Source: a virus (Duplodnaviria > Caudoviricetes). From it: DNA of 64,000 bases. The notes below the pieces were generated by a model that saw nothing but the letters and a program-made list of their open reading frames with translations, had not been told where the DNA came from and did no database searches. A program made the position numbers and the translations under genes. Position 1 is the stretch's first letter, and every line of letters begins with the position of its first letter. Shown in pieces: positions 1 to 64,000 of the stretch. Where the stretch lies: IMG/VR virus record IMGVR_UViG_3300038679_000357, positions 160,001-224,000 of that record; one strand, 5' to 3'.

Positions 1-21
1 AAACGACAACAGGATTCTCAG

Positions 22-804
22 CTACGCCTCCATCTTACGATGCACGACTTCTTCCACGCTCTTCTTAATTTTTTCCACTCTCTTTTTGAATGAAGCAACC
101 TTCTTTTCAGTAAATTTACTATGAAGAACCTCTTCCTTAGCCTCTTCCCAAAGATGACCTAAGTTTTTATCTCTAATTTTCTCTTTTAATATCTCCACAG
201 TAGCCGCCAATTCACTTTCGCATCGATCATCTGACTTTTCATCGTATATCTCCCATATCATATAAACGATAAATAATAGCACAAAACCAACCGCAATGTA
301 TGGAATATAATCGAAATACCATTGGCAAGCGACGCATAAGCACAAAAAGCCAAATCCACCAACAGCTATCCTCGATCCAACCCTGAGTTCAGCCCAAACT
401 CGAATTATAATACCGATGACTCCCACGACAAATCCGAGCATAATCCCCTTATTGATCATTGACGACCAATAAACACGCTGCTCAATACGATGTTGAGTCA
501 TCCTCATCTCAAAACTTTGCTGCGCATCAACAGGAGGAGGTATCACATTCACTTTCTTTGATATTCCACCAAAGCGAACTCCTGGCCAAATGGGAATACC
601 TGGAATATACTGGTCATAAACCTCAACCGGAGCAGTGATGGCATCCACTCCAGTCTCTTTTTCTACGGCTTTCTCATTCGTTTTGTTGAGAAAGTCCCTT
701 TCTTCACTGGTGATAGAACTAACTTTTTCCGATGTGGAATCAAGAATATTGCAGGAGCAATTCATCGCCATCAACAACATTGCCACAACCATCGCCCGTA
801 TCAT
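22..804 (-). CDS. Membrane protein with N-terminal signal/lipobox-like segment and 2-3 C-terminal TM helices (lysis-related?)
   Basis: Hydrophobic N-terminus ending in LMAMNCSC; hydrophobic stretches GIMLGFVVGVIGIIIRVW, IAVGGFGFLCLCVAC and YIAVGFVLLFIVYMIW; charged C-terminus. Function is a guess. Confidence 0.5.
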   Translation of the reverse strand: MIRAMVVAMLLMAMNCSCNILDSTSEKVSSITSEERDFLNKTNEKAVEKETGVDAITAPVEVYDQYIPGIPIWPGVRFGGISKKVNVIPPPVDAQQSFEMRMTQHRIEQRVYWSSMINKGIMLGFVVGVIGIIIRVWAELRVGSRIAVGGFGFLCLCVACQWYFDYIPYIAVGFVLLFIVYMIWEIYDEKSDDRCESELAATVEILKEKIRDKNLGHLWEEAKEEVLHSKFTEKKVASFKKRVEKIKKSVEEVVHRKMEA

Positions 805-815
805 CTAAAACCTCC

Positions 816-1625
816 TCAAATTTTTGCCTTTGCCATCTGTTCTTCCTGCACATAAACTGAATTAATTCGATCACGCCCCTCCATAACACTTCTTGCCAGC
901 CTATGATTACCATCAATAACCACACCATCTTTTAACCTGATCAAAATCGGCTTAGATAAATCAGCAGTCCTTATCTTCGCCATATGCTTCATGTTAACTT
1001 CAGATGATGTAGGAGCAGACATTACATCAAACGGACTCAACGGAGACTCATCTTCTCCCCAAGAATTTTCTTTCAATTGAGCGGAAAGTTTCGACACTTT
1101 CGTCGGCACAACCTCATTATATTTTACCTCATCCAAAAGACGACCAACATCATAACAGCCATCTTCACTGCAATACACTTGACCTTTTGTCCAAGTGTCA
1201 GCAACAACTGTTGATGCCCAATGTCCAACTCCACTATTCCATTTTTTTGGAACCTCCTCCACAACAAGCCCAAGAAGATCAGGCTGGACCTGTTTTTTCA
1301 ACTCTTCTGGAGGATCGGCAACTGGAGTAGAAGTAAGATCAACCCTTTCGGCATCTCCCGTATCTTCACCGCCAAGAACACGATCAACTGCATTCCAGTT
1401 GACGACATAACTTCCAACCTTTTTCCCAGGCTCTCCACCATAGTCCTTAACCAAACCATACATCTTTCCAGGATCGGTAATTATGTCTCCATTATACGGA
1501 ATACGATTGACAAGGTATCCTATATATCCATCGTCGCTACGCATCTCAAAAAGAAAGTGACGACCTTTCGGCGTCTTTTTCTCCTTCAATTCTCTAAACC
1601 TACTGATTGCCGCAGATTTATACAT
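816..1625 (-). CDS. ParB/sulfiredoxin-like domain protein
   Basis: C-terminal ADLSKPILIRLKDGVVIDGNHRLARSVMEG matches the ParB/Srx PI...DGxHR motif. Start moved to 1625 (MYKSAA) because GAGGA precedes it and it overlaps the upstream stop. Confidence 0.7.
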   Translation of the reverse strand: MYKSAAISRFRELKEKKTPKGRHFLFEMRSDDGYIGYLVNRIPYNGDIITDPGKMYGLVKDYGGEPGKKVGSYVVNWNAVDRVLGGEDTGDAERVDLTSTPVADPPEELKKQVQPDLLGLVVEEVPKKWNSGVGHWASTVVADTWTKGQVYCSEDGCYDVGRLLDEVKYNEVVPTKVSKLSAQLKENSWGEDESPLSPFDVMSAPTSSEVNMKHMAKIRTADLSKPILIRLKDGVVIDGNHRLARSVMEGRDRINSVYVQEEQMAKAKI

Positions 1626-2313
1626 CACGTTCCTCAATTTTAATATATTTTGGCGGAATAACGCCATAAACAATAATTGTATTCATTTCCGTCCCACTTT
1701 CTAAATCATACTGATATTGTCTATCTCCAAGCCTACTGGCGATATGTTCCATAACAAGTTTTTCAACAACATCTGGTTCAAGACTAGCATCAGGAAGATA
1801 ATTGTCATGCATCATGCCGGGGATATCGATCCGCAACATCACTTCTCCACTATACGTAGGGAATCCAACGGAAATAAAAACAGCCGCACCAACACCACGG
1901 TTACTAATTCCCCTCGTATTATTTTTTGGCTGTAAGCCATCACGCATGATTGACTCAATTTTTTCTGTATCAGTAACGTGATATCCATACTGATCTCCAT
2001 CGTATCCGAAATTATTAAAATCAATCATCCATGGAGACCCAAAAACACGATTAAAATAATCTTCTATACTAGATTGACGGAGAGAGAGAGATGGCAAAAA
2101 GTTTCTTATCTCCTCAATGTCGATATATTCAACATCAGTGATAAAAATTTGACCGTCAACCTCAAAAGACAAAACCTTAACGTTAAAATCAGAAAGATCC
2201 GTCTCTTTATAAGGGATGACACGACTATCAAGTATGTTTTTTAAGCATTGAATGTCTTCACAATCACTTGCGTCATCAACAATGCTTTGAGAATATTTTT
2301 TCATCCAGGACAT
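1618..2313 (-). CDS. ADP-ribosyltransferase-fold (Tpt1/KptA-like NAD-binding) protein
   Basis: YHVTDTEKIESIMRDGLQPK...AVFIS resembles the YHxT...I...GLxP...VxLS NAD-binding motif of Tpt1/KptA and related ARTs. Confidence 0.65.
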   Translation of the reverse strand: MSWMKKYSQSIVDDASDCEDIQCLKNILDSRVIPYKETDLSDFNVKVLSFEVDGQIFITDVEYIDIEEIRNFLPSLSLRQSSIEDYFNRVFGSPWMIDFNNFGYDGDQYGYHVTDTEKIESIMRDGLQPKNNTRGISNRGVGAAVFISVGFPTYSGEVMLRIDIPGMMHDNYLPDASLEPDVVEKLVMEHIASRLGDRQYQYDLESGTEMNTIIVYGVIPPKYIKIEERDV

Positions 2314-2319
2314 GACTCA

Positions 2320-4368
2320 TCACCATTTTTCGAATACATATACATATTCATTTTTCTTGGCTCCATTCTTTCTTTGATAAGAAATAACTGGAGTTTCCAT
2401 AATAATTGTTCTGGATAACTTCATGCAATCAAACGATGACAAAAAATCGGCTGCAACATCATGCTCATCAGACTTCCCAATCGACAATGCAAAGCGTCCA
2501 TGCAAAGATAACTTCAAGCATGCTTCCGAACACACTGGAATCAACCACTCAAACAACCACTTTTTGTAGTCCGGATATCGAACATATGATTGACTTTCAT
2601 CGGCTGCATAAATTTCCTTATCAAAATACGGAGGCGACGTGAAAATAAGATCATATTCTCCCGATATATGTTTCAAGGCATCTTCTGCCGCCTCATTGTG
2701 AATCACACATTTTGTTTTATTAAAGTAAGAAGACATCTTCACTAGCCCAAGACAATTTTCCGACAATGGATCAATACCGGTATACGATGCAACTTCATGA
2801 GCGCAACATCCAAGTAGCCTGCCGCCAAATCCGGCGCAGAAATCAAGAACTCTCGTACTATTATCGCATTCCATGAGGTACATTATCGCCCTAGCTGCAG
2901 AAGGAAGGAAATTTCCAACGGACCGATTGCTACGATATTCTTTCAAGGCGCTTCTCATTCCAGCCGCAGTGCATGTCCCGCCGTACATTAACCTTCTATC
3001 AATCGCATCCATCAACAAATCATCATCATTAAAAATCTCTATTGGAGACAGCGATCCGCGTGTTCCCATGCTGAACATATGCCTTTGAAAATGCCAAATC
3101 ACATCAGTTGACATGGAGTTACATTTTATATTCACGTCATCAGACAGCAAATGACTCTTTGTCCAGTTCTTTATCCTCGACAAAGAGCAATCAACAGCTT
3201 CATCTGACAAATCAATATACGGAAAGCCATAATCTCGATAATGGCAAAATATTTCTCCGACTAGCTTCTTTCTGTCTACATCAGAGAGCGCTATATATTT
3301 ACTTTTTGTTGGTATAGACTCAAGCCTTGGAACAGCTCTCCTAGATATAGAACCATCGATCTTATATCGCATACATTCTATGATCCATGGGCGAATAATC
3401 TCAATCATCCTGCTTGCTGCTGACGGTCCACCACAAAGATAGTAATTCTTCTTTTTCTCCTTGCAGTTCGTAACCATATGTATGTCGAACCTATTGCGAA
3501 GGAACAAAGCTAGGCGCTCATTTTCTGCTTCACTGAATGAGCAGCTATAAATCCTGACTTCAATCGGAGTAGTTCCATCAAACCTCATGTATCCATCGTC
3601 CATCATCCAGTATGCTAACGATATTTCATTCATCTCCGCCAGAAAAGACTCATTTAATATCTTTACTCCATCAATATACGCCATATCCCTAAATTTAAGT
3701 AACTGATAATGGTTCCTGGTTCGAAAACAATGAGATTCAAACATTTTACCAAAACGATCATCATAATTAACAGTTACATCCACGTCAGAACGCACGTGTT
3801 CGGCAAACACCTCATTCAAATGAAGAGAATAAGCAGATTGAGATGGGACATGCTTTACTCGCAATGCGCCACCTTCATCAATGTGCCCATCCCCCATCAA
3901 CAATCCAACAACAACAGATCTCTGAAAAGAGGTCAACGGAATCGTTTCGCGACCGCGTACAAGCCCCTTATGTCCGATCCTTTTAACTCCATACAATTCA
4001 CGAAGAAAACCAATATGTCCACGCGGGATATCATACTTATCGGCAATATCATTCAACTCAAGAAAATTCTCCGCATACTCCTTCTTAAACAACTCCTCTG
4101 AAATATTTCCTCCCGTACGGCAAAACCAATTAAGAAAGGAAACCTGATGTTTTGAATAGCCATGCTCAACAAAATCATCGACCGTCCATCGGTTCTTAAC
4201 TAAAATAGCAACATATTCTCCTGTGCTGGAAAATCTTTTCTTCTTAGAAAAGGAGCCGCTACCATAAAATATCGGACGATCAACGAAGTTAAGCGTAACT
4301 TCGGCGATATTTTTATCCATCCGATCGGACAGAAGAGACGATAAAGATGGTGATTCTTTGATGAACAT
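2320..4368 (-). CDS. LAGLIDADG endonuclease domain fused to an amino-DNA methyltransferase (N4-C/N6-A)
   Basis: VVGLLMGDGHI and SLAYWMMDDGY (two LAGLIDADG-type helices); VLDFCAGFGGRLLG (SAM motif I) and DLIFTSPPYF (motif IV), all in one uninterrupted 682-aa ORF. Confidence 0.8.
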   Translation of the reverse strand: MFIKESPSLSSLLSDRMDKNIAEVTLNFVDRPIFYGSGSFSKKKRFSSTGEYVAILVKNRWTVDDFVEHGYSKHQVSFLNWFCRTGGNISEELFKKEYAENFLELNDIADKYDIPRGHIGFLRELYGVKRIGHKGLVRGRETIPLTSFQRSVVVGLLMGDGHIDEGGALRVKHVPSQSAYSLHLNEVFAEHVRSDVDVTVNYDDRFGKMFESHCFRTRNHYQLLKFRDMAYIDGVKILNESFLAEMNEISLAYWMMDDGYMRFDGTTPIEVRIYSCSFSEAENERLALFLRNRFDIHMVTNCKEKKKNYYLCGGPSAASRMIEIIRPWIIECMRYKIDGSISRRAVPRLESIPTKSKYIALSDVDRKKLVGEIFCHYRDYGFPYIDLSDEAVDCSLSRIKNWTKSHLLSDDVNIKCNSMSTDVIWHFQRHMFSMGTRGSLSPIEIFNDDDLLMDAIDRRLMYGGTCTAAGMRSALKEYRSNRSVGNFLPSAARAIMYLMECDNSTRVLDFCAGFGGRLLGCCAHEVASYTGIDPLSENCLGLVKMSSYFNKTKCVIHNEAAEDALKHISGEYDLIFTSPPYFDKEIYAADESQSYVRYPDYKKWLFEWLIPVCSEACLKLSLHGRFALSIGKSDEHDVAADFLSSFDCMKLSRTIIMETPVISYQRKNGAKKNEYVYVFEKW

Positions 4369-4397
4369 GCATCAATATAGCCTGAAAAAACGACTAT

Positions 4398-5432
4398 TCA
4401 ACCACCTGCGGTTGTGGTGTATAAGTACCTGAACCATCGAGCCCTACCTCCAGGTAGGGTAAACTCCGGTTGCACGTTAACGCCCATCATCGGCAAGGTC
4501 TTCTTGATACCCTTTGATATCTCTAGCCACAACGTATTGTAATCTTGATAAAGCGTCTGAAACTTCTGGTACGCCGCATTCGCCCTTTCAGGATCTTCAC
4601 CAAAAATAATTGCTATTTCCTGGAATGACAACCCCATAATGATGCGGCGTAAAGCGTGTATTGCGGCAACCAGTAAAATACCATATTCCCAATGTCTAGG
4701 AATCTGCTGAATGTTAGCATAGGTATATGACGCTGGAGGAATAGCATTCATTGCTCGTAATCCCTCAGTCAAAAACCCAACCAGATCAGCCTGTGAAAAA
4801 TATGCAAAGTTGTAACTGGCGAGAACATCATCCGTTTCCTGGGGAGGTGTAGCAAAAAATACATTTCCTCCCGCATAATCGGCAATCCACCCGTTAACGA
4901 GCATTGCGCCATTTACTCGAACGATCGGCTTAGGATCAGGGTTCCAATTTCGATAGGCTGCGTTCAACTTCGTAGAATCTTCCGTCCTGTTCAACTGTTC
5001 CCAATACAATGGAATGTGCTGTACTTCATAGATAAAATCGTTATTGAGAGCATAAATCATCGATAGCATTTTATCACTGACAGCCATTGATACGGAATTT
5101 GCCGAAAATGACATGAATGTATCAGACTTATTAACGTCAAAATACGTCATTTCCGTCTTTGATTCCTGATTGACAAACGCATAGGTCCATCGATCATAAT
5201 ACCTTCCTATCGGAAGATCTACAGGAACCGTCCAATCTGCATAGTAGAGCCCAATCCTCTCCACTTCTGAGGTAATTGTGGCAAGTACGTGACCGTCTTC
5301 CCTAACGATCTCAACAACAGGCTCACTTCCGACTTGAAAAGGGTAGAAATTACCATTGTAGATGAATGTTCGAAACAATCGAACGACTTCACCCTGAACC
5401 GCATTCGTCCTGTCTTGCACTGCCATAATCAA
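4398..5432 (-). CDS. Probable head-tail adaptor/neck virion protein
   Basis: Ig-like N-terminus (GLYYADWTVP..GRYYDRW), a middle GNVFFATPP...VLASYNF segment and a helical C-terminus (EYGILLVAAIHALRR...YQDYNTLW) typical of adaptors; lies downstream of capsid genes. Confidence 0.45.
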   Translation of the reverse strand: MIMAVQDRTNAVQGEVVRLFRTFIYNGNFYPFQVGSEPVVEIVREDGHVLATITSEVERIGLYYADWTVPVDLPIGRYYDRWTYAFVNQESKTEMTYFDVNKSDTFMSFSANSVSMAVSDKMLSMIYALNNDFIYEVQHIPLYWEQLNRTEDSTKLNAAYRNWNPDPKPIVRVNGAMLVNGWIADYAGGNVFFATPPQETDDVLASYNFAYFSQADLVGFLTEGLRAMNAIPPASYTYANIQQIPRHWEYGILLVAAIHALRRIIMGLSFQEIAIIFGEDPERANAAYQKFQTLYQDYNTLWLEISKGIKKTLPMMGVNVQPEFTLPGGRARWFRYLYTTTAGG

Positions 5433-5447
5433 CCCTCCAGGATGTCG

Positions 5448-6164
5448 TTATGCGCCGTACGACACTCGCAACGACACAGACACAGCGGCAGTTCCAGTGA
5501 AAGCATAAAGAGCTGAATCAGAATCCATCTCTATCGGCTCATTCAGTACGTAACTCAATGCCGTATTGCTGGTCTCAGCAATGATATCGTACCTTACTCC
5601 AATATCAGTGGCAAGGTCAGCATTGACGGTTGTGCCAGTCGCTGAATTAGCGGAAAAGCCCATATTGGCAGCCGCTGTACTATAAGCATGAGGCATTCCC
5701 GTCATCTCGTACACAAACCTCATGGCGGTTGGGGTAGATGCCACAATTCTCATTTTCCTAAGCACATACGACACTGTGAATGTCAAACTGGAATCAGCAA
5801 ACGCAGCCTCCAACGCAGCCTTAATAGCGGTTGGGAAAGTCGAATCAGAGTAAAACCCAGAAGGAATCGTACAGTGACGGGTTCCATATCCAGTGAGAAA
5901 GAACCAGAACTTATTGTTTCTGTTCTGAATGATATTAGCGCCAACAAGTTTCGAGATAGTAAAACTTCTTGCGGTAGATGATGAAAAATTAAGATCAACT
6001 TCTTTCACTTTCCATGACAATTCATCCATATGGATGGTTTTCGACAATGCCGTAGAAGTGATGTCGGCAAATGCCGATTCCGTCTTCGTTTGAGCCGAAG
6101 ACATAGCGGCATCGATCCTATTTGGCAAGCAGGATGGCTCGTTATGATATTTCTTAAATGGCAT
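5448..6164 (-). CDS. Hypothetical beta-rich virion structural protein
   Basis: Ala/Thr/Ser-rich with TIPSGFYS motif; SD GGAG before ATG at 6164; adjacent to the putative neck gene. Confidence 0.4.
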   Translation of the reverse strand: MPFKKYHNEPSCLPNRIDAAMSSAQTKTESAFADITSTALSKTIHMDELSWKVKEVDLNFSSSTARSFTISKLVGANIIQNRNNKFWFFLTGYGTRHCTIPSGFYSDSTFPTAIKAALEAAFADSSLTFTVSYVLRKMRIVASTPTAMRFVYEMTGMPHAYSTAAANMGFSANSATGTTVNADLATDIGVRYDIIAETSNTALSYVLNEPIEMDSDSALYAFTGTAAVSVSLRVSYGA

Positions 6165-6239
6165 AATAATCTCCAATTAAATTCAGGACTCGATATCCAT
6201 CAATCAATATTTCATAGATAGTGGTGTTAGCTCCTTTTC

Positions 6240-7661
6240 TCAAAGATCTTCTGGGAACCTGGACGCACCACTACCAACTCCAATATCCACCTGAACCTTA
6301 TCCAGTTCATTCATTTCATCCGGGCTAACATATATGTCCCGATTCATCAATCTTTTAGGAACCATATTGACTGACACTCGTTCAGCTTGCTCATAGTCCC
6401 ATTCATCACTATCGTCATAGTCATAATCGTCGCTATCATCACCCTCTCCAGCCCTTCTAACTCGTCCGTCAGAAGAGCGTTTACGACGAGCGCCTGGCTT
6501 ACGCTTTCTCCACATCGAAGCGTCTTCTGGACTATCAAAAATCTCATCATCTTGACTCTTTGTCAATGCAGCTATTTTTTTTGCCGCTGCCTCTCGAATA
6601 GCCTTCACCTTGTCTTCTGCGACGAATTCCAGTAAATTTGCAGAAAGAAGTTCAAACAAATCTGCTGAATCCTTTAATTTATCGGCTGACAATCCACCAA
6701 GATTAATCACATCTCCATGCTTAACGGAGATCTTCATGTCATTAATCACCAATTGCCCCTTGGCTTTATTGATGACGTAGGCAATAAATCCAGTTCGAAT
6801 ACGACCATTTGCCTCAGCCTTTACAGCTTCTTCTCTTGACATTGTAGAGGCAGAAGATGCAGCTTCATTTCTCTTTGCGGAAGAGGTATCAATAGCTGAA
6901 AGAAGTTCATAAAATCGTTCCTTCGTAAGAACAACTTCTATTCCAGAAGTTTTTTGTACAATCGGAGTAACTGGCAAGTCCGCAGCGGCTTGCGGTTTAA
7001 CTTCTTCTCCGAGTAACGACGGACCACGCTCCCCAAACAATGAAACCACTTCAGGCTGAGACGCCTCCTTATTTAATTCACCGCCAGACTCCTTACTTGG
7101 TTCCCCGGCGGACTCAGGGACTGGCTCTGCCTTAATATCGCTGACAGCGTCATTCTTTACTGATACATTGACATCTCCAGTTGATTGAGCGGTCAATGGA
7201 TTCGGGATACTTTCTGGCTCTTTATCTACACAATCCAAAATAATTGGTAACGATTCATTGGAAGAAGCTTGCGAGTCGTCTACAGAGATCTGCAAATCAT
7301 CCTGTAATACACTTTCCCCTCCAGTCAAATTAAACATCTCACCAATGTCAGATCCACATGCTGGAGTGGCGTCAATCCGTTCGACCGAAAGGAAAGGGGC
7401 ATCCGATTGATCAATATCTACAACAGACGAAGAGGCATCTTGAGTGACAACCGTTGAAGTAAACTCAGATTTATCAATAAAAGATGACGTAACAGTAGAT
7501 GGGGCTACGCCATTTGCCTTAGATGTAAATGCGCAAGCATCAACATACGCAACAACGTTACCATCTTCATCAACGGATGAAGAAATTATCTCCACGCAGA
7601 TAACACACCCCGGAAGACATACCGGAGCCATTTCTTTTTCGAAAACAACTTTTATTGCCAT
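6240..7661 (-). CDS. Acidic, largely disordered hypothetical protein
   Basis: Long ORF with S/D/E/P-rich middle. Start moved to 7661 (MAIKVV) to avoid overlap with the upstream GT gene. Confidence 0.6.
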   Translation of the reverse strand: MAIKVVFEKEMAPVCLPGCVICVEIISSSVDEDGNVVAYVDACAFTSKANGVAPSTVTSSFIDKSEFTSTVVTQDASSSVVDIDQSDAPFLSVERIDATPACGSDIGEMFNLTGGESVLQDDLQISVDDSQASSNESLPIILDCVDKEPESIPNPLTAQSTGDVNVSVKNDAVSDIKAEPVPESAGEPSKESGGELNKEASQPEVVSLFGERGPSLLGEEVKPQAAADLPVTPIVQKTSGIEVVLTKERFYELLSAIDTSSAKRNEAASSASTMSREEAVKAEANGRIRTGFIAYVINKAKGQLVINDMKISVKHGDVINLGGLSADKLKDSADLFELLSANLLEFVAEDKVKAIREAAAKKIAALTKSQDDEIFDSPEDASMWRKRKPGARRKRSSDGRVRRAGEGDDSDDYDYDDSDEWDYEQAERVSVNMVPKRLMNRDIYVSPDEMNELDKVQVDIGVGSGASRFPEDL

Positions 7662-7680
7662 GACACTACTCTCTCTTTTT

Positions 7681-9381
7681 TCAAGGCTGTATTTCCATAA
7701 GTCTTGATTTAACATTTTCGGCGCATCTCTCCCAATTAAACTCGTCAACTATCTTACGTCTGGCGTAAATTGCCATTTCGGCTGTTTTTTCTCGATTTTC
7801 ATACATCCAGCGCATCTTTTGCGCAATTTCATCTATCGCCCTGTCACTATAATCAACAAATTCCATTCCATGATAAAATGGGCTTATCCACTCTATGGAC
7901 TTATCAACAAGCTTCACTCGATCTGGGCGGACAAGAGTGGCAATATCGGCGTTCAAAAACATACGATGCCCTCCATGATCACTTGCCAACAATGGGACAC
8001 CAGACGCAATCGCTTCACACGCAGGAAGTCCAAACCCCTCTCCTCGACTTATCTGTAAACAGGCGGAAGCGCTATTATAGATTAACGGCATCATAAAGGT
8101 CGGAATAACGTCATCAACAAGAACGAGGTGGGGTTTATCTTTATTTTTCTCTCCTCGAACATAGTTGTTTATGTCTTCAAATATCTTAGCTGACATACTT
8201 TTTTGACCAACAAACCTCGAAACCATAACCATACTTACATCATCTCTGGACGTAAAAGCTCTCGAATAAGCCTTAATCATGACGTCCGGACCTTTACGCC
8301 AGTTCCAATTAAATACACTAAGAAAAACAAACCCCTTTGTTCCACCAGCAAAAAGCACGCTTCTATCACGTGGAGCGTAAGTTTCTGAGTCAACGCCAAG
8401 AGGCATTACACGCATACTTGACTTAACTCCAGAGGCAGCAAAAACCTGTCGATTCCATTCACAGGGAACCCAAATTTCATCAGCCCCAATCAACCTATGA
8501 ACAAGTGTGGGGTGGATTTTATTCTCAGTCTCCATCATAGTGTAAGCAATAACTCTGCCGCAATGTTTTCCAGGTACATTTGTGGCGTAAACTTTAGGAC
8601 TTTGAAGTGGAATCATATTTCTGGAAAGCGCCATCAATTTATCTTTAACTCCTTCCTCAACATCCATGAGGGTTGATATTAAAGATGGTTTCACACATAC
8701 GCCAAGGCGATCGAGATTAAAAACGTACTGACGATTCATATTTGCATATCCACCACCATCAAATATCGGACCTTCCCAGAACACACAAGGCTGCCCAGGA
8801 GATGCCAATATTGAGGAGGGATCAGCGAGAGCTTTATCCATTTCAACCCATTCACCATCAAAACATTGCTCAACTCTCACTAGACGAATTTGCTTATTAT
8901 GAAGTGATTTCTGCACTACCTCAGAAAAATAATCTTGAGCCGACAACACAGCTACTTCACGCTGTTTACCTAAAGTTAACCCAAGCCCCTCAATTGTTAT
9001 TGATGTATCGACAGCACGACCTATGACAAATCGTTTGTCTCCACCTTTTCTAATAGTCTTTGCTTGATCGACAGACGTTACAGGAGATTTTACCGGAGAT
9101 TTAGACTCTTCGTCATCATATTTGTATTTCACGCCTGATTTAGACCAAACGTCTGTTGATGGAACGACATGAAAACGATTCCCTGAAACTGCGGCGCAAT
9201 GTATGCCGCCCACGCTTTTTCCTACCACTTCTATTATTCCAGAGGCAATAAGAGATTTTAATTCAGTTGACTTACTGGCAATTCCATCATCAATATTGAT
9301 GGCTCCCTTAGATGCGGGTGGAACTCTGATTGAAATATCAGAAATCTCAATCCACATTCCCTTCTTATTGACAATCCTCAC
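7681..9381 (-). CDS. GT4-family (GT-B) glycosyltransferase with N-terminal extension
   Basis: WEGPIFDGGGYANMNR, MPLGVDSETY, FLSVFNWNWRKGPDVMIKAY, ISRGEGFGLPACEAIASGVPLLASDHGG (E-x7-E motif), FNWERCAE. Confidence 0.9.
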   Translation of the reverse strand: MRIVNKKGMWIEISDISIRVPPASKGAINIDDGIASKSTELKSLIASGIIEVVGKSVGGIHCAAVSGNRFHVVPSTDVWSKSGVKYKYDDEESKSPVKSPVTSVDQAKTIRKGGDKRFVIGRAVDTSITIEGLGLTLGKQREVAVLSAQDYFSEVVQKSLHNKQIRLVRVEQCFDGEWVEMDKALADPSSILASPGQPCVFWEGPIFDGGGYANMNRQYVFNLDRLGVCVKPSLISTLMDVEEGVKDKLMALSRNMIPLQSPKVYATNVPGKHCGRVIAYTMMETENKIHPTLVHRLIGADEIWVPCEWNRQVFAASGVKSSMRVMPLGVDSETYAPRDRSVLFAGGTKGFVFLSVFNWNWRKGPDVMIKAYSRAFTSRDDVSMVMVSRFVGQKSMSAKIFEDINNYVRGEKNKDKPHLVLVDDVIPTFMMPLIYNSASACLQISRGEGFGLPACEAIASGVPLLASDHGGHRMFLNADIATLVRPDRVKLVDKSIEWISPFYHGMEFVDYSDRAIDEIAQKMRWMYENREKTAEMAIYARRKIVDEFNWERCAENVKSRLMEIQP

Positions 9382-10838
9382 GGGTTAACCTCTCGACATA
9401 TCTCTGATAACCTTGAATGAACACGTTCAACGCATAACCGCCAATCAAATTTTTCAACGAGACGATCCCTCAGCTTCACTCCTTTTTTCAATGCGTCAGA
9501 ATGATTTTCATATACTGTACGCATATGATGTCGAAGAGTGTCAATGGCGGTTCTTCCATACTCTGGAAACTGTTGATTTTCATAAAAATGAGAAATCCAT
9601 GACATATTCCGGAATGGAGGATCAGTTCTGCGACTGGTGAAATAGCCATCTGGCGGAACCATATAAGCCACCTCGGAATCAAGAAAATCTCGCTGACCGC
9701 CATGATCCGATGCTATCACTGGAATACCACACGCGCCTGCCTCCATGTACGGCAACCCCTGCCCCTCACCACGTGACGGTAATACGAAGCAATGACAGGA
9801 ACGATATAACTTAGGCATATCTACGTCGGCGGTATAGTCGTTATGCAGGGCTATATGAGGAAGTTCTCCATCGGTTTTATGAACAAGCGACCTAACGTGC
9901 TTAAAATCAGACAAAATTCTCTGCTTTTTACCAGCCTGCCCCTCAAACCTAGTAGACATAATCAGACTGACATCATCCTTTTTTGAAAACTCTTCAAGAA
10001 AGGCTTGGATCATGATATCAAATCCCTTTCGATAGCTCCAGCCAAACACGCTCAAAAACTTAAACGAGCCGCCTGGAAGAGAAATTTTTTCTCCTTCTGG
10101 ACAGAACGCATCAGTATCAACCCCAAGAGGAAGTACCTTTATTGGCGCAAGCACTCCAGACTCACGAAAGACCTCTTCGTTCCATGTGCAAGGAACCCAC
10201 AGTTCGTCAGCCATATTATAGCGATCAACCAACTCTGGATGTATCCTAATGGATGTTTCCATCATTGTGTAAAGTATCTTCCTTCCCGCATGTGCAATTA
10301 CATCGGGAATGGTCATTCCATAAACTCGTGGGTATTTATTCGACAATTTTATCGATGACAATGACCTGAGAAAATCTTCTGTCCGCTTATTTACATTGCA
10401 AATCGTTTCCATGGGAATAGTCTTAATCATATCTCCCATAGAATTAAGTCCCATAATATAGGTTCGATTCATTCTGGCGTATCCACCATAATCAAACATT
10501 GGACCACCCCAATAAGCGCAAACATCAAATGTTTCAGGCTCTGGATCGGGAAGTGTAGGCATCTCTGTTATGTCCTCCAATTGAAATCCCACAGAATGAA
10601 GATCTAAACCAGCACGGCAAACATCATCAGTCATCAATCCTGGAACTTGAGACATATGAGAGAAGGACACGTTCTGTATAGAAACATGGTCAGTAACGGC
10701 AAATCCATCCTCATCAAAGTCAATCGGAGCAATATTGCCAACGACTTGTTTTGATTCAGTAGTTTTTACCCTAGATGCACGCTCAAGCGCCGCTTCGTAG
10801 GCGCTACGTGCTTTTGTGTTCTTTTCATCTAGTTCCAT
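9378..10838 (-). CDS. GT4-family (GT-B) glycosyltransferase, paralog of 7681..9381
   Basis: WGGPMFDYGGYARMNR, LPLGVDTDAF, FLSVFGWSYRKGFD, LPSRGEGQGLPYMEAGACGIPVIASDHGG, FDWRLCVE. First ATG is at 10838. Confidence 0.9.
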   Translation of the reverse strand: MELDEKNTKARSAYEAALERASRVKTTESKQVVGNIAPIDFDEDGFAVTDHVSIQNVSFSHMSQVPGLMTDDVCRAGLDLHSVGFQLEDITEMPTLPDPEPETFDVCAYWGGPMFDYGGYARMNRTYIMGLNSMGDMIKTIPMETICNVNKRTEDFLRSLSSIKLSNKYPRVYGMTIPDVIAHAGRKILYTMMETSIRIHPELVDRYNMADELWVPCTWNEEVFRESGVLAPIKVLPLGVDTDAFCPEGEKISLPGGSFKFLSVFGWSYRKGFDIMIQAFLEEFSKKDDVSLIMSTRFEGQAGKKQRILSDFKHVRSLVHKTDGELPHIALHNDYTADVDMPKLYRSCHCFVLPSRGEGQGLPYMEAGACGIPVIASDHGGQRDFLDSEVAYMVPPDGYFTSRRTDPPFRNMSWISHFYENQQFPEYGRTAIDTLRHHMRTVYENHSDALKKGVKLRDRLVEKFDWRLCVERVHSRLSEICREVNP

Positions 10839-10844
10839 GCGCAG

Positions 10845-10854
10845 ATTATACAAC
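10845..10854 (-). promoter_or_regulatory. Candidate -10 element GTTGTATAAT, 6 nt upstream of the GT4 ATG
   Basis: Plus strand reads attatacaac at 10845-10854; the same 10-mer occurs at 53440-53449. Confidence 0.4.
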
Positions 10855-10875
10855 GACAAAGGAATTGCGCACTAT

Positions 10876-11553
10876 TTAGTGGCGAAGAACGAAAGAAATG
10901 CCGGTATTGAAGCCTTCATATGGCTTTGACGGATCATAAATACGGAAAAAACTTGTTTTAGCTGCCATTTTCCCAGCCATCCCCTTTAACATTGGAATAA
11001 GATCATTACAGCACTGATATTTTACATATTTCATCTTATTCGACATACCAACCTCAGACATCGCGGCACCAGAAACCAAGATCAAACGAAGAAGATCATC
11101 AACCACGCTATGTTTTGCTCTCAAAAATCTCCAACCATCAACCCCTAATTTTTCCGAAAACACGTCCTGGTTTTCCAATACATAGTCCTTCCATCCATTT
11201 TCACACCGATGAAATTCCCCGTCAATCACCCAATATTTACCTGGAGTCAAAGCTTGAGGATTTTTAACAATCTTCGACTCTTCAACTAATTTCCTTGCGT
11301 CAACGACCTCAAGTTTATCCAATAAATAGCGGACTCCAGCCCATATGGTCGTAATATATTCCTTCGGCAAATCATCTAAGCGTCGATGATATGATAAAAG
11401 ATCAGACGCCAACTGTCCAACATCCCCCTTTGGACGTTCCGGTACAGGAATTGAATACCAATACGTCGCCAAGGCGTCCATCATCAGCTTTAAGTCGCCA
11501 GAATCTCGACAAATAAGTAAATCAGCGTACTTCACTTGACTTCCATCCGACAT
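10876..11553 (-). CDS. Hypothetical protein
   Basis: 225-aa ORF in operon context; no recognised motif. Confidence 0.6.
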   Translation of the reverse strand: MSDGSQVKYADLLICRDSGDLKLMMDALATYWYSIPVPERPKGDVGQLASDLLSYHRRLDDLPKEYITTIWAGVRYLLDKLEVVDARKLVEESKIVKNPQALTPGKYWVIDGEFHRCENGWKDYVLENQDVFSEKLGVDGWRFLRAKHSVVDDLLRLILVSGAAMSEVGMSNKMKYVKYQCCNDLIPMLKGMAGKMAAKTSFFRIYDPSKPYEGFNTGISFVLRH

Positions 11554-11822
11554 TCTAAGGTTTCTTCATCTATACGCAGATAATATTCACTGCCAGACGA
11601 CAAAAATCCTATGTAGCGGCTTTGAATAACTGGAGTACCCCCACCCATAGGGGCTGACATCGTTTTTGCTTGGAAATACCTTTCTTTTTTATTTGGGAGA
11701 GAATAAGTGCGACCGTCCACGTACATGGACAAACCAATAACGTCACTCTCAATATCACTCCATTTTTTCTCCCCCTCGCGAACAAAGCTACCATTCTTCA
11801 ACGATGCAATCCACATTCTCAT
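11532..11822 (-). CDS. Hypothetical small protein
   Basis: 96-aa ORF overlapping both neighbours in operon fashion. Confidence 0.55.
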   Translation of the reverse strand: MRMWIASLKNGSFVREGEKKWSDIESDVIGLSMYVDGRTYSLPNKKERYFQAKTMSAPMGGGTPVIQSRYIGFLSSGSEYYLRIDEETLECRMEVK

Positions 11823-12352
11823 TTTTTCTCTCCAATAAAAACATCAAATATACTGTCGGAAACAACAACTTCCTGAATTTTTGTATCTTTTTTCTTTTTT
11901 CTACTCGAAGTAGACAGTATTTCTGGAGAAACCAATGGTAATGAGGCAGGCTCTGATTGAGTTTTTTCACATACCGGTTCATTATTTTCTTCTTCCTCAT
12001 CATCTTCTCGTCTGGAACGTCGATGAGATTGAATCGGAGTATGAACTGGTAGAGGCTCTTTGCATTTTTTCTCAGGCTTCGGTAGGCGAACAGCATCCTT
12101 TGAAAAGTAAGCGCTCAATTCTATCATATTATCCATTGGAACAAAACGAGCAAGCCGAGGTTGACAAGAACATGATGACAGACATGAATAAATTGTATAC
12201 TCCCCTTCATCCGACTGCAGCAAAACATAAACAACATCGCTTTTTACCGTAGATTCAGAGATAGCCGCTATCCTCCCGGCGGTAAATGGATCTGAGTTAC
12301 TAGCCCCTTTCTCGTAAAGGTAGTCTCCGATTTTACAATCAAGAATCTTCAT
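11819..12352 (-). CDS. Hypothetical protein
   Basis: Start moved to ATG 12352 (MKILDCK, SD GGAG); the ORF-track TTG start at 12427 lies inside the terminator. Confidence 0.55.
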   Translation of the reverse strand: MKILDCKIGDYLYEKGASNSDPFTAGRIAAISESTVKSDVVYVLLQSDEGEYTIYSCLSSCSCQPRLARFVPMDNMIELSAYFSKDAVRLPKPEKKCKEPLPVHTPIQSHRRSRREDDEEEENNEPVCEKTQSEPASLPLVSPEILSTSSRKKKKDTKIQEVVVSDSIFDVFIGEKK

Positions 12353-12415
12353 TTTCGTCTCCGCTCTGGAAATATCGGAATATATGCGCACAAGCAATTC
12401 GTACAAGCCAAACGA

Positions 12416-12454
12416 ACACAAAAACAAAGCCCCCGCAGATAACTGCGGGGGCTT
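12416..12454 (-). terminator. Rho-independent terminator after the major capsid gene
   Basis: 12-bp perfect inverted repeat aagcccccgcag-ataa-ctgcgggggctt (12427-12454) followed on the minus strand by TGTTTTTGTG. A second small hairpin agaccgg-taaa-ccggtct lies at 12458-12475. Confidence 0.85.
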
Positions 12455-12493
12455 CTCAGACCGGTAAACCGGTCTTAGAGGTTCAAAACCTCA

Positions 12494-13360
12494 TCACGAA
12501 CCGCTGGAAACGACGACCTTGGCGCAAGCGTAGCTGTTAACCACGACAAAGCCAACTTCTTCGTAAATAACCCAGCCGAGACGAATACGGGACGGGTCGT
12601 CTGCCGGAAGGACAGTGATGTCCTGACGGATAGGCATTGCACCGAGATACTCGGCAGGAGCCAAGACGAACACGGTGTCGGTCGCCATCCTGGAGCTGAC
12701 GTGAATGTCGGCGGTCCAGATGTGCCCGAACAGACCAGTCGTCAGAACCTGACGGGTGGTCGCTTCGTCGTAGACGGTCTTGCCCCAGTTCCTGATGTCG
12801 ATGTAGCGGAATGCATGGCAAACCACTTTACCAACGGTCAGGTCGTGCTGCTCGACCAATCCGAAAGCCTGATTAAGAGCGGTGATCGAAAGCGCACCAC
12901 CAGTGCTGAGCACGGTGTGGTCTGCATCGATAGCGGCATTGATGACGCTGAAGATTTCAGTGTCTTCAACCTTGGCAATTGCTTCTTTCGCCTTGATCTG
13001 AGCGCGGTCGACAATGAAGAACCTACGAGCCTTCACTTCGGACAAACGAACAGTCGGGTGAGTTGCAATTTCGAACGTCGGGACAAGGATTTCCTCGCCT
13101 TCTTCAACCAACTGGGGAACTCCACCGCGACGGGAGATCTTCCAGGCGTTAGCCCGGACATCTTTCTCGTAGCGAGCATAAGCGCCCTGCGGCAATTCAT
13201 CAACCATGAGGAGCTTACGTCCAACCGCCTGGTATTCCAGTGCGCGACGGATCGGCTCGACCATGGCTTGAGCAAGAGCAACACGTCCACCCTCGGATTC
13301 CAAGGACTGGGCGATCAGGATTTCACGCTCCTGATTGACGGACTTTTTATCCATTGACAT
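12494..13360 (-). CDS. Major capsid protein, HK97 fold, no N-terminal delta domain
   Basis: 288 aa; GRVALAQAMVEPIRRALEYQAVGRKLLMVDELPQG...EEGEEILVPTFEIATHP...LGWVIYEEVGFVVVN; strong SD AAGGAAGGTG; biased GC-rich codons; terminator downstream; follows decoration and protease genes. Confidence 0.85.
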   Translation of the reverse strand: MSMDKKSVNQEREILIAQSLESEGGRVALAQAMVEPIRRALEYQAVGRKLLMVDELPQGAYARYEKDVRANAWKISRRGGVPQLVEEGEEILVPTFEIATHPTVRLSEVKARRFFIVDRAQIKAKEAIAKVEDTEIFSVINAAIDADHTVLSTGGALSITALNQAFGLVEQHDLTVGKVVCHAFRYIDIRNWGKTVYDEATTRQVLTTGLFGHIWTADIHVSSRMATDTVFVLAPAEYLGAMPIRQDITVLPADDPSRIRLGWVIYEEVGFVVVNSYACAKVVVSSGS

Positions 13361-13376
13361 ATGTCACCTTCCTTGA

Positions 13377-13880
13377 TTATACGAGGAGTTTGAACTCGAT
13401 GTACTGGTTGTTGTTATCGCCACTGAGAGCCATGTCACCGTTGATATCGGTGCCAGGAACTCCGGACGGGTACAGACCGGCAGCACGGGTAAGAACTGCA
13501 ACGGCATCACCAGAGGAAGTAGCCTGAAGCTTTCCATTGGCAGAGCCGTAGAGCTTAACTCCAGTGAGGGCGGACTCAACGTCAGACTCGAACTGATCGG
13601 TAGCAAATTCGCCACCGCCAGAGTAGACGGTCATCTCGCCAGAAGCGCCAGTTTCGTTGTACATATCGGATGCGCGATTCTGCCATCCGGCGTCAACACC
13701 CGGCATGCCGGATGCGGACTGGGACTTTGTGTCGCCTGCCACGCCGAGAACAACTCCGCTACCATTGAAAGGAACAATTTCTCCGCTGTCATTCAATTTG
13801 ACAAGCTGTCCTTCAGTGATATTGGAACTGCCAATCGGGTGGGTGGCGGCCACGACAATATATTTTTCCACAAGTGCCAT
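13377..13880 (-). CDS. Capsid decoration/cement protein
   Basis: 167-aa Gly-rich beta protein (EGQLVKLNDSGE..., VLGVAGD, GVKLYGSANGKL) directly upstream of the MCP with the same codon bias; SD GGGAG. Confidence 0.65.
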   Translation of the reverse strand: MALVEKYIVVAATHPIGSSNITEGQLVKLNDSGEIVPFNGSGVVLGVAGDTKSQSASGMPGVDAGWQNRASDMYNETGASGEMTVYSGGGEFATDQFESDVESALTGVKLYGSANGKLQATSSGDAVAVLTRAAGLYPSGVPGTDINGDMALSGDNNNQYIEFKLLV

Positions 13881-14047
13881 ATTAAGGACTCCCGTTTTCT
13901 TACCATCATCCTCACGATGAAGATGATTTGGAACATTGAATCAAATAACTTGCTACGATGATATAAACATCTATTTAGACATTCTGATTATCCCTATACC
14001 AAGCAACTATAGGGATTTCCTCTTTTTAAGAAGAAGATTTTTCACAA

Positions 14048-17000
14048 TCACAAATGGAGAAGAGCGGCGTACGGTCCATTTACTTCCGTCTTAACTTCAT
14101 TTCTCTCTTCCTGTAGCTTATTGAGAAGATAATATGCTGACGCCATAAACTTCTCATTCCACAGGTCTGTCTGTAACTTTGGAGCTGATTTTGTAGTGTT
14201 AGATACGTCAGTTGCCACATCTTTTGGATCAGACTTAACAACAGACTGATTCAAATCAACTGGAGCTGATTTAACTGGCTCGCTAACAGCAGGGGCTACT
14301 GGCATCGGCACAGAAGACGGAGCAGCAGGCGTCATTTTGGCTTGTTGCGCAAATCTAATGCGATTTGAGAATAGTGGGATATAACTAGACTTAACTTTAG
14401 TTAACTTTGCAACCTCTCTATCAATCTCTTCCTGTAAATCTTTTTCAATATCCGTATCAACCAACTTAGAGCCCTTCGATGATTCATCTGCATTACTTGA
14501 TGATGGATAAGTCTCTGGTTTTTCGTCAAAGTCAAAATCACCAGTCGGAATTTCCGGAACGCTCACATCAACATCATCTGAACTAACATCTTCAACCGGT
14601 ACTGTTGTCTCATCTTCAACAGGAAGTGATTTATCTACCAGATTATCTTGAACGTCTTTCTCCACAGCAACCTGATCTTTTTTATCGATGTTGTCCTCAA
14701 CATCAATAAAAGAAGTTATTCCGCTAATCAAAGAGTTCTTGTAAGCTTTTGCTTCCTCAACCGTATTAAACTTAGTTAAAACGATATCTTCGTCTTTCAA
14801 TTTCTTCGAATTCAACCAAGATATCATTTCTGGAGTTGGCTCGCCAGTGTGAATGTTAAAGTCAGACAATCCAAGAGCTAGTCCTTTTGATTGAAAAACC
14901 TCCATTTTCTTCTTCTCATTTTCTTCTTCAAATCTATCAATGTCAGTTGATATATCAGAAGACTCACTGCAAGCCAGAACAAGAGAAGATATTCTTCCAC
15001 ACGAAACAACAGAAAGAAGTCTACGACACATTGTCGTCAACCATCTTGGATTTGAAATTTTAACAGCCCCACGCAAGTATGAATCTGAAACATTTGGAAC
15101 ATGCGATTTAATGACGTTTTTATTTTGAGATACAAAGCGCACGATATTGGTAAAACACAAATTGAATTTTTCAAACACCAACGCCACCTGATCTGGCGAT
15201 TTTACGCCCTTCATGTTTGAAACAGCAGAATTTTTCTCGTTAATTAGCTCACTCCTGTAACGAGAAAACTCAGATAAAAACTTTGACACAAGACGACAGC
15301 TAGACACGCCTGATAAATTTTTCCCATTCAACACACCTATAATTTCATTAACTTTTGAATTGTATTCGCCATCAGTTAATGAAAGTGTATGATCAATAAT
15401 AGACATGATGTATTTATTTTCATTCACCGCACCAGGCAATACTACTAATACAGACTCTCCATTCGCCACGTTAGATACAAGAGGAGTGGACAAGGTTATC
15501 AATGCAGATGGATTTCCAGTGGCTGAAGAAACAACATATAGTGAATTTGCTATACGCAATTTTTCACCACTTGAAATAATTCGTTTAAATCCACTGACAT
15601 TAATAGAGGTCTCACCAGCTTTGTGTCCGTTAGGGCTAGAAATCATTCCAACAGCCTTAGATCCCATTGAATCAACACCAGAAGAAACGCAATCAACGAT
15701 ATATTTTTTATCTTCCTTAGAAAGAAAGACGTCATACGGCAAAGACAAATCCTTTGACGATGAAATGGCGCGAAGAGCCATCCAACCATCTCTTGGTTTT
15801 GGTACTTTTGCTGCTTGATCAGCCAACACTGGATCATTAGCAAATTCTGGAGGGACTGTATTCCATTCCGATAAATTTACCGCATGCCATAAATTTTGAG
15901 CATTTAGCGGTAATGCGCCACTCACTCCAGAAAGGAAATCTCGATGAGACCGCAACATATTCGTCACAAAACCATTCAAATCTCTTATACCAGTACGAGG
16001 ATGAACACGTCCCTTTGAGTCTGGCTCCCAATTCATTTTCTCCATCATTCTATGACATATCATGTCCAAGTATGAATAATTTTTACCTGGCATATTTACG
16101 TCCATTGATTGGAATATTTTCTGAGCCTCAATAAATCCATCAAGAAAATCATTAACTTTGTATAGATATGGATCTTTCCCTTTTTCTGGTTCAATAGAAA
16201 AACCAGCAGTTGACATAAAACTATCTCGATTACTCTTTGGGAAAATAAACCCGCTCTTCATGACATCAGGAGCTATAGACTCTATTTTCTTTGCTAAATC
16301 AATAAGCATTTTTTCATCGTCAGATCGTCTAGCTGCGATCATCAATTTTATCGTTTCTGCAACAACATTATTATCTGTCATCGCCGTGACAGTATTATTG
16401 ACGATCGTGTCGGTTTTGAACATCTTTTTCAAGCTTTCAAAATCTGTTGGGACTTCAACTTCATAGCTTCCGCCAATGGCGTTTATTCGACTAAGGAATG
16501 GAGAAGCTCCAGACTCTTTCGAAAACCACTCTGGACCTTTATTACTTGTGAACACAAAATAAGTACCGTTTACGGCGTACAACCCCTTATCCTCTTCAAG
16601 AGTTTGCATGAGAGCTAAATTAATATCCCTCTGCATGGACCCATCCATTCTACTTTCGCCTTCAAAAACTTTATTTAACTCATCAATAAGAATGACGGTA
16701 TTTCTACAATTACGACAGTAGGCAAAGAACTCCTGAAGATTATTTTCGCTCTGTCCACGGAACATAGTATCACGACCGGCAGAAAAAACCTCATTCATGG
16801 TACACATATTGAACCGGAGGTCAAATGAATTTGCCAGCACATCCGCAAAAATTGACTTACCAGATCCAGCAGCACCATAAAGGAAATAAGCAGTTTTTAC
16901 GTTTCTCTTTATGGATGAAACGTTTTGTCTCTCAGCATCAATTTGCCTTCTCACTACAGCGATCATTCGATCATGATCACTATTAGAATAGGTCCCATCA

Positions 17001-19927
17001 TTTTGAGGATTATACTCTCTTACAGTAATCCTTCCGTCAAATATGTCTTTGAATTTTGAAAGAAAATCTGCTGACAGTTTAGGGGAAGACAATACGCCGT
17101 TACTCATTTTCAATAAAACAGCAGACCTTCCAGTCGATTCAAATACCGTCTTAACTTCCTTGTTTAGAGTAGATGCTGCGACAGGAACGATACCGCAATC
17201 ACACAGACGGCAAAGAACATCAATCTTTGTTTTTGCAGCTTGATAATCATCAACCAACGACCCAAACTCACTTATTACATAATTTGACCACGTACTTTGT
17301 TCCTTGGTCAAATATTCTACAGGCTTAATTACCGGAGCCTTCGCCTTTACGTTTAACTTAGACAAAGTAGACATGTCGCTAGTCACTTCAAACAAAGCGT
17401 CTTTTATGGACATTTCATTTGAGGTAATCATTTTATCGACATCGCCATTTGCACTAATGAACGAATCAAACAATCTTTTGATTTGCACATTAACAAACTC
17501 TTTTGCCCTAAATGATGACATTCCGGCTAACTCATCCTTAAACTTCCAAGCAAAAGTTTCTGGAAGGAAGAACGATTTTGCAATATTCCTTTTCTCTTCA
17601 TTAGTTTCCGTCTTCACATAGTTACTTATCGCTCTTCTGGAGAAAATATTAATATACTCTCCGACTTCTTTGTCAGACAACAGAAATGCATCAACATAAA
17701 CAATTCCAATCGAAACTGTTTCAGATATATCATTTGGCATAGCTGATTCAGTAACGATAAATATGTGAGATCGATCAAGTTTGTTATCACGAACTTTTGA
17801 ACTATAAGAATTCAACATCTCTTGAAATTTTTGGCTAATAGCCATCTCTTTCTTTTTGGTTGATGAATTTTCAACCGCTGATACCAATCCATTGCCAACC
17901 ATACTTGCGCCAGCCCCATCAATACCCTTTATTACAACAGCAGATGGAGATGAGGTGCTTTCAAGTCCATATTTTTTTCGAATACTTGATACAATTGATA
18001 AGAAATCTTTTTTCTGATTTTTAGGAATTATTTCAAGTAGTGATGACTCATTTATAACCCCACCAAAGCGAGGTACATTCAGTCCGCGCTTTATGCATTC
18101 GTCAGAAATTTCATCGTTCATCCATTGTGGATCTTTTAAATTATAGCGCAAAAGCGATCCAGAGGCGTCGTACTCACCGCCATTATCAACCGGAGTCGCC
18201 CATTCATTGGTTTCTGACATCTTCTCCATAAACTTACTTATCTCACCAATTTCCCGAAGAAGATGTTCAAGCGCACAGCTATACAACCCTGAATTTTTCC
18301 GGTCCAATTTCTTTCTTTCCTCAAGATATTTTTTTGCCTTGAGTCTCTTTACTAATGCTCGGTTGACTTGATATAAATTATTTCCGCCGCCAACATGATA
18401 TGGAATCTTATCTCTGTAATCATACAAGTCAGGAGCCCAATTCGGAAGTGGTCCGCGATTAATTTTTATTCCGTATTTCTTTTGAACCTTTAAGATATCT
18501 TCTCTATGATCTTCGTACTCCTCAGAATAAATATCTGCTCCATCTGCAATCTCAAATGTAACTTTCCCATGATTACGAGTACGCTCATTAAGACGATCAT
18601 AAAGCTTAGATCCGCTAGAGACAACAAAATTAATGTAGTCATTACCACGAACTGCTCCAGTATAATAACATGTACCATCTGGAATCGCGCCGCCACTTAA
18701 CTGCTTATGTTCAACAGGAAGTTTAGATACTCCAGGCACGCCGATACTTCTTATGGATTCTGGATGAGAAATATCATAACTACTGACAACCAAATTTATT
18801 GGAGACGTTTCTCCAATGCCTAAAGACCAGGAAGCATCAACTGTAACACTCGTTAGCTCAGACGCTCGCTCGAAAAGAGACTTACTCTTATCCATTCTTG
18901 AACTGCTACCAACGTACTCAGAAATTGCATGAGTAACTTCCAGATCATTTTCTTCTCCGTCAGCACTCATTGGTAGCTTAACGTTTCTTGCTATGTCGAG
19001 ATAATTAGGGTCTGATACATTTTTTTTAGGGCGAGCAGCTACCTTAATTAAATCTTGCGAGATTTTAGATGCAACTGTAGTGTCTGGTGAAACTCGATAC
19101 GGTAAAAAAGACTTGTCAATAGTCCCATTTATAACACTCATTTCTCTACGTACATCTGCTACAGCAGCTTGAGAAAGACCGCCAGATAATTTCCACGACT
19201 TTCTTTTTTCATTAGCCTTTGTTTCAACATCTACTATTTCAATTCCCTTGACCGACCGACAAAGATATGTATACGACATTGGATTATCTGGATTGTATAC
19301 AATATCATTGCTTCGCAAGCTTGGCATTGCTGATAAAATCAACTCCTCAGTAATCGGAGCACCTGAGCCACCCTCGGAAGCGGCGGAAAGAACTCGCTCA
19401 GCATCCTTCTTAAATTCAGATACAACCATGTTATGTGGACTAAGATGGTTAAACATGGGGGTTCCGAAAATTGATTTACTTACGGCAGCTACATTCTTCT
19501 TTTCATGGTCGGGAATATTTACTCCACTACCAACCGTAACCTCGTCAACTATCGCTTCAGAAGTGCCTTTATTTATATTTACGTCAGTGTCATGAACGGA
19601 TGAATTTATAATATACTTAACGATTGAAGCGGCTGGTTCAGAATTATATCCGGGGCAAACTATATTTATGATTTTTCTTCCACTAGAAATATTCCATTTT
19701 GCATCAGCAATACACCTGTCGTATTTACCAGTTGACACAAGTGAACGGAACTCTTCATCAGAAGAAGCCATTTTATTAAGAACGGTTCTACCTGTTTCAC
19801 TTGCCTTGGTTAATAAATCCGCTGGTATATTTAAACGGCTGGGGCGACGCTCGTCAGCATTAGCGACGACGCGCCTCCCCATAGCCTTACCAACGGACCG
19901 TCTCAGGCGTCGCTCAAAGCTACTCAT
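14048..19927 (-). CDS. Giant (1959 aa) protein with a central classical AAA+ ATPase domain
   Basis: YFLYGAAGSGKS (Walker A, ~16855-16880), VILIDE (Walker B, ~16680), FVFTSN (sensor 1), FLSRIN (Arg finger); flanks unrecognised; acidic/Pro-rich C-terminus. Confidence 0.8.
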   Translation of the reverse strand: MSSFERRLRRSVGKAMGRRVVANADERRPSRLNIPADLLTKASETGRTVLNKMASSDEEFRSLVSTGKYDRCIADAKWNISSGRKIINIVCPGYNSEPAASIVKYIINSSVHDTDVNINKGTSEAIVDEVTVGSGVNIPDHEKKNVAAVSKSIFGTPMFNHLSPHNMVVSEFKKDAERVLSAASEGGSGAPITEELILSAMPSLRSNDIVYNPDNPMSYTYLCRSVKGIEIVDVETKANEKRKSWKLSGGLSQAAVADVRREMSVINGTIDKSFLPYRVSPDTTVASKISQDLIKVAARPKKNVSDPNYLDIARNVKLPMSADGEENDLEVTHAISEYVGSSSRMDKSKSLFERASELTSVTVDASWSLGIGETSPINLVVSSYDISHPESIRSIGVPGVSKLPVEHKQLSGGAIPDGTCYYTGAVRGNDYINFVVSSGSKLYDRLNERTRNHGKVTFEIADGADIYSEEYEDHREDILKVQKKYGIKINRGPLPNWAPDLYDYRDKIPYHVGGGNNLYQVNRALVKRLKAKKYLEERKKLDRKNSGLYSCALEHLLREIGEISKFMEKMSETNEWATPVDNGGEYDASGSLLRYNLKDPQWMNDEISDECIKRGLNVPRFGGVINESSLLEIIPKNQKKDFLSIVSSIRKKYGLESTSSPSAVVIKGIDGAGASMVGNGLVSAVENSSTKKKEMAISQKFQEMLNSYSSKVRDNKLDRSHIFIVTESAMPNDISETVSIGIVYVDAFLLSDKEVGEYINIFSRRAISNYVKTETNEEKRNIAKSFFLPETFAWKFKDELAGMSSFRAKEFVNVQIKRLFDSFISANGDVDKMITSNEMSIKDALFEVTSDMSTLSKLNVKAKAPVIKPVEYLTKEQSTWSNYVISEFGSLVDDYQAAKTKIDVLCRLCDCGIVPVAASTLNKEVKTVFESTGRSAVLLKMSNGVLSSPKLSADFLSKFKDIFDGRITVREYNPQNDGTYSNSDHDRMIAVVRRQIDAERQNVSSIKRNVKTAYFLYGAAGSGKSIFADVLANSFDLRFNMCTMNEVFSAGRDTMFRGQSENNLQEFFAYCRNCRNTVILIDELNKVFEGESRMDGSMQRDINLALMQTLEEDKGLYAVNGTYFVFTSNKGPEWFSKESGASPFLSRINAIGGSYEVEVPTDFESLKKMFKTDTIVNNTVTAMTDNNVVAETIKLMIAARRSDDEKMLIDLAKKIESIAPDVMKSGFIFPKSNRDSFMSTAGFSIEPEKGKDPYLYKVNDFLDGFIEAQKIFQSMDVNMPGKNYSYLDMICHRMMEKMNWEPDSKGRVHPRTGIRDLNGFVTNMLRSHRDFLSGVSGALPLNAQNLWHAVNLSEWNTVPPEFANDPVLADQAAKVPKPRDGWMALRAISSSKDLSLPYDVFLSKEDKKYIVDCVSSGVDSMGSKAVGMISSPNGHKAGETSINVSGFKRIISSGEKLRIANSLYVVSSATGNPSALITLSTPLVSNVANGESVLVVLPGAVNENKYIMSIIDHTLSLTDGEYNSKVNEIIGVLNGKNLSGVSSCRLVSKFLSEFSRYRSELINEKNSAVSNMKGVKSPDQVALVFEKFNLCFTNIVRFVSQNKNVIKSHVPNVSDSYLRGAVKISNPRWLTTMCRRLLSVVSCGRISSLVLACSESSDISTDIDRFEEENEKKKMEVFQSKGLALGLSDFNIHTGEPTPEMISWLNSKKLKDEDIVLTKFNTVEEAKAYKNSLISGITSFIDVEDNIDKKDQVAVEKDVQDNLVDKSLPVEDETTVPVEDVSSDDVDVSVPEIPTGDFDFDEKPETYPSSSNADESSKGSKLVDTDIEKDLQEEIDREVAKLTKVKSSYIPLFSNRIRFAQQAKMTPAAPSSVPMPVAPAVSEPVKSAPVDLNQSVVKSDPKDVATDVSNTTKSAPKLQTDLWNEKFMASAYYLLNKLQEERNEVKTEVNGPYAALLHL

Positions 19928-19951
19928 CCTGGTAGGTCCCTTTTGGTTGTA

Positions 19952-22900
19952 TTATTCCAATTCGCCAGACTTGATGTACTTGTCTGATTGACGGCTTCCA
20001 ATAGTGAAATGAGAAGCTATTTTCTCAGTCAAGCTTTGCGCCTGATTCTTATTCTCTGGCATACCTTTATCTTCGATTACAACAGGAGTGGTCAAGGTAG
20101 AAGCTGTCTTCACGGTTTTGCCGGAATTCATCTTCGACGCCATTTTTTCCTGTTTATCGAGAGGCATGGTGGACAGAAGATCTACCATATCATCGTACTC
20201 AGACTCAACGATACTTCCATTGCCGAGCATGGTCGCAGCAATTTTGATCGCTTTGTCTCGTCTGGCGGTAGCAATCTTGGAACGATGTTCTTCGAGATTG
20301 GCAGTAACCCTGGTAGTCACTTCAACCTTTTCTGCGTCTTTGTGAGGAGCAGTTGCTTCTTCGCCAGAAGGAATGGAAGATTTTTCATCCCCCATCATAG
20401 CACCATCGCCCTTGCTTGGAACAACAGGTGCTTTTTCTTCGACTGGTTTCTCATCACCCATCGTCGCCTTGCCACGCGAAACGCAATCGCACTCAGATAT
20501 CGGCTTCGCTTCTCCAATAGAATCGCCAGCCGTTACAACGACTGTAATTCCATCAGAACCAGTAGAGGTTGACGAAGTGGCGATATTCCCCGTAATGGAG
20601 GTATTAATATCACCCTTTTTCTCTTCCTCTCCAAGATACTGAACCTTAACTGGGATTACGACCTCATCAGTCGATTTCGGAGCCGCTTCCTTCTCGTTGC
20701 CGAGATATCCATCGTTCTTGGCTTTCGGAATTTCCGGAGCCTTATCGGCTGGAGTAGTGTCCTTCTCCTCTCCCATCATAGCCTTACCGGATGGAATCTT
20801 TGCTTCGTCCTGCAGAAGCTTCTGAACAATCTTCTTGGTCTTCAACTTGTCAGTTTTGACCTTAACTTCATCACATGCCTTCGCCTTTTTTTCGGTTTTA
20901 GCGGTAGCGACACCATCTTCGACCTTCAAATCAGCGATGTTGGTTTCGTCGTCAGAGATCTGCTTCTCTTCGTTAGCTGTTTTCACAGCCTTACTTGGAG
21001 CAACATAACCAGCCATACGGCGCATAACACCTTTACTGAACATACCAGCAAAAGCTTCCATATAGAGGTTTTCATCTTCCTCTGTCTTGAAGCGTTCCTT
21101 GATACAAGCGCATACGTGCTTGGCGCGTTCCTCAGACAAACCGCTCTGACGTTTCTGCAACTTCACACATTCATCCATCGGATCAGCCTTGGTCTGAACT
21201 TCGCAAAGGCGCTTCATGTGCTTAACCTTATCAAGCCCGAAGGTTGAAAGCTGCTTGACAACTGTGTCAGCAAGTTTCTCTCCCTTAAACGGACCGTAGG
21301 ACACAACAGCATCTTTACCGTAGTTTTTAGCTACCCAAGCTTTAGCAGAAGCAACTGGGAATTGAGCCTTAGATGCAGACTTAATCATACGACCAAAGGC
21401 AATATCAGTTGCGAAAGCCTTCCGTGCCTTATTGCAAGATGCGCATTTACGCTTGGAAGGTTTCAAATTCCACTCAACCCTCATCTGTACGTTTTCTGGC
21501 GAATTCGTATCGATGATCAAATCACGCTGACAATGAGTTCCACAAGACGCGCATTTGGTAACATGCGAGCTTGGCTCGCCTTCCGCCGCTTGTTCGCGTC
21601 CACATCCAGGGCAAGCTACCTTGCCTTCACTGAACGCTTTAACAACGCGCCCAAATACCTGTTTATCAACCTTTACGGCTGCTGCAACAGGCATTTCCGG
21701 AAGTTCTGGCTCTTCCATACCATCTTCTTTCTTAGCGTTGTTAAACAACTCTTCAGGATTGAGGATGTCAACGTTGACGTGCATGATGTACTTCGCGCCA
21801 CAGTTATTGCAGTCGAACTGACCGGCATTCTGATCCTTACGACCAGTTTCAGTGTCATCCGCACCGCAAATCGGACAGATCGTGCCTGCCATCTTCTGCT
21901 CGTCGCCAGGAATATCTTCCTCTTCCGACACATCGTCAGTAAGAGTCTGAACGCCACCTTCTTCCGGCATAGCTTCTGGAGCCATGGCACTAGTATCTTC
22001 GGGAGCGGCTACACCGCCACCAGCATTAGGAACGCCAGGAGCACCACCGCCAAACTGAGCGGTCTTTACCTTTTTCTTTGTAGCTGCCATGCCAAGGATA
22101 TCATCAACCGACGTTTTTCCGGGAGCAGAAGCTCCTGGAGTAGACGCAGCACCCAACGCAGGAGCGGCAGGAGCTGGGGCAGGTGCTTCTGGGGCAGGGG
22201 TAGGAGCAGGGGCAGCCATGTCTTCAACACCTGCATCACCACCAAGATCTGTATCAAGGGAGGTGTCTTCCTTCACAGAAGACTTATCTCCGATAGGAAT
22301 TTCAACAGACTCTCCGCCATCAGTTTCTACGGCTATCGTAATGGTCTCACCATCAACAGTTACGTTTACCAAGCTGGCAAACTTCAAGCCACTCTGCTTA
22401 CATGCGGCACGAGCAAATTTGGACGCGATAATATTTCTATCTTCTTTAGACTCCTTACCAGTCAAACCAACCTCAGCCGCAGTCGCCTCAATCATATGAT
22501 CAGCAGCAACCACCTTATTGGACTTAATGTCAGATGCGATTGTTTTCGCTTCTTCCAATTGAGTTTTTGCACTGAAGAATGAATTGATCTGTTCAGTCAT
22601 TGAAGGTTCAAGATTCTCAGTAGGCACAGAAGCCTTGGCGATAATCTGATTAACCTTTTCTTCAACCATGTGCGAAGCGCTATTTGCAACAACCGCATGG
22701 AAGCACTCTACCAAGCACTCAGGATTCAACTCACCAGCCTTAATGGCTTCGGACGCATAAGACACGAGAGCGTCGCGAATGGTCATAGAAGACTGAGACT
22801 TGACGCCTTTTTTGCCCCAATACCCATTTCTTGATGCAAGCGTGACGATATCTTCAGATTTCGAATTATCATTCCACATTTCATAAGCAAAAGCCAATTT

Positions 22901-24799
22901 TGTACTTGACGTTCCGCCAGAGAAGGAGCAAGCTGCCTTCATAACTTGCTCTGGCGTGCTGCCACTGGCAACAACAACCTTGGCAAGAATGTCAGTGCTG
23001 GCTTCCACATGCTTTTGAATGGAAGAGGCAGAGCGAGCCCATGGAGTCTTGCTAAGCTGCTTCTCAGTTACCACGTCTTGTTCTTTGCCAACGCGATCAA
23101 CTTCCAATTGAGATTCCATAACGGCATCAGCTTCTTTACCAGTACGGGGTAGATCACCCTTATCAAGCTGCTTTTCAGTGATAACTTCAGTTGACTTTCC
23201 AGTACGGGACAAATCACCTTTTTCAAGTTGCTTTTCAGTAATGTCAGAAATGTCCTTACCATCCCTTTCTTTTTCAAGCTGTTTTTCCATTACAACATCA
23301 GCTTCTTTGCCTGTGCGAGAAGATTCGAGTTGTGCTTCGTTCGTCTCGTGGAGATCGGCACCCTTGGCTTTTGCCTCCACATTCATTCCCTTAGACATGG
23401 CTTGACCTCCACTTGTCGTTAGATCTTTATTAATAGCTTCTGTGAGATTGTTACTGAAAATTTTCAATTTCTCCTGCCAATTACCATCAAGAACTTCTTT
23501 TGTCCTCTCTCTGTCGCTTGCAGATTTAATTGGCATGCGCCTCATTTCGTCCTCCGTTTGACTCTTTTTAGGCTTGATCGGTCTGGTCAGTTGACTCTTC
23601 GCAGCCGGTCTTGTAGCTTCTTTGAAATCACTTAATGCCGAAGGAGCCGACGGAGGCTCTACAATAGGTTTTTCTGTATTTGTTGTTCCAGCAATATCAG
23701 CTTCTTGCGAAACGGGCTGGGTAGCAGGAGCGCCAGGAGCTGGAGCAGGAGCTGGAGGCGCAGACTGATCAGGAGAAACTCCAGGAACAGGCTGTCCAGA
23801 GGACTCAGGCAACTGACCATAACCAGCCTGCACTAGCTGGTCTACGAAATCCTGCAAACTTGCAAGAATTTCAACAAGATCGCTGGCAAACTCCATTTCA
23901 ACATTAGCACGATTCTGAATCAATTTAACAGAAACTTGTTCAATTGTCGTAAGACATTGATTGAGTTGTTCTACGTCTTGCTGAGAAGCATTCTTTTCAA
24001 GTGACGCGGTACGAACAACGGAAATGTTGTTGTAGCACGTAGAAGCAGCCTTAACAAGACTTTCGTACGATCCAGCAGCCTTGTCCTCACAGCCACATTG
24101 CCCAAACTCGCTGCCATCATAAATCTGATCAATCCTGCAACTCGTACACGCAGGATCGGCAACGCCACTTAGTTCAATAAAGCGCAAGTCATAATTGTGT
24201 TCAAAAACCAACTCAGCTTTAACTTCGCGAGTTTTTCCGGTTCTTACATTTTTCACAGATCCGGTAAACTTACGCCCTTTAAAGTTCTTGATATGTGAGC
24301 AATATTCGTCAACAGTTGATGCCCTATTACCACACAGCGAACATTCAGAGTAGCCGACAGACGCCCCCATACTGACGCCAGTCATATACTCTTGTTCTAT
24401 TCCACGGCACAAATTCGGATATGCGTCTCGATCAACAAACGCCACTACATAAACAGACTTCTCATCTTCAATCCATTCCGCCCATACAATCTTACCTTTT
24501 GCGCGTTCTATATTTTGATTATCATGATTAGTGAAGAATGGCACGCCAACAAATGTTTGATAACTTTTCTTCAACTCTGAAGCGGAAAAAGAGTCGCCAT
24601 TGTTATTGGGAATATCAGCCTCGATCGCCTTGGCGCGGAAAAAAAGAGCATTTTTATGCTTCTTCATTTCTGCAACGATTACATTTCTCGCTTCGTTTTC
24701 AATCCCCTTTTTAGAAGATGCTGTTCTAATGAAGCCACCTTCGTAGGATTCGACTTTGTCAATCGAAGTAAAAGAAAAACTAGCTGATTTGTTGATCAT
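19952..24799 (-). CDS. Prohead protease (HK97/assemblin-like) fused to zinc ribbons, repeats and a scaffold-like C-terminus
   Basis: PNNNGDSF, FFTNHD (catalytic His), GVSMG (catalytic Ser), CSLCG; later CPICG/CNNCG and CPGCG/CASCG; located between portal and MCP. Start set at MINKSAS (SD AGAGGGG). Confidence 0.8.
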   Translation of the reverse strand: MINKSASFSFTSIDKVESYEGGFIRTASSKKGIENEARNVIVAEMKKHKNALFFRAKAIEADIPNNNGDSFSASELKKSYQTFVGVPFFTNHDNQNIERAKGKIVWAEWIEDEKSVYVVAFVDRDAYPNLCRGIEQEYMTGVSMGASVGYSECSLCGNRASTVDEYCSHIKNFKGRKFTGSVKNVRTGKTREVKAELVFEHNYDLRFIELSGVADPACTSCRIDQIYDGSEFGQCGCEDKAAGSYESLVKAASTCYNNISVVRTASLEKNASQQDVEQLNQCLTTIEQVSVKLIQNRANVEMEFASDLVEILASLQDFVDQLVQAGYGQLPESSGQPVPGVSPDQSAPPAPAPAPGAPATQPVSQEADIAGTTNTEKPIVEPPSAPSALSDFKEATRPAAKSQLTRPIKPKKSQTEDEMRRMPIKSASDRERTKEVLDGNWQEKLKIFSNNLTEAINKDLTTSGGQAMSKGMNVEAKAKGADLHETNEAQLESSRTGKEADVVMEKQLEKERDGKDISDITEKQLEKGDLSRTGKSTEVITEKQLDKGDLPRTGKEADAVMESQLEVDRVGKEQDVVTEKQLSKTPWARSASSIQKHVEASTDILAKVVVASGSTPEQVMKAACSFSGGTSSTKLAFAYEMWNDNSKSEDIVTLASRNGYWGKKGVKSQSSMTIRDALVSYASEAIKAGELNPECLVECFHAVVANSASHMVEEKVNQIIAKASVPTENLEPSMTEQINSFFSAKTQLEEAKTIASDIKSNKVVAADHMIEATAAEVGLTGKESKEDRNIIASKFARAACKQSGLKFASLVNVTVDGETITIAVETDGGESVEIPIGDKSSVKEDTSLDTDLGGDAGVEDMAAPAPTPAPEAPAPAPAAPALGAASTPGASAPGKTSVDDILGMAATKKKVKTAQFGGGAPGVPNAGGGVAAPEDTSAMAPEAMPEEGGVQTLTDDVSEEEDIPGDEQKMAGTICPICGADDTETGRKDQNAGQFDCNNCGAKYIMHVNVDILNPEELFNNAKKEDGMEEPELPEMPVAAAVKVDKQVFGRVVKAFSEGKVACPGCGREQAAEGEPSSHVTKCASCGTHCQRDLIIDTNSPENVQMRVEWNLKPSKRKCASCNKARKAFATDIAFGRMIKSASKAQFPVASAKAWVAKNYGKDAVVSYGPFKGEKLADTVVKQLSTFGLDKVKHMKRLCEVQTKADPMDECVKLQKRQSGLSEERAKHVCACIKERFKTEEDENLYMEAFAGMFSKGVMRRMAGYVAPSKAVKTANEEKQISDDETNIADLKVEDGVATAKTEKKAKACDEVKVKTDKLKTKKIVQKLLQDEAKIPSGKAMMGEEKDTTPADKAPEIPKAKNDGYLGNEKEAAPKSTDEVVIPVKVQYLGEEEKKGDINTSITGNIATSSTSTGSDGITVVVTAGDSIGEAKPISECDCVSRGKATMGDEKPVEEKAPVVPSKGDGAMMGDEKSSIPSGEEATAPHKDAEKVEVTTRVTANLEEHRSKIATARRDKAIKIAATMLGNGSIVESEYDDMVDLLSTMPLDKQEKMASKMNSGKTVKTASTLTTPVVIEDKGMPENKNQAQSLTEKIASHFTIGSRQSDKYIKSGELE
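20380..20800 (-). repeat. Imperfect coding repeats with a (M/L)G(D/E/N)EK core in the protease/scaffold C-terminus
   Basis: KAMMGEEK, GYLGNEK, QYLGEEEK, KATMGDEK and GAMMGDEK are visible in the translation. Confidence 0.7.
23055..23345 (-). repeat. About six imperfect 15-18-aa coding repeats with an (T/M)EKQL(E/D)..R.G core
   Basis: NEAQLESSRTG, MEKQLEKERDG, TEKQLEKGDLSRTG, TEKQLDKGDLPRTG, MESQLEVDRVG, TEKQLSK. Confidence 0.85.
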
Positions 24800-27700
24800 T
24801 TTTCCCCTCTTTAGGTCCAATCATCTTTTTGATCATTCTTGTGACTTCCATGGATTCGCTCGTTTTTCCTGCTTTAGCCAGAGTAATAGAAACACCAGCC
24901 ATTCTCAATAACGCTTCCTTCATTATACTACGAACTCTTCCAGACCCGCCGAAGATATTAAATATATCCTCTTCATCTTCATCCGTTACACTAGTAGACG
25001 TCTCAGGAGGCTGTTGAGCTGTCTGTTGCGTTGCTGGCGAAACAGTTGACTGAAGAGGGATTTGCTCAACTGCCTGTTCGTCATCTTCGTATGCGTTATC
25101 ATACTCATCATCAGCAAAAAATGACTGAGGTTGAGATTCATCATCAATCTGAGTGACAACTTCTTCTCCTGTCTCTGAAACAGGAACATCGACTGTTTGA
25201 ACTTGGTCTTCCACAGAAGATTGATCTTGCCCATCCACCACAGAAGGTTGATCTTCTGTGGAAGGTTGAATTTCTACAGAAGATTGATCTTGCCCCTCCG
25301 ACATTGCTGGTATTTGTTCTTCCGCTGATTCATCCCCACTACGAGGCTCAACAGATCCAATCTCGCCATCCAAGCTTTCATTGAATGACATTCCATCTCC
25401 AACTCTATTAACAACGTCATTTTTGCCACCAGCACCTGGAATGACGCTACTTACCTCACTAGCATTGGTATTCAACGCTGTAGAAGCAACTTCATCAATA
25501 ATATTATTAATCAACCCTCTTTTCATGTCGCTGAAAATCAATCTTATTGCATCTCTTTCCGCCGACTCTTTGCAAAGTACGATTTTTGAAGTGATAGGGT
25601 AATATTCAGGATTTTCCAGTGCAGACGACATACCAGATGTCTTGAGATTACTGTAATCAGTCTCAAGACCAGTACCGATCATTAAAAACGAAATCAACGA
25701 CTCGTCACCACGACTTGGGCTAGAAAGATTAAGAGAAAGGAAATCAACAATAGGAACATGTCGTACTTCCATCTCCCCGCTCACCTCTCTTTCCACTGTA
25801 TATGTTGGTTGCTCATTCCTCCACCAAAAACCTTTTCTACTAACGACTAACGGCAATATATTATATAATATGCCTCTTGCGTCATCGATATCGCTTAACG
25901 AACGATACTGTTGGTTGACATACGAATCATTGGACGCTTCCTGAGCCCAAATGCCTCTAGTGCCACGAGACTGTAGAGACTCATTGTTGGCAAAAGAAAA
26001 ACTAACGTCACCGTCATTAGAATAACGCGCCTTTATTGGGCTTTCTCCATAAAAGCCACATGCAATAAACTTCAAAAACTCACCGTATGTAGATTCGCCA
26101 GTTATTGCCGTATCTATAATTGGCTCAAATTCAGACTCTTCATCCTTTCCTATAGAATTTTTTTGATCATTATTTATGCGATCAGGAGTTTTTCCAGAAC
26201 CTACCGACGGATCGTAATCAGGAAGAGAAAACGATGATTTTGCTACTGAAAAAGCTTGATTAACTAACTTGTTGTAATTTTTAATAGACAACGATATGTC
26301 GCCAATTCTAACTGGATAATAGACAACAGGAGTTCTTCCGCCAAGACGTCTTTCAAAATAAACGCCTGGAATAATATCTGAACCATCTTTTATTGATTTG
26401 AGCTTATCGATAGAAAATGATTTTTTTGTCTTTTTCCCACCAATAACAATTGCATCGTTCGGCAACTCAGTAATACCGCCAGTTGCCGGTGGAAAATATC
26501 CTTTTTTAACGAACAATTCACCCCCAACAACCCCATTCAAAAGCAATTCAGTTACATTAAGCCCCTCGTAATCCCCACCAATTTTTTCTTTTTCTTTTTC
26601 ACGAGTAGCAATTGCTCTAACTACAGTGCTGGAGTGAGCATCTACAAGGTGTCCACTCAGTGAGCTTGAACTTATTAGATTGTCGTCATCCGCCGTAGAC
26701 ATAAATGTAGCGCACGCTGGGTTATCTATCCTGTTTACTTTGTTTCTTCTATCGCTATATTCAGGCGAATTAAGACAATAATCAGCTATAGCCTCAAGAT
26801 CATCTATATCGATAGTATATTCAGTCTTCTTATTTTTCTCACAATGTAGTCTCAATGAATCGATTGCCGACATTGCTCCACTTGCCTGACCGCCATTTTG
26901 ATCCGAGTCTTCATGGAATACTTCTTTGCTTCCCTTGATGATATCAAGCAACAACCCACGATACACATGCGGTGAAGTAGTTTTAAGTTTCCATTCTTCC
27001 CCCATGGTATAGCGAAGGGCGAGCAATGCTCCTTTTTTAGTAAAGACAACATTTGGAGATATGGCGTCATTGCTAATAGACGGAATTATATTTGACAACA
27101 TTGAATTAGATTGCCAAAAAATACTATTGGCAGATTCATCTTGACAATATTTTTTCTTAAACTCGTCGATGGAAATGAATGAATATTCACTCCCGTCATA
27201 ATCCTCACTCAATTTATTGGCAATGTCTTCTCTGTTATTTTTACGACTAGAACTTATGACGTCTCTTACCGTCGATATCTTTGGCTTCAAAACCAGATTA
27301 GAAATCAACGAATTATCGATCGGGTCTTTTCCCGGAAGAGATAAGCGACCAAAATACCAAGAGCCAAGAGTTTCTAAAAATCTACGTACCTGTTTGCCGC
27401 TCTTCGCCTTTAAGAACTTCGTGCCTTCACGAGAATATGCCGCTGGTATTGCTTCATACAAACAACGAGAATAAATATGTTTTTGTATGCGAAATTGTTT
27501 TATGAATTCGTCGAATTGTTCTTTTGGACGAGCGTTTAAACCATCTGTAACGTTCGATTGATTGTCTGGATCAAGTAAATTTTTAGATGAAAGATAAGCC
27601 AGCATGTCTTTTTCAAGCTTACTTACCTCTTCTTCTATATTATTAACATTTGAAGAAACCATTCTTTTAGCCATTATCGACACATCAGATGGTGTCACTG

Positions 27701-29111
27701 ACATTTTACTTAATTCAGTAAAATTTTTATCAGACATATATGGTCCAAGGAATAATGCCCTAAGACCATATTCCGTCCTGCTGAACTCAAGAAACAAATC
27801 AATTGGGACGTCTCTTATCTCACTTGCAAGACCGCCGTTGGCTCTAATCTTTTTCTTTCTATACGTTTCCTTCTCTTTCATAGACTTTTGCAGTAGCCAT
27901 ACCATTCCGCGCTCAGTCTGACTCATTGACACAATACTAGCGTACTTACCCATTGTATCATTGCCAGAATGCCCCATAGCCACAACAGCACTTTTTGCAT
28001 TCTCTATATGGTCAATGGAAGTAACAGCCGCACAAAGAATCATGACGTCACTATATCGATCAGATGAAGTAACAAGACTTTCAACTGAATCAGCAGATAA
28101 GTTCATATTTCTATTACGATAAAAACGATTCGCAAAACTATAGAAAACTTTTCGCATCAATATTCCGTCTTTGGTCAACCCAACGCCACCCCTTGGATTA
28201 TTTAATGTAGCGCTTTGCTCAATGGTTGACACATCATATGTAACTGGATTTCTATCACTAACAGAAATACCAGAAAGCTTATCTCTATATTTCTTTACGA
28301 TTGAAATAAGCCTTCCAATAAGTAGATCATTCTCAATCCTGCTTACATCTTCGTCGCTATTGTTAGGTGGATTGGCACCTCTACGAGCCTGCGAAGCCAC
28401 GTCAGATATTAGGTCTTCTAAAACAATTTTTTCTGGGTTGTCAATGATCAATATCGTTTTCACCGCAGACAGCAGCATGTTCTTTCTTATCCCAACAGCC
28501 AACTTGTGAGCAATATTTAATTTTTCCTGATCATCAATTGCTCTCCTCCTACCATTAACTTCAACCCCCCATACGGAATCACCAATTTCATCTATAAGAT
28601 CTTTCCCAATCAGCTCTTCTATTTTACTAACGTGAACAGCAAGACTGGCTTTAGAAGTTTTCTTTTTCCCCATGGCTGTCTTGATTGTAGATAAAGAGGA
28701 AGCTTCCTTAGTGTTATCTTCAGCCTCTCTTTCAGTCCTCCACTTCTCTTCCCTTTCTGAAACATTTTTCAAGTCAGTCATCGTATAATGAGGTAGTGAT
28801 TTTGGACGCGGAACGCCCCAGGTCTCATTCGCATAAGCAAACGCATCAGTAATACTGTCGAACTTCTTTCCGCCCGCTGGCCAACTGTCAGGAAGTTTTC
28901 TTACTCCGGCAAACCACTTTTTTTCATGCTTTTTCACACCAGACGGACTAATTACAACATTCCACTCATCACTCCCGCCAATTTCCTTTCCCTCAAACCT
29001 ATAATACGACTTAGGTCCAATAATGTCATTATACATGTCTTTAAGGAACTGAGTTTTATCTGTATACGACTCATTCCATGAAATTTTTTTGTCGTCTTTC
29101 AATTTTCTCAT
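24780..29111 (-). CDS. Large (1443 aa) hypothetical protein between portal and protease, probable internal head protein
   Basis: Long ORF coupled to the portal stop (ATGA overlap); acidic Gln/Asp-rich C-terminal linker; no recognisable catalytic motif. Confidence 0.55.
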   Translation of the reverse strand: MRKLKDDKKISWNESYTDKTQFLKDMYNDIIGPKSYYRFEGKEIGGSDEWNVVISPSGVKKHEKKWFAGVRKLPDSWPAGGKKFDSITDAFAYANETWGVPRPKSLPHYTMTDLKNVSEREEKWRTEREAEDNTKEASSLSTIKTAMGKKKTSKASLAVHVSKIEELIGKDLIDEIGDSVWGVEVNGRRRAIDDQEKLNIAHKLAVGIRKNMLLSAVKTILIIDNPEKIVLEDLISDVASQARRGANPPNNSDEDVSRIENDLLIGRLISIVKKYRDKLSGISVSDRNPVTYDVSTIEQSATLNNPRGGVGLTKDGILMRKVFYSFANRFYRNRNMNLSADSVESLVTSSDRYSDVMILCAAVTSIDHIENAKSAVVAMGHSGNDTMGKYASIVSMSQTERGMVWLLQKSMKEKETYRKKKIRANGGLASEIRDVPIDLFLEFSRTEYGLRALFLGPYMSDKNFTELSKMSVTPSDVSIMAKRMVSSNVNNIEEEVSKLEKDMLAYLSSKNLLDPDNQSNVTDGLNARPKEQFDEFIKQFRIQKHIYSRCLYEAIPAAYSREGTKFLKAKSGKQVRRFLETLGSWYFGRLSLPGKDPIDNSLISNLVLKPKISTVRDVISSSRKNNREDIANKLSEDYDGSEYSFISIDEFKKKYCQDESANSIFWQSNSMLSNIIPSISNDAISPNVVFTKKGALLALRYTMGEEWKLKTTSPHVYRGLLLDIIKGSKEVFHEDSDQNGGQASGAMSAIDSLRLHCEKNKKTEYTIDIDDLEAIADYCLNSPEYSDRRNKVNRIDNPACATFMSTADDDNLISSSSLSGHLVDAHSSTVVRAIATREKEKEKIGGDYEGLNVTELLLNGVVGGELFVKKGYFPPATGGITELPNDAIVIGGKKTKKSFSIDKLKSIKDGSDIIPGVYFERRLGGRTPVVYYPVRIGDISLSIKNYNKLVNQAFSVAKSSFSLPDYDPSVGSGKTPDRINNDQKNSIGKDEESEFEPIIDTAITGESTYGEFLKFIACGFYGESPIKARYSNDGDVSFSFANNESLQSRGTRGIWAQEASNDSYVNQQYRSLSDIDDARGILYNILPLVVSRKGFWWRNEQPTYTVEREVSGEMEVRHVPIVDFLSLNLSSPSRGDESLISFLMIGTGLETDYSNLKTSGMSSALENPEYYPITSKIVLCKESAERDAIRLIFSDMKRGLINNIIDEVASTALNTNASEVSSVIPGAGGKNDVVNRVGDGMSFNESLDGEIGSVEPRSGDESAEEQIPAMSEGQDQSSVEIQPSTEDQPSVVDGQDQSSVEDQVQTVDVPVSETGEEVVTQIDDESQPQSFFADDEYDNAYEDDEQAVEQIPLQSTVSPATQQTAQQPPETSTSVTDEDEEDIFNIFGGSGRVRSIMKEALLRMAGVSITLAKAGKTSESMEVTRMIKKMIGPKEGKNDQQIS

Positions 29112-31465
29112 TTTTTATCTCCCTGACTACGTACAGCATCGCCATGCAGACTCTTGATAAGCTCTCTCTTTCTAACAATTTCCTTCTCAATCCTGTCAAT
29201 AACTGCTCCAATATTATCTTTTATTTCGTCGTCTTTGAATCGAACAACAGTCCAACCGGCATTTCTCAATAGAGAATCTCGTTTATGGTCTCTAGCTACT
29301 TGTTCTGGAGCATTATGAAATGTTCCGCCATCAGCCTCTATATCAAGCTTTATCTGCGGAAACGCAATATCCATCAAATATGGTCTAGGTCCAAGCTTAA
29401 CTTCGTACCCACATACCCACTTGTATGGGATGCGACCAACCCTAGACCTTTCAACAAGTCCTTTCTCAAGATCTATCTCTATGCTTGTCTTCCAGATACG
29501 ACCTTTTTCATCTCGCTTAAATCCATCGCCACCATTAGATTTTTCAGAAGAACTATGTCCACCGCCTGGTTGCTGTTGAACTCTTGTATGATCAACTTTT
29601 TTGCGACTTTTTTCTTTCATGACTTTACCGCCGTAATCGGCGATATTGACTGAATTTTTTGACGTAGATGCAGCTACCGGCGGGGCTCCGCCAGGAGGCG
29701 GGGCTCCACCCATTTCTCCACCCGGAGGAGCACCACCCGGCGCACCGCCACCTCCAAGATCAGGAGGCAACCCTCCACCAAGGTCAAGTCCGCCTCCGCC
29801 GCCACCTCCACCAAGAGCCCCCTCAAGCCCGCCTCCGCCACCTGCTCCGCCTTCTCCTCCTTGAGGAGCGTCAGAAAGAGATTCGATTCTTTCATAGCGT
29901 ATTTGTTCCGCTTCGATATCGGGATCAATTTGATATTCTTCAAGAAGACGACGCCTTGAAATAACTCCCTTATCGTACAGCGACATAAGATTTTGACGCT
30001 CTTGGTTTACGTCACGTAAATTAAGTGCGTTCCACCGTATTTTTGGAACGATATAAACTTTTTCTCCCCATTCATTCTCTTTGACAAAGCCATTCATCTT
30101 GGCGATAGGTCCAAAAATCTTACTCTCAGCCCATCTTGATAGTTCATTGCGCCATTCATCGAGACGCTTAATCATTACTTCCGCTCCGATAGCTGCGGAC
30201 GAATAAACCGGACCCTCTGCATTCAAAAGCGCTTTGTTTATCCCAAGACCATCAAGTATTTCCTGGTTAATAAACTCCCACTCTGTACTCAACTGCAATA
30301 TCTGTCCATTAGCTCCAACCCACGACATATCAAAAGCGTGATGTGTTACAATTACTAAATTAGGATCATTTGCTGTAGCTTGCAACTGAGCCTGTACATT
30401 AGAAATATCCATTGGCGACGCTGGACGCTCTTCCGTACCAACTTTGACAACTTTAATTGGAATGATCATTCGTTCCGCAACAATCCACTGAGCGGTCATC
30501 AATTTTGTCTTATACGCCAAGATCGGGAATAAACGACGGATCATAGAGATCCCAAAACGTCGGTATCCACTTTCACCATATTTCAAATGACTGATGCAAA
30601 AATTATCAAGTGGAATTGGTCTTCCCTCCATAACCATTTTGGCTATGTTTGCGGCAAGCTTTCCACTTCCATTACCCTTCACCATCTGTTTTAATTCATC
30701 ATCTGGTATCATGCAAATGGAATTTTCTGGGGACAACGGATTAGTGAACACCTCAATGAAATCTGGATTTAAGACAACAAGTCTCTTAAACGTACCGCCT
30801 TCATGGTCGCAAACCTGACCATTATATAATCCAGTTCCATTGCATTGATCGCAATCCACCTCAAGAAACGGGAAACAATCACCAAGTAAATGAACCTCAT
30901 GATTAATGATTCTAAACCACTTCATGAGATCAATTTTCTCACAGAACTTTTCAAAATATTGCTTCACATACCGATCTTCACACTCAATTTCAAAGCCAGA
31001 AGAAATCGGAAATCTGGAGTAAAAATCTATTGCAGCAGCAACTCGCGGTTCATTTTCATAGAAAAAGCGGCTCCACTGATATATTTCACGACGCTTACTT
31101 GGAATCTGCCAATTAATTGGGGTGTATACTGGAGAGAAAAAGTTCGGTTGTCCGAACGAGATATTCAAGTTTCCACCAGCCTGACGAGTATGTCCTTGAA
31201 ACGCTCCGTTCGCCGAAACAGACCCAACATAATTTTGATACACTTCTTCATTTCCGACTAAGGGCTTCAATGACATAGCAGCATTTTTTGCAACTTGCGG
31301 AACGTCAGACAATGGAATTCCGCGCCTCGCGGCGCGGAAATGACTTTCAAGAGATGTGGTTATAAGTGGAACGCTTTCATTGCTGATCATTTTCAGTCCC
31401 TTTTGATCGTAAATGTTAATCGCAGAGTCCGCATTCCGCCCCGAAGCCAGCAAGTTCTTTTTCAT
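29108..31465 (-). CDS. Portal protein with C-terminal DUF559/Vsr-like endonuclease domain
   Basis: Portal-like FFYENEPRVAAAIDFYSRFP...LGDCFPF...VVLNPDFI...PLDNFCISHLK...YRRFGISMIRRLF; Gly/Pro linker (~29670-29870); then YLMDIAFPQIKLDIEADGGTFH...DHKRDSLLRNAGWTVVRF. Confidence 0.8.
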   Translation of the reverse strand: MKKNLLASGRNADSAINIYDQKGLKMISNESVPLITTSLESHFRAARRGIPLSDVPQVAKNAAMSLKPLVGNEEVYQNYVGSVSANGAFQGHTRQAGGNLNISFGQPNFFSPVYTPINWQIPSKRREIYQWSRFFYENEPRVAAAIDFYSRFPISSGFEIECEDRYVKQYFEKFCEKIDLMKWFRIINHEVHLLGDCFPFLEVDCDQCNGTGLYNGQVCDHEGGTFKRLVVLNPDFIEVFTNPLSPENSICMIPDDELKQMVKGNGSGKLAANIAKMVMEGRPIPLDNFCISHLKYGESGYRRFGISMIRRLFPILAYKTKLMTAQWIVAERMIIPIKVVKVGTEERPASPMDISNVQAQLQATANDPNLVIVTHHAFDMSWVGANGQILQLSTEWEFINQEILDGLGINKALLNAEGPVYSSAAIGAEVMIKRLDEWRNELSRWAESKIFGPIAKMNGFVKENEWGEKVYIVPKIRWNALNLRDVNQERQNLMSLYDKGVISRRRLLEEYQIDPDIEAEQIRYERIESLSDAPQGGEGGAGGGGGLEGALGGGGGGGGLDLGGGLPPDLGGGGAPGGAPPGGEMGGAPPPGGAPPVAASTSKNSVNIADYGGKVMKEKSRKKVDHTRVQQQPGGGHSSSEKSNGGDGFKRDEKGRIWKTSIEIDLEKGLVERSRVGRIPYKWVCGYEVKLGPRPYLMDIAFPQIKLDIEADGGTFHNAPEQVARDHKRDSLLRNAGWTVVRFKDDEIKDNIGAVIDRIEKEIVRKRELIKSLHGDAVRSQGDKK

Positions 31466-32075
31466 TCATTTCTTCACCATCCTTCGGGGATGGCTTTCCG
31501 GTCTTGCACTTACTACACTCATTTTCCGGCTCACTTTCCTTAACGAGTTGATTTCCATCATCAACAACAAGTCCAGGAATGTCAACCGATGCATAGATAG
31601 AAGTCAAATCAGGATTTTTTACAGCGATCTCTTCGAGCATGACAATATCCTCGACCGATACACCAGTCGCCAGAGAGATGGAGGCAGTTTTTCTTGGTGA
31701 AAGAGTGTTACCAGCCATAACTACTGGAGAAACCATACAGAACGCCTTTCCAATAGCTTGTTCTTTAGTTGCCTCAGACTTAAAGTCTGTTGTACTTCCT
31801 GGATTGCGCTCCTCTTCCAAGCGACGCTCTGTAGAAAACTCTTCTGGACGAGGGAGAGAAGTTCTCATTTTTTCATCTCGACGCATCGGGTGTCCACCGT
31901 CATTGCTTTCCGTGTCGAGCTTTCTTTCTTCTCCAAGTTTGGCATTTCCATACCACTCCATGCGCTCATCAACAGAAACCTCAACGTCTTCATCCTTAAC
32001 AACAGAAACCTCGCCATCACGATTCACTCTGTCGATGCCAACTTCATTATGATTTCTGACTGCAAAGATTTTCAT
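31416..32075 (-). CDS. Hypothetical charged protein (head region)
   Basis: 219-aa ORF containing TERRLEE-like motifs and CxxC pairs near the C-terminus. Confidence 0.55.
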   Translation of the reverse strand: MKIFAVRNHNEVGIDRVNRDGEVSVVKDEDVEVSVDERMEWYGNAKLGEERKLDTESNDGGHPMRRDEKMRTSLPRPEEFSTERRLEEERNPGSTTDFKSEATKEQAIGKAFCMVSPVVMAGNTLSPRKTASISLATGVSVEDIVMLEEIAVKNPDLTSIYASVDIPGLVVDDGNQLVKESEPENECSKCKTGKPSPKDGEEMNEKELAGFGAECGLCD

Positions 32076-32077
32076 AT

Positions 32078-32332
32078 CTATGTTCCTTTTTCTTTCTCAA
32101 CGTACTGTTCAACGCCGATTGCATTTGCGATGATCCCAAGCATCACCTCGCACACCTTCGACACGCTCTCATAACTGTCAGAAACTATCACTTCAGTGAC
32201 GGCATCCTTAATGTCTTCAGTGATGTCATGTCCGCAAATACCGGCAGCAGTAACAATTTTCCACAAAAATGCTTCAGGATCTTTCTTTACCTCTTGATAT
32301 AAATCATATCCATTAACAAAAAAATTACCCAC
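32078..32332 (-). CDS. Hypothetical small protein
   Basis: 84-aa ORF tightly packed between neighbours. Confidence 0.55.
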   Translation of the reverse strand: MGNFFVNGYDLYQEVKKDPEAFLWKIVTAAGICGHDITEDIKDAVTEVIVSDSYESVSKVCEVMLGIIANAIGVEQYVEKEKGT

Positions 32333-32333
32333 G

Positions 32334-33287
32334 TCATGACCCCATAGCTTTCTTCAAACTTTCATAAAACAAATCAGAAACCTTATTTGGAACGCTGGAA
32401 GTTTGCGCATCCCACGATCTTCCATCCTCTCTTGGTCGTCTTATCGCATTCAATCTTGCTTCATTTTCCTTGCGAATGGCATTAGATGTATCAAGTCTTG
32501 ACTCATTTTCTTTCTGACTTTCTCCAGGCATAATAGACAGTTGTCCAATAGGTGGTGTCCAATGACGATTCGTATCATCTCCACCGTATCCGCCAATACC
32601 AGTTTTTGGAAGAGAAGCAGTATCGACACCTGCGGTTGTTTCAGTCTCCCACGCCTCCTTATCAAACGAAATAGACTTTTTCCTTAACTCAGACTCAGAA
32701 GAAATGAGATCTTTTGTCGATGGAGTATTGTCATTTATTCCAGAAACATCCGGCGACACTACAGAAGCCTCTCCAACCCTTGGCTTCATATTAGGAGAAA
32801 CATTATAATCATCGCCACCACGCACGGACCGGACCGAAGACAACATTGACGGAGATTCAGAAAGAGTTTTATGACGAATTGCCGATGCACTATCCCACGA
32901 CTTATTATTAACGAATGATTCTGGATCAGCAAATCCTTTTTTCACCACATCGACCATCTCTCTCGACTCAACTTTCTTTGGCGTGTCGATAGACACCTTT
33001 TCTACAGACTTGGCGATAGATGGATCGGTTGCTTGTATCTTTGCAGACGGCAGACCAACAATTTCAGCCATCTCCTTTATTTTCGAAACAGAATCTGCAT
33101 CCATTCTGGCATCATAATAAAAATTACCACCAGACACAGCAGCCTTCTGAATCCCTTCCATAACTGACAGTTCATTGGAATCATCAATTTTTCCTGGAGC
33201 AGACGCACGCTGCGGGACATCTTTTCCAACCACAGACTGCATCATCCACGATGGGATCTCATTATTTCCGTTTTTACTTATAATCAT
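32334..33287 (-). CDS. Hypothetical Ser/Pro-rich protein (head region)
   Basis: SD GGAG before ATG 33287; mostly low-complexity with W-containing pseudo-repeats (SWDS, AWET, SWDA). Confidence 0.6.
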   Translation of the reverse strand: MIISKNGNNEIPSWMMQSVVGKDVPQRASAPGKIDDSNELSVMEGIQKAAVSGGNFYYDARMDADSVSKIKEMAEIVGLPSAKIQATDPSIAKSVEKVSIDTPKKVESREMVDVVKKGFADPESFVNNKSWDSASAIRHKTLSESPSMLSSVRSVRGGDDYNVSPNMKPRVGEASVVSPDVSGINDNTPSTKDLISSESELRKKSISFDKEAWETETTAGVDTASLPKTGIGGYGGDDTNRHWTPPIGQLSIMPGESQKENESRLDTSNAIRKENEARLNAIRRPREDGRSWDAQTSSVPNKVSDLFYESLKKAMGS

Positions 33288-33342
33288 GATAATCTCCAAT
33301 AATCCATCTATTCAAACGAAACGCACAATCATCCTATGCATT

Positions 33343-33382
33343 GTACAACAAAAAGCCCGGCCCGCACTTGACGGACCGGGCT
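33343..33382 (-). terminator. Rho-independent terminator
   Basis: On the minus strand agcccggtccg-tcaagtg-cgggccgggct (11-bp stem with one G-U pair, 33354-33382) is followed by TTTTGTTG; it lies downstream of the 33402..34055 gene. Confidence 0.8.
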
Positions 33383-33401
33383 CAAAAACACAACTCGACG
33401 A

Positions 33402-34055
33402 TTAAGCCTTAAAATCCTTAATCATCAGCTTGACGTACTCGGGATCATATCCAAGCATCTCGGTCCAATAAGCTTGAACCTGTTTCTTGGTGTCGCCAGA
33501 CAAAGCGGCAACCCTTACGAAAGTACGCTTATCGCTGGCTACGATAAGAGCATCCTCTTCGCTGTCGTCTTCATCTTCAACATCACCAACTGTCTCGGAA
33601 GAAAGACCTTCACCCTCTGTCTCGCTGTCTTCAGAAACGTCGGTCTCGTCGGAAACATCCTCAACCTCGATTTCAACTTCGTCGACTTCCTCAGTCGGAA
33701 CGTCGCCACTGGCGAGATCGGCAACGTCTTTAACGTCATCTGCGACATCCTGCAACTTTTCCTGCACGGCAGCAACATCATCGACGACGTCGGCAACACG
33801 AGCGGCAAGATCACCACCCTCAGACGGAAGAGACTCATCTTCCACGGTTCCGGGAATATCGACTGTCGTTTCTTCAGACACGTCAACGGTAGATTCCGGA
33901 GAAGTGCCGACTTCAGTTTCCTCAACGTCAACCGTTACAGGAGCTGCAAAGCCCTTCAATTGCTCGTCGGTGATGGCATCGACTCCGACAAGCTCGTCCT
34001 GAGAACGCTTTTCGAACCAATCCATGCGCTTTCCACCGGCTGATAGAATAATCAT
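33402..34055 (-). CDS. Highly acidic protein, probably abundant head/scaffold-like component
   Basis: Perfect SD GGAGGT before ATG 34055; D/E/V-rich; MCP-like codon bias; own terminator; short folded C-terminus (QAYWTEMLGYDPEYVKLM). Confidence 0.65.
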   Translation of the reverse strand: MIILSAGGKRMDWFEKRSQDELVGVDAITDEQLKGFAAPVTVDVEETEVGTSPESTVDVSEETTVDIPGTVEDESLPSEGGDLAARVADVVDDVAAVQEKLQDVADDVKDVADLASGDVPTEEVDEVEIEVEDVSDETDVSEDSETEGEGLSSETVGDVEDEDDSEEDALIVASDKRTFVRVAALSGDTKKQVQAYWTEMLGYDPEYVKLMIKDFKA

Positions 34056-34201
34056 GTTATTACCTCCATTTAGGATAGTCTTGTTTGTCAAAAACCGTAC
34101 GTGTTCCGGCATAAAGCCAGCCCAACCACGATTGTACACCGTCTACGTTTCAATATATCTCATTAAAACTCCTCTTTTCTACAGTTAAAGAATCGGAAAC
34201 A

Positions 34202-35092
34202 TCATGGTGGCGGCAATGTGTGAATTTCAATTGAGTGCGCCACACAACCTCCTGGAATAACAGACATACTGTAGGTCAGATCATCCGGTCCACAATCAAC
34301 TATAAACGGAGATGTAAACTCCACGCACGGAGAAACACCACAATAGACTCCGAATACCCACCTGCTTCCAACCAGTCGAAGAATCCCATTTCCTCCTAAA
34401 CTTCCATCGTCAAAATACATACATGGAGAAATTCGTTGCATGCGATGAGAACCAATTAAATCAATACAGTCAATACATCCACCGCAACCACCAACCCCAG
34501 TAACCCCATCGAAAACAACATAATATTCTTCACTAAGAGACGAATCGCAGTAACTACACTGCACCTCAGCCACGTGCGAGCTATGACTGTGAGATGAACT
34601 TTCTGGATTATATGACGAAGATGAGCTTGAATAACTGGCACTTGAGCTTGAGCCAACGATAGACGGATCTCCTCCGACATACTCAACGGACACCTCAAAT
34701 GTCGCCAAAGAGGAATCAACGTAAGAAGCCTTCGGAGATGCCGCCATATGAATATATTTCGTCAAACTCGTAGATCTCATTGGTATGGTCAATACCGATC
34801 CAATTCCACAAAAATACTGAGTAAAAGAAACTGCAGGATTAAGAGCATCTAAAATAGCTACGGCAAAAAGACCATCATCACACAATCCGATGGATGATGG
34901 TACAGAATTATCTTTATCAACCGATAAAAAACTTAATTTAACCGATGACACGGATCGAATTCCGGAAACAGCAATATCAAATGCAATGGCTTCTCCAATA
35001 CGTCCAGATTGACATACGCCAAAGTCCAGCGAAGAAACAGCTCCTTCGCATAAACCTGTAGATAAATCATACTTTCTTACAGTTACTTCCAT
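34202..35092 (-). CDS. Virion-type protein: domain paralogous to 36721..37158, poly-Ser linker, Cys-rich C-terminus
   Basis: N-terminus VRKYDLSTGLCEGAVSSLDFG aligns by eye to VREYNPTTGKFVGVVNELEFG; SSSSASYSSSSSS tract; multiple Cys distally. Confidence 0.6.
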   Translation of the reverse strand: MEVTVRKYDLSTGLCEGAVSSLDFGVCQSGRIGEAIAFDIAVSGIRSVSSVKLSFLSVDKDNSVPSSIGLCDDGLFAVAILDALNPAVSFTQYFCGIGSVLTIPMRSTSLTKYIHMAASPKASYVDSSLATFEVSVEYVGGDPSIVGSSSSASYSSSSSSYNPESSSHSHSSHVAEVQCSYCDSSLSEEYYVVFDGVTGVGGCGGCIDCIDLIGSHRMQRISPCMYFDDGSLGGNGILRLVGSRWVFGVYCGVSPCVEFTSPFIVDCGPDDLTYSMSVIPGGCVAHSIEIHTLPPP

Positions 35093-36714
35093 TAAACACC
35101 ACACGCACAGTTATAGTCAATAATAAACGCAGAGTTAGGCGCTCCAGATGCCGTAAATCTATATGTTGCGGAATAAATAAATGTATGGTCTACATAGCTA
35201 TAGCTCCCCCAACTACCATACGCAACCCACGAAGATCCATCCCAACGCTGAATATCCCACGAGTTATTTATGGCTGTCGATATAAAAACTCTATCTCCAT
35301 CGTTAAAATATACATCAACAGGCGGTGGAGTATTATTATTTGTGTCAATCCTAATAAGAATACATCCATTTGGGTCTGGATTGTTACAATATCCAGATGG
35401 ATACCAATAGTAATGACACATATTTCCGTATGCACATGCAGGAGCGCCATAAGTTGAACAACATGTATATCCAGGAATATATGGATCAGTTGAACTTGAA
35501 CTACTAGATGACGAACTTGAACTCGATGAAGAGCTATAGCTCGACGAACTAGAAAAAGATCCAGAAGAGCTTGATGACGGACTGTTTGATGAACTTGAAC
35601 TCGGGAAAGATTCATCGACTCCAATCAAATGAAGCCACCTGCATTTTCTCCACGGAATCCACTTTGATGAAATATAATCAAAATACGACACCGACAGTCC
35701 AGACTCGCCAAGAGAGTAGGCAACTGGACATTTCCAATGTCGATGAACTATAACGCCAGATCTATATTCGCATGTCACGCCAGGATCAAACGGGCGAATA
35801 TTCCCATTCATTGCAGACCATCTTCCGCCAGGCGTACAAACAGATACCGACTGGCGAAATATATTTTCCTCAATATCGTATGTCACAGACGAAACAGCGG
35901 CAGTGCCATCAGTTGAAATATCATACGAATTCCACCTAGACCACCTATCCGGATCAGACACATAACGAAACGGCGTTTCTCCATCAAAAGAATAAGAACG
36001 AAAGTAGTTGTACGACTCAGACTCTCTTAGAATAAAGAGAAAGGGGGCGTTACACCAGAATGAATACGTATCTCCTCCAAATTCAACAGACTTAAAACTC
36101 TGTTTTGGGTAAGAAACCATCATCTTTGAAGCAAGAATGGTAATGTCATTTCCAACCAATAACGCCCCATGAAGAATGTATCCTGACAGAGAAGTGACCA
36201 TTTGGACTCTCGAACTCATGTCATATACTCTGATCACATTACGAGAATCCTGAACAACGAGCATCACTCCACCATCCGGCATATAAACGGGAACAGACAC
36301 ACAGGCTTCTATATTTGGTAGAAGTGAATCATTCCCATAGACTGGCTTCCACTCCCTCGGATCGACAACATCTGGCTTGAATCTTTTTCTAACAAGAATA
36401 GGAGCATCAAATTCAGAAACGGACGGATGATAAACTCTTGGGTCAAAGGATGGAACTGAAATAATAGGTTGTGACGCCCTATCTTCTGCTAAAAACGGAG
36501 TAGCTCCAGCAATATTTATGTTTTGCCTGACGGTGGATACTAAATCAACAGACGTTAAGGCGGCAAAGTTCTGATTAGTATACCATACCGCACCAGAGCC
36601 ATCAATCATAGCGACATGAAGCTTTTTCCCAGAAAACATCCCCATTTCCACAATGCCAGAGCCGACAAAGTGAAACGACAAATCATAAGAACCACATTGT
36701 TCTATAACCGACAT
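35092..36714 (-). CDS. Virion-type protein with long poly-Ser linker and Cys-rich distal domain
   Basis: ~40-residue Ser tract (~35490-35612) followed by CCSTYGAPAC...MC...YC...GC. Confidence 0.6.
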   Translation of the reverse strand: MSVIEQCGSYDLSFHFVGSGIVEMGMFSGKKLHVAMIDGSGAVWYTNQNFAALTSVDLVSTVRQNINIAGATPFLAEDRASQPIISVPSFDPRVYHPSVSEFDAPILVRKRFKPDVVDPREWKPVYGNDSLLPNIEACVSVPVYMPDGGVMLVVQDSRNVIRVYDMSSRVQMVTSLSGYILHGALLVGNDITILASKMMVSYPKQSFKSVEFGGDTYSFWCNAPFLFILRESESYNYFRSYSFDGETPFRYVSDPDRWSRWNSYDISTDGTAAVSSVTYDIEENIFRQSVSVCTPGGRWSAMNGNIRPFDPGVTCEYRSGVIVHRHWKCPVAYSLGESGLSVSYFDYISSKWIPWRKCRWLHLIGVDESFPSSSSSNSPSSSSSGSFSSSSSYSSSSSSSSSSSSSSSTDPYIPGYTCCSTYGAPACAYGNMCHYYWYPSGYCNNPDPNGCILIRIDTNNNTPPPVDVYFNDGDRVFISTAINNSWDIQRWDGSSWVAYGSWGSYSYVDHTFIYSATYRFTASGAPNSAFIIDYNCACGV

Positions 36715-36720
36715 TCGACC

Positions 36721-37158
36721 TCAAGAAACGTCAAAAATCCATTGATATGATACAGTTCCTGTTCCAACCTTATTGGAATTCATTCTGACATTTAAATAAA
36801 CGTATTGAGACACTCGTGAAGATCTTCCACCAACGGTTACAGGGGTATTCACTCCTGCAAAAAACCTGGTCAACGTATTTCTAGGCACAAAATCGACATC
36901 GTGTTCGATACCAAAATTCCCATTGCCAGCCGATCCATCCGCCGTGATGTCAGTTGGAGAATCGTTAACTCCGATAAAATCAGAAGCTGTTATTTGAAGC
37001 CTCACATTGGAGATAGAATCAACTCCCTCAACTGTCAAATCAACAACTCTCACCGGACTATATTTTCCAACTGGAATGTGCCCAAATTCCAATTCATTCA
37101 CCACGCCGACAAATTTGCCGGTTGTTGGATTATACTCTCTAACAATGGTGGTGGGCAT
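36721..37158 (-). CDS. Small beta-sandwich virion-type protein
   Basis: 145 aa, beta-strand pattern; paralogous to the N-terminus of 34202..35092. Confidence 0.6.
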   Translation of the reverse strand: MPTTIVREYNPTTGKFVGVVNELEFGHIPVGKYSPVRVVDLTVEGVDSISNVRLQITASDFIGVNDSPTDITADGSAGNGNFGIEHDVDFVPRNTLTRFFAGVNTPVTVGGRSSRVSQYVYLNVRMNSNKVGTGTVSYQWIFDVS

Positions 37159-37225
37159 GAAATACCTCTTGAAAAAGCTTGTTGTTTAACATATTTTACC
37201 GATTATTTTCATAAAACACCTACCA

Positions 37226-38527
37226 TCAAGGAAGCATTGGTGGAGCCCATGGACCATCGGCAACAACCCTCCAGAAAGAGTACAACGGAGATATTCCGCT
37301 GTAAACTGTCGGCATAACGTGAGTGGCAACAACATTAAAAATACGCGGCATCCCTCCCTCAGACGGAGAAACCATAGAGGAGCCGTCAAAGTACATGAAT
37401 TCAGGTCTGGATAACTCATCATACGAAAAAGCATAATGAACCAGTGACGTAGAAAGAGGATCTGGAATAAGATCTCCTGGATCAGAAAAATAATCGACAA
37501 AATTAGGGCTGGTCCCGTAAATTACCTGTATGTGATAATCTGTACTCTGCCCAGAAGGAATTGACATTACAATAGACGGCGTATAAGACTGACCAACATC
37601 GTCAAAAGACGCCCTTGGAATAAATATCTTCGACGTCCATCCAGACGATCCTCCAATCCACTTAACCCGACTACACACGTAAAGAGGAGATGAAATCGGG
37701 ATTGAATTTGTAAAGAGAATCATCTTTTTTCCGGAATAAGAAGAGCTAACGCCAGAAAAAGGAAATGGCAAAATGGAATAACCATCAAAAAACCTAAACC
37801 CGGACGGATTAACACCACTATCGGCGTGAATGATGTAATCTCCACCAGAAAGATAGTAAGACGGCAGAGGAGACAAACCGACATAGACTTCAGCATGAAC
37901 ATTAAGAGACCACGTTATTCCTTCGCAAATATCAAATACTTGCGGAAAAACAGCCGATGGATCAAACGTATTCATCGATGGAGATGCATACGAAACATGC
38001 CTAATACCAGTAAACGAGCCATTTGCGACAAAAGAATCGGAAAGATAATATACTGGACGCCAATACACATATAACGGGGAGACGGGGCACGAAAGGTTAA
38101 GAATAATGAGTGATACGCTTTTTCCTATCTGACTAGATCCAAGACCGATATTCGCCCCAGAAGAAGGGAAGCAATATACCGAGTCAGATTCCAAGAAGAA
38201 GCCTCCTGCGTCATTGGAAAAACGCTCTGCAACCAACCCGTCTGTATCCCATCCAGTATACGAAAAATCAGGAGACGTCGAAACAACAACATGAAAATGT
38301 ACTCTATCATACAATGGATTGTATCCTGGAACGGTCATTCTGCAATGAATTCCGAATCCGGTAAAACTTGTCAGCGACAAATCAGCCGGTACGAGATCAT
38401 CAACCGAATCTCTCTTTGATGGAAGTGGACCAAAACCAACCGTTCCGGCGTTCAAAACAGCGGCGTTAACGCCTCCATCAAACCAAGCGAGCTTGGCATC
38501 AACTGGATACATCATGTCCCGCTGCAT
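37226..38527 (-). CDS. Virion-type protein with three internal repeated beta domains
   Basis: HFHVVVSTSPDF...SPLYVYWR, HAEVYVGLSP...SPLYVCSR and YHIQVIYGTSPNF...SPLYSFWR. The true start may be a few codons downstream. Confidence 0.6.
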   Translation of the reverse strand: MQRDMMYPVDAKLAWFDGGVNAAVLNAGTVGFGPLPSKRDSVDDLVPADLSLTSFTGFGIHCRMTVPGYNPLYDRVHFHVVVSTSPDFSYTGWDTDGLVAERFSNDAGGFFLESDSVYCFPSSGANIGLGSSQIGKSVSLIILNLSCPVSPLYVYWRPVYYLSDSFVANGSFTGIRHVSYASPSMNTFDPSAVFPQVFDICEGITWSLNVHAEVYVGLSPLPSYYLSGGDYIIHADSGVNPSGFRFFDGYSILPFPFSGVSSSYSGKKMILFTNSIPISSPLYVCSRVKWIGGSSGWTSKIFIPRASFDDVGQSYTPSIVMSIPSGQSTDYHIQVIYGTSPNFVDYFSDPGDLIPDPLSTSLVHYAFSYDELSRPEFMYFDGSSMVSPSEGGMPRIFNVVATHVMPTVYSGISPLYSFWRVVADGPWAPPMLP

Positions 38528-38528
38528 A

Positions 38529-38801
38529 TTACCACCTCCTCATCGCCCCGTCTAACGGACATCTTGCTGAGGCAAATTTTGTCTTGATAAGCATCACACA
38601 GCCACATACATCGCACATCCCGTTAGAAAATCTTGGACACAACTTACACATAGCTTGCCTTCTGGCAGACTCAGAATTACTAACAAACACCACTTTTTTC
38701 TTAAAATATGTCTTAAAAACCGATGGAATAAAACTCCATAGGCTTAAAACCCTCTTTGATATCTGTTTCCAAATACACTTCATGTGATAATTGTACATCA
38801 T
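38529..38801 (-). CDS. Small Cys-rich protein (DUF6171-like)
   Basis: RQAMCKLCPRF..GMCDVCGCVMLIKTKFASARCP pattern. Confidence 0.6.
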   Translation of the reverse strand: MMYNYHMKCIWKQISKRVLSLWSFIPSVFKTYFKKKVVFVSNSESARRQAMCKLCPRFSNGMCDVCGCVMLIKTKFASARCPLDGAMRRW

Positions 38802-39559
38802 TTTTCTACGTCAATGATTCCCTTCTCATAAACAGTAGAAAATCTTCCTATGAAATACTCTCCTGGAAATGAAAAATCTACAGATTGAGCGTAAACAATG
38901 TCGCCAACTCCATCTTCTGTTGCGGGAACTTCTTCCGTATCATCATGATAGGCAAGAACACTCCATTGCGCAGACAAATTATAGTCATACACGGTATTAA
39001 CCAACGGAATGTCAACATCAGACAACTCAGGAAGATAGAGGTCAGAGGTTCTTCCAGCGTCCGTCCATACGGTTCTTCCAATTATCTCAAAATTTCTGGA
39101 CGCAACGGGTATGGTATATCCAGGAGGAACAGCAGAAACCGTAGCAACTGTCGAAAAATCAAGAAACAGAACCCCCTTTCCAGAATTTACGTAAGACAAA
39201 ATATTTGCCTTTGACAACGGAGAAATATTATTGTTTCCAGCCCCTTCGACAATTAAACAATCATACTCATTCAATATGGATGACATCGACAACTTCCCGG
39301 CGTCAATCCTTTCTATAGAAACAAAATCAGCCTGAAAAATACCAGTATCAACTGAATCTACTCCATCGGCGATATCAACAACGGCGGCGGCAATTGATTC
39401 TCCATCTATCTTCCCTGACAACCATCCAAGAAGACGCCTACGAAACGTTGAGCTAACGGCTTCTCCATTAGTACATACTGCATTCAACCTTCCTGGAATA
39501 AAAGCAAATCTACCAGAACCATACGTTGCAACAGCAAGAGATATTGCTCTATAGCTCAC
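38798..39559 (-). CDS. Protein with class I glutamine amidotransferase-like (ThuA-type) fold segment
   Basis: LNEYDCLIVEG...LSKANILSYVNSGKGVLF resembles ThuA/GATase-like domains; GTG start overlapping the upstream stop. Confidence 0.45.
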   Translation of the reverse strand: MSYRAISLAVATYGSGRFAFIPGRLNAVCTNGEAVSSTFRRRLLGWLSGKIDGESIAAAVVDIADGVDSVDTGIFQADFVSIERIDAGKLSMSSILNEYDCLIVEGAGNNNISPLSKANILSYVNSGKGVLFLDFSTVATVSAVPPGYTIPVASRNFEIIGRTVWTDAGRTSDLYLPELSDVDIPLVNTVYDYNLSAQWSVLAYHDDTEEVPATEDGVGDIVYAQSVDFSFPGEYFIGRFSTVYEKGIIDVEK

Positions 39560-40506
39560 AAATTCACCTCATTGTTCGTCGGAGCTTCAAACGACAATGC
39601 AAACTCATGAATCACCGGAGATAATAGCGAATCATGCGAAGATAGTCTTGCTCCAACCTTAAACCTTTTACCAAAAGACGGGGGGATGGACACAATACGG
39701 TCAAGATCAATCGGAACGTAATCTTTCCAATCCCCAGACCCACCAGGACCGACTCCAAATACAATATCTGTTTTTCTTGGAATAGACATAGAAGCTGTGA
39801 GTAACGCATGACCAGGGGTTCCAGACTCTATTCTTATCGCATCGCTAAAGAAATACACCGAATGTGCCCCAACATAGGAAATTTCCATTTCAGCAACATA
39901 TGGTCGATCCACACGTGAGGAGGTTGACATTTCAACCATAAATTGCATGAATCTCCCCTTCAAATTAAATCGGTCAAGATCGATAATTAAGCGGTCTCCG
40001 TATAGATATGACTCTTCGCCACGATATCTATGCATCCAATCAGAAGATGCCAACGCCTCTTCGCTATCAGCAACCTTAACATAGATATCAACAAAGGAAT
40101 TTCCAGGAGTTGTCTGCTTCCAAGAAAAGGTTTTCCAGTAGCCAAGCCCATCGCCAGCGTTAAGTACATTAGATATGTACCTGCCATATACTACTTCCTT
40201 AATGTTTGCTCCATACACATCTCCGGCTGGGAAGGAAACATAACTTCCATCTTGATTAGCGGAAATAACTGCGTCAAAAAGGTCATACACCATCGAGAAA
40301 GAAGCAACGCCTGTTCGATCTCCATGACCATCATATACCGAAGAAAATATAGATGTTGGACCATATTTACCATACGATAAAGGAATGCTGGAAACAATAT
40401 ACGTATCGCCAGAGTCAGACAAGGCATAAACATTCCCTCTTCCAGAGTCATATACGACTGAGGAGAAACTTGAACCATCCTGCGTTGAAAGTATTTTTTT
40501 AAACAT
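39556..40506 (-). CDS. Virion structural protein (tail/baseplate region)
   Basis: WKTFSWKQTTPGNSFVDIYVKVAD...GRFMQFMVEMST...PYVAEMEISY, a pattern common in phage structural proteins. Confidence 0.55.
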   Translation of the reverse strand: MFKKILSTQDGSSFSSVVYDSGRGNVYALSDSGDTYIVSSIPLSYGKYGPTSIFSSVYDGHGDRTGVASFSMVYDLFDAVISANQDGSYVSFPAGDVYGANIKEVVYGRYISNVLNAGDGLGYWKTFSWKQTTPGNSFVDIYVKVADSEEALASSDWMHRYRGEESYLYGDRLIIDLDRFNLKGRFMQFMVEMSTSSRVDRPYVAEMEISYVGAHSVYFFSDAIRIESGTPGHALLTASMSIPRKTDIVFGVGPGGSGDWKDYVPIDLDRIVSIPPSFGKRFKVGARLSSHDSLLSPVIHEFALSFEAPTNNEVNL

Positions 40507-40509
40507 AAG

Positions 40510-41406
40510 TTACCCAGGAACCAAATAAATTGATGTATCGTTTCCAATCTGATCCGGCATTCCATTAGACTTGAACTTGACAGTTGAAAGTGCGACCGAT
40601 AGATCCGACGATCTTACATACGCCATTTCAATAGTAGGAGCGTTTCCGCCTCTAGGAACTGTTCCATAAGAAGCAACGCCAGAAGATAGAAGTGCCCCAT
40701 CATGTAAAAAGTTTAAGCCGCCAGTAAATATGTGCTTCCCAAGAATATATCCAGACAGATTTGGAAGACCAGAAGGCGGAGTTGCGACGGGCATGCTTCT
40801 ATTGACGTCATAAAACCAAGAAACAGACCAAGAAAAAGACGAATATGACAAACCCCTATCTCCACCATCAACTGCTATAAAAGAGGAAGAAGCCCCAGGA
40901 AGAACAGTTCCAGTTGACAATGGAGTGCTGTCATCCATAAACGGAGTCCAAACATACAATAAAGAAACAGACGGGTAGTAATCAACGCCGCCAACTACGA
41001 CCTGTGACATTGATAGGAATGAATCAGACACATACACCGAATGTGTCGTATCCATCGAACATATTTCCTGCCGCATGGCGATAAATTCACCAATCTTATA
41101 TGAATGCGACCTAACAGTAGACGTCCATACCTTTAATTGAATAGAGGCATTTTCCGTAACAGAAGAGGTAGGGACAAGTTCGTAAACAACTGACGCCCCC
41201 GATGAAGCTGGAATAGACTCTACGTGGAATGGATCAAAATCAAGAAGATATTTCCCATCATACCTCAAAGTAGAGAAAATTAACGAACCAGCATCAACTC
41301 CGATCAAGCAAGGTCCATACTCTTGCGATAAGCCAACACTTCTTTTTGGAGAGAGTTGAAAATATCTAATGCCGCTAACAGGATCAGGAATTTGTGTTAT
41401 CGACAC
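40510..41406 (-). CDS. Hypothetical virion-type protein
   Basis: Ser/Val-rich beta-type ORF within the structural block. Confidence 0.5.
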   Translation of the reverse strand: MSITQIPDPVSGIRYFQLSPKRSVGLSQEYGPCLIGVDAGSLIFSTLRYDGKYLLDFDPFHVESIPASSGASVVYELVPTSSVTENASIQLKVWTSTVRSHSYKIGEFIAMRQEICSMDTTHSVYVSDSFLSMSQVVVGGVDYYPSVSLLYVWTPFMDDSTPLSTGTVLPGASSSFIAVDGGDRGLSYSSFSWSVSWFYDVNRSMPVATPPSGLPNLSGYILGKHIFTGGLNFLHDGALLSSGVASYGTVPRGGNAPTIEMAYVRSSDLSVALSTVKFKSNGMPDQIGNDTSIYLVPG

Positions 41407-42205
41407 TTTTCACCTCCGCATCGTCGCCAACCTGATGAACATACAAATCAGGTCCGACTGCAATAAACAATTGATCAACAGAAGACGACATACTGCTTAT
41501 CGTCCCTCCAGAAAATCTATATTCCACGGAAACCTTACTTCCATTATAGGAATAAACAACTGGATTTTTTACCCCAGAAAAATACATTTTACCACCAACT
41601 GACGTCGAGGTTCCAACACCAATTTCGAAATGTGGATTTCCTGGAATTTCGCTCTTCGACGAAACAAAATTCTTTTTTCCAACGACAAATATCACACCAT
41701 CATCTTTCATAAACGACCAGGCATTTTCAGAGCGAACTCTCACCGTACCATCATCTCTTGAAAAAGCATAAATGCCGCCAGAATAATAGCAAAGAGAAGA
41801 GATATCTGTGAATGATTCGTAAATCTTCTTCCACTCATAACCATTGAATGATAAAATCATACCGGACGGAGATGTGGAAGCGTACATCGTATCACCATCG
41901 TCAACAATGGACGAAATGGAATAGTCGCCAGTTTGCACGTAAACGAATCTATTCCCAGTCGAAAAATTATGAATAAGTATAACTCCATTCGGAGAGGTGC
42001 CAATAAAGAGAGCGTTCCCAAAAACATGAAGAGACGAAACCATTGGGCTGTATGTACGTAAAAATTCATCATAGGATATGCCGTCGATAGTCCGATATAC
42101 AATCCCATTCTTAGACCCAACATAAGTCCAACCATCGTAAGAGCAAGAGCATGTTGCTCCACCAAACTGATCAATCGTAAATCTCGCCATCATAGATGTG
42201 TTCAT
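41384..42205 (-). CDS. Beta-propeller protein
   Basis: Repeated blades: WTYVGSKNGIVYR, ALFIGTSPNGVIL, TMYASTSPSGMILSF, KMYFSGVKNPVVYSY. Confidence 0.65.
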   Translation of the reverse strand: MNTSMMARFTIDQFGGATCSCSYDGWTYVGSKNGIVYRTIDGISYDEFLRTYSPMVSSLHVFGNALFIGTSPNGVILIHNFSTGNRFVYVQTGDYSISSIVDDGDTMYASTSPSGMILSFNGYEWKKIYESFTDISSLCYYSGGIYAFSRDDGTVRVRSENAWSFMKDDGVIFVVGKKNFVSSKSEIPGNPHFEIGVGTSTSVGGKMYFSGVKNPVVYSYNGSKVSVEYRFSGGTISSMSSSVDQLFIAVGPDLYVHQVGDDAEVKSVDNTNS

Positions 42206-43986
42206 TCTGGTAGCCTCGTTCCTTTTACGACACCAAACGGCAAATCAGTCGGTCCAAGTATATCGTTTCCATTGCCTTCGGCTTCATTTCTTCCACCACC
42301 AGAAAGATCGACGGACAATCGATCGACGTTATACTGTCCGACATTCAGTCCAGAAACAACCTTCAATCCAGAATTAACAGTAGCCGATACGGACGCGCTT
42401 GCCGACAAACGACCATAGTTTGCCGCAGGAAGAGAAATAGACCCTGAGTAGAATCCTGGAGGAATTCTACATTCCCTAATTACGACACCGAGATAAGAGA
42501 CCTCATATATTTTCATCGTTATTGCGTCAGCTAAAACAACTGTATTTACAGCACTCGGGAATGATGCTGTATCACGATACCCCCTACGCACTCCAGCCGC
42601 AAAAATTGATGGGCAAACACTCCATTCACCCTTCGGTCGAAGATACCAGTCAAACCACTTAACTAATCCATTTACATAAAAGACAAAAACTGAGCCTGAA
42701 TTTGGCTCGACATCAACTCTCAAAACATCGTTTACCCCGGTAGAAATTGATTTAACTTGAGACAGACCCTCGTAAAGTCTCAGTCTATTCGACGCCTTAT
42801 CATGAATATACAACCTACCATCAATAGACGCACCGCCAGAATCTGGATCATTCACGATGATTTCTCCAGCAATAGATAGCAACCCCTCAGAGACAAGAGT
42901 CGCCGTGCCACTCCCAACATCAAAGATCCAAGCTCGACCATCAGATATTGGAATAATGCAAGAAACGTCAGAAAAACCACTCATTCTATTGAGTTCTACT
43001 AAAAAATGATCAAAAAGAACGACATCAGTTCCATCAGCGACCCACACATATGGACACCTTCTGATCGATTCCTCATATATTTTCGGATAGTCCATACCAT
43101 CTATTTGAGTTACGGCGATGCATTTTGGAGATGAAGAAAGTGTTTTCGTTACGGCACCGCCATCAACCGAATACATTGACACCCACCCATATCCTGGAAC
43201 CCCTCTGTCAGACACCCAATATATATCACCACTTGTATCGCAAGAAATCATTGAAAATCTTGAGTCACTCAACACCCCAGTATCACGTAATACAACCTGG
43301 TTCGACCACGGATCTGTCAGAACCAATGTATCAGATCTTCTTGACAGCGAAACATACCCGGTTCCAAAGCGTGTTTTAGAAAGCGAGGATACACCGCCCC
43401 TAAGATGCATCGGGACTGAGTCATACGTAAAAATATCTGCAATTACGCATTCGTTCTGATAATCCATCCATTCATTATCAAAGGCGGTAAACTGACATCC
43501 ATAAATACTATCCAATCCAGAAATAGGTGCATTCACTGACGCGGTACAAACTCCATTGATAAATATTGCGAAAGTAGCACCCTCACCGAGAAATTTTGTA
43601 GACCAATCCCAACAAAACTCACACAAAAACATCTCTCCAGCCTTGATAGAGGATATCGTATCGACGATAGTGTGTTTACCGTCCATTGTCCAGATAGACA
43701 TTTCTATGCCGTTTCTAGTTAAAGCTGCATAAATGCCAGGTTGAATAAAATAATATCTGGAAGGATTAACGGCGAACAATAAATAATCAGAAAAATACGT
43801 TCCGGGAATACTTCTTGAATATACTCCAGATATGATGTTAGACGGCAACGACATCCTTATGCCAACTGCACCAGTCTTCATTGAAAAAAGACGCGAGGAA
43901 TCGTCGGAGTACATTCTGGTGTCCGACCTTACGTCCTTGACCAGAAACCTCCTTGTCAGCATCGATTCGGACACGGTTCCAATCAT
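42202..43986 (-). CDS. Lectin/ConA-like N-terminal domain plus beta-propeller protein
   Basis: FAIFINGVCTAS (ConA/LamG-like); C-terminal blades YVWVAD, AWIFD, LYIHD, VFVFY. Confidence 0.5.
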   Translation of the reverse strand: MIGTVSESMLTRRFLVKDVRSDTRMYSDDSSRLFSMKTGAVGIRMSLPSNIISGVYSRSIPGTYFSDYLLFAVNPSRYYFIQPGIYAALTRNGIEMSIWTMDGKHTIVDTISSIKAGEMFLCEFCWDWSTKFLGEGATFAIFINGVCTASVNAPISGLDSIYGCQFTAFDNEWMDYQNECVIADIFTYDSVPMHLRGGVSSLSKTRFGTGYVSLSRRSDTLVLTDPWSNQVVLRDTGVLSDSRFSMISCDTSGDIYWVSDRGVPGYGWVSMYSVDGGAVTKTLSSSPKCIAVTQIDGMDYPKIYEESIRRCPYVWVADGTDVVLFDHFLVELNRMSGFSDVSCIIPISDGRAWIFDVGSGTATLVSEGLLSIAGEIIVNDPDSGGASIDGRLYIHDKASNRLRLYEGLSQVKSISTGVNDVLRVDVEPNSGSVFVFYVNGLVKWFDWYLRPKGEWSVCPSIFAAGVRRGYRDTASFPSAVNTVVLADAITMKIYEVSYLGVVIRECRIPPGFYSGSISLPAANYGRLSASASVSATVNSGLKVVSGLNVGQYNVDRLSVDLSGGGRNEAEGNGNDILGPTDLPFGVVKGTRLPE

Positions 43987-44000
43987 TCAACATTCCTGGT

Positions 44001-44447
44001 CTAAGTTGCACTCGATGGAAAATTCACGTGATTTTTAACAATATCGTCAATCTCTTCAATAGTTGAAGATGATTCAATCATCTCTTTCAACCTATAAAAC
44101 TCATTTCTGAACGCAGAAACAACATTAAAAAAAGATTGTTTCTCGGAGTCGCTATAAATGCCAAGAGCTGCATTAACAAGCTTGTAGTCAGGAACAATCT
44201 TATTTCGCATAACAAAAGACATCGCAGAAATCTCTTCGATCGCCTCATTTTTTTTAACAAGGACATCCAACACCCACGACTGCCCATTCCACACACAATA
44301 ACGATTTGGTCTTTCTGAAACTTCAAAAAATGAAGAAGAGCGATTGATGATATCCTTTATGTCCGACTTATACTGTTCACTATCCTCGTCATAACTACTG
44401 ACATATGGAGTATATTTACCGTTGATTATAAAAAATTTCTTTACCAT
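44001..44447 (-). CDS. Tail fibre assembly/chaperone-like protein
   Basis: CVWNGQSWVLD...RLKEMIESSSTIEEIDDI pattern; immediately downstream of the fibre gene. Confidence 0.55.
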   Translation of the reverse strand: MVKKFFIINGKYTPYVSSYDEDSEQYKSDIKDIINRSSSFFEVSERPNRYCVWNGQSWVLDVLVKKNEAIEEISAMSFVMRNKIVPDYKLVNAALGIYSDSEKQSFFNVVSAFRNEFYRLKEMIESSSTIEEIDDIVKNHVNFPSSAT

Positions 44448-44454
44448 GAAATCC

Positions 44455-45549
44455 TCACTTTGCTAACGTAGCACCTAAAATTTCAAACGATGCACTTGCA
44501 GCAGATGTAGTTGAAATTTCCAATGTCAATGAAGTCTGTCCGCTATAAATTGGGACATAAATTAAAGCCTGACCATACTGAGCCTCATTAGACCCACCAA
44601 CACCAGCGCCGACTCTGTGAATTGCATAGCTTGTTCCAAAAATAGTAGCGTACACATATGCATCTCTCATAATAAGATTTGAATCACATACCCCAGTACA
44701 CCTTACATGAAATCCAGATATCTTACTGACATCAAAACCAACTCCGCCGTTAAACTCACTAATATCATAGATATACGTTCCATCAGATGTTTGAGTTAAA
44801 GACAAAGTATCATGACTTATAATTTGATAACCAATTGACTGAGTTATTGCCCCAGAATATTTAGGATCAGTTTTCGTTACATATTCATTTCCAGTACCTG
44901 GAGGTCCATATGTTCCGGTAAGCGCTATTTTTTGGTTAGCAGTCGGGAAGCGAGAATCATTACCAGCCGCCAGTGTATTAGGTACCTGTCCAACATCTCC
45001 ATTTGTGTTAAGAGCCTCGTACGTCACGTCACCAGAAACAATAAACGCAGAAGAATGATAAAGATTCCCATGCGTAACAGGAGTTCTAGCATCAGAATTT
45101 CTTGGATCAGTATCTGTAACATACTTATTTAATGCGGACGGAGATCCATTTGTTCCATTTAAAGCTGCTTTTTCATCTGTCGTTGGAATCCTCGGATCTG
45201 AATCGGTAACATACTTATTCAACGCAGATGGAGATCCATTTGTTCCTGGTAATGCTGCTTTTTCATCTGCTGTTGGAAGTCTTGGATCGTTATCTAGTCC
45301 ATCTTGAACAGCTTGTTCGACGGCAACCTTTTGTAAAATATCAGTGGAAGAAGCTACATTATAATCTTCATAACCAAAATATGGCAATACACTCCAATTT
45401 GTTACTCCATCGCCAATCTTTATCCGATCATGTCCGTCTGGTCTACGTTCTACGCCTATTTCACCGTCATAAAGAGCTTCATCGACATTAGTCCATTGCG
45501 TGCTTGACCCACGTCGATTCATAAATCTTGCAAATTCAGTTATAGGCAT
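44455..45549 (-). CDS. Tail fibre/receptor-binding protein with Mtd N-terminal-like domain
   Basis: RRGSSTQWTNVDEALYDGEIGVE...IKIGDGVTNWSVLPYF is the Mtd_N-type motif; it is followed by 30-aa repeats. Confidence 0.75.
   Translation of the reverse strand: MPITEFARFMNRRGSSTQWTNVDEALYDGEIGVERRPDGHDRIKIGDGVTNWSVLPYFGYEDYNVASSTDILQKVAVEQAVQDGLDNDPRLPTADEKAALPGTNGSPSALNKYVTDSDPRIPTTDEKAALNGTNGSPSALNKYVTDTDPRNSDARTPVTHGNLYHSSAFIVSGDVTYEALNTNGDVGQVPNTLAAGNDSRFPTANQKIALTGTYGPPGTGNEYVTKTDPKYSGAITQSIGYQIISHDTLSLTQTSDGTYIYDISEFNGGVGFDVSKISGFHVRCTGVCDSNLIMRDAYVYATIFGTSYAIHRVGAGVGGSNEAQYGQALIYVPIYSGQTSLTLEISTTSAASASFEILGATLAK
45101..45288 (-). repeat. 90-bp (30-aa) tandem duplication in the fibre gene
   Basis: DPRLPTADEKAALPGTNGSPSALNKYVTDS / DPRIPTTDEKAALNGTNGSPSALNKYVTDT; DNA units start at 45101 and 45191; a diverged third copy lies near 44860-44960. 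Confidence 0.9.
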
Positions 45550-45559
45550 TTTTCAGACC

Positions 45560-48500
45560 TCAATTGGAACTGCTACTGGAGCTGCTGCTCGAACTACTAC
45601 TTGAACTGCTGCTCGAAGAAACAGAATCGAAAATTAAATCTACTGGAACATACGTGTGTCGAGCGTCAACGTGCCAAAATGTTTCTTCAATAGGAAGACC
45701 CGTAATTCCTCCATCAAACACTTCAGGATATGGTCTTGTGCTAGAGGAAGAGGAGGAACTTGAAGACTCAGCCCGATTAAGAGCCAATACAATACTTCCA
45801 GCAGTATACGTAACCGAGAAAAAAGCCCCATCAACAGATCGAACAATACTTTCACCAACGTAAGAGAATGTGTGCTGCCTTTCAGCCCCACAATCCCACA
45901 CTGGATAGCCGCCACTCTCGCATATCACAAAATGATATCCGGAAATGACAACCTCTCCTGTCTCAGGGAACGAATAACGAACGGTAACGCAATAAGAATA
46001 ATCACCAGAATCGGACGGCAATGGAGGCTTTGGAAGCTCTACCTCACTACCAGAATACAAACTGCGACACATTCCAGACGAACTTGAAGAGGAAGTATCA
46101 TTATCATATCCAGGGAAATGACTCATCACAAATCTTTTCGTAGTGTATGACGTCCATTCGTCATCATTGCCAACACGAACAGAAACATAATATCTTTGAC
46201 CTGGCTGTAAATTATTGCCGCCACCATACAATATGGAAGATTTTGATGTATAGACAATCCCGCTATTCCACAACTCAGAGCCACCAGTAGTATGTCCAAC
46301 AAGTACCTGAACTCTATCATATTGCATTTCTACATCTAAATCTGGAGATGCATCATGGCTAAGTAATACTGAAAGAGGATGGGCGATTGACAGTCGGGCT
46401 CCAGCAGATAATACTTCCGGTTCAATATATGAATCAGGAATAGCAGATGTACTTTCTCCAGACGAAGAAGAAGAACTTCCGGCAGAAGACGAACTACTTG
46501 AGGAGCTTGATGATTGCTTTTTAGTATATGGTTGATCTATTGAAATATTTCCATGTACATCGGCATAAACAATCGTGCCATCCTTTAAAGAAATGCCTAT
46601 CGCCGAATCAGATGGCAGAACGCAGGCGGAGATAGGCTCAGAATAAGTTTTAATTGACGAAGTAGTAATTTCTCCGCTATCAATATTGATATATTCAACA
46701 ACGATCGTTTTGTCGATAACCCCAACTACAGTCCTAGATACAACGAACAACGACGACGGGGTTAAAAACCTACTGAACAGCAACTGTTCCGATGGTCCAT
46801 ATTCCCTTACTAAAATATTTCTACCAGTATGAATGTTAGTAACGTAAAGATTGTCCCTTCTCCTTGAGGCGCTAATCGAATCGAAAAGGACTCCGGACGA
46901 CTCTATCGTTGGGATCGCATCATAAGAGACCATACATGATGAAATAATATCATATACAGCGTCAGAGTCAGCAACTCTGTACCCCTCCATGTTAACGATA
47001 ACCTGAGTGGAATTATTTAAAACATCCAGCAAGGAAATGGAATTTTCGCAAACAACAATCTTTTTCCCATCCGGTCCTTCAATGATGGATGATGGAGCGT
47101 CCGTCAACTGTATTCTATCATACCTTCTAATGTCCGATACTGGCATTCTGTAGACGATGCCACGCGAAGGAGAGAATGACCAAAGATTCTGTTCATCGAA
47201 AGAAGAAACAGAAATATCGTCTGCAACACGACAAGAAGCGATCAGCGATCCATCAAAAATGTTGTGAAAATAAACATATCCCAGGCATGCGTATGATAAT
47301 CTATCGCCATATACAGCAACTGATCCAACTCGACCGTTTGCCTTAATGGGATCGTAAACAATATACCCCTTATCTCCGCGAGCCATTCGTACAACTTCAC
47401 CAAGTATACCTACGGCAAAAACGTCAGCAATGGAATCTCCAGAATAATTCCACATAAACACAGGTGATCGTCGTATTTCACCAATCCGAGGATCATCAGA
47501 AAGAGCACAGTCTACAGATAATCTCGTGCCCTCCATTCCCACGCGGTTAAAATGATACGAATCAACAGATAAAATTTTATCTGGAGTGCTATCACCATCG
47601 CCAAAATAATAAAAATCAGGATCTTCTGACGCAACACACTCTGACTCGTACGGGAGAATTGTACCTGGAGATCCATCCGTAGCGGTAAACGTCCCGGTAA
47701 AACCACCAATCACCCCATCAAATTGAGGCAAAGACTGCTTAAACATGCCGTCTTGTGCAGACCAATCGGCATCAACAACCATTACGTCGCCGCTAATGAT
47801 TGAGGATTTTCTCGATAAAACAGAAGCACCCAAGTCAAGCGCAACCACATACTTGTTTTGCGAGATATCTTCACACGATACATATATGTTCCCGGCATCC
47901 ATCTCAACACCAAGGGCGGAGAATCCAACCAATCTGGCTGTCCAACCAGAACTAGACAACGGAACATATGTCACTCCACCAGAAGCAGGAGAGGCATAAA
48001 TAAAAGCATCAGAAGATGGGGAGTATTTCAGTGTGTATGGACTATCAAACCCATCTCTACGAAAAATTGATGAAAGCGGGTTAACGGACGAAATACATGA
48101 TATTTTATCCCAAGAAGCATCGCGATTGACTATAGATAAAGAAAGATCAAGAAGAAGAACTTCATTATCTGTAGCAATAAAAAGTTGATCCTCTCTCTCT
48201 TGCACCGCCATAAACATGACGTCTTGATAACTCTCATCTGCAGCATACCCCACGTCAAACGACACTGTATGCACCCCCGTGCGAGAAGAGAATACAGTAT
48301 ACCTGGCTACCTTATCCCCATCGTACGTGTATATCCTGGAATTTTTTACTGAGTATGCAAACATGTACGCAGGATCAATTTCAATAGATGCGTAAATAAA
48401 GCCGTCAAGCTGATCAATGGCGTGAACATATCCATCGGTAAAGGCAAGAATCAACAATCTCTCTGGATCTTCAATAATATCTAAAACATCGTCCGTAAGA

Positions 48501-49972
48501 TCGACGGAGAATATCTCCATATTTTCAGCAGAATATTTACGAACAAACTGCCCTGATCTAACAATTAAATCGGATGAAAAAAGCAAGCAAATCGCACCTT
48601 CAATACTAACCGGAACGCTAGAAACCTTCATTGTTCGAATCATCGCAGTGCCAATATCGTTTCTCATCGCGTAAACGATACTTGAACTCGTTCCTGGGAC
48701 AATCACCCGAAAAGAAAAGCCAGAATGATCGGCGATAACAAATCCAGAAGATGAACCATTTACTCTAACCAAACCTCCAGGATTACCCTCTGGCGTAAAG
48801 CCAGCGACGATATCATTCTGTAAAACTGCAAGACAATCTCCGTGCATTCCACCAATTGCCAGTGACACCGGAGAAATATCTACAAACAATCTTTCCTGTT
48901 CCATCCATAGGGATCTACCAGTGAAACTGATCCCGTTTTTTGATGATCGACCAGAGTCTCCAATAGCCAGCCCCAACTTAGAATAGCCACCGCAAACATC
49001 ATCCCACCCCATCTGTGAATCACTATACCGATAACCCTCAAATTCACCGCTGGGAGAAAACAAAAAAACAGCCGGAGAAAGAGCATCAGAATGAAATGCC
49101 TTAACAGCCATTCTTCCATCACTAGAAGATGCGACAGCATATGGGAATCTCATAGCCTGATAAGAAACTACATTATGCCCAGAGTCCGTTAGATCGTTGC
49201 GAGGAACCGACACAATGCGGTGGTTCCCGCAATCACAGATAAACAGCCTATCTCTGGATAAACAAACGGCACGCGGATGAAGCAGTGATGTACCTCCGAC
49301 TGATTCAAGCCTACTTCCAGTACCGTCAGTCATTGAAATTCTAACCAGACTTCCACCATACGCCGCTTTATCGCCATATATTCTAACAGAATCAACAATG
49401 TATACGGTAGACGTAAGACGATCGGCAACGGCATGAATTGGACGAACTACCTTGACAGAAGAGACAAACGGAGTGAAATCTCCCGTGGCGACATCAAATA
49501 ACCTCAAAAAACATGGTTGCGCCCCACCTACTGAAAACATTCCAGCAAGAACTCCTTCACCGTCTCTTACCGGAAGGTAAAAAACAGTCCCATTAAGGTT
49601 TGGTACAGTAGAAGGTCCATATTGTACCTTTTTACCATCGGCGACGCAAAACCGATCGGCGACATCTTCATATCCGTGTGTATCTGTAATATCCAACGGA
49701 ATCTCAGAAAATGGTGAAAAATATCCCAATTTTTGAACAACATCGCCATAATCCGGGTAATCTCCACTCACCGACCATCCAACTAAATCAGCATCAACTG
49801 ACTGATAATCAAACGCTACAGAAGTAGAAGGGATAGCTCCACGTGTATCCACGTACACAACATAATCAATCGTTCCGGAAGAAAGAGAACAACCCGGAAT
49901 CGGTCCAACTGGTCTCCTCCTTGCCGGAGGATAGTGCGTACCAGAAGATGGCTCATAAACGCCCATATTCAC
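45560..49972 (-). CDS. Large (1470 aa) multi-beta-propeller (NHL-like) virion protein with four poly-Ser tracts
   Basis: LLHPRAVCLSRDRLFICDCGNHRIVSV (NHL repeat); many blade motifs; FN3-like segment (LQPGQRYYVSVRV); Ser tracts at ~46455-46515, ~46076-46097, ~45740-45770 and ~45563-45620. Confidence 0.7.
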   Translation of the reverse strand: MNMGVYEPSSGTHYPPARRRPVGPIPGCSLSSGTIDYVVYVDTRGAIPSTSVAFDYQSVDADLVGWSVSGDYPDYGDVVQKLGYFSPFSEIPLDITDTHGYEDVADRFCVADGKKVQYGPSTVPNLNGTVFYLPVRDGEGVLAGMFSVGGAQPCFLRLFDVATGDFTPFVSSVKVVRPIHAVADRLTSTVYIVDSVRIYGDKAAYGGSLVRISMTDGTGSRLESVGGTSLLHPRAVCLSRDRLFICDCGNHRIVSVPRNDLTDSGHNVVSYQAMRFPYAVASSSDGRMAVKAFHSDALSPAVFLFSPSGEFEGYRYSDSQMGWDDVCGGYSKLGLAIGDSGRSSKNGISFTGRSLWMEQERLFVDISPVSLAIGGMHGDCLAVLQNDIVAGFTPEGNPGGLVRVNGSSSGFVIADHSGFSFRVIVPGTSSSIVYAMRNDIGTAMIRTMKVSSVPVSIEGAICLLFSSDLIVRSGQFVRKYSAENMEIFSVDLTDDVLDIIEDPERLLILAFTDGYVHAIDQLDGFIYASIEIDPAYMFAYSVKNSRIYTYDGDKVARYTVFSSRTGVHTVSFDVGYAADESYQDVMFMAVQEREDQLFIATDNEVLLLDLSLSIVNRDASWDKISCISSVNPLSSIFRRDGFDSPYTLKYSPSSDAFIYASPASGGVTYVPLSSSGWTARLVGFSALGVEMDAGNIYVSCEDISQNKYVVALDLGASVLSRKSSIISGDVMVVDADWSAQDGMFKQSLPQFDGVIGGFTGTFTATDGSPGTILPYESECVASEDPDFYYFGDGDSTPDKILSVDSYHFNRVGMEGTRLSVDCALSDDPRIGEIRRSPVFMWNYSGDSIADVFAVGILGEVVRMARGDKGYIVYDPIKANGRVGSVAVYGDRLSYACLGYVYFHNIFDGSLIASCRVADDISVSSFDEQNLWSFSPSRGIVYRMPVSDIRRYDRIQLTDAPSSIIEGPDGKKIVVCENSISLLDVLNNSTQVIVNMEGYRVADSDAVYDIISSCMVSYDAIPTIESSGVLFDSISASRRRDNLYVTNIHTGRNILVREYGPSEQLLFSRFLTPSSLFVVSRTVVGVIDKTIVVEYINIDSGEITTSSIKTYSEPISACVLPSDSAIGISLKDGTIVYADVHGNISIDQPYTKKQSSSSSSSSSSAGSSSSSSGESTSAIPDSYIEPEVLSAGARLSIAHPLSVLLSHDASPDLDVEMQYDRVQVLVGHTTGGSELWNSGIVYTSKSSILYGGGNNLQPGQRYYVSVRVGNDDEWTSYTTKRFVMSHFPGYDNDTSSSSSSGMCRSLYSGSEVELPKPPLPSDSGDYSYCVTVRYSFPETGEVVISGYHFVICESGGYPVWDCGAERQHTFSYVGESIVRSVDGAFFSVTYTAGSIVLALNRAESSSSSSSSSTRPYPEVFDGGITGLPIEETFWHVDARHTYVPVDLIFDSVSSSSSSSSSSSSSSSSSSN

Positions 49973-49976
49973 CTGT

Positions 49977-50615
49977 TTAACAAATAGTTCTGCGGATCAA
50001 CAACGTGGTTATGTTGGGTAATGCTTCATTCCATCGTTTGCGGATCAAATCTTCTACGTTCGACCAAGCAACAACAACTGCATCTGGTTTTGTCCTATTT
50101 ATCCAATCCACAACCCCATCCCTGTATAAGTGGTACAAATGCTCGCCAGGTTTAAAATGACGCCACCCCATCAACTCGAAGAAACTAGCCACATCTGGTG
50201 TCTCCGGAAATGACAACAGACAATATTCCCACTTCATTAAAAATAAGTCGTTGATATTTTCAAAGTGTTCAAGAACATCACTCAAAACAACCAGACCCCA
50301 CGTCCTTGAATAGAGATCGTCCCTACTAATTACATTTTCTCCAACAACATCATATTCGCAGACCTCCTTGAATTTCCCGCGACAACAGTTGGCAAATATC
50401 CCATTCCCGCTTCCTACATCAACCATCGACATTTCTTTAATTTTCTCGTAAGGAATGTAAGCACACATAAACCCCATCCTAAGATAGGACATCTCTACAT
50501 TAGTGCTCTGTTTTGCTTTATAAGAATCATCATAGACGATTCTATGTTGATCAACCTGCTTGATAAAACCATTTTCGTAGGCATACCCAGTAGGAAGATC
50601 TAACTCCGCTCTCAT
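49977..50615 (-). CDS. Class I SAM-dependent methyltransferase (small-molecule/sugar type)
   Basis: MVDVGSGNG (motif I) and LVVLSDVLEHF; last gene of the GT cluster. Confidence 0.75.
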   Translation of the reverse strand: MRAELDLPTGYAYENGFIKQVDQHRIVYDDSYKAKQSTNVEMSYLRMGFMCAYIPYEKIKEMSMVDVGSGNGIFANCCRGKFKEVCEYDVVGENVISRDDLYSRTWGLVVLSDVLEHFENINDLFLMKWEYCLLSFPETPDVASFFELMGWRHFKPGEHLYHLYRDGVVDWINRTKPDAVVVAWSNVEDLIRKRWNEALPNITTLLIRRTIC

Positions 50616-50617
50616 TT

Positions 50618-51730
50618 TTACCTAAACTTTTTTATCTCATTTTCCAGTGCCTTACGCCGCTTCTGCATGTATTCAATCTCCTTCACTGGAATGATATTAT
50701 TTAACTCACTCAAAGATATACAGCAATCAAATTGCAGATATAAGAAGAAGGACTGAACAAGATCAAAAACCGACTCCCTTCTCTTCCTACTATTCTGGTC
50801 ATATTTCCCATCCATTTGAGTAAGAAGTTTCGGTATATTGTCGTCTTTTAAATGTCGTTCTCCCTTTTCACTAGCCCAATCCCTTCCATGAAACGCCCTA
50901 ACATGCTCATGGGTTTCAGAGAAAAACATGCACTTCGGTCTGTATCCACTATCTGTAATAATAGTTCCTTCGGGAAGAGACATTAACCTGGGAAGAAGTG
51001 ATGTTCTATAAATAGAATAATGAACGTTCGTCCAAAGATGAGACGCAAGAACCAACATATTTTCCTTGACGCCATTCTTCAACAAAACAAGGTTCATTGT
51101 TTCGAGATCGCCGGTAAACGGCCAGGTGTTATCCATTCCAATTTTCAGACGATGATCAAACACATCAAGAAAAACATCACCATACTTCCTCGCATCAATA
51201 AACATCGGAGTGTTACAGACAAACTTACCGTCAACTGTATCGTTTTTGAAAAATGGAGTTCTTTTGTCTCCATCAACATAACATGGGCATGAACCCTTTG
51301 TTTGGTCGGTTTTGTAATACCGAACAACATTATCATTCACCGCGACAACAACCGAAGTATTAGCTGCGATCTCAAACAGTTCTCGAACACCGGAAACGAG
51401 AAAAATATCAGTGTCAATAAAGCAAATTGACTTGTATTGTGTTCCTACTTCAGCCATGATTTTGTAACGGTAATACTTTACCGTCATAACCTTACCGAGC
51501 TTGGAATCCTTTGGTAGCGTTACTATCGGTATGAAGCGCACCTTAGTTTCCATTCCGCAACATTTGTTTTCTATAAACGACCTATATTTCTCCGTAACAC
51601 TTTCATCATGTATAACAACAACGTCAGCATATTTACCGCACCCAAACAGTTCAATACTATTTAATAGCGCGTTAAATAAATAGGTGTAATTATCGGTAAG
51701 ACTTAGAAAAAACGCATGGTCTTTCACCAA
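50618..51730 (-). CDS. GT-A fold glycosyltransferase (GT8-like)
   Basis: LLNSIELF...VVVIHD...YYRYKIM...SICFIDTDIF (DxD motif)...GDLETMNLVL. Confidence 0.7.
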   Translation of the reverse strand: MVKDHAFFLSLTDNYTYLFNALLNSIELFGCGKYADVVVIHDESVTEKYRSFIENKCCGMETKVRFIPIVTLPKDSKLGKVMTVKYYRYKIMAEVGTQYKSICFIDTDIFLVSGVRELFEIAANTSVVVAVNDNVVRYYKTDQTKGSCPCYVDGDKRTPFFKNDTVDGKFVCNTPMFIDARKYGDVFLDVFDHRLKIGMDNTWPFTGDLETMNLVLLKNGVKENMLVLASHLWTNVHYSIYRTSLLPRLMSLPEGTIITDSGYRPKCMFFSETHEHVRAFHGRDWASEKGERHLKDDNIPKLLTQMDGKYDQNSRKRRESVFDLVQSFFLYLQFDCCISLSELNNIIPVKEIEYMQKRRKALENEIKKFR

Positions 51731-51733
51731 AAA

Positions 51734-53422
51734 CTACTCCTTGTTATGTGTATGAGTCTTCGGACGACCAGGCTCATAGAACCGGTAATACATTTCGATC
51801 CTCCTAATAACCTCATCGGCAGTGATCATATCCATGCAAAACGGTAACTCCACACCTTCTACTGAGTTGACAACGTATTCGCACATATTCTTACGATCCT
51901 TCTCATCATTATCACCAATAGGCTTAATTCTGCTCTTCCAACATCCTCCATTGTCACAGCAAGGAAGAGATCCGCACGTATGGATAAATTGATGTGAGGT
52001 ATAAGCCTGCCAATGAGAAGGCTCTCGCCCGCCAGCGATAACAACACATGGTCTATCTCGCCTACCATTACATGTACCCTGCTTAACTGGAACAGCGGCA
52101 GCTAATGTCATAGGATAACTACATGGGGTCAAAACACCAGAAGACGCCCACACCAATCGGATCAATTGACGGTCATCAGTTTTACCGACAAGATTTATTG
52201 TACCATTCAACTCTGGATGATTATGGGATTTATGTCCCATTTGAACGAACACAACTCTTCCAGCAAAATGATCAATAACTTTCTGATACCGTTCAACTGG
52301 CCACATTTTTGCAGTAAAATCATTTTTAAAACCAGCATTAAGAATCCAATAATGTACATCAGCGGCATAGCCAAACTGAGAAAACCAAGTATTTCTCTCT
52401 GTCCATCCCCATCCATCTTCGTTCGAGCCGATAACAATATGACCTCGACATAACCTATTTCTTATCCTGACGCCAAGAAGGGTTTCAAAATGATCTGTGA
52501 ACCCCTCAGAAAAGTGATATGGTCCCTGATTACTTTGATTAATCAATGGATATTCAGCACTATACACCTCAACACCAGGTTCTTTTTCATCTAGCTTCGT
52601 GATATATGGATTCGATTCCCATATACCCATAGAATTGGTGCGAACGTCTGTAATAAACTTTCCGGGATGATTCAAATGAAGATCGCGAATTGCCGCAGTC
52701 ATCATAACGATATCACCAGGCGCTTGAAAATTCTTAAAAATAACCTTCCTTTTATCGGAGCCAGACGAAGATACGATAGAGGTAGATTCCACCACTTTTT
52801 TAGGAGTATCTACAGATGGGACGGCTTTCTCCCTCTGTTTTCTAAACTTTTCAAGAGCTGCCTTTCTTCTTTCCTCAATAGACGGCGGATGAGGAACTAA
52901 ATCTGACGAACGTGTCTCAATAACTTTTTTTTCTTCAGGCTCTACTACCTTATTTTCAATCAAAGCCGGTTCAGTTGACTTATCTACAGTTGGAAGTTTA
53001 TCCTTTTTAGGCGGAATATCAGGTATGTCAATTTCACGCTGTTCATAAACCTGCTGTTCTACGACGTTGGTAAACAAATTTATCCACGACTTTAGCGCCC
53101 CATGAGAAATCCACTCTCTTCCACCTATATACTTAGACACAACTGACTTACGATCATCTGGAAGAGACTTAAACTCAGATACAAACAAGCTTAAAATAGA
53201 GGGGTATTTTGAATTAATATAACACGACGGACACCCTCCTGATGGAACATTTTTTTCAGCCGTCGAGCACAACTCTTTTGTCTCAGTAAAATTTTCAGAC
53301 ACTATTTGGTCTGTGTCAATCTTTTTTATTATATCCAACGCTACAGACGCTGGAGTAAGAATAGATTGAGGTTGCTTGCGGTTAACTAGCGTACTGATCT
53401 TTTTAAGCATATGAATCACCAT
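51734..53422 (-). CDS. GT9 (heptosyltransferase-like, GT-B) glycosyltransferase with N-terminal extension
   Basis: APGDIVMMTAAIRDLH..HP, AKMWPVERYQKV, INLVGKTDDRQLIRLV..S.GVL...SYPMTLAAAV. Confidence 0.8.
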   Translation of the reverse strand: MVIHMLKKISTLVNRKQPQSILTPASVALDIIKKIDTDQIVSENFTETKELCSTAEKNVPSGGCPSCYINSKYPSILSLFVSEFKSLPDDRKSVVSKYIGGREWISHGALKSWINLFTNVVEQQVYEQREIDIPDIPPKKDKLPTVDKSTEPALIENKVVEPEEKKVIETRSSDLVPHPPSIEERRKAALEKFRKQREKAVPSVDTPKKVVESTSIVSSSGSDKRKVIFKNFQAPGDIVMMTAAIRDLHLNHPGKFITDVRTNSMGIWESNPYITKLDEKEPGVEVYSAEYPLINQSNQGPYHFSEGFTDHFETLLGVRIRNRLCRGHIVIGSNEDGWGWTERNTWFSQFGYAADVHYWILNAGFKNDFTAKMWPVERYQKVIDHFAGRVVFVQMGHKSHNHPELNGTINLVGKTDDRQLIRLVWASSGVLTPCSYPMTLAAAVPVKQGTCNGRRDRPCVVIAGGREPSHWQAYTSHQFIHTCGSLPCCDNGGCWKSRIKPIGDNDEKDRKNMCEYVVNSVEGVELPFCMDMITADEVIRRIEMYYRFYEPGRPKTHTHNKE

Positions 53423-53439
53423 TTTTTAGCAATGACAAC

Positions 53440-53469
53440 ATTATACAACACCACAACAAAATTAATCAA
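53440..53469 (-). promoter_or_regulatory. Candidate sigma70-type promoter for the GT9/GT8/MTase cluster
   Basis: Minus strand TTGATT-N18-TATAAT, 17 nt upstream of ATG 53422. Confidence 0.5.
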
Positions 53470-53924
53470 GGAGATGTAGAGGAGCTAGAGCTACTTGAAG
53501 AGCTAGAGCTACTTGAAGAGCTACTGAATGTCAACCAACACCTAATGTACTCTACGTTCAAATATTTTGACGAAGAGCTACTTTGGCTAGAAGATGATAT
53601 GCTCGAACTGCTTTCACTGGAAGACGACATACTTGAGCTTGATTTTGAAGACGAACTGGATCTTCCGTCAATTACAGCGCCAACTTGAACTTCTGAAATA
53701 CGATTTTCAACATATTTACGGGCTCCAGAAAAATGAAGTTCATCTTTAGCTCCATCAAGATCATTCCATGGTCCGTCTCCATTAAATCTAATATGATGAG
53801 TAATAAGCGAAGTGGGGTCGATTCCGATAGGATATCGGTCAGTCGGCAATGAAGATACCACCCCAGTTGCCGACACATCGATCAGCGGGGTAAAAACAAA
53901 AACATTCCATGGACCGACTATCAT
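53466..53924 (-). CDS. Small protein with two poly-Ser tracts
   Basis: About one third Ser, ending FSSSSSSSSSSSSSSSSTSP; directly upstream of the GT cluster. Confidence 0.6.
   Translation of the reverse strand: MIVGPWNVFVFTPLIDVSATGVVSSLPTDRYPIGIDPTSLITHHIRFNGDGPWNDLDGAKDELHFSGARKYVENRISEVQVGAVIDGRSSSSSKSSSSMSSSSESSSSISSSSQSSSSSKYLNVEYIRCWLTFSSSSSSSSSSSSSSSSTSP
53482..53524. repeat. 18-bp tandem repeat encoding poly-Ser
   Basis: gagctagagctacttgaa twice plus a partial third copy. Confidence 0.85.
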
Positions 53925-53964
53925 TGGAAGGGCACCCTGTTAAATTAACGAGGAATGAAACCAA

Positions 53965-54960
53965 TTAACTTTCATCACTCTTCCGCTTTCTAGGCGACTC
54001 TCTCTTCGTATTCTCAGATAAATATTCAAGAATTGCCTCACCTTCGGTCTTCCCTTCGTCACGCTTTTTTGCAATTTCATCCCAATATTCAGACATCATA
54101 TATTGCGAAGTTGAATATTCGGATTTTTTAATGAGCGACTCCCTTGAGGAAGAAGCTGTAGGCATCTTGTCTAAACTTGGTTGATTATTCCCTGGAGGTT
54201 GTGGGGTTGGAGGAACAATCAATCGTCCAGCTCTTGGTCCATAAACTTCATAGAGATCATATCCAAGAATACCATTAACGTTAAAGGAGCGAAAATCTCC
54301 AAAAGCATGAGAACATTGTCCAACAATCAATGTTCTTCCGTTTTTTCCCGGCTTTAATTCATACGGAGAAAGAGGAAGCATATAATATGAAGAAACATTA
54401 CCGTTTGGAAGTTCATAATCAAAGGCAATTGCCAAATTGTACTTGTTGGCTATCGGAACAAGATCTATTACCGCCATATTGAGCATAAGATCAGGCATCG
54501 GATTTGACATTTGTTTCGGCGGAGATTGTTTGGGTGCAGGTTCAAACTTATCCTTAGATTCGTCTATTGGCAAAATGTCAGGAACATCATCCAGATACCC
54601 CTCATTCAGCACCTCATCATCTGACAATTGCGCCATTATCAATCTCGAACCTGGTATGATCCCGTTTCTCGCAAAAAAACCAGAATTTGCTTCAACCGCA
54701 TACAACACCGGTTCAGAACTGACAACTGATTTTACCGAATAGGGATGCAGAGGAAGAATCTCAGAAATTACCTTGTCTTCCCGAACGTAGGCAATGTCGA
54801 GTGGAATCCTTGTGTCTTTCATCCAAAACGAAAGCTTTCGAGGGGACGAGAAAGTGAAAACCATCCCGGAATTCATCCCAAGACAGTCACGATGCATCAA
54901 CCCAAGTGACCTGGAATAGTCATTGGCGGCGGATTCAGCGTATAATCTTACCCTTGCCAT
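53965..54960 (-). CDS. DUF192 (UPF0127) domain fused to a WYL-like domain
   Basis: RSLGLMHRDCL...GMVFTF...SFWMKDTRIPLDIAYV...YAVEANSGFF (DUF192); IAFDYELPNG...P...LIVGQC...FRSFNVNGI (WYL-like). Confidence 0.7.
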   Translation of the reverse strand: MARVRLYAESAANDYSRSLGLMHRDCLGMNSGMVFTFSSPRKLSFWMKDTRIPLDIAYVREDKVISEILPLHPYSVKSVVSSEPVLYAVEANSGFFARNGIIPGSRLIMAQLSDDEVLNEGYLDDVPDILPIDESKDKFEPAPKQSPPKQMSNPMPDLMLNMAVIDLVPIANKYNLAIAFDYELPNGNVSSYYMLPLSPYELKPGKNGRTLIVGQCSHAFGDFRSFNVNGILGYDLYEVYGPRAGRLIVPPTPQPPGNNQPSLDKMPTASSSRESLIKKSEYSTSQYMMSEYWDEIAKKRDEGKTEGEAILEYLSENTKRESPRKRKSDES

Positions 54961-55418
54961 TACGTCTTTTTCTTCCCCAAGGCAAAACGCATTTTGCCTA
55001 TTTTTTCACTATCAGCCAAAATCTGTCCATATGGCTTGTGTACGCGCTTGGACTCAAAGGCGTTTTCTTCATTCAAAACGATCGTTTTTATTACTTGTTT
55101 TGCACGCTGAGTAAACTTAACTTTTCTAGTATCTTCACCAACAACTAATCCAAGCGTCTTCAGTCTCAATACATCACTATTCGACACGGTATCCGGAAGA
55201 TCCAGCGTATCGCCCATCGACTCTCCGCTCTCTCTCCATACGCGAAACAAAAGAGAAGCCTCACTATCGCTTAACTTTATATTCTTTTTGGCGGCATCAC
55301 TTTTTATAATGCCACCGAGAATAGATACATCAATTCCAGAATGAATGTCTTCTGGGGAAGAGGGAGTCTCAGCTTGTTGACGTGCAGGATAACCAATTGG
55401 AATGATCGGTGATGGCAT
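54960..55418 (-). CDS. Hypothetical protein, possible winged-helix
   Basis: SDSEASLLFRVW...VLRLKTLGLV...VKFTQRAK resembles a wHTH; SD GAGGA. Confidence 0.45.
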   Translation of the reverse strand: MPSPIIPIGYPARQQAETPSSPEDIHSGIDVSILGGIIKSDAAKKNIKLSDSEASLLFRVWRESGESMGDTLDLPDTVSNSDVLRLKTLGLVVGEDTRKVKFTQRAKQVIKTIVLNEENAFESKRVHKPYGQILADSEKIGKMRFALGKKKT

Positions 55419-55419
55419 A

Positions 55420-57783
55420 TTATTCCTCAAACAATTCGGGATTCTCGTCTTTCGCCTTTCTCCAGATATCTTTCAAGCCGGAAAGGTTATACTCCTCCAA
55501 CATCGACTCTCCATTATCATACCTGGATATTTTCACGTACTCATAAGCCAACCGCAACTGAGTAATATTTCCTGTGAAAACACTACCAGAATGTTCTAAC
55601 ATAGCCTCCATAAGCTCTGGAACGATCGTATATCCTCGAAGAGCCATAATAATAGCTCTAGTAATGATCAATGGATTTCTTGGGATGATTTCTCCAGGTT
55701 GGAATATAGTTTTCACAACCTTTGACTTGGCATCCTCAATCCCCATGCCAGTGATATCGTATATCTTCCCCTTAACAAAATCATAAAGTAGACTATTAGC
55801 CGTAAAATCACGAGCATATATGTCGTAGTTTAATGACGTGACCTGCACTCCATTTTTTCTCATAAGGTCACGAACATCAACGGGAACAAAATTTCCGCGA
55901 AAATCCATTTTCATCCCGTCATAAGAAAAGCTCATCGTCATTGTTCTTAATAGAACACTCATATCAGTGGCATTTAACTCTTCGGCAAGAAGTCCACCCA
56001 TTTTTAAACATTCTGTTGGATTTCCAGAGGTAAAATCGATATCGTTAACTTCCCTATAATCACCACTGCCAATCATTGTCCTTGGCAATCCACCAACCGC
56101 ATACACAGAGTTTATCCCGTGCTCGCGACAAACCGTCTTGGCAACCGTTAAAATATATGAGATCTGGTCAGAAATGCGTGCTGAAGTTCCCATAATCTCA
56201 TCCACGGAATCTGAATCACCTATAATGATTGCCTTTTCCATATTGATAATTGCTTTTTCATCTACATGAGGTGAAACAAGCCATATAGCATCATGATCTC
56301 CATGCTCAAACTTGTAAACCCTCATATCGGAACAAGCTCGCTCTATGGCGTCAGACATATACGAAAAGCAATACATTCTCACTGCCGGGCGCTTTCCAGA
56401 CTTTACCTGAAACTTGTAGAAGCCTATTTTTCTCATGGACTCAAGGATGATGTTTTTTGTTTTATCATCAGCCTCTATTGCTGCAGCCTTCCTCCATGGA
56501 CCGGTAACAATATCCTCACGATATAGAGAACTCCATGTCATTGGATTGTTATTACAGTAATCAATCATTGTAAAGTTCACGTCATACTGATATGACATAC
56601 GACCAAAACGATCGGTTTGATAACTGACATTTTCCGGACGATATCGTTTATGCCAATAAGGATCTTCACCTTCTTTGTAGTCAATCCTATCTACAATATC
56701 TCGACCATCCATTACGCGAGGAATTGCCTCGTCAATTGCGTAAAACGGTCCACCAATATTTGGTCCACCAAGGTTAGAGTTGATTCCAGCAGTTTTTCGT
56801 ACTGGTCGTATGATCGGACGAGGTCTGGCATTTTCCAATAACTCCTGTAAGGTCATCCTCTTAACCTCGTCGTCGGTGTAATCGGCAGACAATCCATCAG
56901 CCACAGAAAAATCAGGCGGAAGAGGCTTATGATGGTTTTTTTGTAATATCGTCTCCATACTGTCATTAGGCTTCTTATCAACAGGGAAAAACATGTTGTC
57001 AAAATCACTAAAAGATTGCAGCATTGCCTCTGGAAGAACAGCGTCCAAAAATGGAACGATTTGAGCCTTCTTTATCGGCATCTTAGACGAAGCATTATAT
57101 ATTTCACTACCCATTTCAAATGGAATGCGACCTTGTGACTTTCTTGTGGAGTTCAGTTCGCCTATTTTTTCATTTGTCCACTTTTTTTGTGCCTGAATTG
57201 GAGCAGACTCGTCTTTTGCTCCAAGAGCGTGAACCGACTCATGAACAATCGTAGATCCCAAATGAAGAGCCACGAGAAGGTCAAAATCAGATTGATCCAG
57301 TGGTTTATATTCACTTCCAGATATCTGCTTGGATAAATCCTGAAAATTCTTTTTCGCAATATCGAGAATCTTAGCAGCATTTATTCCGATAACAAGACCA
57401 CCTTTCAAGTCAAGATTACCATACATCTTATCCATTTCGTCACGAACCTGATCTGGGTTTTTATCATCAGACCAAGCATACAGGCTACCATTTTCATAGC
57501 GAACACTGTACCCCATCTTTTTAAGTTCAGCCTCAACAATTTTGACTTTAACGGATCGATCTATGTTTGGATCAAAAACTCCAAAAGCACCAGACTCAGA
57601 AGAATTATATATATAAGCAATATTGGTTAAATTTCCGCCAAACGACGAACTTCTCACCATATCGAGAGCTGTCCCAGCCTGTGATAAAACAGAGGCAATT
57701 TCGCCAATATCAACTTTTGATGGCGAACCTATGTTTCCTTCGATAGAAGGTACGATCCTATCTATTTCACCGGGCTGATACAT
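55420..57783 (-). CDS. Zincin-motif N-terminal region fused to a class II (CCA-adding/poly(A) polymerase-like) nucleotidyltransferase
   Basis: IVHESVHALG (HExxH, ~57230); VYAVGGLPRT...NDIDF (motif A with DxD); DIYARDFTANSL (motif B); IYDITGMGIED; RNPLIITRAI (motif D position). Confidence 0.8.
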   Translation of the reverse strand: MYQPGEIDRIVPSIEGNIGSPSKVDIGEIASVLSQAGTALDMVRSSSFGGNLTNIAYIYNSSESGAFGVFDPNIDRSVKVKIVEAELKKMGYSVRYENGSLYAWSDDKNPDQVRDEMDKMYGNLDLKGGLVIGINAAKILDIAKKNFQDLSKQISGSEYKPLDQSDFDLLVALHLGSTIVHESVHALGAKDESAPIQAQKKWTNEKIGELNSTRKSQGRIPFEMGSEIYNASSKMPIKKAQIVPFLDAVLPEAMLQSFSDFDNMFFPVDKKPNDSMETILQKNHHKPLPPDFSVADGLSADYTDDEVKRMTLQELLENARPRPIIRPVRKTAGINSNLGGPNIGGPFYAIDEAIPRVMDGRDIVDRIDYKEGEDPYWHKRYRPENVSYQTDRFGRMSYQYDVNFTMIDYCNNNPMTWSSLYREDIVTGPWRKAAAIEADDKTKNIILESMRKIGFYKFQVKSGKRPAVRMYCFSYMSDAIERACSDMRVYKFEHGDHDAIWLVSPHVDEKAIINMEKAIIIGDSDSVDEIMGTSARISDQISYILTVAKTVCREHGINSVYAVGGLPRTMIGSGDYREVNDIDFTSGNPTECLKMGGLLAEELNATDMSVLLRTMTMSFSYDGMKMDFRGNFVPVDVRDLMRKNGVQVTSLNYDIYARDFTANSLLYDFVKGKIYDITGMGIEDAKSKVVKTIFQPGEIIPRNPLIITRAIIMALRGYTIVPELMEAMLEHSGSVFTGNITQLRLAYEYVKISRYDNGESMLEEYNLSGLKDIWRKAKDENPELFEE

Positions 57784-58372
57784 CTTTTACTCTTGTTGGA
57801 GTTTTAGTTGGTGTCGCAGAAGGAGATTCTTTTTCCTCATCTTTTTCTTTCTTTTTTACACCAAGAGAAAAATCATTATTGACGAGATTTGCTCCAGTAG
57901 GAACGTCAATATCAACGTATTCAATATCAGCAGCACTCCTGCCTTCATCACTAGTTTCTTGCGGAGGTTCGTTTAGCACCAAATCTTCATCATCTTCTTC
58001 AACCGTATATACATCTTTATGCGATTCAAGCCAATCACTTAATACCTTGGTCTCCTTTACGTCAAGAGCAGAGATTGTTTCCCATCCAGACCCCAAAGAT
58101 TTACCTACATTTTTATCAACCATTTCCGTAAAAAATGAAAAATCTCCAAGCTCAGATATATGTTTTCCGTCTGGACTTTGATGATCAATTATCATTTTCT
58201 TTTCTTCTTTATCTACCAAAAACTTAGTAAGATATTCTACCGATATGACAACGGTATTTCCACCAGAATCATCGCCGCCAGAATTATCGTCACTAGACTG
58301 GGAAATCTTGACTGGTCTTTTAACAGAAATTAGTTTCCACCTATCATTTTCCAAAACTTCATACAGTCTCAT
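57767..58372 (-). CDS. Hypothetical acidic protein
   Basis: 201-aa ORF overlapping both neighbours. Confidence 0.55.
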   Translation of the reverse strand: MRLYEVLENDRWKLISVKRPVKISQSSDDNSGGDDSGGNTVVISVEYLTKFLVDKEEKKMIIDHQSPDGKHISELGDFSFFTEMVDKNVGKSLGSGWETISALDVKETKVLSDWLESHKDVYTVEEDDEDLVLNEPPQETSDEGRSAADIEYVDIDVPTGANLVNNDFSLGVKKKEKDEEKESPSATPTKTPTRVKDVSAR

Positions 58373-59390
58373 GTTTCATCTCCGTCATTAATTGATTCAC
58401 ATATTCAGAAGGAATAGCGGCATTTAACCCATAATTTCCAGTTGGCTGAACAATCATAGCTGCCACGCCAATAACAACGCCATCCAACACATCAATTATC
58501 GGACCGCCAGAACTACCAGGATATACCGCTAAATCGACAAAGAAATACGACCCCACACTGTCAGTGCCAACACTTCTTCCGATAGATGAGATCATCCCTC
58601 TTGAAACATTATTGTCATAGCCATACGGACTTCCTACGCATAAAATATCAGCACCAGTTTTCATCGCGGAAATCCCCTTCATACCAAGATAGGTGTGTTT
58701 TACTGTCTCACACGACATCAACGCCAGATCACGATCGTAATCTACTTCAATTGGTATAACACGATGACGTCGACCAGATTCAACAAGATAACATGAGACT
58801 GACTTAGGATCTTCCTGCCTGCGACTTATTACATGAGCACATGTGACAAACAATGTTTCGTCTATAGCAAAACATGATCCGATTTCCATCTTACCATATT
58901 TCGACGATTCGCATTCCATTTTGAAGCAAGCCGACATAACGTCGGCAATCACCGGAATAATATCTTGTTTTTCTCCAGAAGAAGCCTGCCGATCAGGTTT
59001 CCTACCACGCCTAGTCATCATAATGTATCTTTTTTTAGACCAGTCTTTCATTACCTTTTCGTAATCTGAGTCGGGGTAAACATGTTCTTTGTGTTCTACA
59101 TCAAGAACAATTATCTCAGTTGAATAATTAATGTCTCGATCACCACTCTCGATTTCAGTTTCATTTCTGAAAAAACCACCGACAGCGTGAGACACTCCAT
59201 CCGGCTCTACTCCAATGAATTTATGGTCTCCCCCCATATTGGAGTCAAAGGTGGTCCGTTCCTTATCCCCAGGTCCACCGCCATACCAAGGAGATTGTTT
59301 TGACTTGTCGGTGACAGGAGACAACCCACCATCGAACGGCATTGTTGTTCGATGAGCTGCTATTTTATCGGTTATCTTCCTGATTTTCAT
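58359..59390 (-). CDS. Trypsin-like (HtrA/Trypsin_2-type) serine protease with N-terminal extension, no PDZ
   Basis: Intact triad: FVTCAHVI (His), DRDLALM (Asp), YPGSSGGPI (Ser); VGSPYG...VSRGMIS. Confidence 0.9.
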   Translation of the reverse strand: MKIRKITDKIAAHRTTMPFDGGLSPVTDKSKQSPWYGGGPGDKERTTFDSNMGGDHKFIGVEPDGVSHAVGGFFRNETEIESGDRDINYSTEIIVLDVEHKEHVYPDSDYEKVMKDWSKKRYIMMTRRGRKPDRQASSGEKQDIIPVIADVMSACFKMECESSKYGKMEIGSCFAIDETLFVTCAHVISRRQEDPKSVSCYLVESGRRHRVIPIEVDYDRDLALMSCETVKHTYLGMKGISAMKTGADILCVGSPYGYDNNVSRGMISSIGRSVGTDSVGSYFFVDLAVYPGSSGGPIIDVLDGVVIGVAAMIVQPTGNYGLNAAIPSEYVNQLMTEMKHETV

Positions 59391-59396
59391 TTTTCC

Positions 59397-59774
59397 TCAT
59401 TCAATATCAACAAATACTGCTGGGTCAAAACTAGGTCCATCGTTATTTTTTAGAACTCTCACACCATCAAGAATCTCGTACTCATCTTCATTATTTGGCG
59501 TATAGACTTCATATTCATTAACGGTAGCCAATTTCTTTCCGGGAACGACTTCTTGCTTAGGACTTAAATCAACGTCAAGAACGCTATCGCAAGGAGTTTT
59601 ATCTACCTTTTTCTGTTCCAGACATCCTGTATCAACCTTCAAAACCCCCCCTGCGATAGCTGCTCCGATTTCGGTGGTCTCCAAAGATGGAACGTAAATC
59701 GTACCATTTTTTTGAACAACCGATCCGTTCTGTAAGCAAATTTTATAATTACTTACGTTCCTCAACAGGGGCAT
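59397..59774 (-). CDS. Hypothetical small protein
   Basis: 125-aa ORF; N-terminus resembles a short domain also seen in the GT4 extension. Confidence 0.55.
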   Translation of the reverse strand: MPLLRNVSNYKICLQNGSVVQKNGTIYVPSLETTEIGAAIAGGVLKVDTGCLEQKKVDKTPCDSVLDVDLSPKQEVVPGKKLATVNEYEVYTPNNEDEYEILDGVRVLKNNDGPSFDPAVFVDIE

Positions 59775-59782
59775 ATCAACTC

Positions 59783-60130
59783 CTACTTTTTACCATTCGC
59801 TGGCTTATATTTTCCAGGTTCTTTTCGATCTGCATCAAGAGGATGAACTTTCGGAGCTTCTCCACTAGCCGCCGTGCGATGAGCCTTTCCAAAAACAGGC
59901 TTTTCATCGTCAAGACGCTTTTCAACGAGAGCATCCCTCGTGCCTTCACGAAGTTTTTCAAGCTGCTTTTCAGTAGTAACGTTAGCACCACCAGTGCGGT
60001 CAGACTCAAGTCCTTTTTCGGTGATACTTTGTTTTCCTGATGATGGAGCATTCTCCCTCAACATGTTTTCAAGAGACTTCACTTTTTCCTCGCGCTTTTT
60101 AGCTGCTTCAACATGTCTTGCATTGTACAT
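59783..60130 (-). CDS. Small charged protein built from TEKQL-like repeats
   Basis: ITEKGLESDRTGG, TTEKQLEKLREG, LVEKRLDDEK; SD AGGAG before ATG 60130. Confidence 0.65.
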   Translation of the reverse strand: MYNARHVEAAKKREEKVKSLENMLRENAPSSGKQSITEKGLESDRTGGANVTTEKQLEKLREGTRDALVEKRLDDEKPVFGKAHRTAASGEAPKVHPLDADRKEPGKYKPANGKK

Positions 60131-60194
60131 TTTATGTTCTCCTACGTTATCGAACATTATACATCGGATCTCGCCCATATATTCTGATTAACCA

Positions 60195-61976
60195 TTACAT
60201 AGTCCTACCAACATTTGCCAAAACAGAAGATGGAAGAGAATTAACGATTCCATAACCGGACGCCATCCAAGTTGCTCCTGCGATACAGTCGGCTAAATCA
60301 TCCGTCGGAAAATCAGATTTCACATCCTTATCTATCGACACCCCTCTTGTTGTCGACTTAACCTTTAAGTTAAGTAATTCTCCGTATATGTAATCATCGT
60401 GGTACATCCAAAACTCATCGGCATTCATTAGATCTTCAAGATTTTTGTAAAAAGAGGCTTTTCCGCCTCTCGAAAACGAAAGTCTTGTTGCAATGATTCC
60501 CTTCCCCTTTAAAAACGCTATACTATGAACAGAATTCCATAAATCGTAAGAAATTCTCATGGTCTTGAATTTTCGACAGATATCGTAAACTTCCGCATCA
60601 ATTGCTTGAAAATCAAGCAACTGACCTCCTGGTTTCCACATCCGATGTGTAGCCAAATAACACCGATGCCTCTTTTCTCCACGACGATTGACATACTTCG
60701 TCTTACCTACAACTGCTAATGCATAGTTATCCCTGGTTGAGGCTGGATCGACATGGATATAATATTCAACATGCGGTTCTGCTCCTGTGCGCATGAACAT
60801 AAACGTTTTTATGGCGTTAGAAACGGTATCTTTAGCAAAATAATTTCTCTTTGATCCGCTCTTTCTCCACATCGACCCATATTCTGTATCGAACGACTCC
60901 TGGTCTCTTTTTCTTTCTTTTGTTAGAAACTCACAATCATATGGAAGATCCTCGTTTATATCCCATGTAGCCAACCTAAAAGACAAGGTCTTGCGAAATT
61001 CATCATCCACACTGTTGCCATTTTCCCATATCTCATAAAAAATACCACTAGGATAATTTACTGAAGAAATTTCAACTAGTCTACCGTCACCCTTAATCGT
61101 GAATTTTGCGATAGACGGAATGAGTGCGTTGTAAAAAGTTCTTCCAGAAACGACTGGGTTTTCATCGTAAAATGCCAACTCGTCAAACAAAATAGCAGCA
61201 GCAGAATAACCACGTAAGGTATCTGGATTGCTATGTCCGCAAACCAATACAATTGATCCTTTTACAGAAATATTGGTGGTCGGATCAGATTTGTTCCGAA
61301 TATCCGCATCAGTAAGAAGACGGATTTCAGTAGATAAGGCATCGCCATCGATTCTACCGCGAAAAAACTTACATTTTCTCAATCGATTTTTGACCTGTGA
61401 GAATAAACGTTGTGACTGAGGTCCAGAATTAGCTACATTGATAATGGCGATTTCTTCGTCATCAGGAATACCATAAAACTTATACGGATCACCAATCTTT
61501 ATGAGCTTATATGCCTCATACGCAACAATAATCGAAGTCATAATGGTTTTTGATGCGCGACGACCAAGCGCCAGGTGTAATTCATTGAATGTAAAATTCG
61601 AAGGTTCTCCTGGATTTTTACCATCCCTCATTTTTCTAAGTCGATGAATTACGTTATCAAGTTGTTTGTCGTGTAACCATTTTTCCTCTTCCGGCGACAA
61701 TGTTACGTTTTCATTTCCCCTTGTCCCCATATAGAAGCACTTTAAAATAACTCGCTGCCCAAGAAAAAGGGGGAAATTATGTTGAGGAAGATCAAGAAAA
61801 TCTGGATGGTTACAGAAGGTTATTATGTCAACTATATAATCAAACTGATCAACAGAAGTTTGCTCAACAGATAGTCCGGCATCAGCCCGGACCTTGTTCA
61901 TCAATACTTCTAGTGGAGCAGAAACTTGTCCATCCTGATGTCTGTCAGAATGCGTGTTTTTCTTTCTTGGGGGCAT
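60195..61976 (-). CDS. terL: Terminase large subunit
   Basis: ATPase LALGRRASKT (Walker A variant), IINVANSGPQSQ, TLRGYSAAAILFDELAF (Walker B), LVEISS (coupling motif); RNase H-like nuclease IHVDPAST...DDLADCIAG. Confidence 0.92.
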   Translation of the reverse strand: MPPRKKNTHSDRHQDGQVSAPLEVLMNKVRADAGLSVEQTSVDQFDYIVDIITFCNHPDFLDLPQHNFPLFLGQRVILKCFYMGTRGNENVTLSPEEEKWLHDKQLDNVIHRLRKMRDGKNPGEPSNFTFNELHLALGRRASKTIMTSIIVAYEAYKLIKIGDPYKFYGIPDDEEIAIINVANSGPQSQRLFSQVKNRLRKCKFFRGRIDGDALSTEIRLLTDADIRNKSDPTTNISVKGSIVLVCGHSNPDTLRGYSAAAILFDELAFYDENPVVSGRTFYNALIPSIAKFTIKGDGRLVEISSVNYPSGIFYEIWENGNSVDDEFRKTLSFRLATWDINEDLPYDCEFLTKERKRDQESFDTEYGSMWRKSGSKRNYFAKDTVSNAIKTFMFMRTGAEPHVEYYIHVDPASTRDNYALAVVGKTKYVNRRGEKRHRCYLATHRMWKPGGQLLDFQAIDAEVYDICRKFKTMRISYDLWNSVHSIAFLKGKGIIATRLSFSRGGKASFYKNLEDLMNADEFWMYHDDYIYGELLNLKVKSTTRGVSIDKDVKSDFPTDDLADCIAGATWMASGYGIVNSLPSSVLANVGRTM

Positions 61977-61977
61977 T

Positions 61978-63285
61978 TTATTCCATGAAGATTTCTACAT
62001 CATCATCGGTCATCCATACATCTGTAATGAGACCGTTGTCCATCTCTATCCTTACCGGAAATTCAACATACGTGTTATAAAATTCCATCCTATCTTGGTC
62101 AATTTTACCAGCCATCCCTTCATATTCTGACCCTGGTTTAATGACCTTAACCAAGGACGCCCCCTTTAATCTCTCAACATTGTCTTTAATTACATCATTT
62201 ATTTCTTGCTGATATGAGGCAATTTTCGTAACTGGATCTGTAATTTTCACAGTATAACTTGATGATTTTGTTTCTTTTCCGCCAACAGCAGAAAATGTCA
62301 CCACCTTTCTCGTCTTTCCATCGCCAGAAATGGCGTCAAAGCTATCTGGTCCCTTAGACATCATCTTAGATGACAATAAGATAATATCATCGACGTCAAG
62401 GGGTTGCATATGACCAACCGCCAACAATGACGGAATCATCACATCCATATAGTGAGAATAGCTAAACGGAGACGTTTCACGACACTTTGTAATACCACGG
62501 AAAAGCGCGTTTTCTCCAACGTGAACAACAACTCTTTTATCGTCGGAAATAACATGAACATCATATCCCGTCATCGACGGAATCATGCCGAGTATTTTAG
62601 GATCGGTCATCCCTATTGCACCACAAGCCCGGTCTACATAAAAAGAGGCAAGCTCAGGAAGAAAATCAATATTTTTTGTGTTTGACGTCTTAATAAAACC
62701 AATCCACCCAGCCGCCTTTGGCGTTTCAAATTGCATCGGTTCAGATTTTTCGGTAGTATTTTCAGACTGCATCCAGCGTTTATAATTGCTCGAAATGTAT
62801 TGAAGGATATCCTGCATTTGCGATTTTAGTTCCTTCAACTTTACAAGATTATCATTATTTTTGTCGTCACCTACATCTTTTTCAACTTCCTTGATCATCA
62901 TATCCATTTCTCCGCCATCCTTGGCATAAGTATCAACATATGATTTCAAGGCTGGGACCGTACGATCTCTATTGTTGAATGACTCATTTTCTTCGTCGGA
63001 AGCAATTTCTTTTAGTTTTCCACTGCAATAATCTATAATCGACTTGTACTTTGATACAATGTTAGCATGGATCATGTTCATGTTATCCATGGCATCGTAA
63101 GCAATCCTATTGCGAAAAAGAAAATCAACTGCTGATACAGCGGCAAGTTCACGGCTAGAATACACACCTCCATCAGATAACCCATACCGCCTAGAGTCAA
63201 ACGCAACTTTTCCAGAAGCGTTTCTTATTCTAAACCAATACTGGTTATCTCGACAAGAGATATCAACTAGGTCGTAATACTGCAT
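61978..63285 (-). CDS. Hypothetical protein with coiled-coil and C-terminal SH3/KOW-like segment
   Basis: SD AAGGA before ATG 63285; C-terminal LVKVIKPGSEYEGMAGKI...VRIEMDNG. Confidence 0.55.
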   Translation of the reverse strand: MQYYDLVDISCRDNQYWFRIRNASGKVAFDSRRYGLSDGGVYSSRELAAVSAVDFLFRNRIAYDAMDNMNMIHANIVSKYKSIIDYCSGKLKEIASDEENESFNNRDRTVPALKSYVDTYAKDGGEMDMMIKEVEKDVGDDKNNDNLVKLKELKSQMQDILQYISSNYKRWMQSENTTEKSEPMQFETPKAAGWIGFIKTSNTKNIDFLPELASFYVDRACGAIGMTDPKILGMIPSMTGYDVHVISDDKRVVVHVGENALFRGITKCRETSPFSYSHYMDVMIPSLLAVGHMQPLDVDDIILLSSKMMSKGPDSFDAISGDGKTRKVVTFSAVGGKETKSSSYTVKITDPVTKIASYQQEINDVIKDNVERLKGASLVKVIKPGSEYEGMAGKIDQDRMEFYNTYVEFPVRIEMDNGLITDVWMTDDDVEIFME

Positions 63286-64000
63286 AAATCCTTCACCTTT
63301 TTGAACGAATCGGCTCCAAATAGACTTATACAACGTTTGCCGTATACACTCCTATCACTTGATAGCGCAGAACAAGACTGATTATGAATACAGATTGTAG
63401 GAACTCTTAATAATCCAGACAGATTTGTTAACAAACTATCTGAACCAATCACCACCTTAGCCGTGAGCATCATCTCCATATATTCAGATAGCATCATTCC
63501 TCTAGCATCTATAGATATCCAATCCGGACAAGGATCATCAAGTGTTCCCATACAGACTGACGAAGATCCTGGTACTGGATCTATCAATGGAAGAATCCTT
63601 CTCTCGTTGTTTCTGCTTCCAAAATGATAATAAATCATATCTCCGCCAATCCAGTTTACAGAGGGGGCTGGAAACTCCACATTATTCGAAGAAGTATCGC
63701 CCCATAATCCACCACAATAAGCTAAAAACGCTGCCACATGACACCCAGTAGGAATCCATCGAGGGCAACAATTGTAATACCGATCATAGCCAGGATATAA
63801 CACTTCCAAAATGGAGGTCGAATATCTGGACATATCTATACCAGCTACTGCCTCATCCATTGGTGGATTCCACATCTCAGTGCTGATACATTCTCCTATT
63901 GGCATTCCGATCTTAGACAACACCGGATAGACTGAAGAAAAACGTGAGTTTACCAATATATCTGGAGCCTGACCATTAAGTTTAGTCGCCAACGATGCCG
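63267..64000 (-). CDS. GT9-like glycosyltransferase, 5' end probably outside the window
   Basis: SEYMEMMLTAKVVIGSDSLLTNLSGLLRVPTICIH matches the GT9 C-terminal DS..H motif; the frame is open to the window edge. Confidence 0.65.
   Translation of the reverse strand, partial: ASLATKLNGQAPDILVNSRFSSVYPVLSKIGMPIGECISTEMWNPPMDEAVAGIDMSRYSTSILEVLYPGYDRYYNCCPRWIPTGCHVAAFLAYCGGLWGDTSSNNVEFPAPSVNWIGGDMIYYHFGSRNNERRILPLIDPVPGSSSVCMGTLDDPCPDWISIDARGMMLSEYMEMMLTAKVVIGSDSLLTNLSGLLRVPTICIHNQSCSALSSDRSVYGKRCISLFGADSFKKVKDLCSITT

Follow-up and report, generated by a model that had tools for sequence, protein, structure and literature searches.

The locus examined here raises the question of what a nucleotidyltransferase (NTase) does when the residues by which its class selects nucleotides have been replaced and when it is joined to a zincin-like metallopeptidase domain. 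The protein is encoded by a 787-aa ORF (P0001) on the minus strand at 55420..57783 of the window, the 64,000-nucleotide stretch of DNA that was analyzed, and its source is a large groundwater phage; all features of the ORF given below lie on the same strand. An N-terminal zincin-like metallopeptidase-type domain (aa 20–228, 57100..57726), defined by AF2 pLDDT values of about 80–90 and by fold comparisons, is followed by a linker (aa 229–440, 56464..57099) that is conserved yet of low confidence and, judging from pLDDT, probably extended. A small alpha/beta middle domain (aa 441–545, 56149..56463) and a class II NTase head and neck (aa 546–787, 55423..56148) complete the protein. The middle domain is DUF2023/2guk-like, with VIA-align Z scores of 8.1 to 2guk_B and 6.7 to YlmH, and the Atlas shape search, weak elsewhere, returned DUF2023 (TM 0.54) and also DUF3793 for this domain. 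Pfam searches of the isolated pieces 1–235, 230–445 and 440–550 found nothing.

Both sequence and structure place the C-terminal part among the class II NTases. The PolyA_pol head profile PF01743, whose cut-off is 23 bits, matched aa 561–690 with 38.5 bits and scored 41 when the domain was searched by itself in Pfam, and a six-frame search of the phage genome with this profile returned the zincin-NTase gene at 42.4 bits and no second gene. In Foldseek searches only the last ~240 aa matched class II CCA-adding, A-adding and poly(A) polymerase (PAP) structures (E 1e-6, probability 1.0), the closest PDB entries being 9ns4, 9kma, 3aqm, 1vfg, 1miv and 3h37; these alignments span about 240 columns of targets of 340–517 aa. 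As originally predicted, the C-terminus is short: the protein ends about 100 aa beyond the head, with no body, tail or HD domain.

Class II NTases are the textbook case of enzymes in which a side-chain ‘template’, EDxxR, selects the nucleotides, its Asp and Arg reading CTP and ATP. The original prediction was of an intact catalytic DxD combined with departures in motifs A, B and D, the strings were verified at their coordinates, and HMMER alignment to solved enzymes bore out their registers. The DxD lies in NDIDF (56032..56046; D581 and D583) and the third catalytic carboxylate is D627 within M-D-F-R-G (55903..55905); these and the other residues expected of a class II CCA enzyme, G564, G565 and R568, are invariant in the protein’s own clade. 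Motif A reads GGLPRT (56077..56094), Thr replacing the Asp of the canonical GGxVRD, and among 107 related domains G564 occurs in 106 and R568 in 102. The motif B region, DIYARDFTAN (55795..55824; canonical D..RRDFT.N), aligns as ‘YaRDFTvN’ beneath ‘lrRDFTvN’ and has lost the first Arg of RRD, which is present in only 2/107 related domains and replaced by Ala, Ser or Asn. Motif E, RLAYEYVK (55531..55554; canonical ER..E..K), is kept (‘seeRLaYEyeKi’ beneath ‘skERvgeEieKm’). At the motif D position, RNPLIITRA (55654..55680; canonical EDPLRxLRA) sits in the EDxxR register, with ‘ipaNPLiitRai’ beneath ‘fleDPLRilRgi’, ‘flDDPLRvlRav’ and ‘yrEDPVRmlRav’, placing Asn703 at the templating Asp and Ile706 at the Arg. 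None of the motif residues varies among 23 homologs that are 34–73% identical, and all 23 read x-N-P-L-[ITV]-[ITV]-T-R at motif D with the first position variable. Compared with class II CCA-, CC- and A-adding enzymes and PAP I, the phage NTase shares the head fold, GG..R, the DxD with its third carboxylate, R-D-F-T-x-N, the neck helix ending in ..R and the motif E pattern ER..E..K; it differs in having Asn for the templating Asp and Ile, Val or Thr for the Arg, and in following 545 aa that belong to other domains. The C-terminal part is a class II NTase with an intact catalytic center and without the Asp/Arg template.

A second part of the original prediction, that the rewritten template confers a novel specificity, did not follow from this result. 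The replacement consists of an Asn and an aliphatic residue and brings no new hydrogen-bonding pair, and it is a feature of a large family (about 1000 relatives in a representative search), not one peculiar to a single gene. Asn plus aliphatic is common to 88/107 related head-neck domains, fused or stand-alone (Asn at 703, an aliphatic residue at 706), and every zincin-fused member is of this N-type. In the AF2 model N703-P704 directly precedes helix 705–715, and the N-P..R and RD-T-N motifs are retained even in catalytically dead NTase domains. The Asn-Pro pair is perhaps structural because it stands at a helix N-terminus and is conserved in relatives without the carboxylates, and Asn703 may be a helix cap and not a base reader. 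Novel specificity is thus unproven, since the conserved Asn may merely cap the helix; an enzyme that lost its template and became less specific, or even a domain that has no catalytic role across the wider family, fits equally well. In 2007 Cho et al. reportedly described residue changes by which CCA enzymes come to use (U,G) or dNTPs. In PAP, the R215A substitution leads to random addition of A, C and U (PMC2532741).

The top sequence and fold matches are CCA-adding enzymes, a PHROG annotation would suggest the same, the phage has 46 tRNAs and jumbo phages commonly encode CCA enzymes (PMC7824862), all of which would suit an ordinary phage tRNA nucleotidyltransferase that adds or repairs CCA and so keeps tRNA 3′ ends during infection or after nuclease attack. 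Profile scores argue against such an enzyme, with matches of 26–38 bits where cut-offs are 290 or more: the NCBIfam CCA profiles NF009814 and TIGR02692 gave 26.5 bits against 290 and 26.1 against 438.8, far below cut-off, and the PcnB profile TIGR01942 gave 38.3 against 305.65, a further PcnB profile, NF008634, giving 16.7 against 702. Two features of PcnB (poly(A) polymerase I), EDxxR and the C-terminal RNA-binding region, are missing from the NTase. All of the phage tRNAs (46/46) encode CCA, none lacking it, and their array lies 120 kb or more from the zincin-NTase gene, which sits in a packaging/virion block. Searches of the phage genome for RNA repair partners (RNA ligase and RtcB) were negative and lend nothing to the suggested tRNA repair after a nuclease defense; the PF09511 search among them is uninformative, its control having matched nowhere. 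The templating Asp and Arg are missing family-wide, and in an in vivo selection with the human enzyme substitutions of these residues were never recovered for either CCA or A addition (PMC11784652). Given that the body and tail with which tRNA would be bound are absent, that 46/46 tRNAs encode CCA and that the templating pair is irreplaceable in selections, a CCA-adding role is unlikely, and tRNA maintenance by a conventional enzyme of this kind is a highly improbable account of the gene.

The N-terminal domain carries HESVHALGAKDE at 57208..57243 (aa 181–192), the metal-binding/catalytic signature H-E-x-x-H-x-x-G-x-x-x-E, as had been noticed from the HESVH and downstream Glu. Across the wide family H181, E182 and H185 are present in 84/84 N-domains and G188 and E192 in 83/84; the motif ends helix 164–186 and E192 precedes helix 193–216. 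VIA-align matches to zincin folds had Z scores of 5–7.5, within the tool’s noise band of Z under 8, and comprised YbeY (7.5), 3e11 (7.4) and Wss1 (7.0) as well as deuterolysin, AsaP1, archaemetzincin and selecase, also within that band. The Atlas feature neighbors of the domain were all zincins (M85/GtgA/M91/Tox-MPTase3), Foldseek found no significant match to the N-terminal model in PDB, AFDB clusters or BFVD, and no peptidase family was matched in Pfam, NCBIfam or PHROG. With minimal zincin effectors and small zincin-fold hydrolases (Peptidase_M85 NleC, GtgA/PipA/GogA, M91 NleD, Tox-MPTase3, YbeY, Wss1/SprT, selecase and 3e11), which are its nearest neighbors by language-model features (0.85–0.91) and by VIA-align (Z 5–7.5), the domain shares a probable zincin fold of about 200 aa and an HExxH helix followed by a helix with the third ligand. 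It differs from them in having no HMM-level membership and in placing the Glu seven residues past the second His. The invariant HExxH...E, together with the middling fold matches (Z about 7), suggests that the NTase is fused to a genuine zincin-like domain; YbeY-like RNase chemistry may also be compatible with the modeled fold.

Conservation of the two enzymatic sites was not uniform over the family. In the protein’s own clade D581, D583 and D627 are kept in 27/27 members (34–73% identity), together with GG..R, R658/D659 and the motif E residues R744/E748/K751, and such retention argues for purifying selection on catalysis in the clade. Among distant zincin-fused relatives at least one NTase carboxylate is lost in 20/35, the gene slot and zincin site persisting; catalysis by the NTase is therefore not the core function that the family has conserved. 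These losses, the 83–84/84 invariance of HExxH..G...E, the survival of N-P..R and RD-T-N in dead domains, which implies structural conservation, and the presence of a conserved zincin-like peptidase in head modules of other jumbo phages (PMC7824862) would all be consistent with an NTase fold that, as a pseudoenzyme or the relic of an enzyme, serves for structure or binding in a protein whose main role is that of a morphogenetic zincin protease or of a scaffold-like factor in head assembly, the intact carboxylates of the clade being an ancestral remnant with little weight for function. Against this, all 27 clade members retain the three carboxylates, GG..R, R658/D659 and the motif E residues, and stand-alone N-type relatives of 250 aa keep the carboxylates in 22/24, so that we regard a purely structural NTase as rather unlikely in this clade.

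The stand-alone phage proteins of ~250 aa, together with PHROG 24229 / 2244 ‘tRNA nucleotidyltransferase’, likewise consist of head and neck only; many of them belong to the N-type and share the TerL...DUF192 neighborhood. They differ in being single-domain and in including a nested subclade with the canonical D...R pair intact. The hit P0049, a 250-aa ‘stand-alone’ by length, is a fragment at the edge of a contig; others start with Met inside long contigs. The gene upstream of the 277-aa stand-alone NTase L012 showed no relation to the N-terminal profile in hhalign, and a ‘split gene’ version is for that reason not shown; PHROG searches of the L012 neighbors were uninformative. By tblastn against 50,697 phage records the NTase domain alone was found, at 27–33% identity, in Lak, Aeromonas and uncultured huge phages, and the zincin-NTase fusion in no cultured phage. 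Scanning 185,579 reference genomes with a pattern returned no relative.

The linker between the domains has pLDDT below 50 over 231–256 and 318–441 (AF2), yet contains many invariant residues; residues 231–445 gave no usable Atlas feature match and no Pfam match. Three [KR]-x-A-[SQG] motifs lie in this predicted-disordered region and are conserved at 25–33% identity: KKA-Q (aa 238–241, 57061..57072; family consensus W-Y-K-x-A-Q), KTA-G (aa 330–333, 56785..56796; P-[ILV]-x-K-x-A-S) and KAA-A (aa 432–435, 56479..56490; P-A-K-R-F-A-S). At the first site K/R is found in 89%, A in 84% and S/Q/G/A in 87% of 45 distant relatives, and at the second A332 is invariant in 23/23 homologs and conserved in distant relatives too. 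Positions at which [KR] and an A at +2 are both conserved in the 45 distant relatives number 4/787, all in the linker, where about 1.06 would be expected for the whole protein. Release at KxA sites between the domains had been proposed from the sequence. The presence of such sites is borne out in part: the three linker copies are deeply conserved, but an enrichment of [KR]xA, a low-information motif, over the whole protein was rejected (7 observed against 5.7 expected). A similar [KR]-x-A-[SQ] precedes the catalytic domain of the neighboring HtrA-like protease.

This protease (58359..59390, minus strand), a conserved HtrA/DegP-type serine protease without PDZ, lies upstream of the zincin-NTase gene, which is core to a lineage of uncultured large phages. 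The block always consists of TerL (60195–61976 here), the HtrA-like protease, the zincin-NTase, a gene of ~150 aa and DUF192, and the module is kept down to about 28% identity. The ~150-aa gene is a conserved, winged-helix-like downstream partner (54960..55418, minus strand; ~152 aa from the ATG at 55418) that begins 1 nt past the NTase stop, with a GAGGA SD within the NTase 3′ end; the DUF192 protein of the module, also conserved, occupies 53965..54960 (minus strand). The portal gene is at 29108–31465, and tail-fibre-like genes are also present. Complex prediction with aa 441–787 and the downstream 156-aa protein scored 0.01, a value that says nothing about binding in either direction. Together with a giant AAA+, the HtrA-like protease, the zincin-NTase, the winged-helix-like protein and DUF192 make up a head-module set so far undescribed. 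The location near terminase and head genes, the coupling to a winged-helix-like partner gene and the loss of the first Arg of RRD could also point to a target other than an RNA 3′ end: the enzyme might nucleotidylylate a capsid, portal or host protein or the DNA ends while the genome is packaged, or it might make or modify a small nucleotide. No class II enzyme is known to have protein, DNA-terminus or small-nucleotide substrates, and the protein keeps motif E and the neck, by which class II enzymes position the 3′ end of an RNA primer; such a target seems very unlikely.

The reading we favor, with a probability of roughly 45%, is that the gene encodes a head-module protein of polyvalent type that is probably processed and carries an NTase that is active in the clade but does not make CCA. 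As judged from sequence features, the NTase would act as a template-independent 3′-terminal ribonucleotidyl transferase, presumably unable to assemble CCA in the canonical way, on a protein template, and with a relaxed or different choice of NTP; because body and tail are missing, it would not measure tRNA as CCA enzymes do. The linker motifs may be cut by the adjacent HtrA-like protease or by the protein’s own zincin domain, with predicted products of a ~27-kDa zincin, two ~10-kDa peptides and a ~40-kDa NTase unit. The position of the gene between terminase and virion genes suggests that cleavage might take place in the prohead and that the pieces might enter the host with the DNA, where the zincin would act on a host protein and the NTase on host RNA. 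A more specific version, in which an NTase lineage without the Asp/Arg template is freed from the zincin precursor at [KR]-x-A sites in the head, injected with the genome and adds non-CCA (promiscuous or U/G-type) tails to host RNA/tRNA 3′ ends as a take-over or counter-defense weapon, the co-delivered zincin cleaving a host protein, is considered improbable.

Zincin MPTase domains form the hub of phage-packaged polyvalent proteins (PMC5512222), and the zincin-NTase resembles these proteins (Iyer, Burroughs, Anand, de Souza, Aravind 2017, PMC5512222) in combining a zincin-like MPTase, with HExxH and a Glu in the following helix, and an unrelated enzymatic domain in one polypeptide, and in occurring in a portal/terminase phage with virion genes adjoining, a placement that synteny shows in relatives too. 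Processing by the MPTase and delivery with DNA were proposed for polyvalent proteins (PMC5512222). Their Pol-beta NTases are of a minimal NTox45-like kind, confined to proteins of conjugative elements, and the phage-type domains listed for them include no class II head-neck NTase (PMC5512222). Unlike polyvalent proteins (PMC5512222), the phage zincin-NTase has a separate HtrA-like protease as a fixed neighbor.

These data describe a large natural family in which both template residues are replaced and in which, within the clade, the rest of the catalytic site is clearly under purifying selection. Activity of a template-less class II enzyme would bear on how far other elements carry specificity, or on the use that such an enzyme has. 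They also describe a conserved head-module set with a candidate processing motif in uncultured large phages. If the protein is cargo, the polyvalent-protein idea would come to include an enzyme that tails RNA; if instead the NTase has only a structural part, the family would provide a clean case in which an enzyme fold decays within a virion protein.

The gene under study (55420..57783, minus strand) is a single open frame encoding P0001, a protein of 787 aa. A string check against the window recovered in place every motif string of the original prediction, which had described an altered CCA/poly(A)-polymerase-like nucleotidyltransferase (NTase) fused to a zincin. The Pfam PolyA_pol head (PF01743) matched aa 561-690 with 38.5 bits against a cut-off of 23, and the isolated domain scored 41 bits. 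In an AlphaFold2 model of P0001 (23 homologs in the alignment, mean pLDDT 71.8) aa 4-225 and 546-787 were predicted with confidence, aa 231-441 with low confidence, and aa 441-545 formed a small alpha/beta domain resembling alpha/beta domains of the 2guk/DUF2023 and YlmH types, whose function is unknown or RNA-related. In the PDB, Foldseek matched nothing but the C-terminal ~240 residues; the 46 significant hits were without exception class II CCA-, CC- or A-adding enzymes or PAP I (best E 1e-6). P0001 stops after the neck, without body, tail or HD domain, as the short C-terminus had suggested. Alignments to solved enzymes, by sequence and by profile, fixed the motif registers, and therefore which residues are kept or lost: Y-A-R-D-F-T-x-N lies under R-R-D-F-T-x-N (motif B), x-N-P-L-I-I-T-R under E/D-D-P-L/V-R-x-L-R (motif D) and S-x-x-R-L-A-Y-E-Y-x-K under S-x-E-R-x-x-x-E-x-x-K (motif E). 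The catalytic DxD is intact as predicted, and the third carboxylate (D627) is present too. Motif B keeps its second Arg and its Asp, motif D its distal Arg, and motif E is retained. The alterations seen in motifs A, B and D are likewise real: motif A lacks the Asp of GGxVRD, motif B the first Arg of RRD, and motif D both templating residues of EDxxR, Asp and Arg.

A word-indexed search returned 22 homologs over the full length (770-821 aa, 34-73% identity), every one from metagenomes and on contigs of up to 500 kb; in their alignment N703, P704, T708 and R709 were invariant, position 702 was free and position 706 was only Ile, Val, Thr or Leu. An exhaustive representative search gave 1002 relatives, 185 of them at E < 1e-10, in three architectures: P0001-like proteins of ~790 aa, forms of ~1100 aa with ~300 additional N-terminal residues, and genuine stand-alone head-neck proteins of ~250 aa. 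Among 107 complete head-neck domains the templating Asp position held Asn in 88 and Asp in 12, the canonical Arg also being present in 10 of these 12, and the first Arg of RRD occurred in two. In the tree the D...R forms made up one subclade within the stand-alone proteins, and all zincin-fused proteins were of the Asn type. On these alignments the Asn-type motif D is a family trait and not a private mutation of P0001.

The three NTase carboxylates were kept in 27/27 members of the P0001 clade, whilst at least one was lost in 20 of the 35 other zincin-fused relatives (S-I-S-F, E-L-N-F or N-I-D-F replacing D-x-D-F, for example), a result reproduced by an independent MAFFT alignment. One carboxylate-deficient protein, P0053, occupies the same slot between protease and DUF192 genes. 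Many of the relatives P0043-P0086 (~800-1250 aa; e.g. L019:9001-12750) have the DxD and third carboxylate replaced and an invariant zincin site, and in these the enzyme fold seems to be degenerating within a conserved protein of the head module. An Asn or Asp followed by Pro ahead of a helix is a classic capping arrangement. Because the dead NTase domains retain N-P...R (together with R-D-x-T-x-N), and because N703-P704 directly precedes helix 705-715 in the AlphaFold2 model, the invariant Asn may have a structural role. The EDxxR change is more aptly called a loss of the template than a rewriting of it. The novel specificity originally proposed is not predicted by the sequence and has a plausible duller alternative, in which the Asn may do no more than cap a helix.

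The predicted constant catalytic site of the wide family is instead that of the zincin. H181, E182 and H185 were present in 84/84 N-terminal domains and G188 and E192 in 83/84, which bears out the HESVH and downstream Glu noted originally and therefore gives the signature H-E-x-x-H-x-x-G-x-x-x-E. In the AlphaFold2 model helix 164-186 ends in HExxH, and E192 immediately precedes helix 193-216. A Foldseek search with the N-terminal domain gave no match. Exhaustive VIA-align of aa 20-228 produced a run of zincin folds, namely YbeY (Z 7.5/7.4/7.3), zincin-like 3e11 (7.4), Wss1 (7.0/5.7), deuterolysin (6.2), AsaP1, archaemetzincin and selecase, at Z values inside the noise band stated for the tool, so the fold is assigned from the consistency of the hits and from the motif. 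Language-model neighbours (0.85-0.91) were all small zincins: Peptidase_M85/NleC, GtgA/PipA, M91, Tox-MPTase3 and M48.

Repair of tRNA had been among the roles proposed. A check for phage tRNA genes lacking CCA found that all 46 encode their own; they lie in an array (G000:C1:2231-36332 of the phage's own contig, outside the window) that covers nearly all amino acids, at least 120 kb from the zincin-NTase gene. This gene is the sole PF01743 gene of the phage genome, a search of which found no RNA ligase or RtcB, and P0001 scored 26-38 bits with the NCBIfam CCA and PcnB models against cut-offs of 290-700. When EDxxR was randomised in a published in vivo selection for A or CCA addition, no substitution of the Asp or Arg came through (PMC11784652), and replacing the Arg of E. 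coli PAP I abolished polyadenylation, with A, C and U incorporated at random (PMC2532741). These data together are evidence against a role in tRNA CCA addition. One tRNA of the array (18373-18447, on the strand opposite to the rest) has the amber-reading anticodon CTA, is called 'Pyl' by ARAGORN and may be a suppressor tRNA; under table 11 the ORFs of the window are read through normally.

The linker (aa 229-440; 56464-57099, minus strand; AlphaFold pLDDT < 50) gave no library match, and is a segment for binding or else a fold beyond the reach of the shallow alignment. Release of the NTase at K-x-A sites between the domains had been proposed. Over the whole protein [KR]-x-A is not enriched (7 observed vs 5.7 expected) and two conserved copies fall within folded domains, but among 45 distant relatives (25-33% identity) only four places in the entire protein conserve both Lys/Arg and Ala at +2 (~1.06 expected over full length), all in the predicted-disordered linker. 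Three of the four share [KR]-x-A-[S/Q/G]: W-Y-K-x-A-Q (aa 236-241), P-[ILV]-x-K-x-A-S (aa 327-333) and P-A-K-R-F-A-S (aa 428-435). A like motif (R-Q-A-S, D-K-A-A-S, K-V-A-Q, K-I-A-Q) stands just ahead of the catalytic domain of the neighbouring protease. This pattern suggests processing sites, cuts at which would yield aa 1-240 (zincin), 241-332, 333-434 and 435-787 (alpha/beta domain and NTase). Other strongly conserved linker blocks are N-D-S-x-E-T-x-L-x-K-N-x-H, R-P-x-P-x-I-x-P, G-I-N-S-N-x-G-G-P, D-R-F-G-R and D-G-R-D-I-x-D-R-I-D-Y-K-E-G-E-D-P-Y-W-H-x-R-Y-x-P-E-N.

The source virus record (255 kb, 97% complete by CheckV) derives from groundwater metagenomes, and the contig carrying P0001 is 340.7 kb. 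The gene lies in a packaging/virion block with TerL (60195-61976; PHROG 2, E 2e-24), portal (29108-31465; PHROG 16240, E 3e-46), tail-fibre-like proteins, glycosyltransferases and a 1959-aa AAA+ protein (14048-19927, minus strand; Pfam AAA at aa 1015-1130), whose gene is also close to the module in several relatives; one counterpart (L009:8234-11164) contains an intein (Hom_end_hint/Hom_end). In every relative examined TerL is followed by one or two small genes and an HtrA/DegP-type serine protease lacking PDZ; then come another small gene, zincin-NTase, a ~150-aa gene and DUF192. This order was kept from 73% to ~28% identity and around the 1100-aa forms. Stand-alone Asn-type NTases likewise lie downstream of TerL, with a ~140-aa gene and then DUF192 behind them. 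The protease (58359-59390, minus strand; TIGR02037, E 9e-27) has a ~150-aa N-terminal extension with P18, S24, P34 and G53 invariant, and its gene stays a neighbour of the zincin-NTase gene down to 29% identity. The upstream 201-aa gene shares 17 nt at its 3' end with the zincin-NTase frame. The ~152-aa partner gene (54960-55418, minus strand) is translationally coupled to it, with its ATG 1 nt past the stop and a GAGGA ribosome-binding site within the 3' end of the frame; judging from an invariant M-P-x-P-I, its true start is probably ATG 55418 and not TTG 55430. Its product has a low-confidence MarR-type winged-helix likeness (Atlas model), a basic tail with an R-[FL]-A-L end, and homology to the N-terminus of longer proteins behind the 1100-aa forms (E 1e-20, 9e-15); in relatives, proteins of 387 aa and 661 aa have it as their N-terminal domain. 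The DUF192 protein (53965-54960, minus strand) carries a long C-terminal extension, which ends with the conserved block M-M-T-E-Y-W-D...E-G-x-T-E-G-x-A-I-L-x-Y-L-x-E-N and a tail rich in Lys, whereas its counterpart in distant relatives is DUF192 alone (114-239 aa). Immediately downstream, near several glycosyltransferase genes (51734-53422, weak GT9 match), is a gene (53466-53924, minus strand) for a 152-aa protein with two long poly-Ser tracts.

P0001 can be read as a polyvalent-type phage protein sensu Iyer et al. 2017 (PMC5512222): like these it joins a zincin MPTase to an unrelated enzyme, and its gene lies among packaging genes. We infer that the protein is probably processed and probably delivered with the DNA. 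The NTase of the P0001 clade is probably an active enzyme, a template-independent 3'-terminal transferase with a product other than CCA; the added nucleotide and the acceptor are not derivable from sequence. The original observation is confirmed, and its interpretation supported in part. The Pol-beta NTases described in PMC5512222 belong to conjugative elements and are minimal NTox45-like domains, whereas that of P0001 is class II, so its NTase class would be new to the polyvalent theme. What is new, as read from the sequence, is a predicted class II NTase that has neither the Asp/Arg template nor a body or tail and is joined, within a conserved head module, to an invariant zincin; this is relevant to CCA-enzyme and phage specialists.
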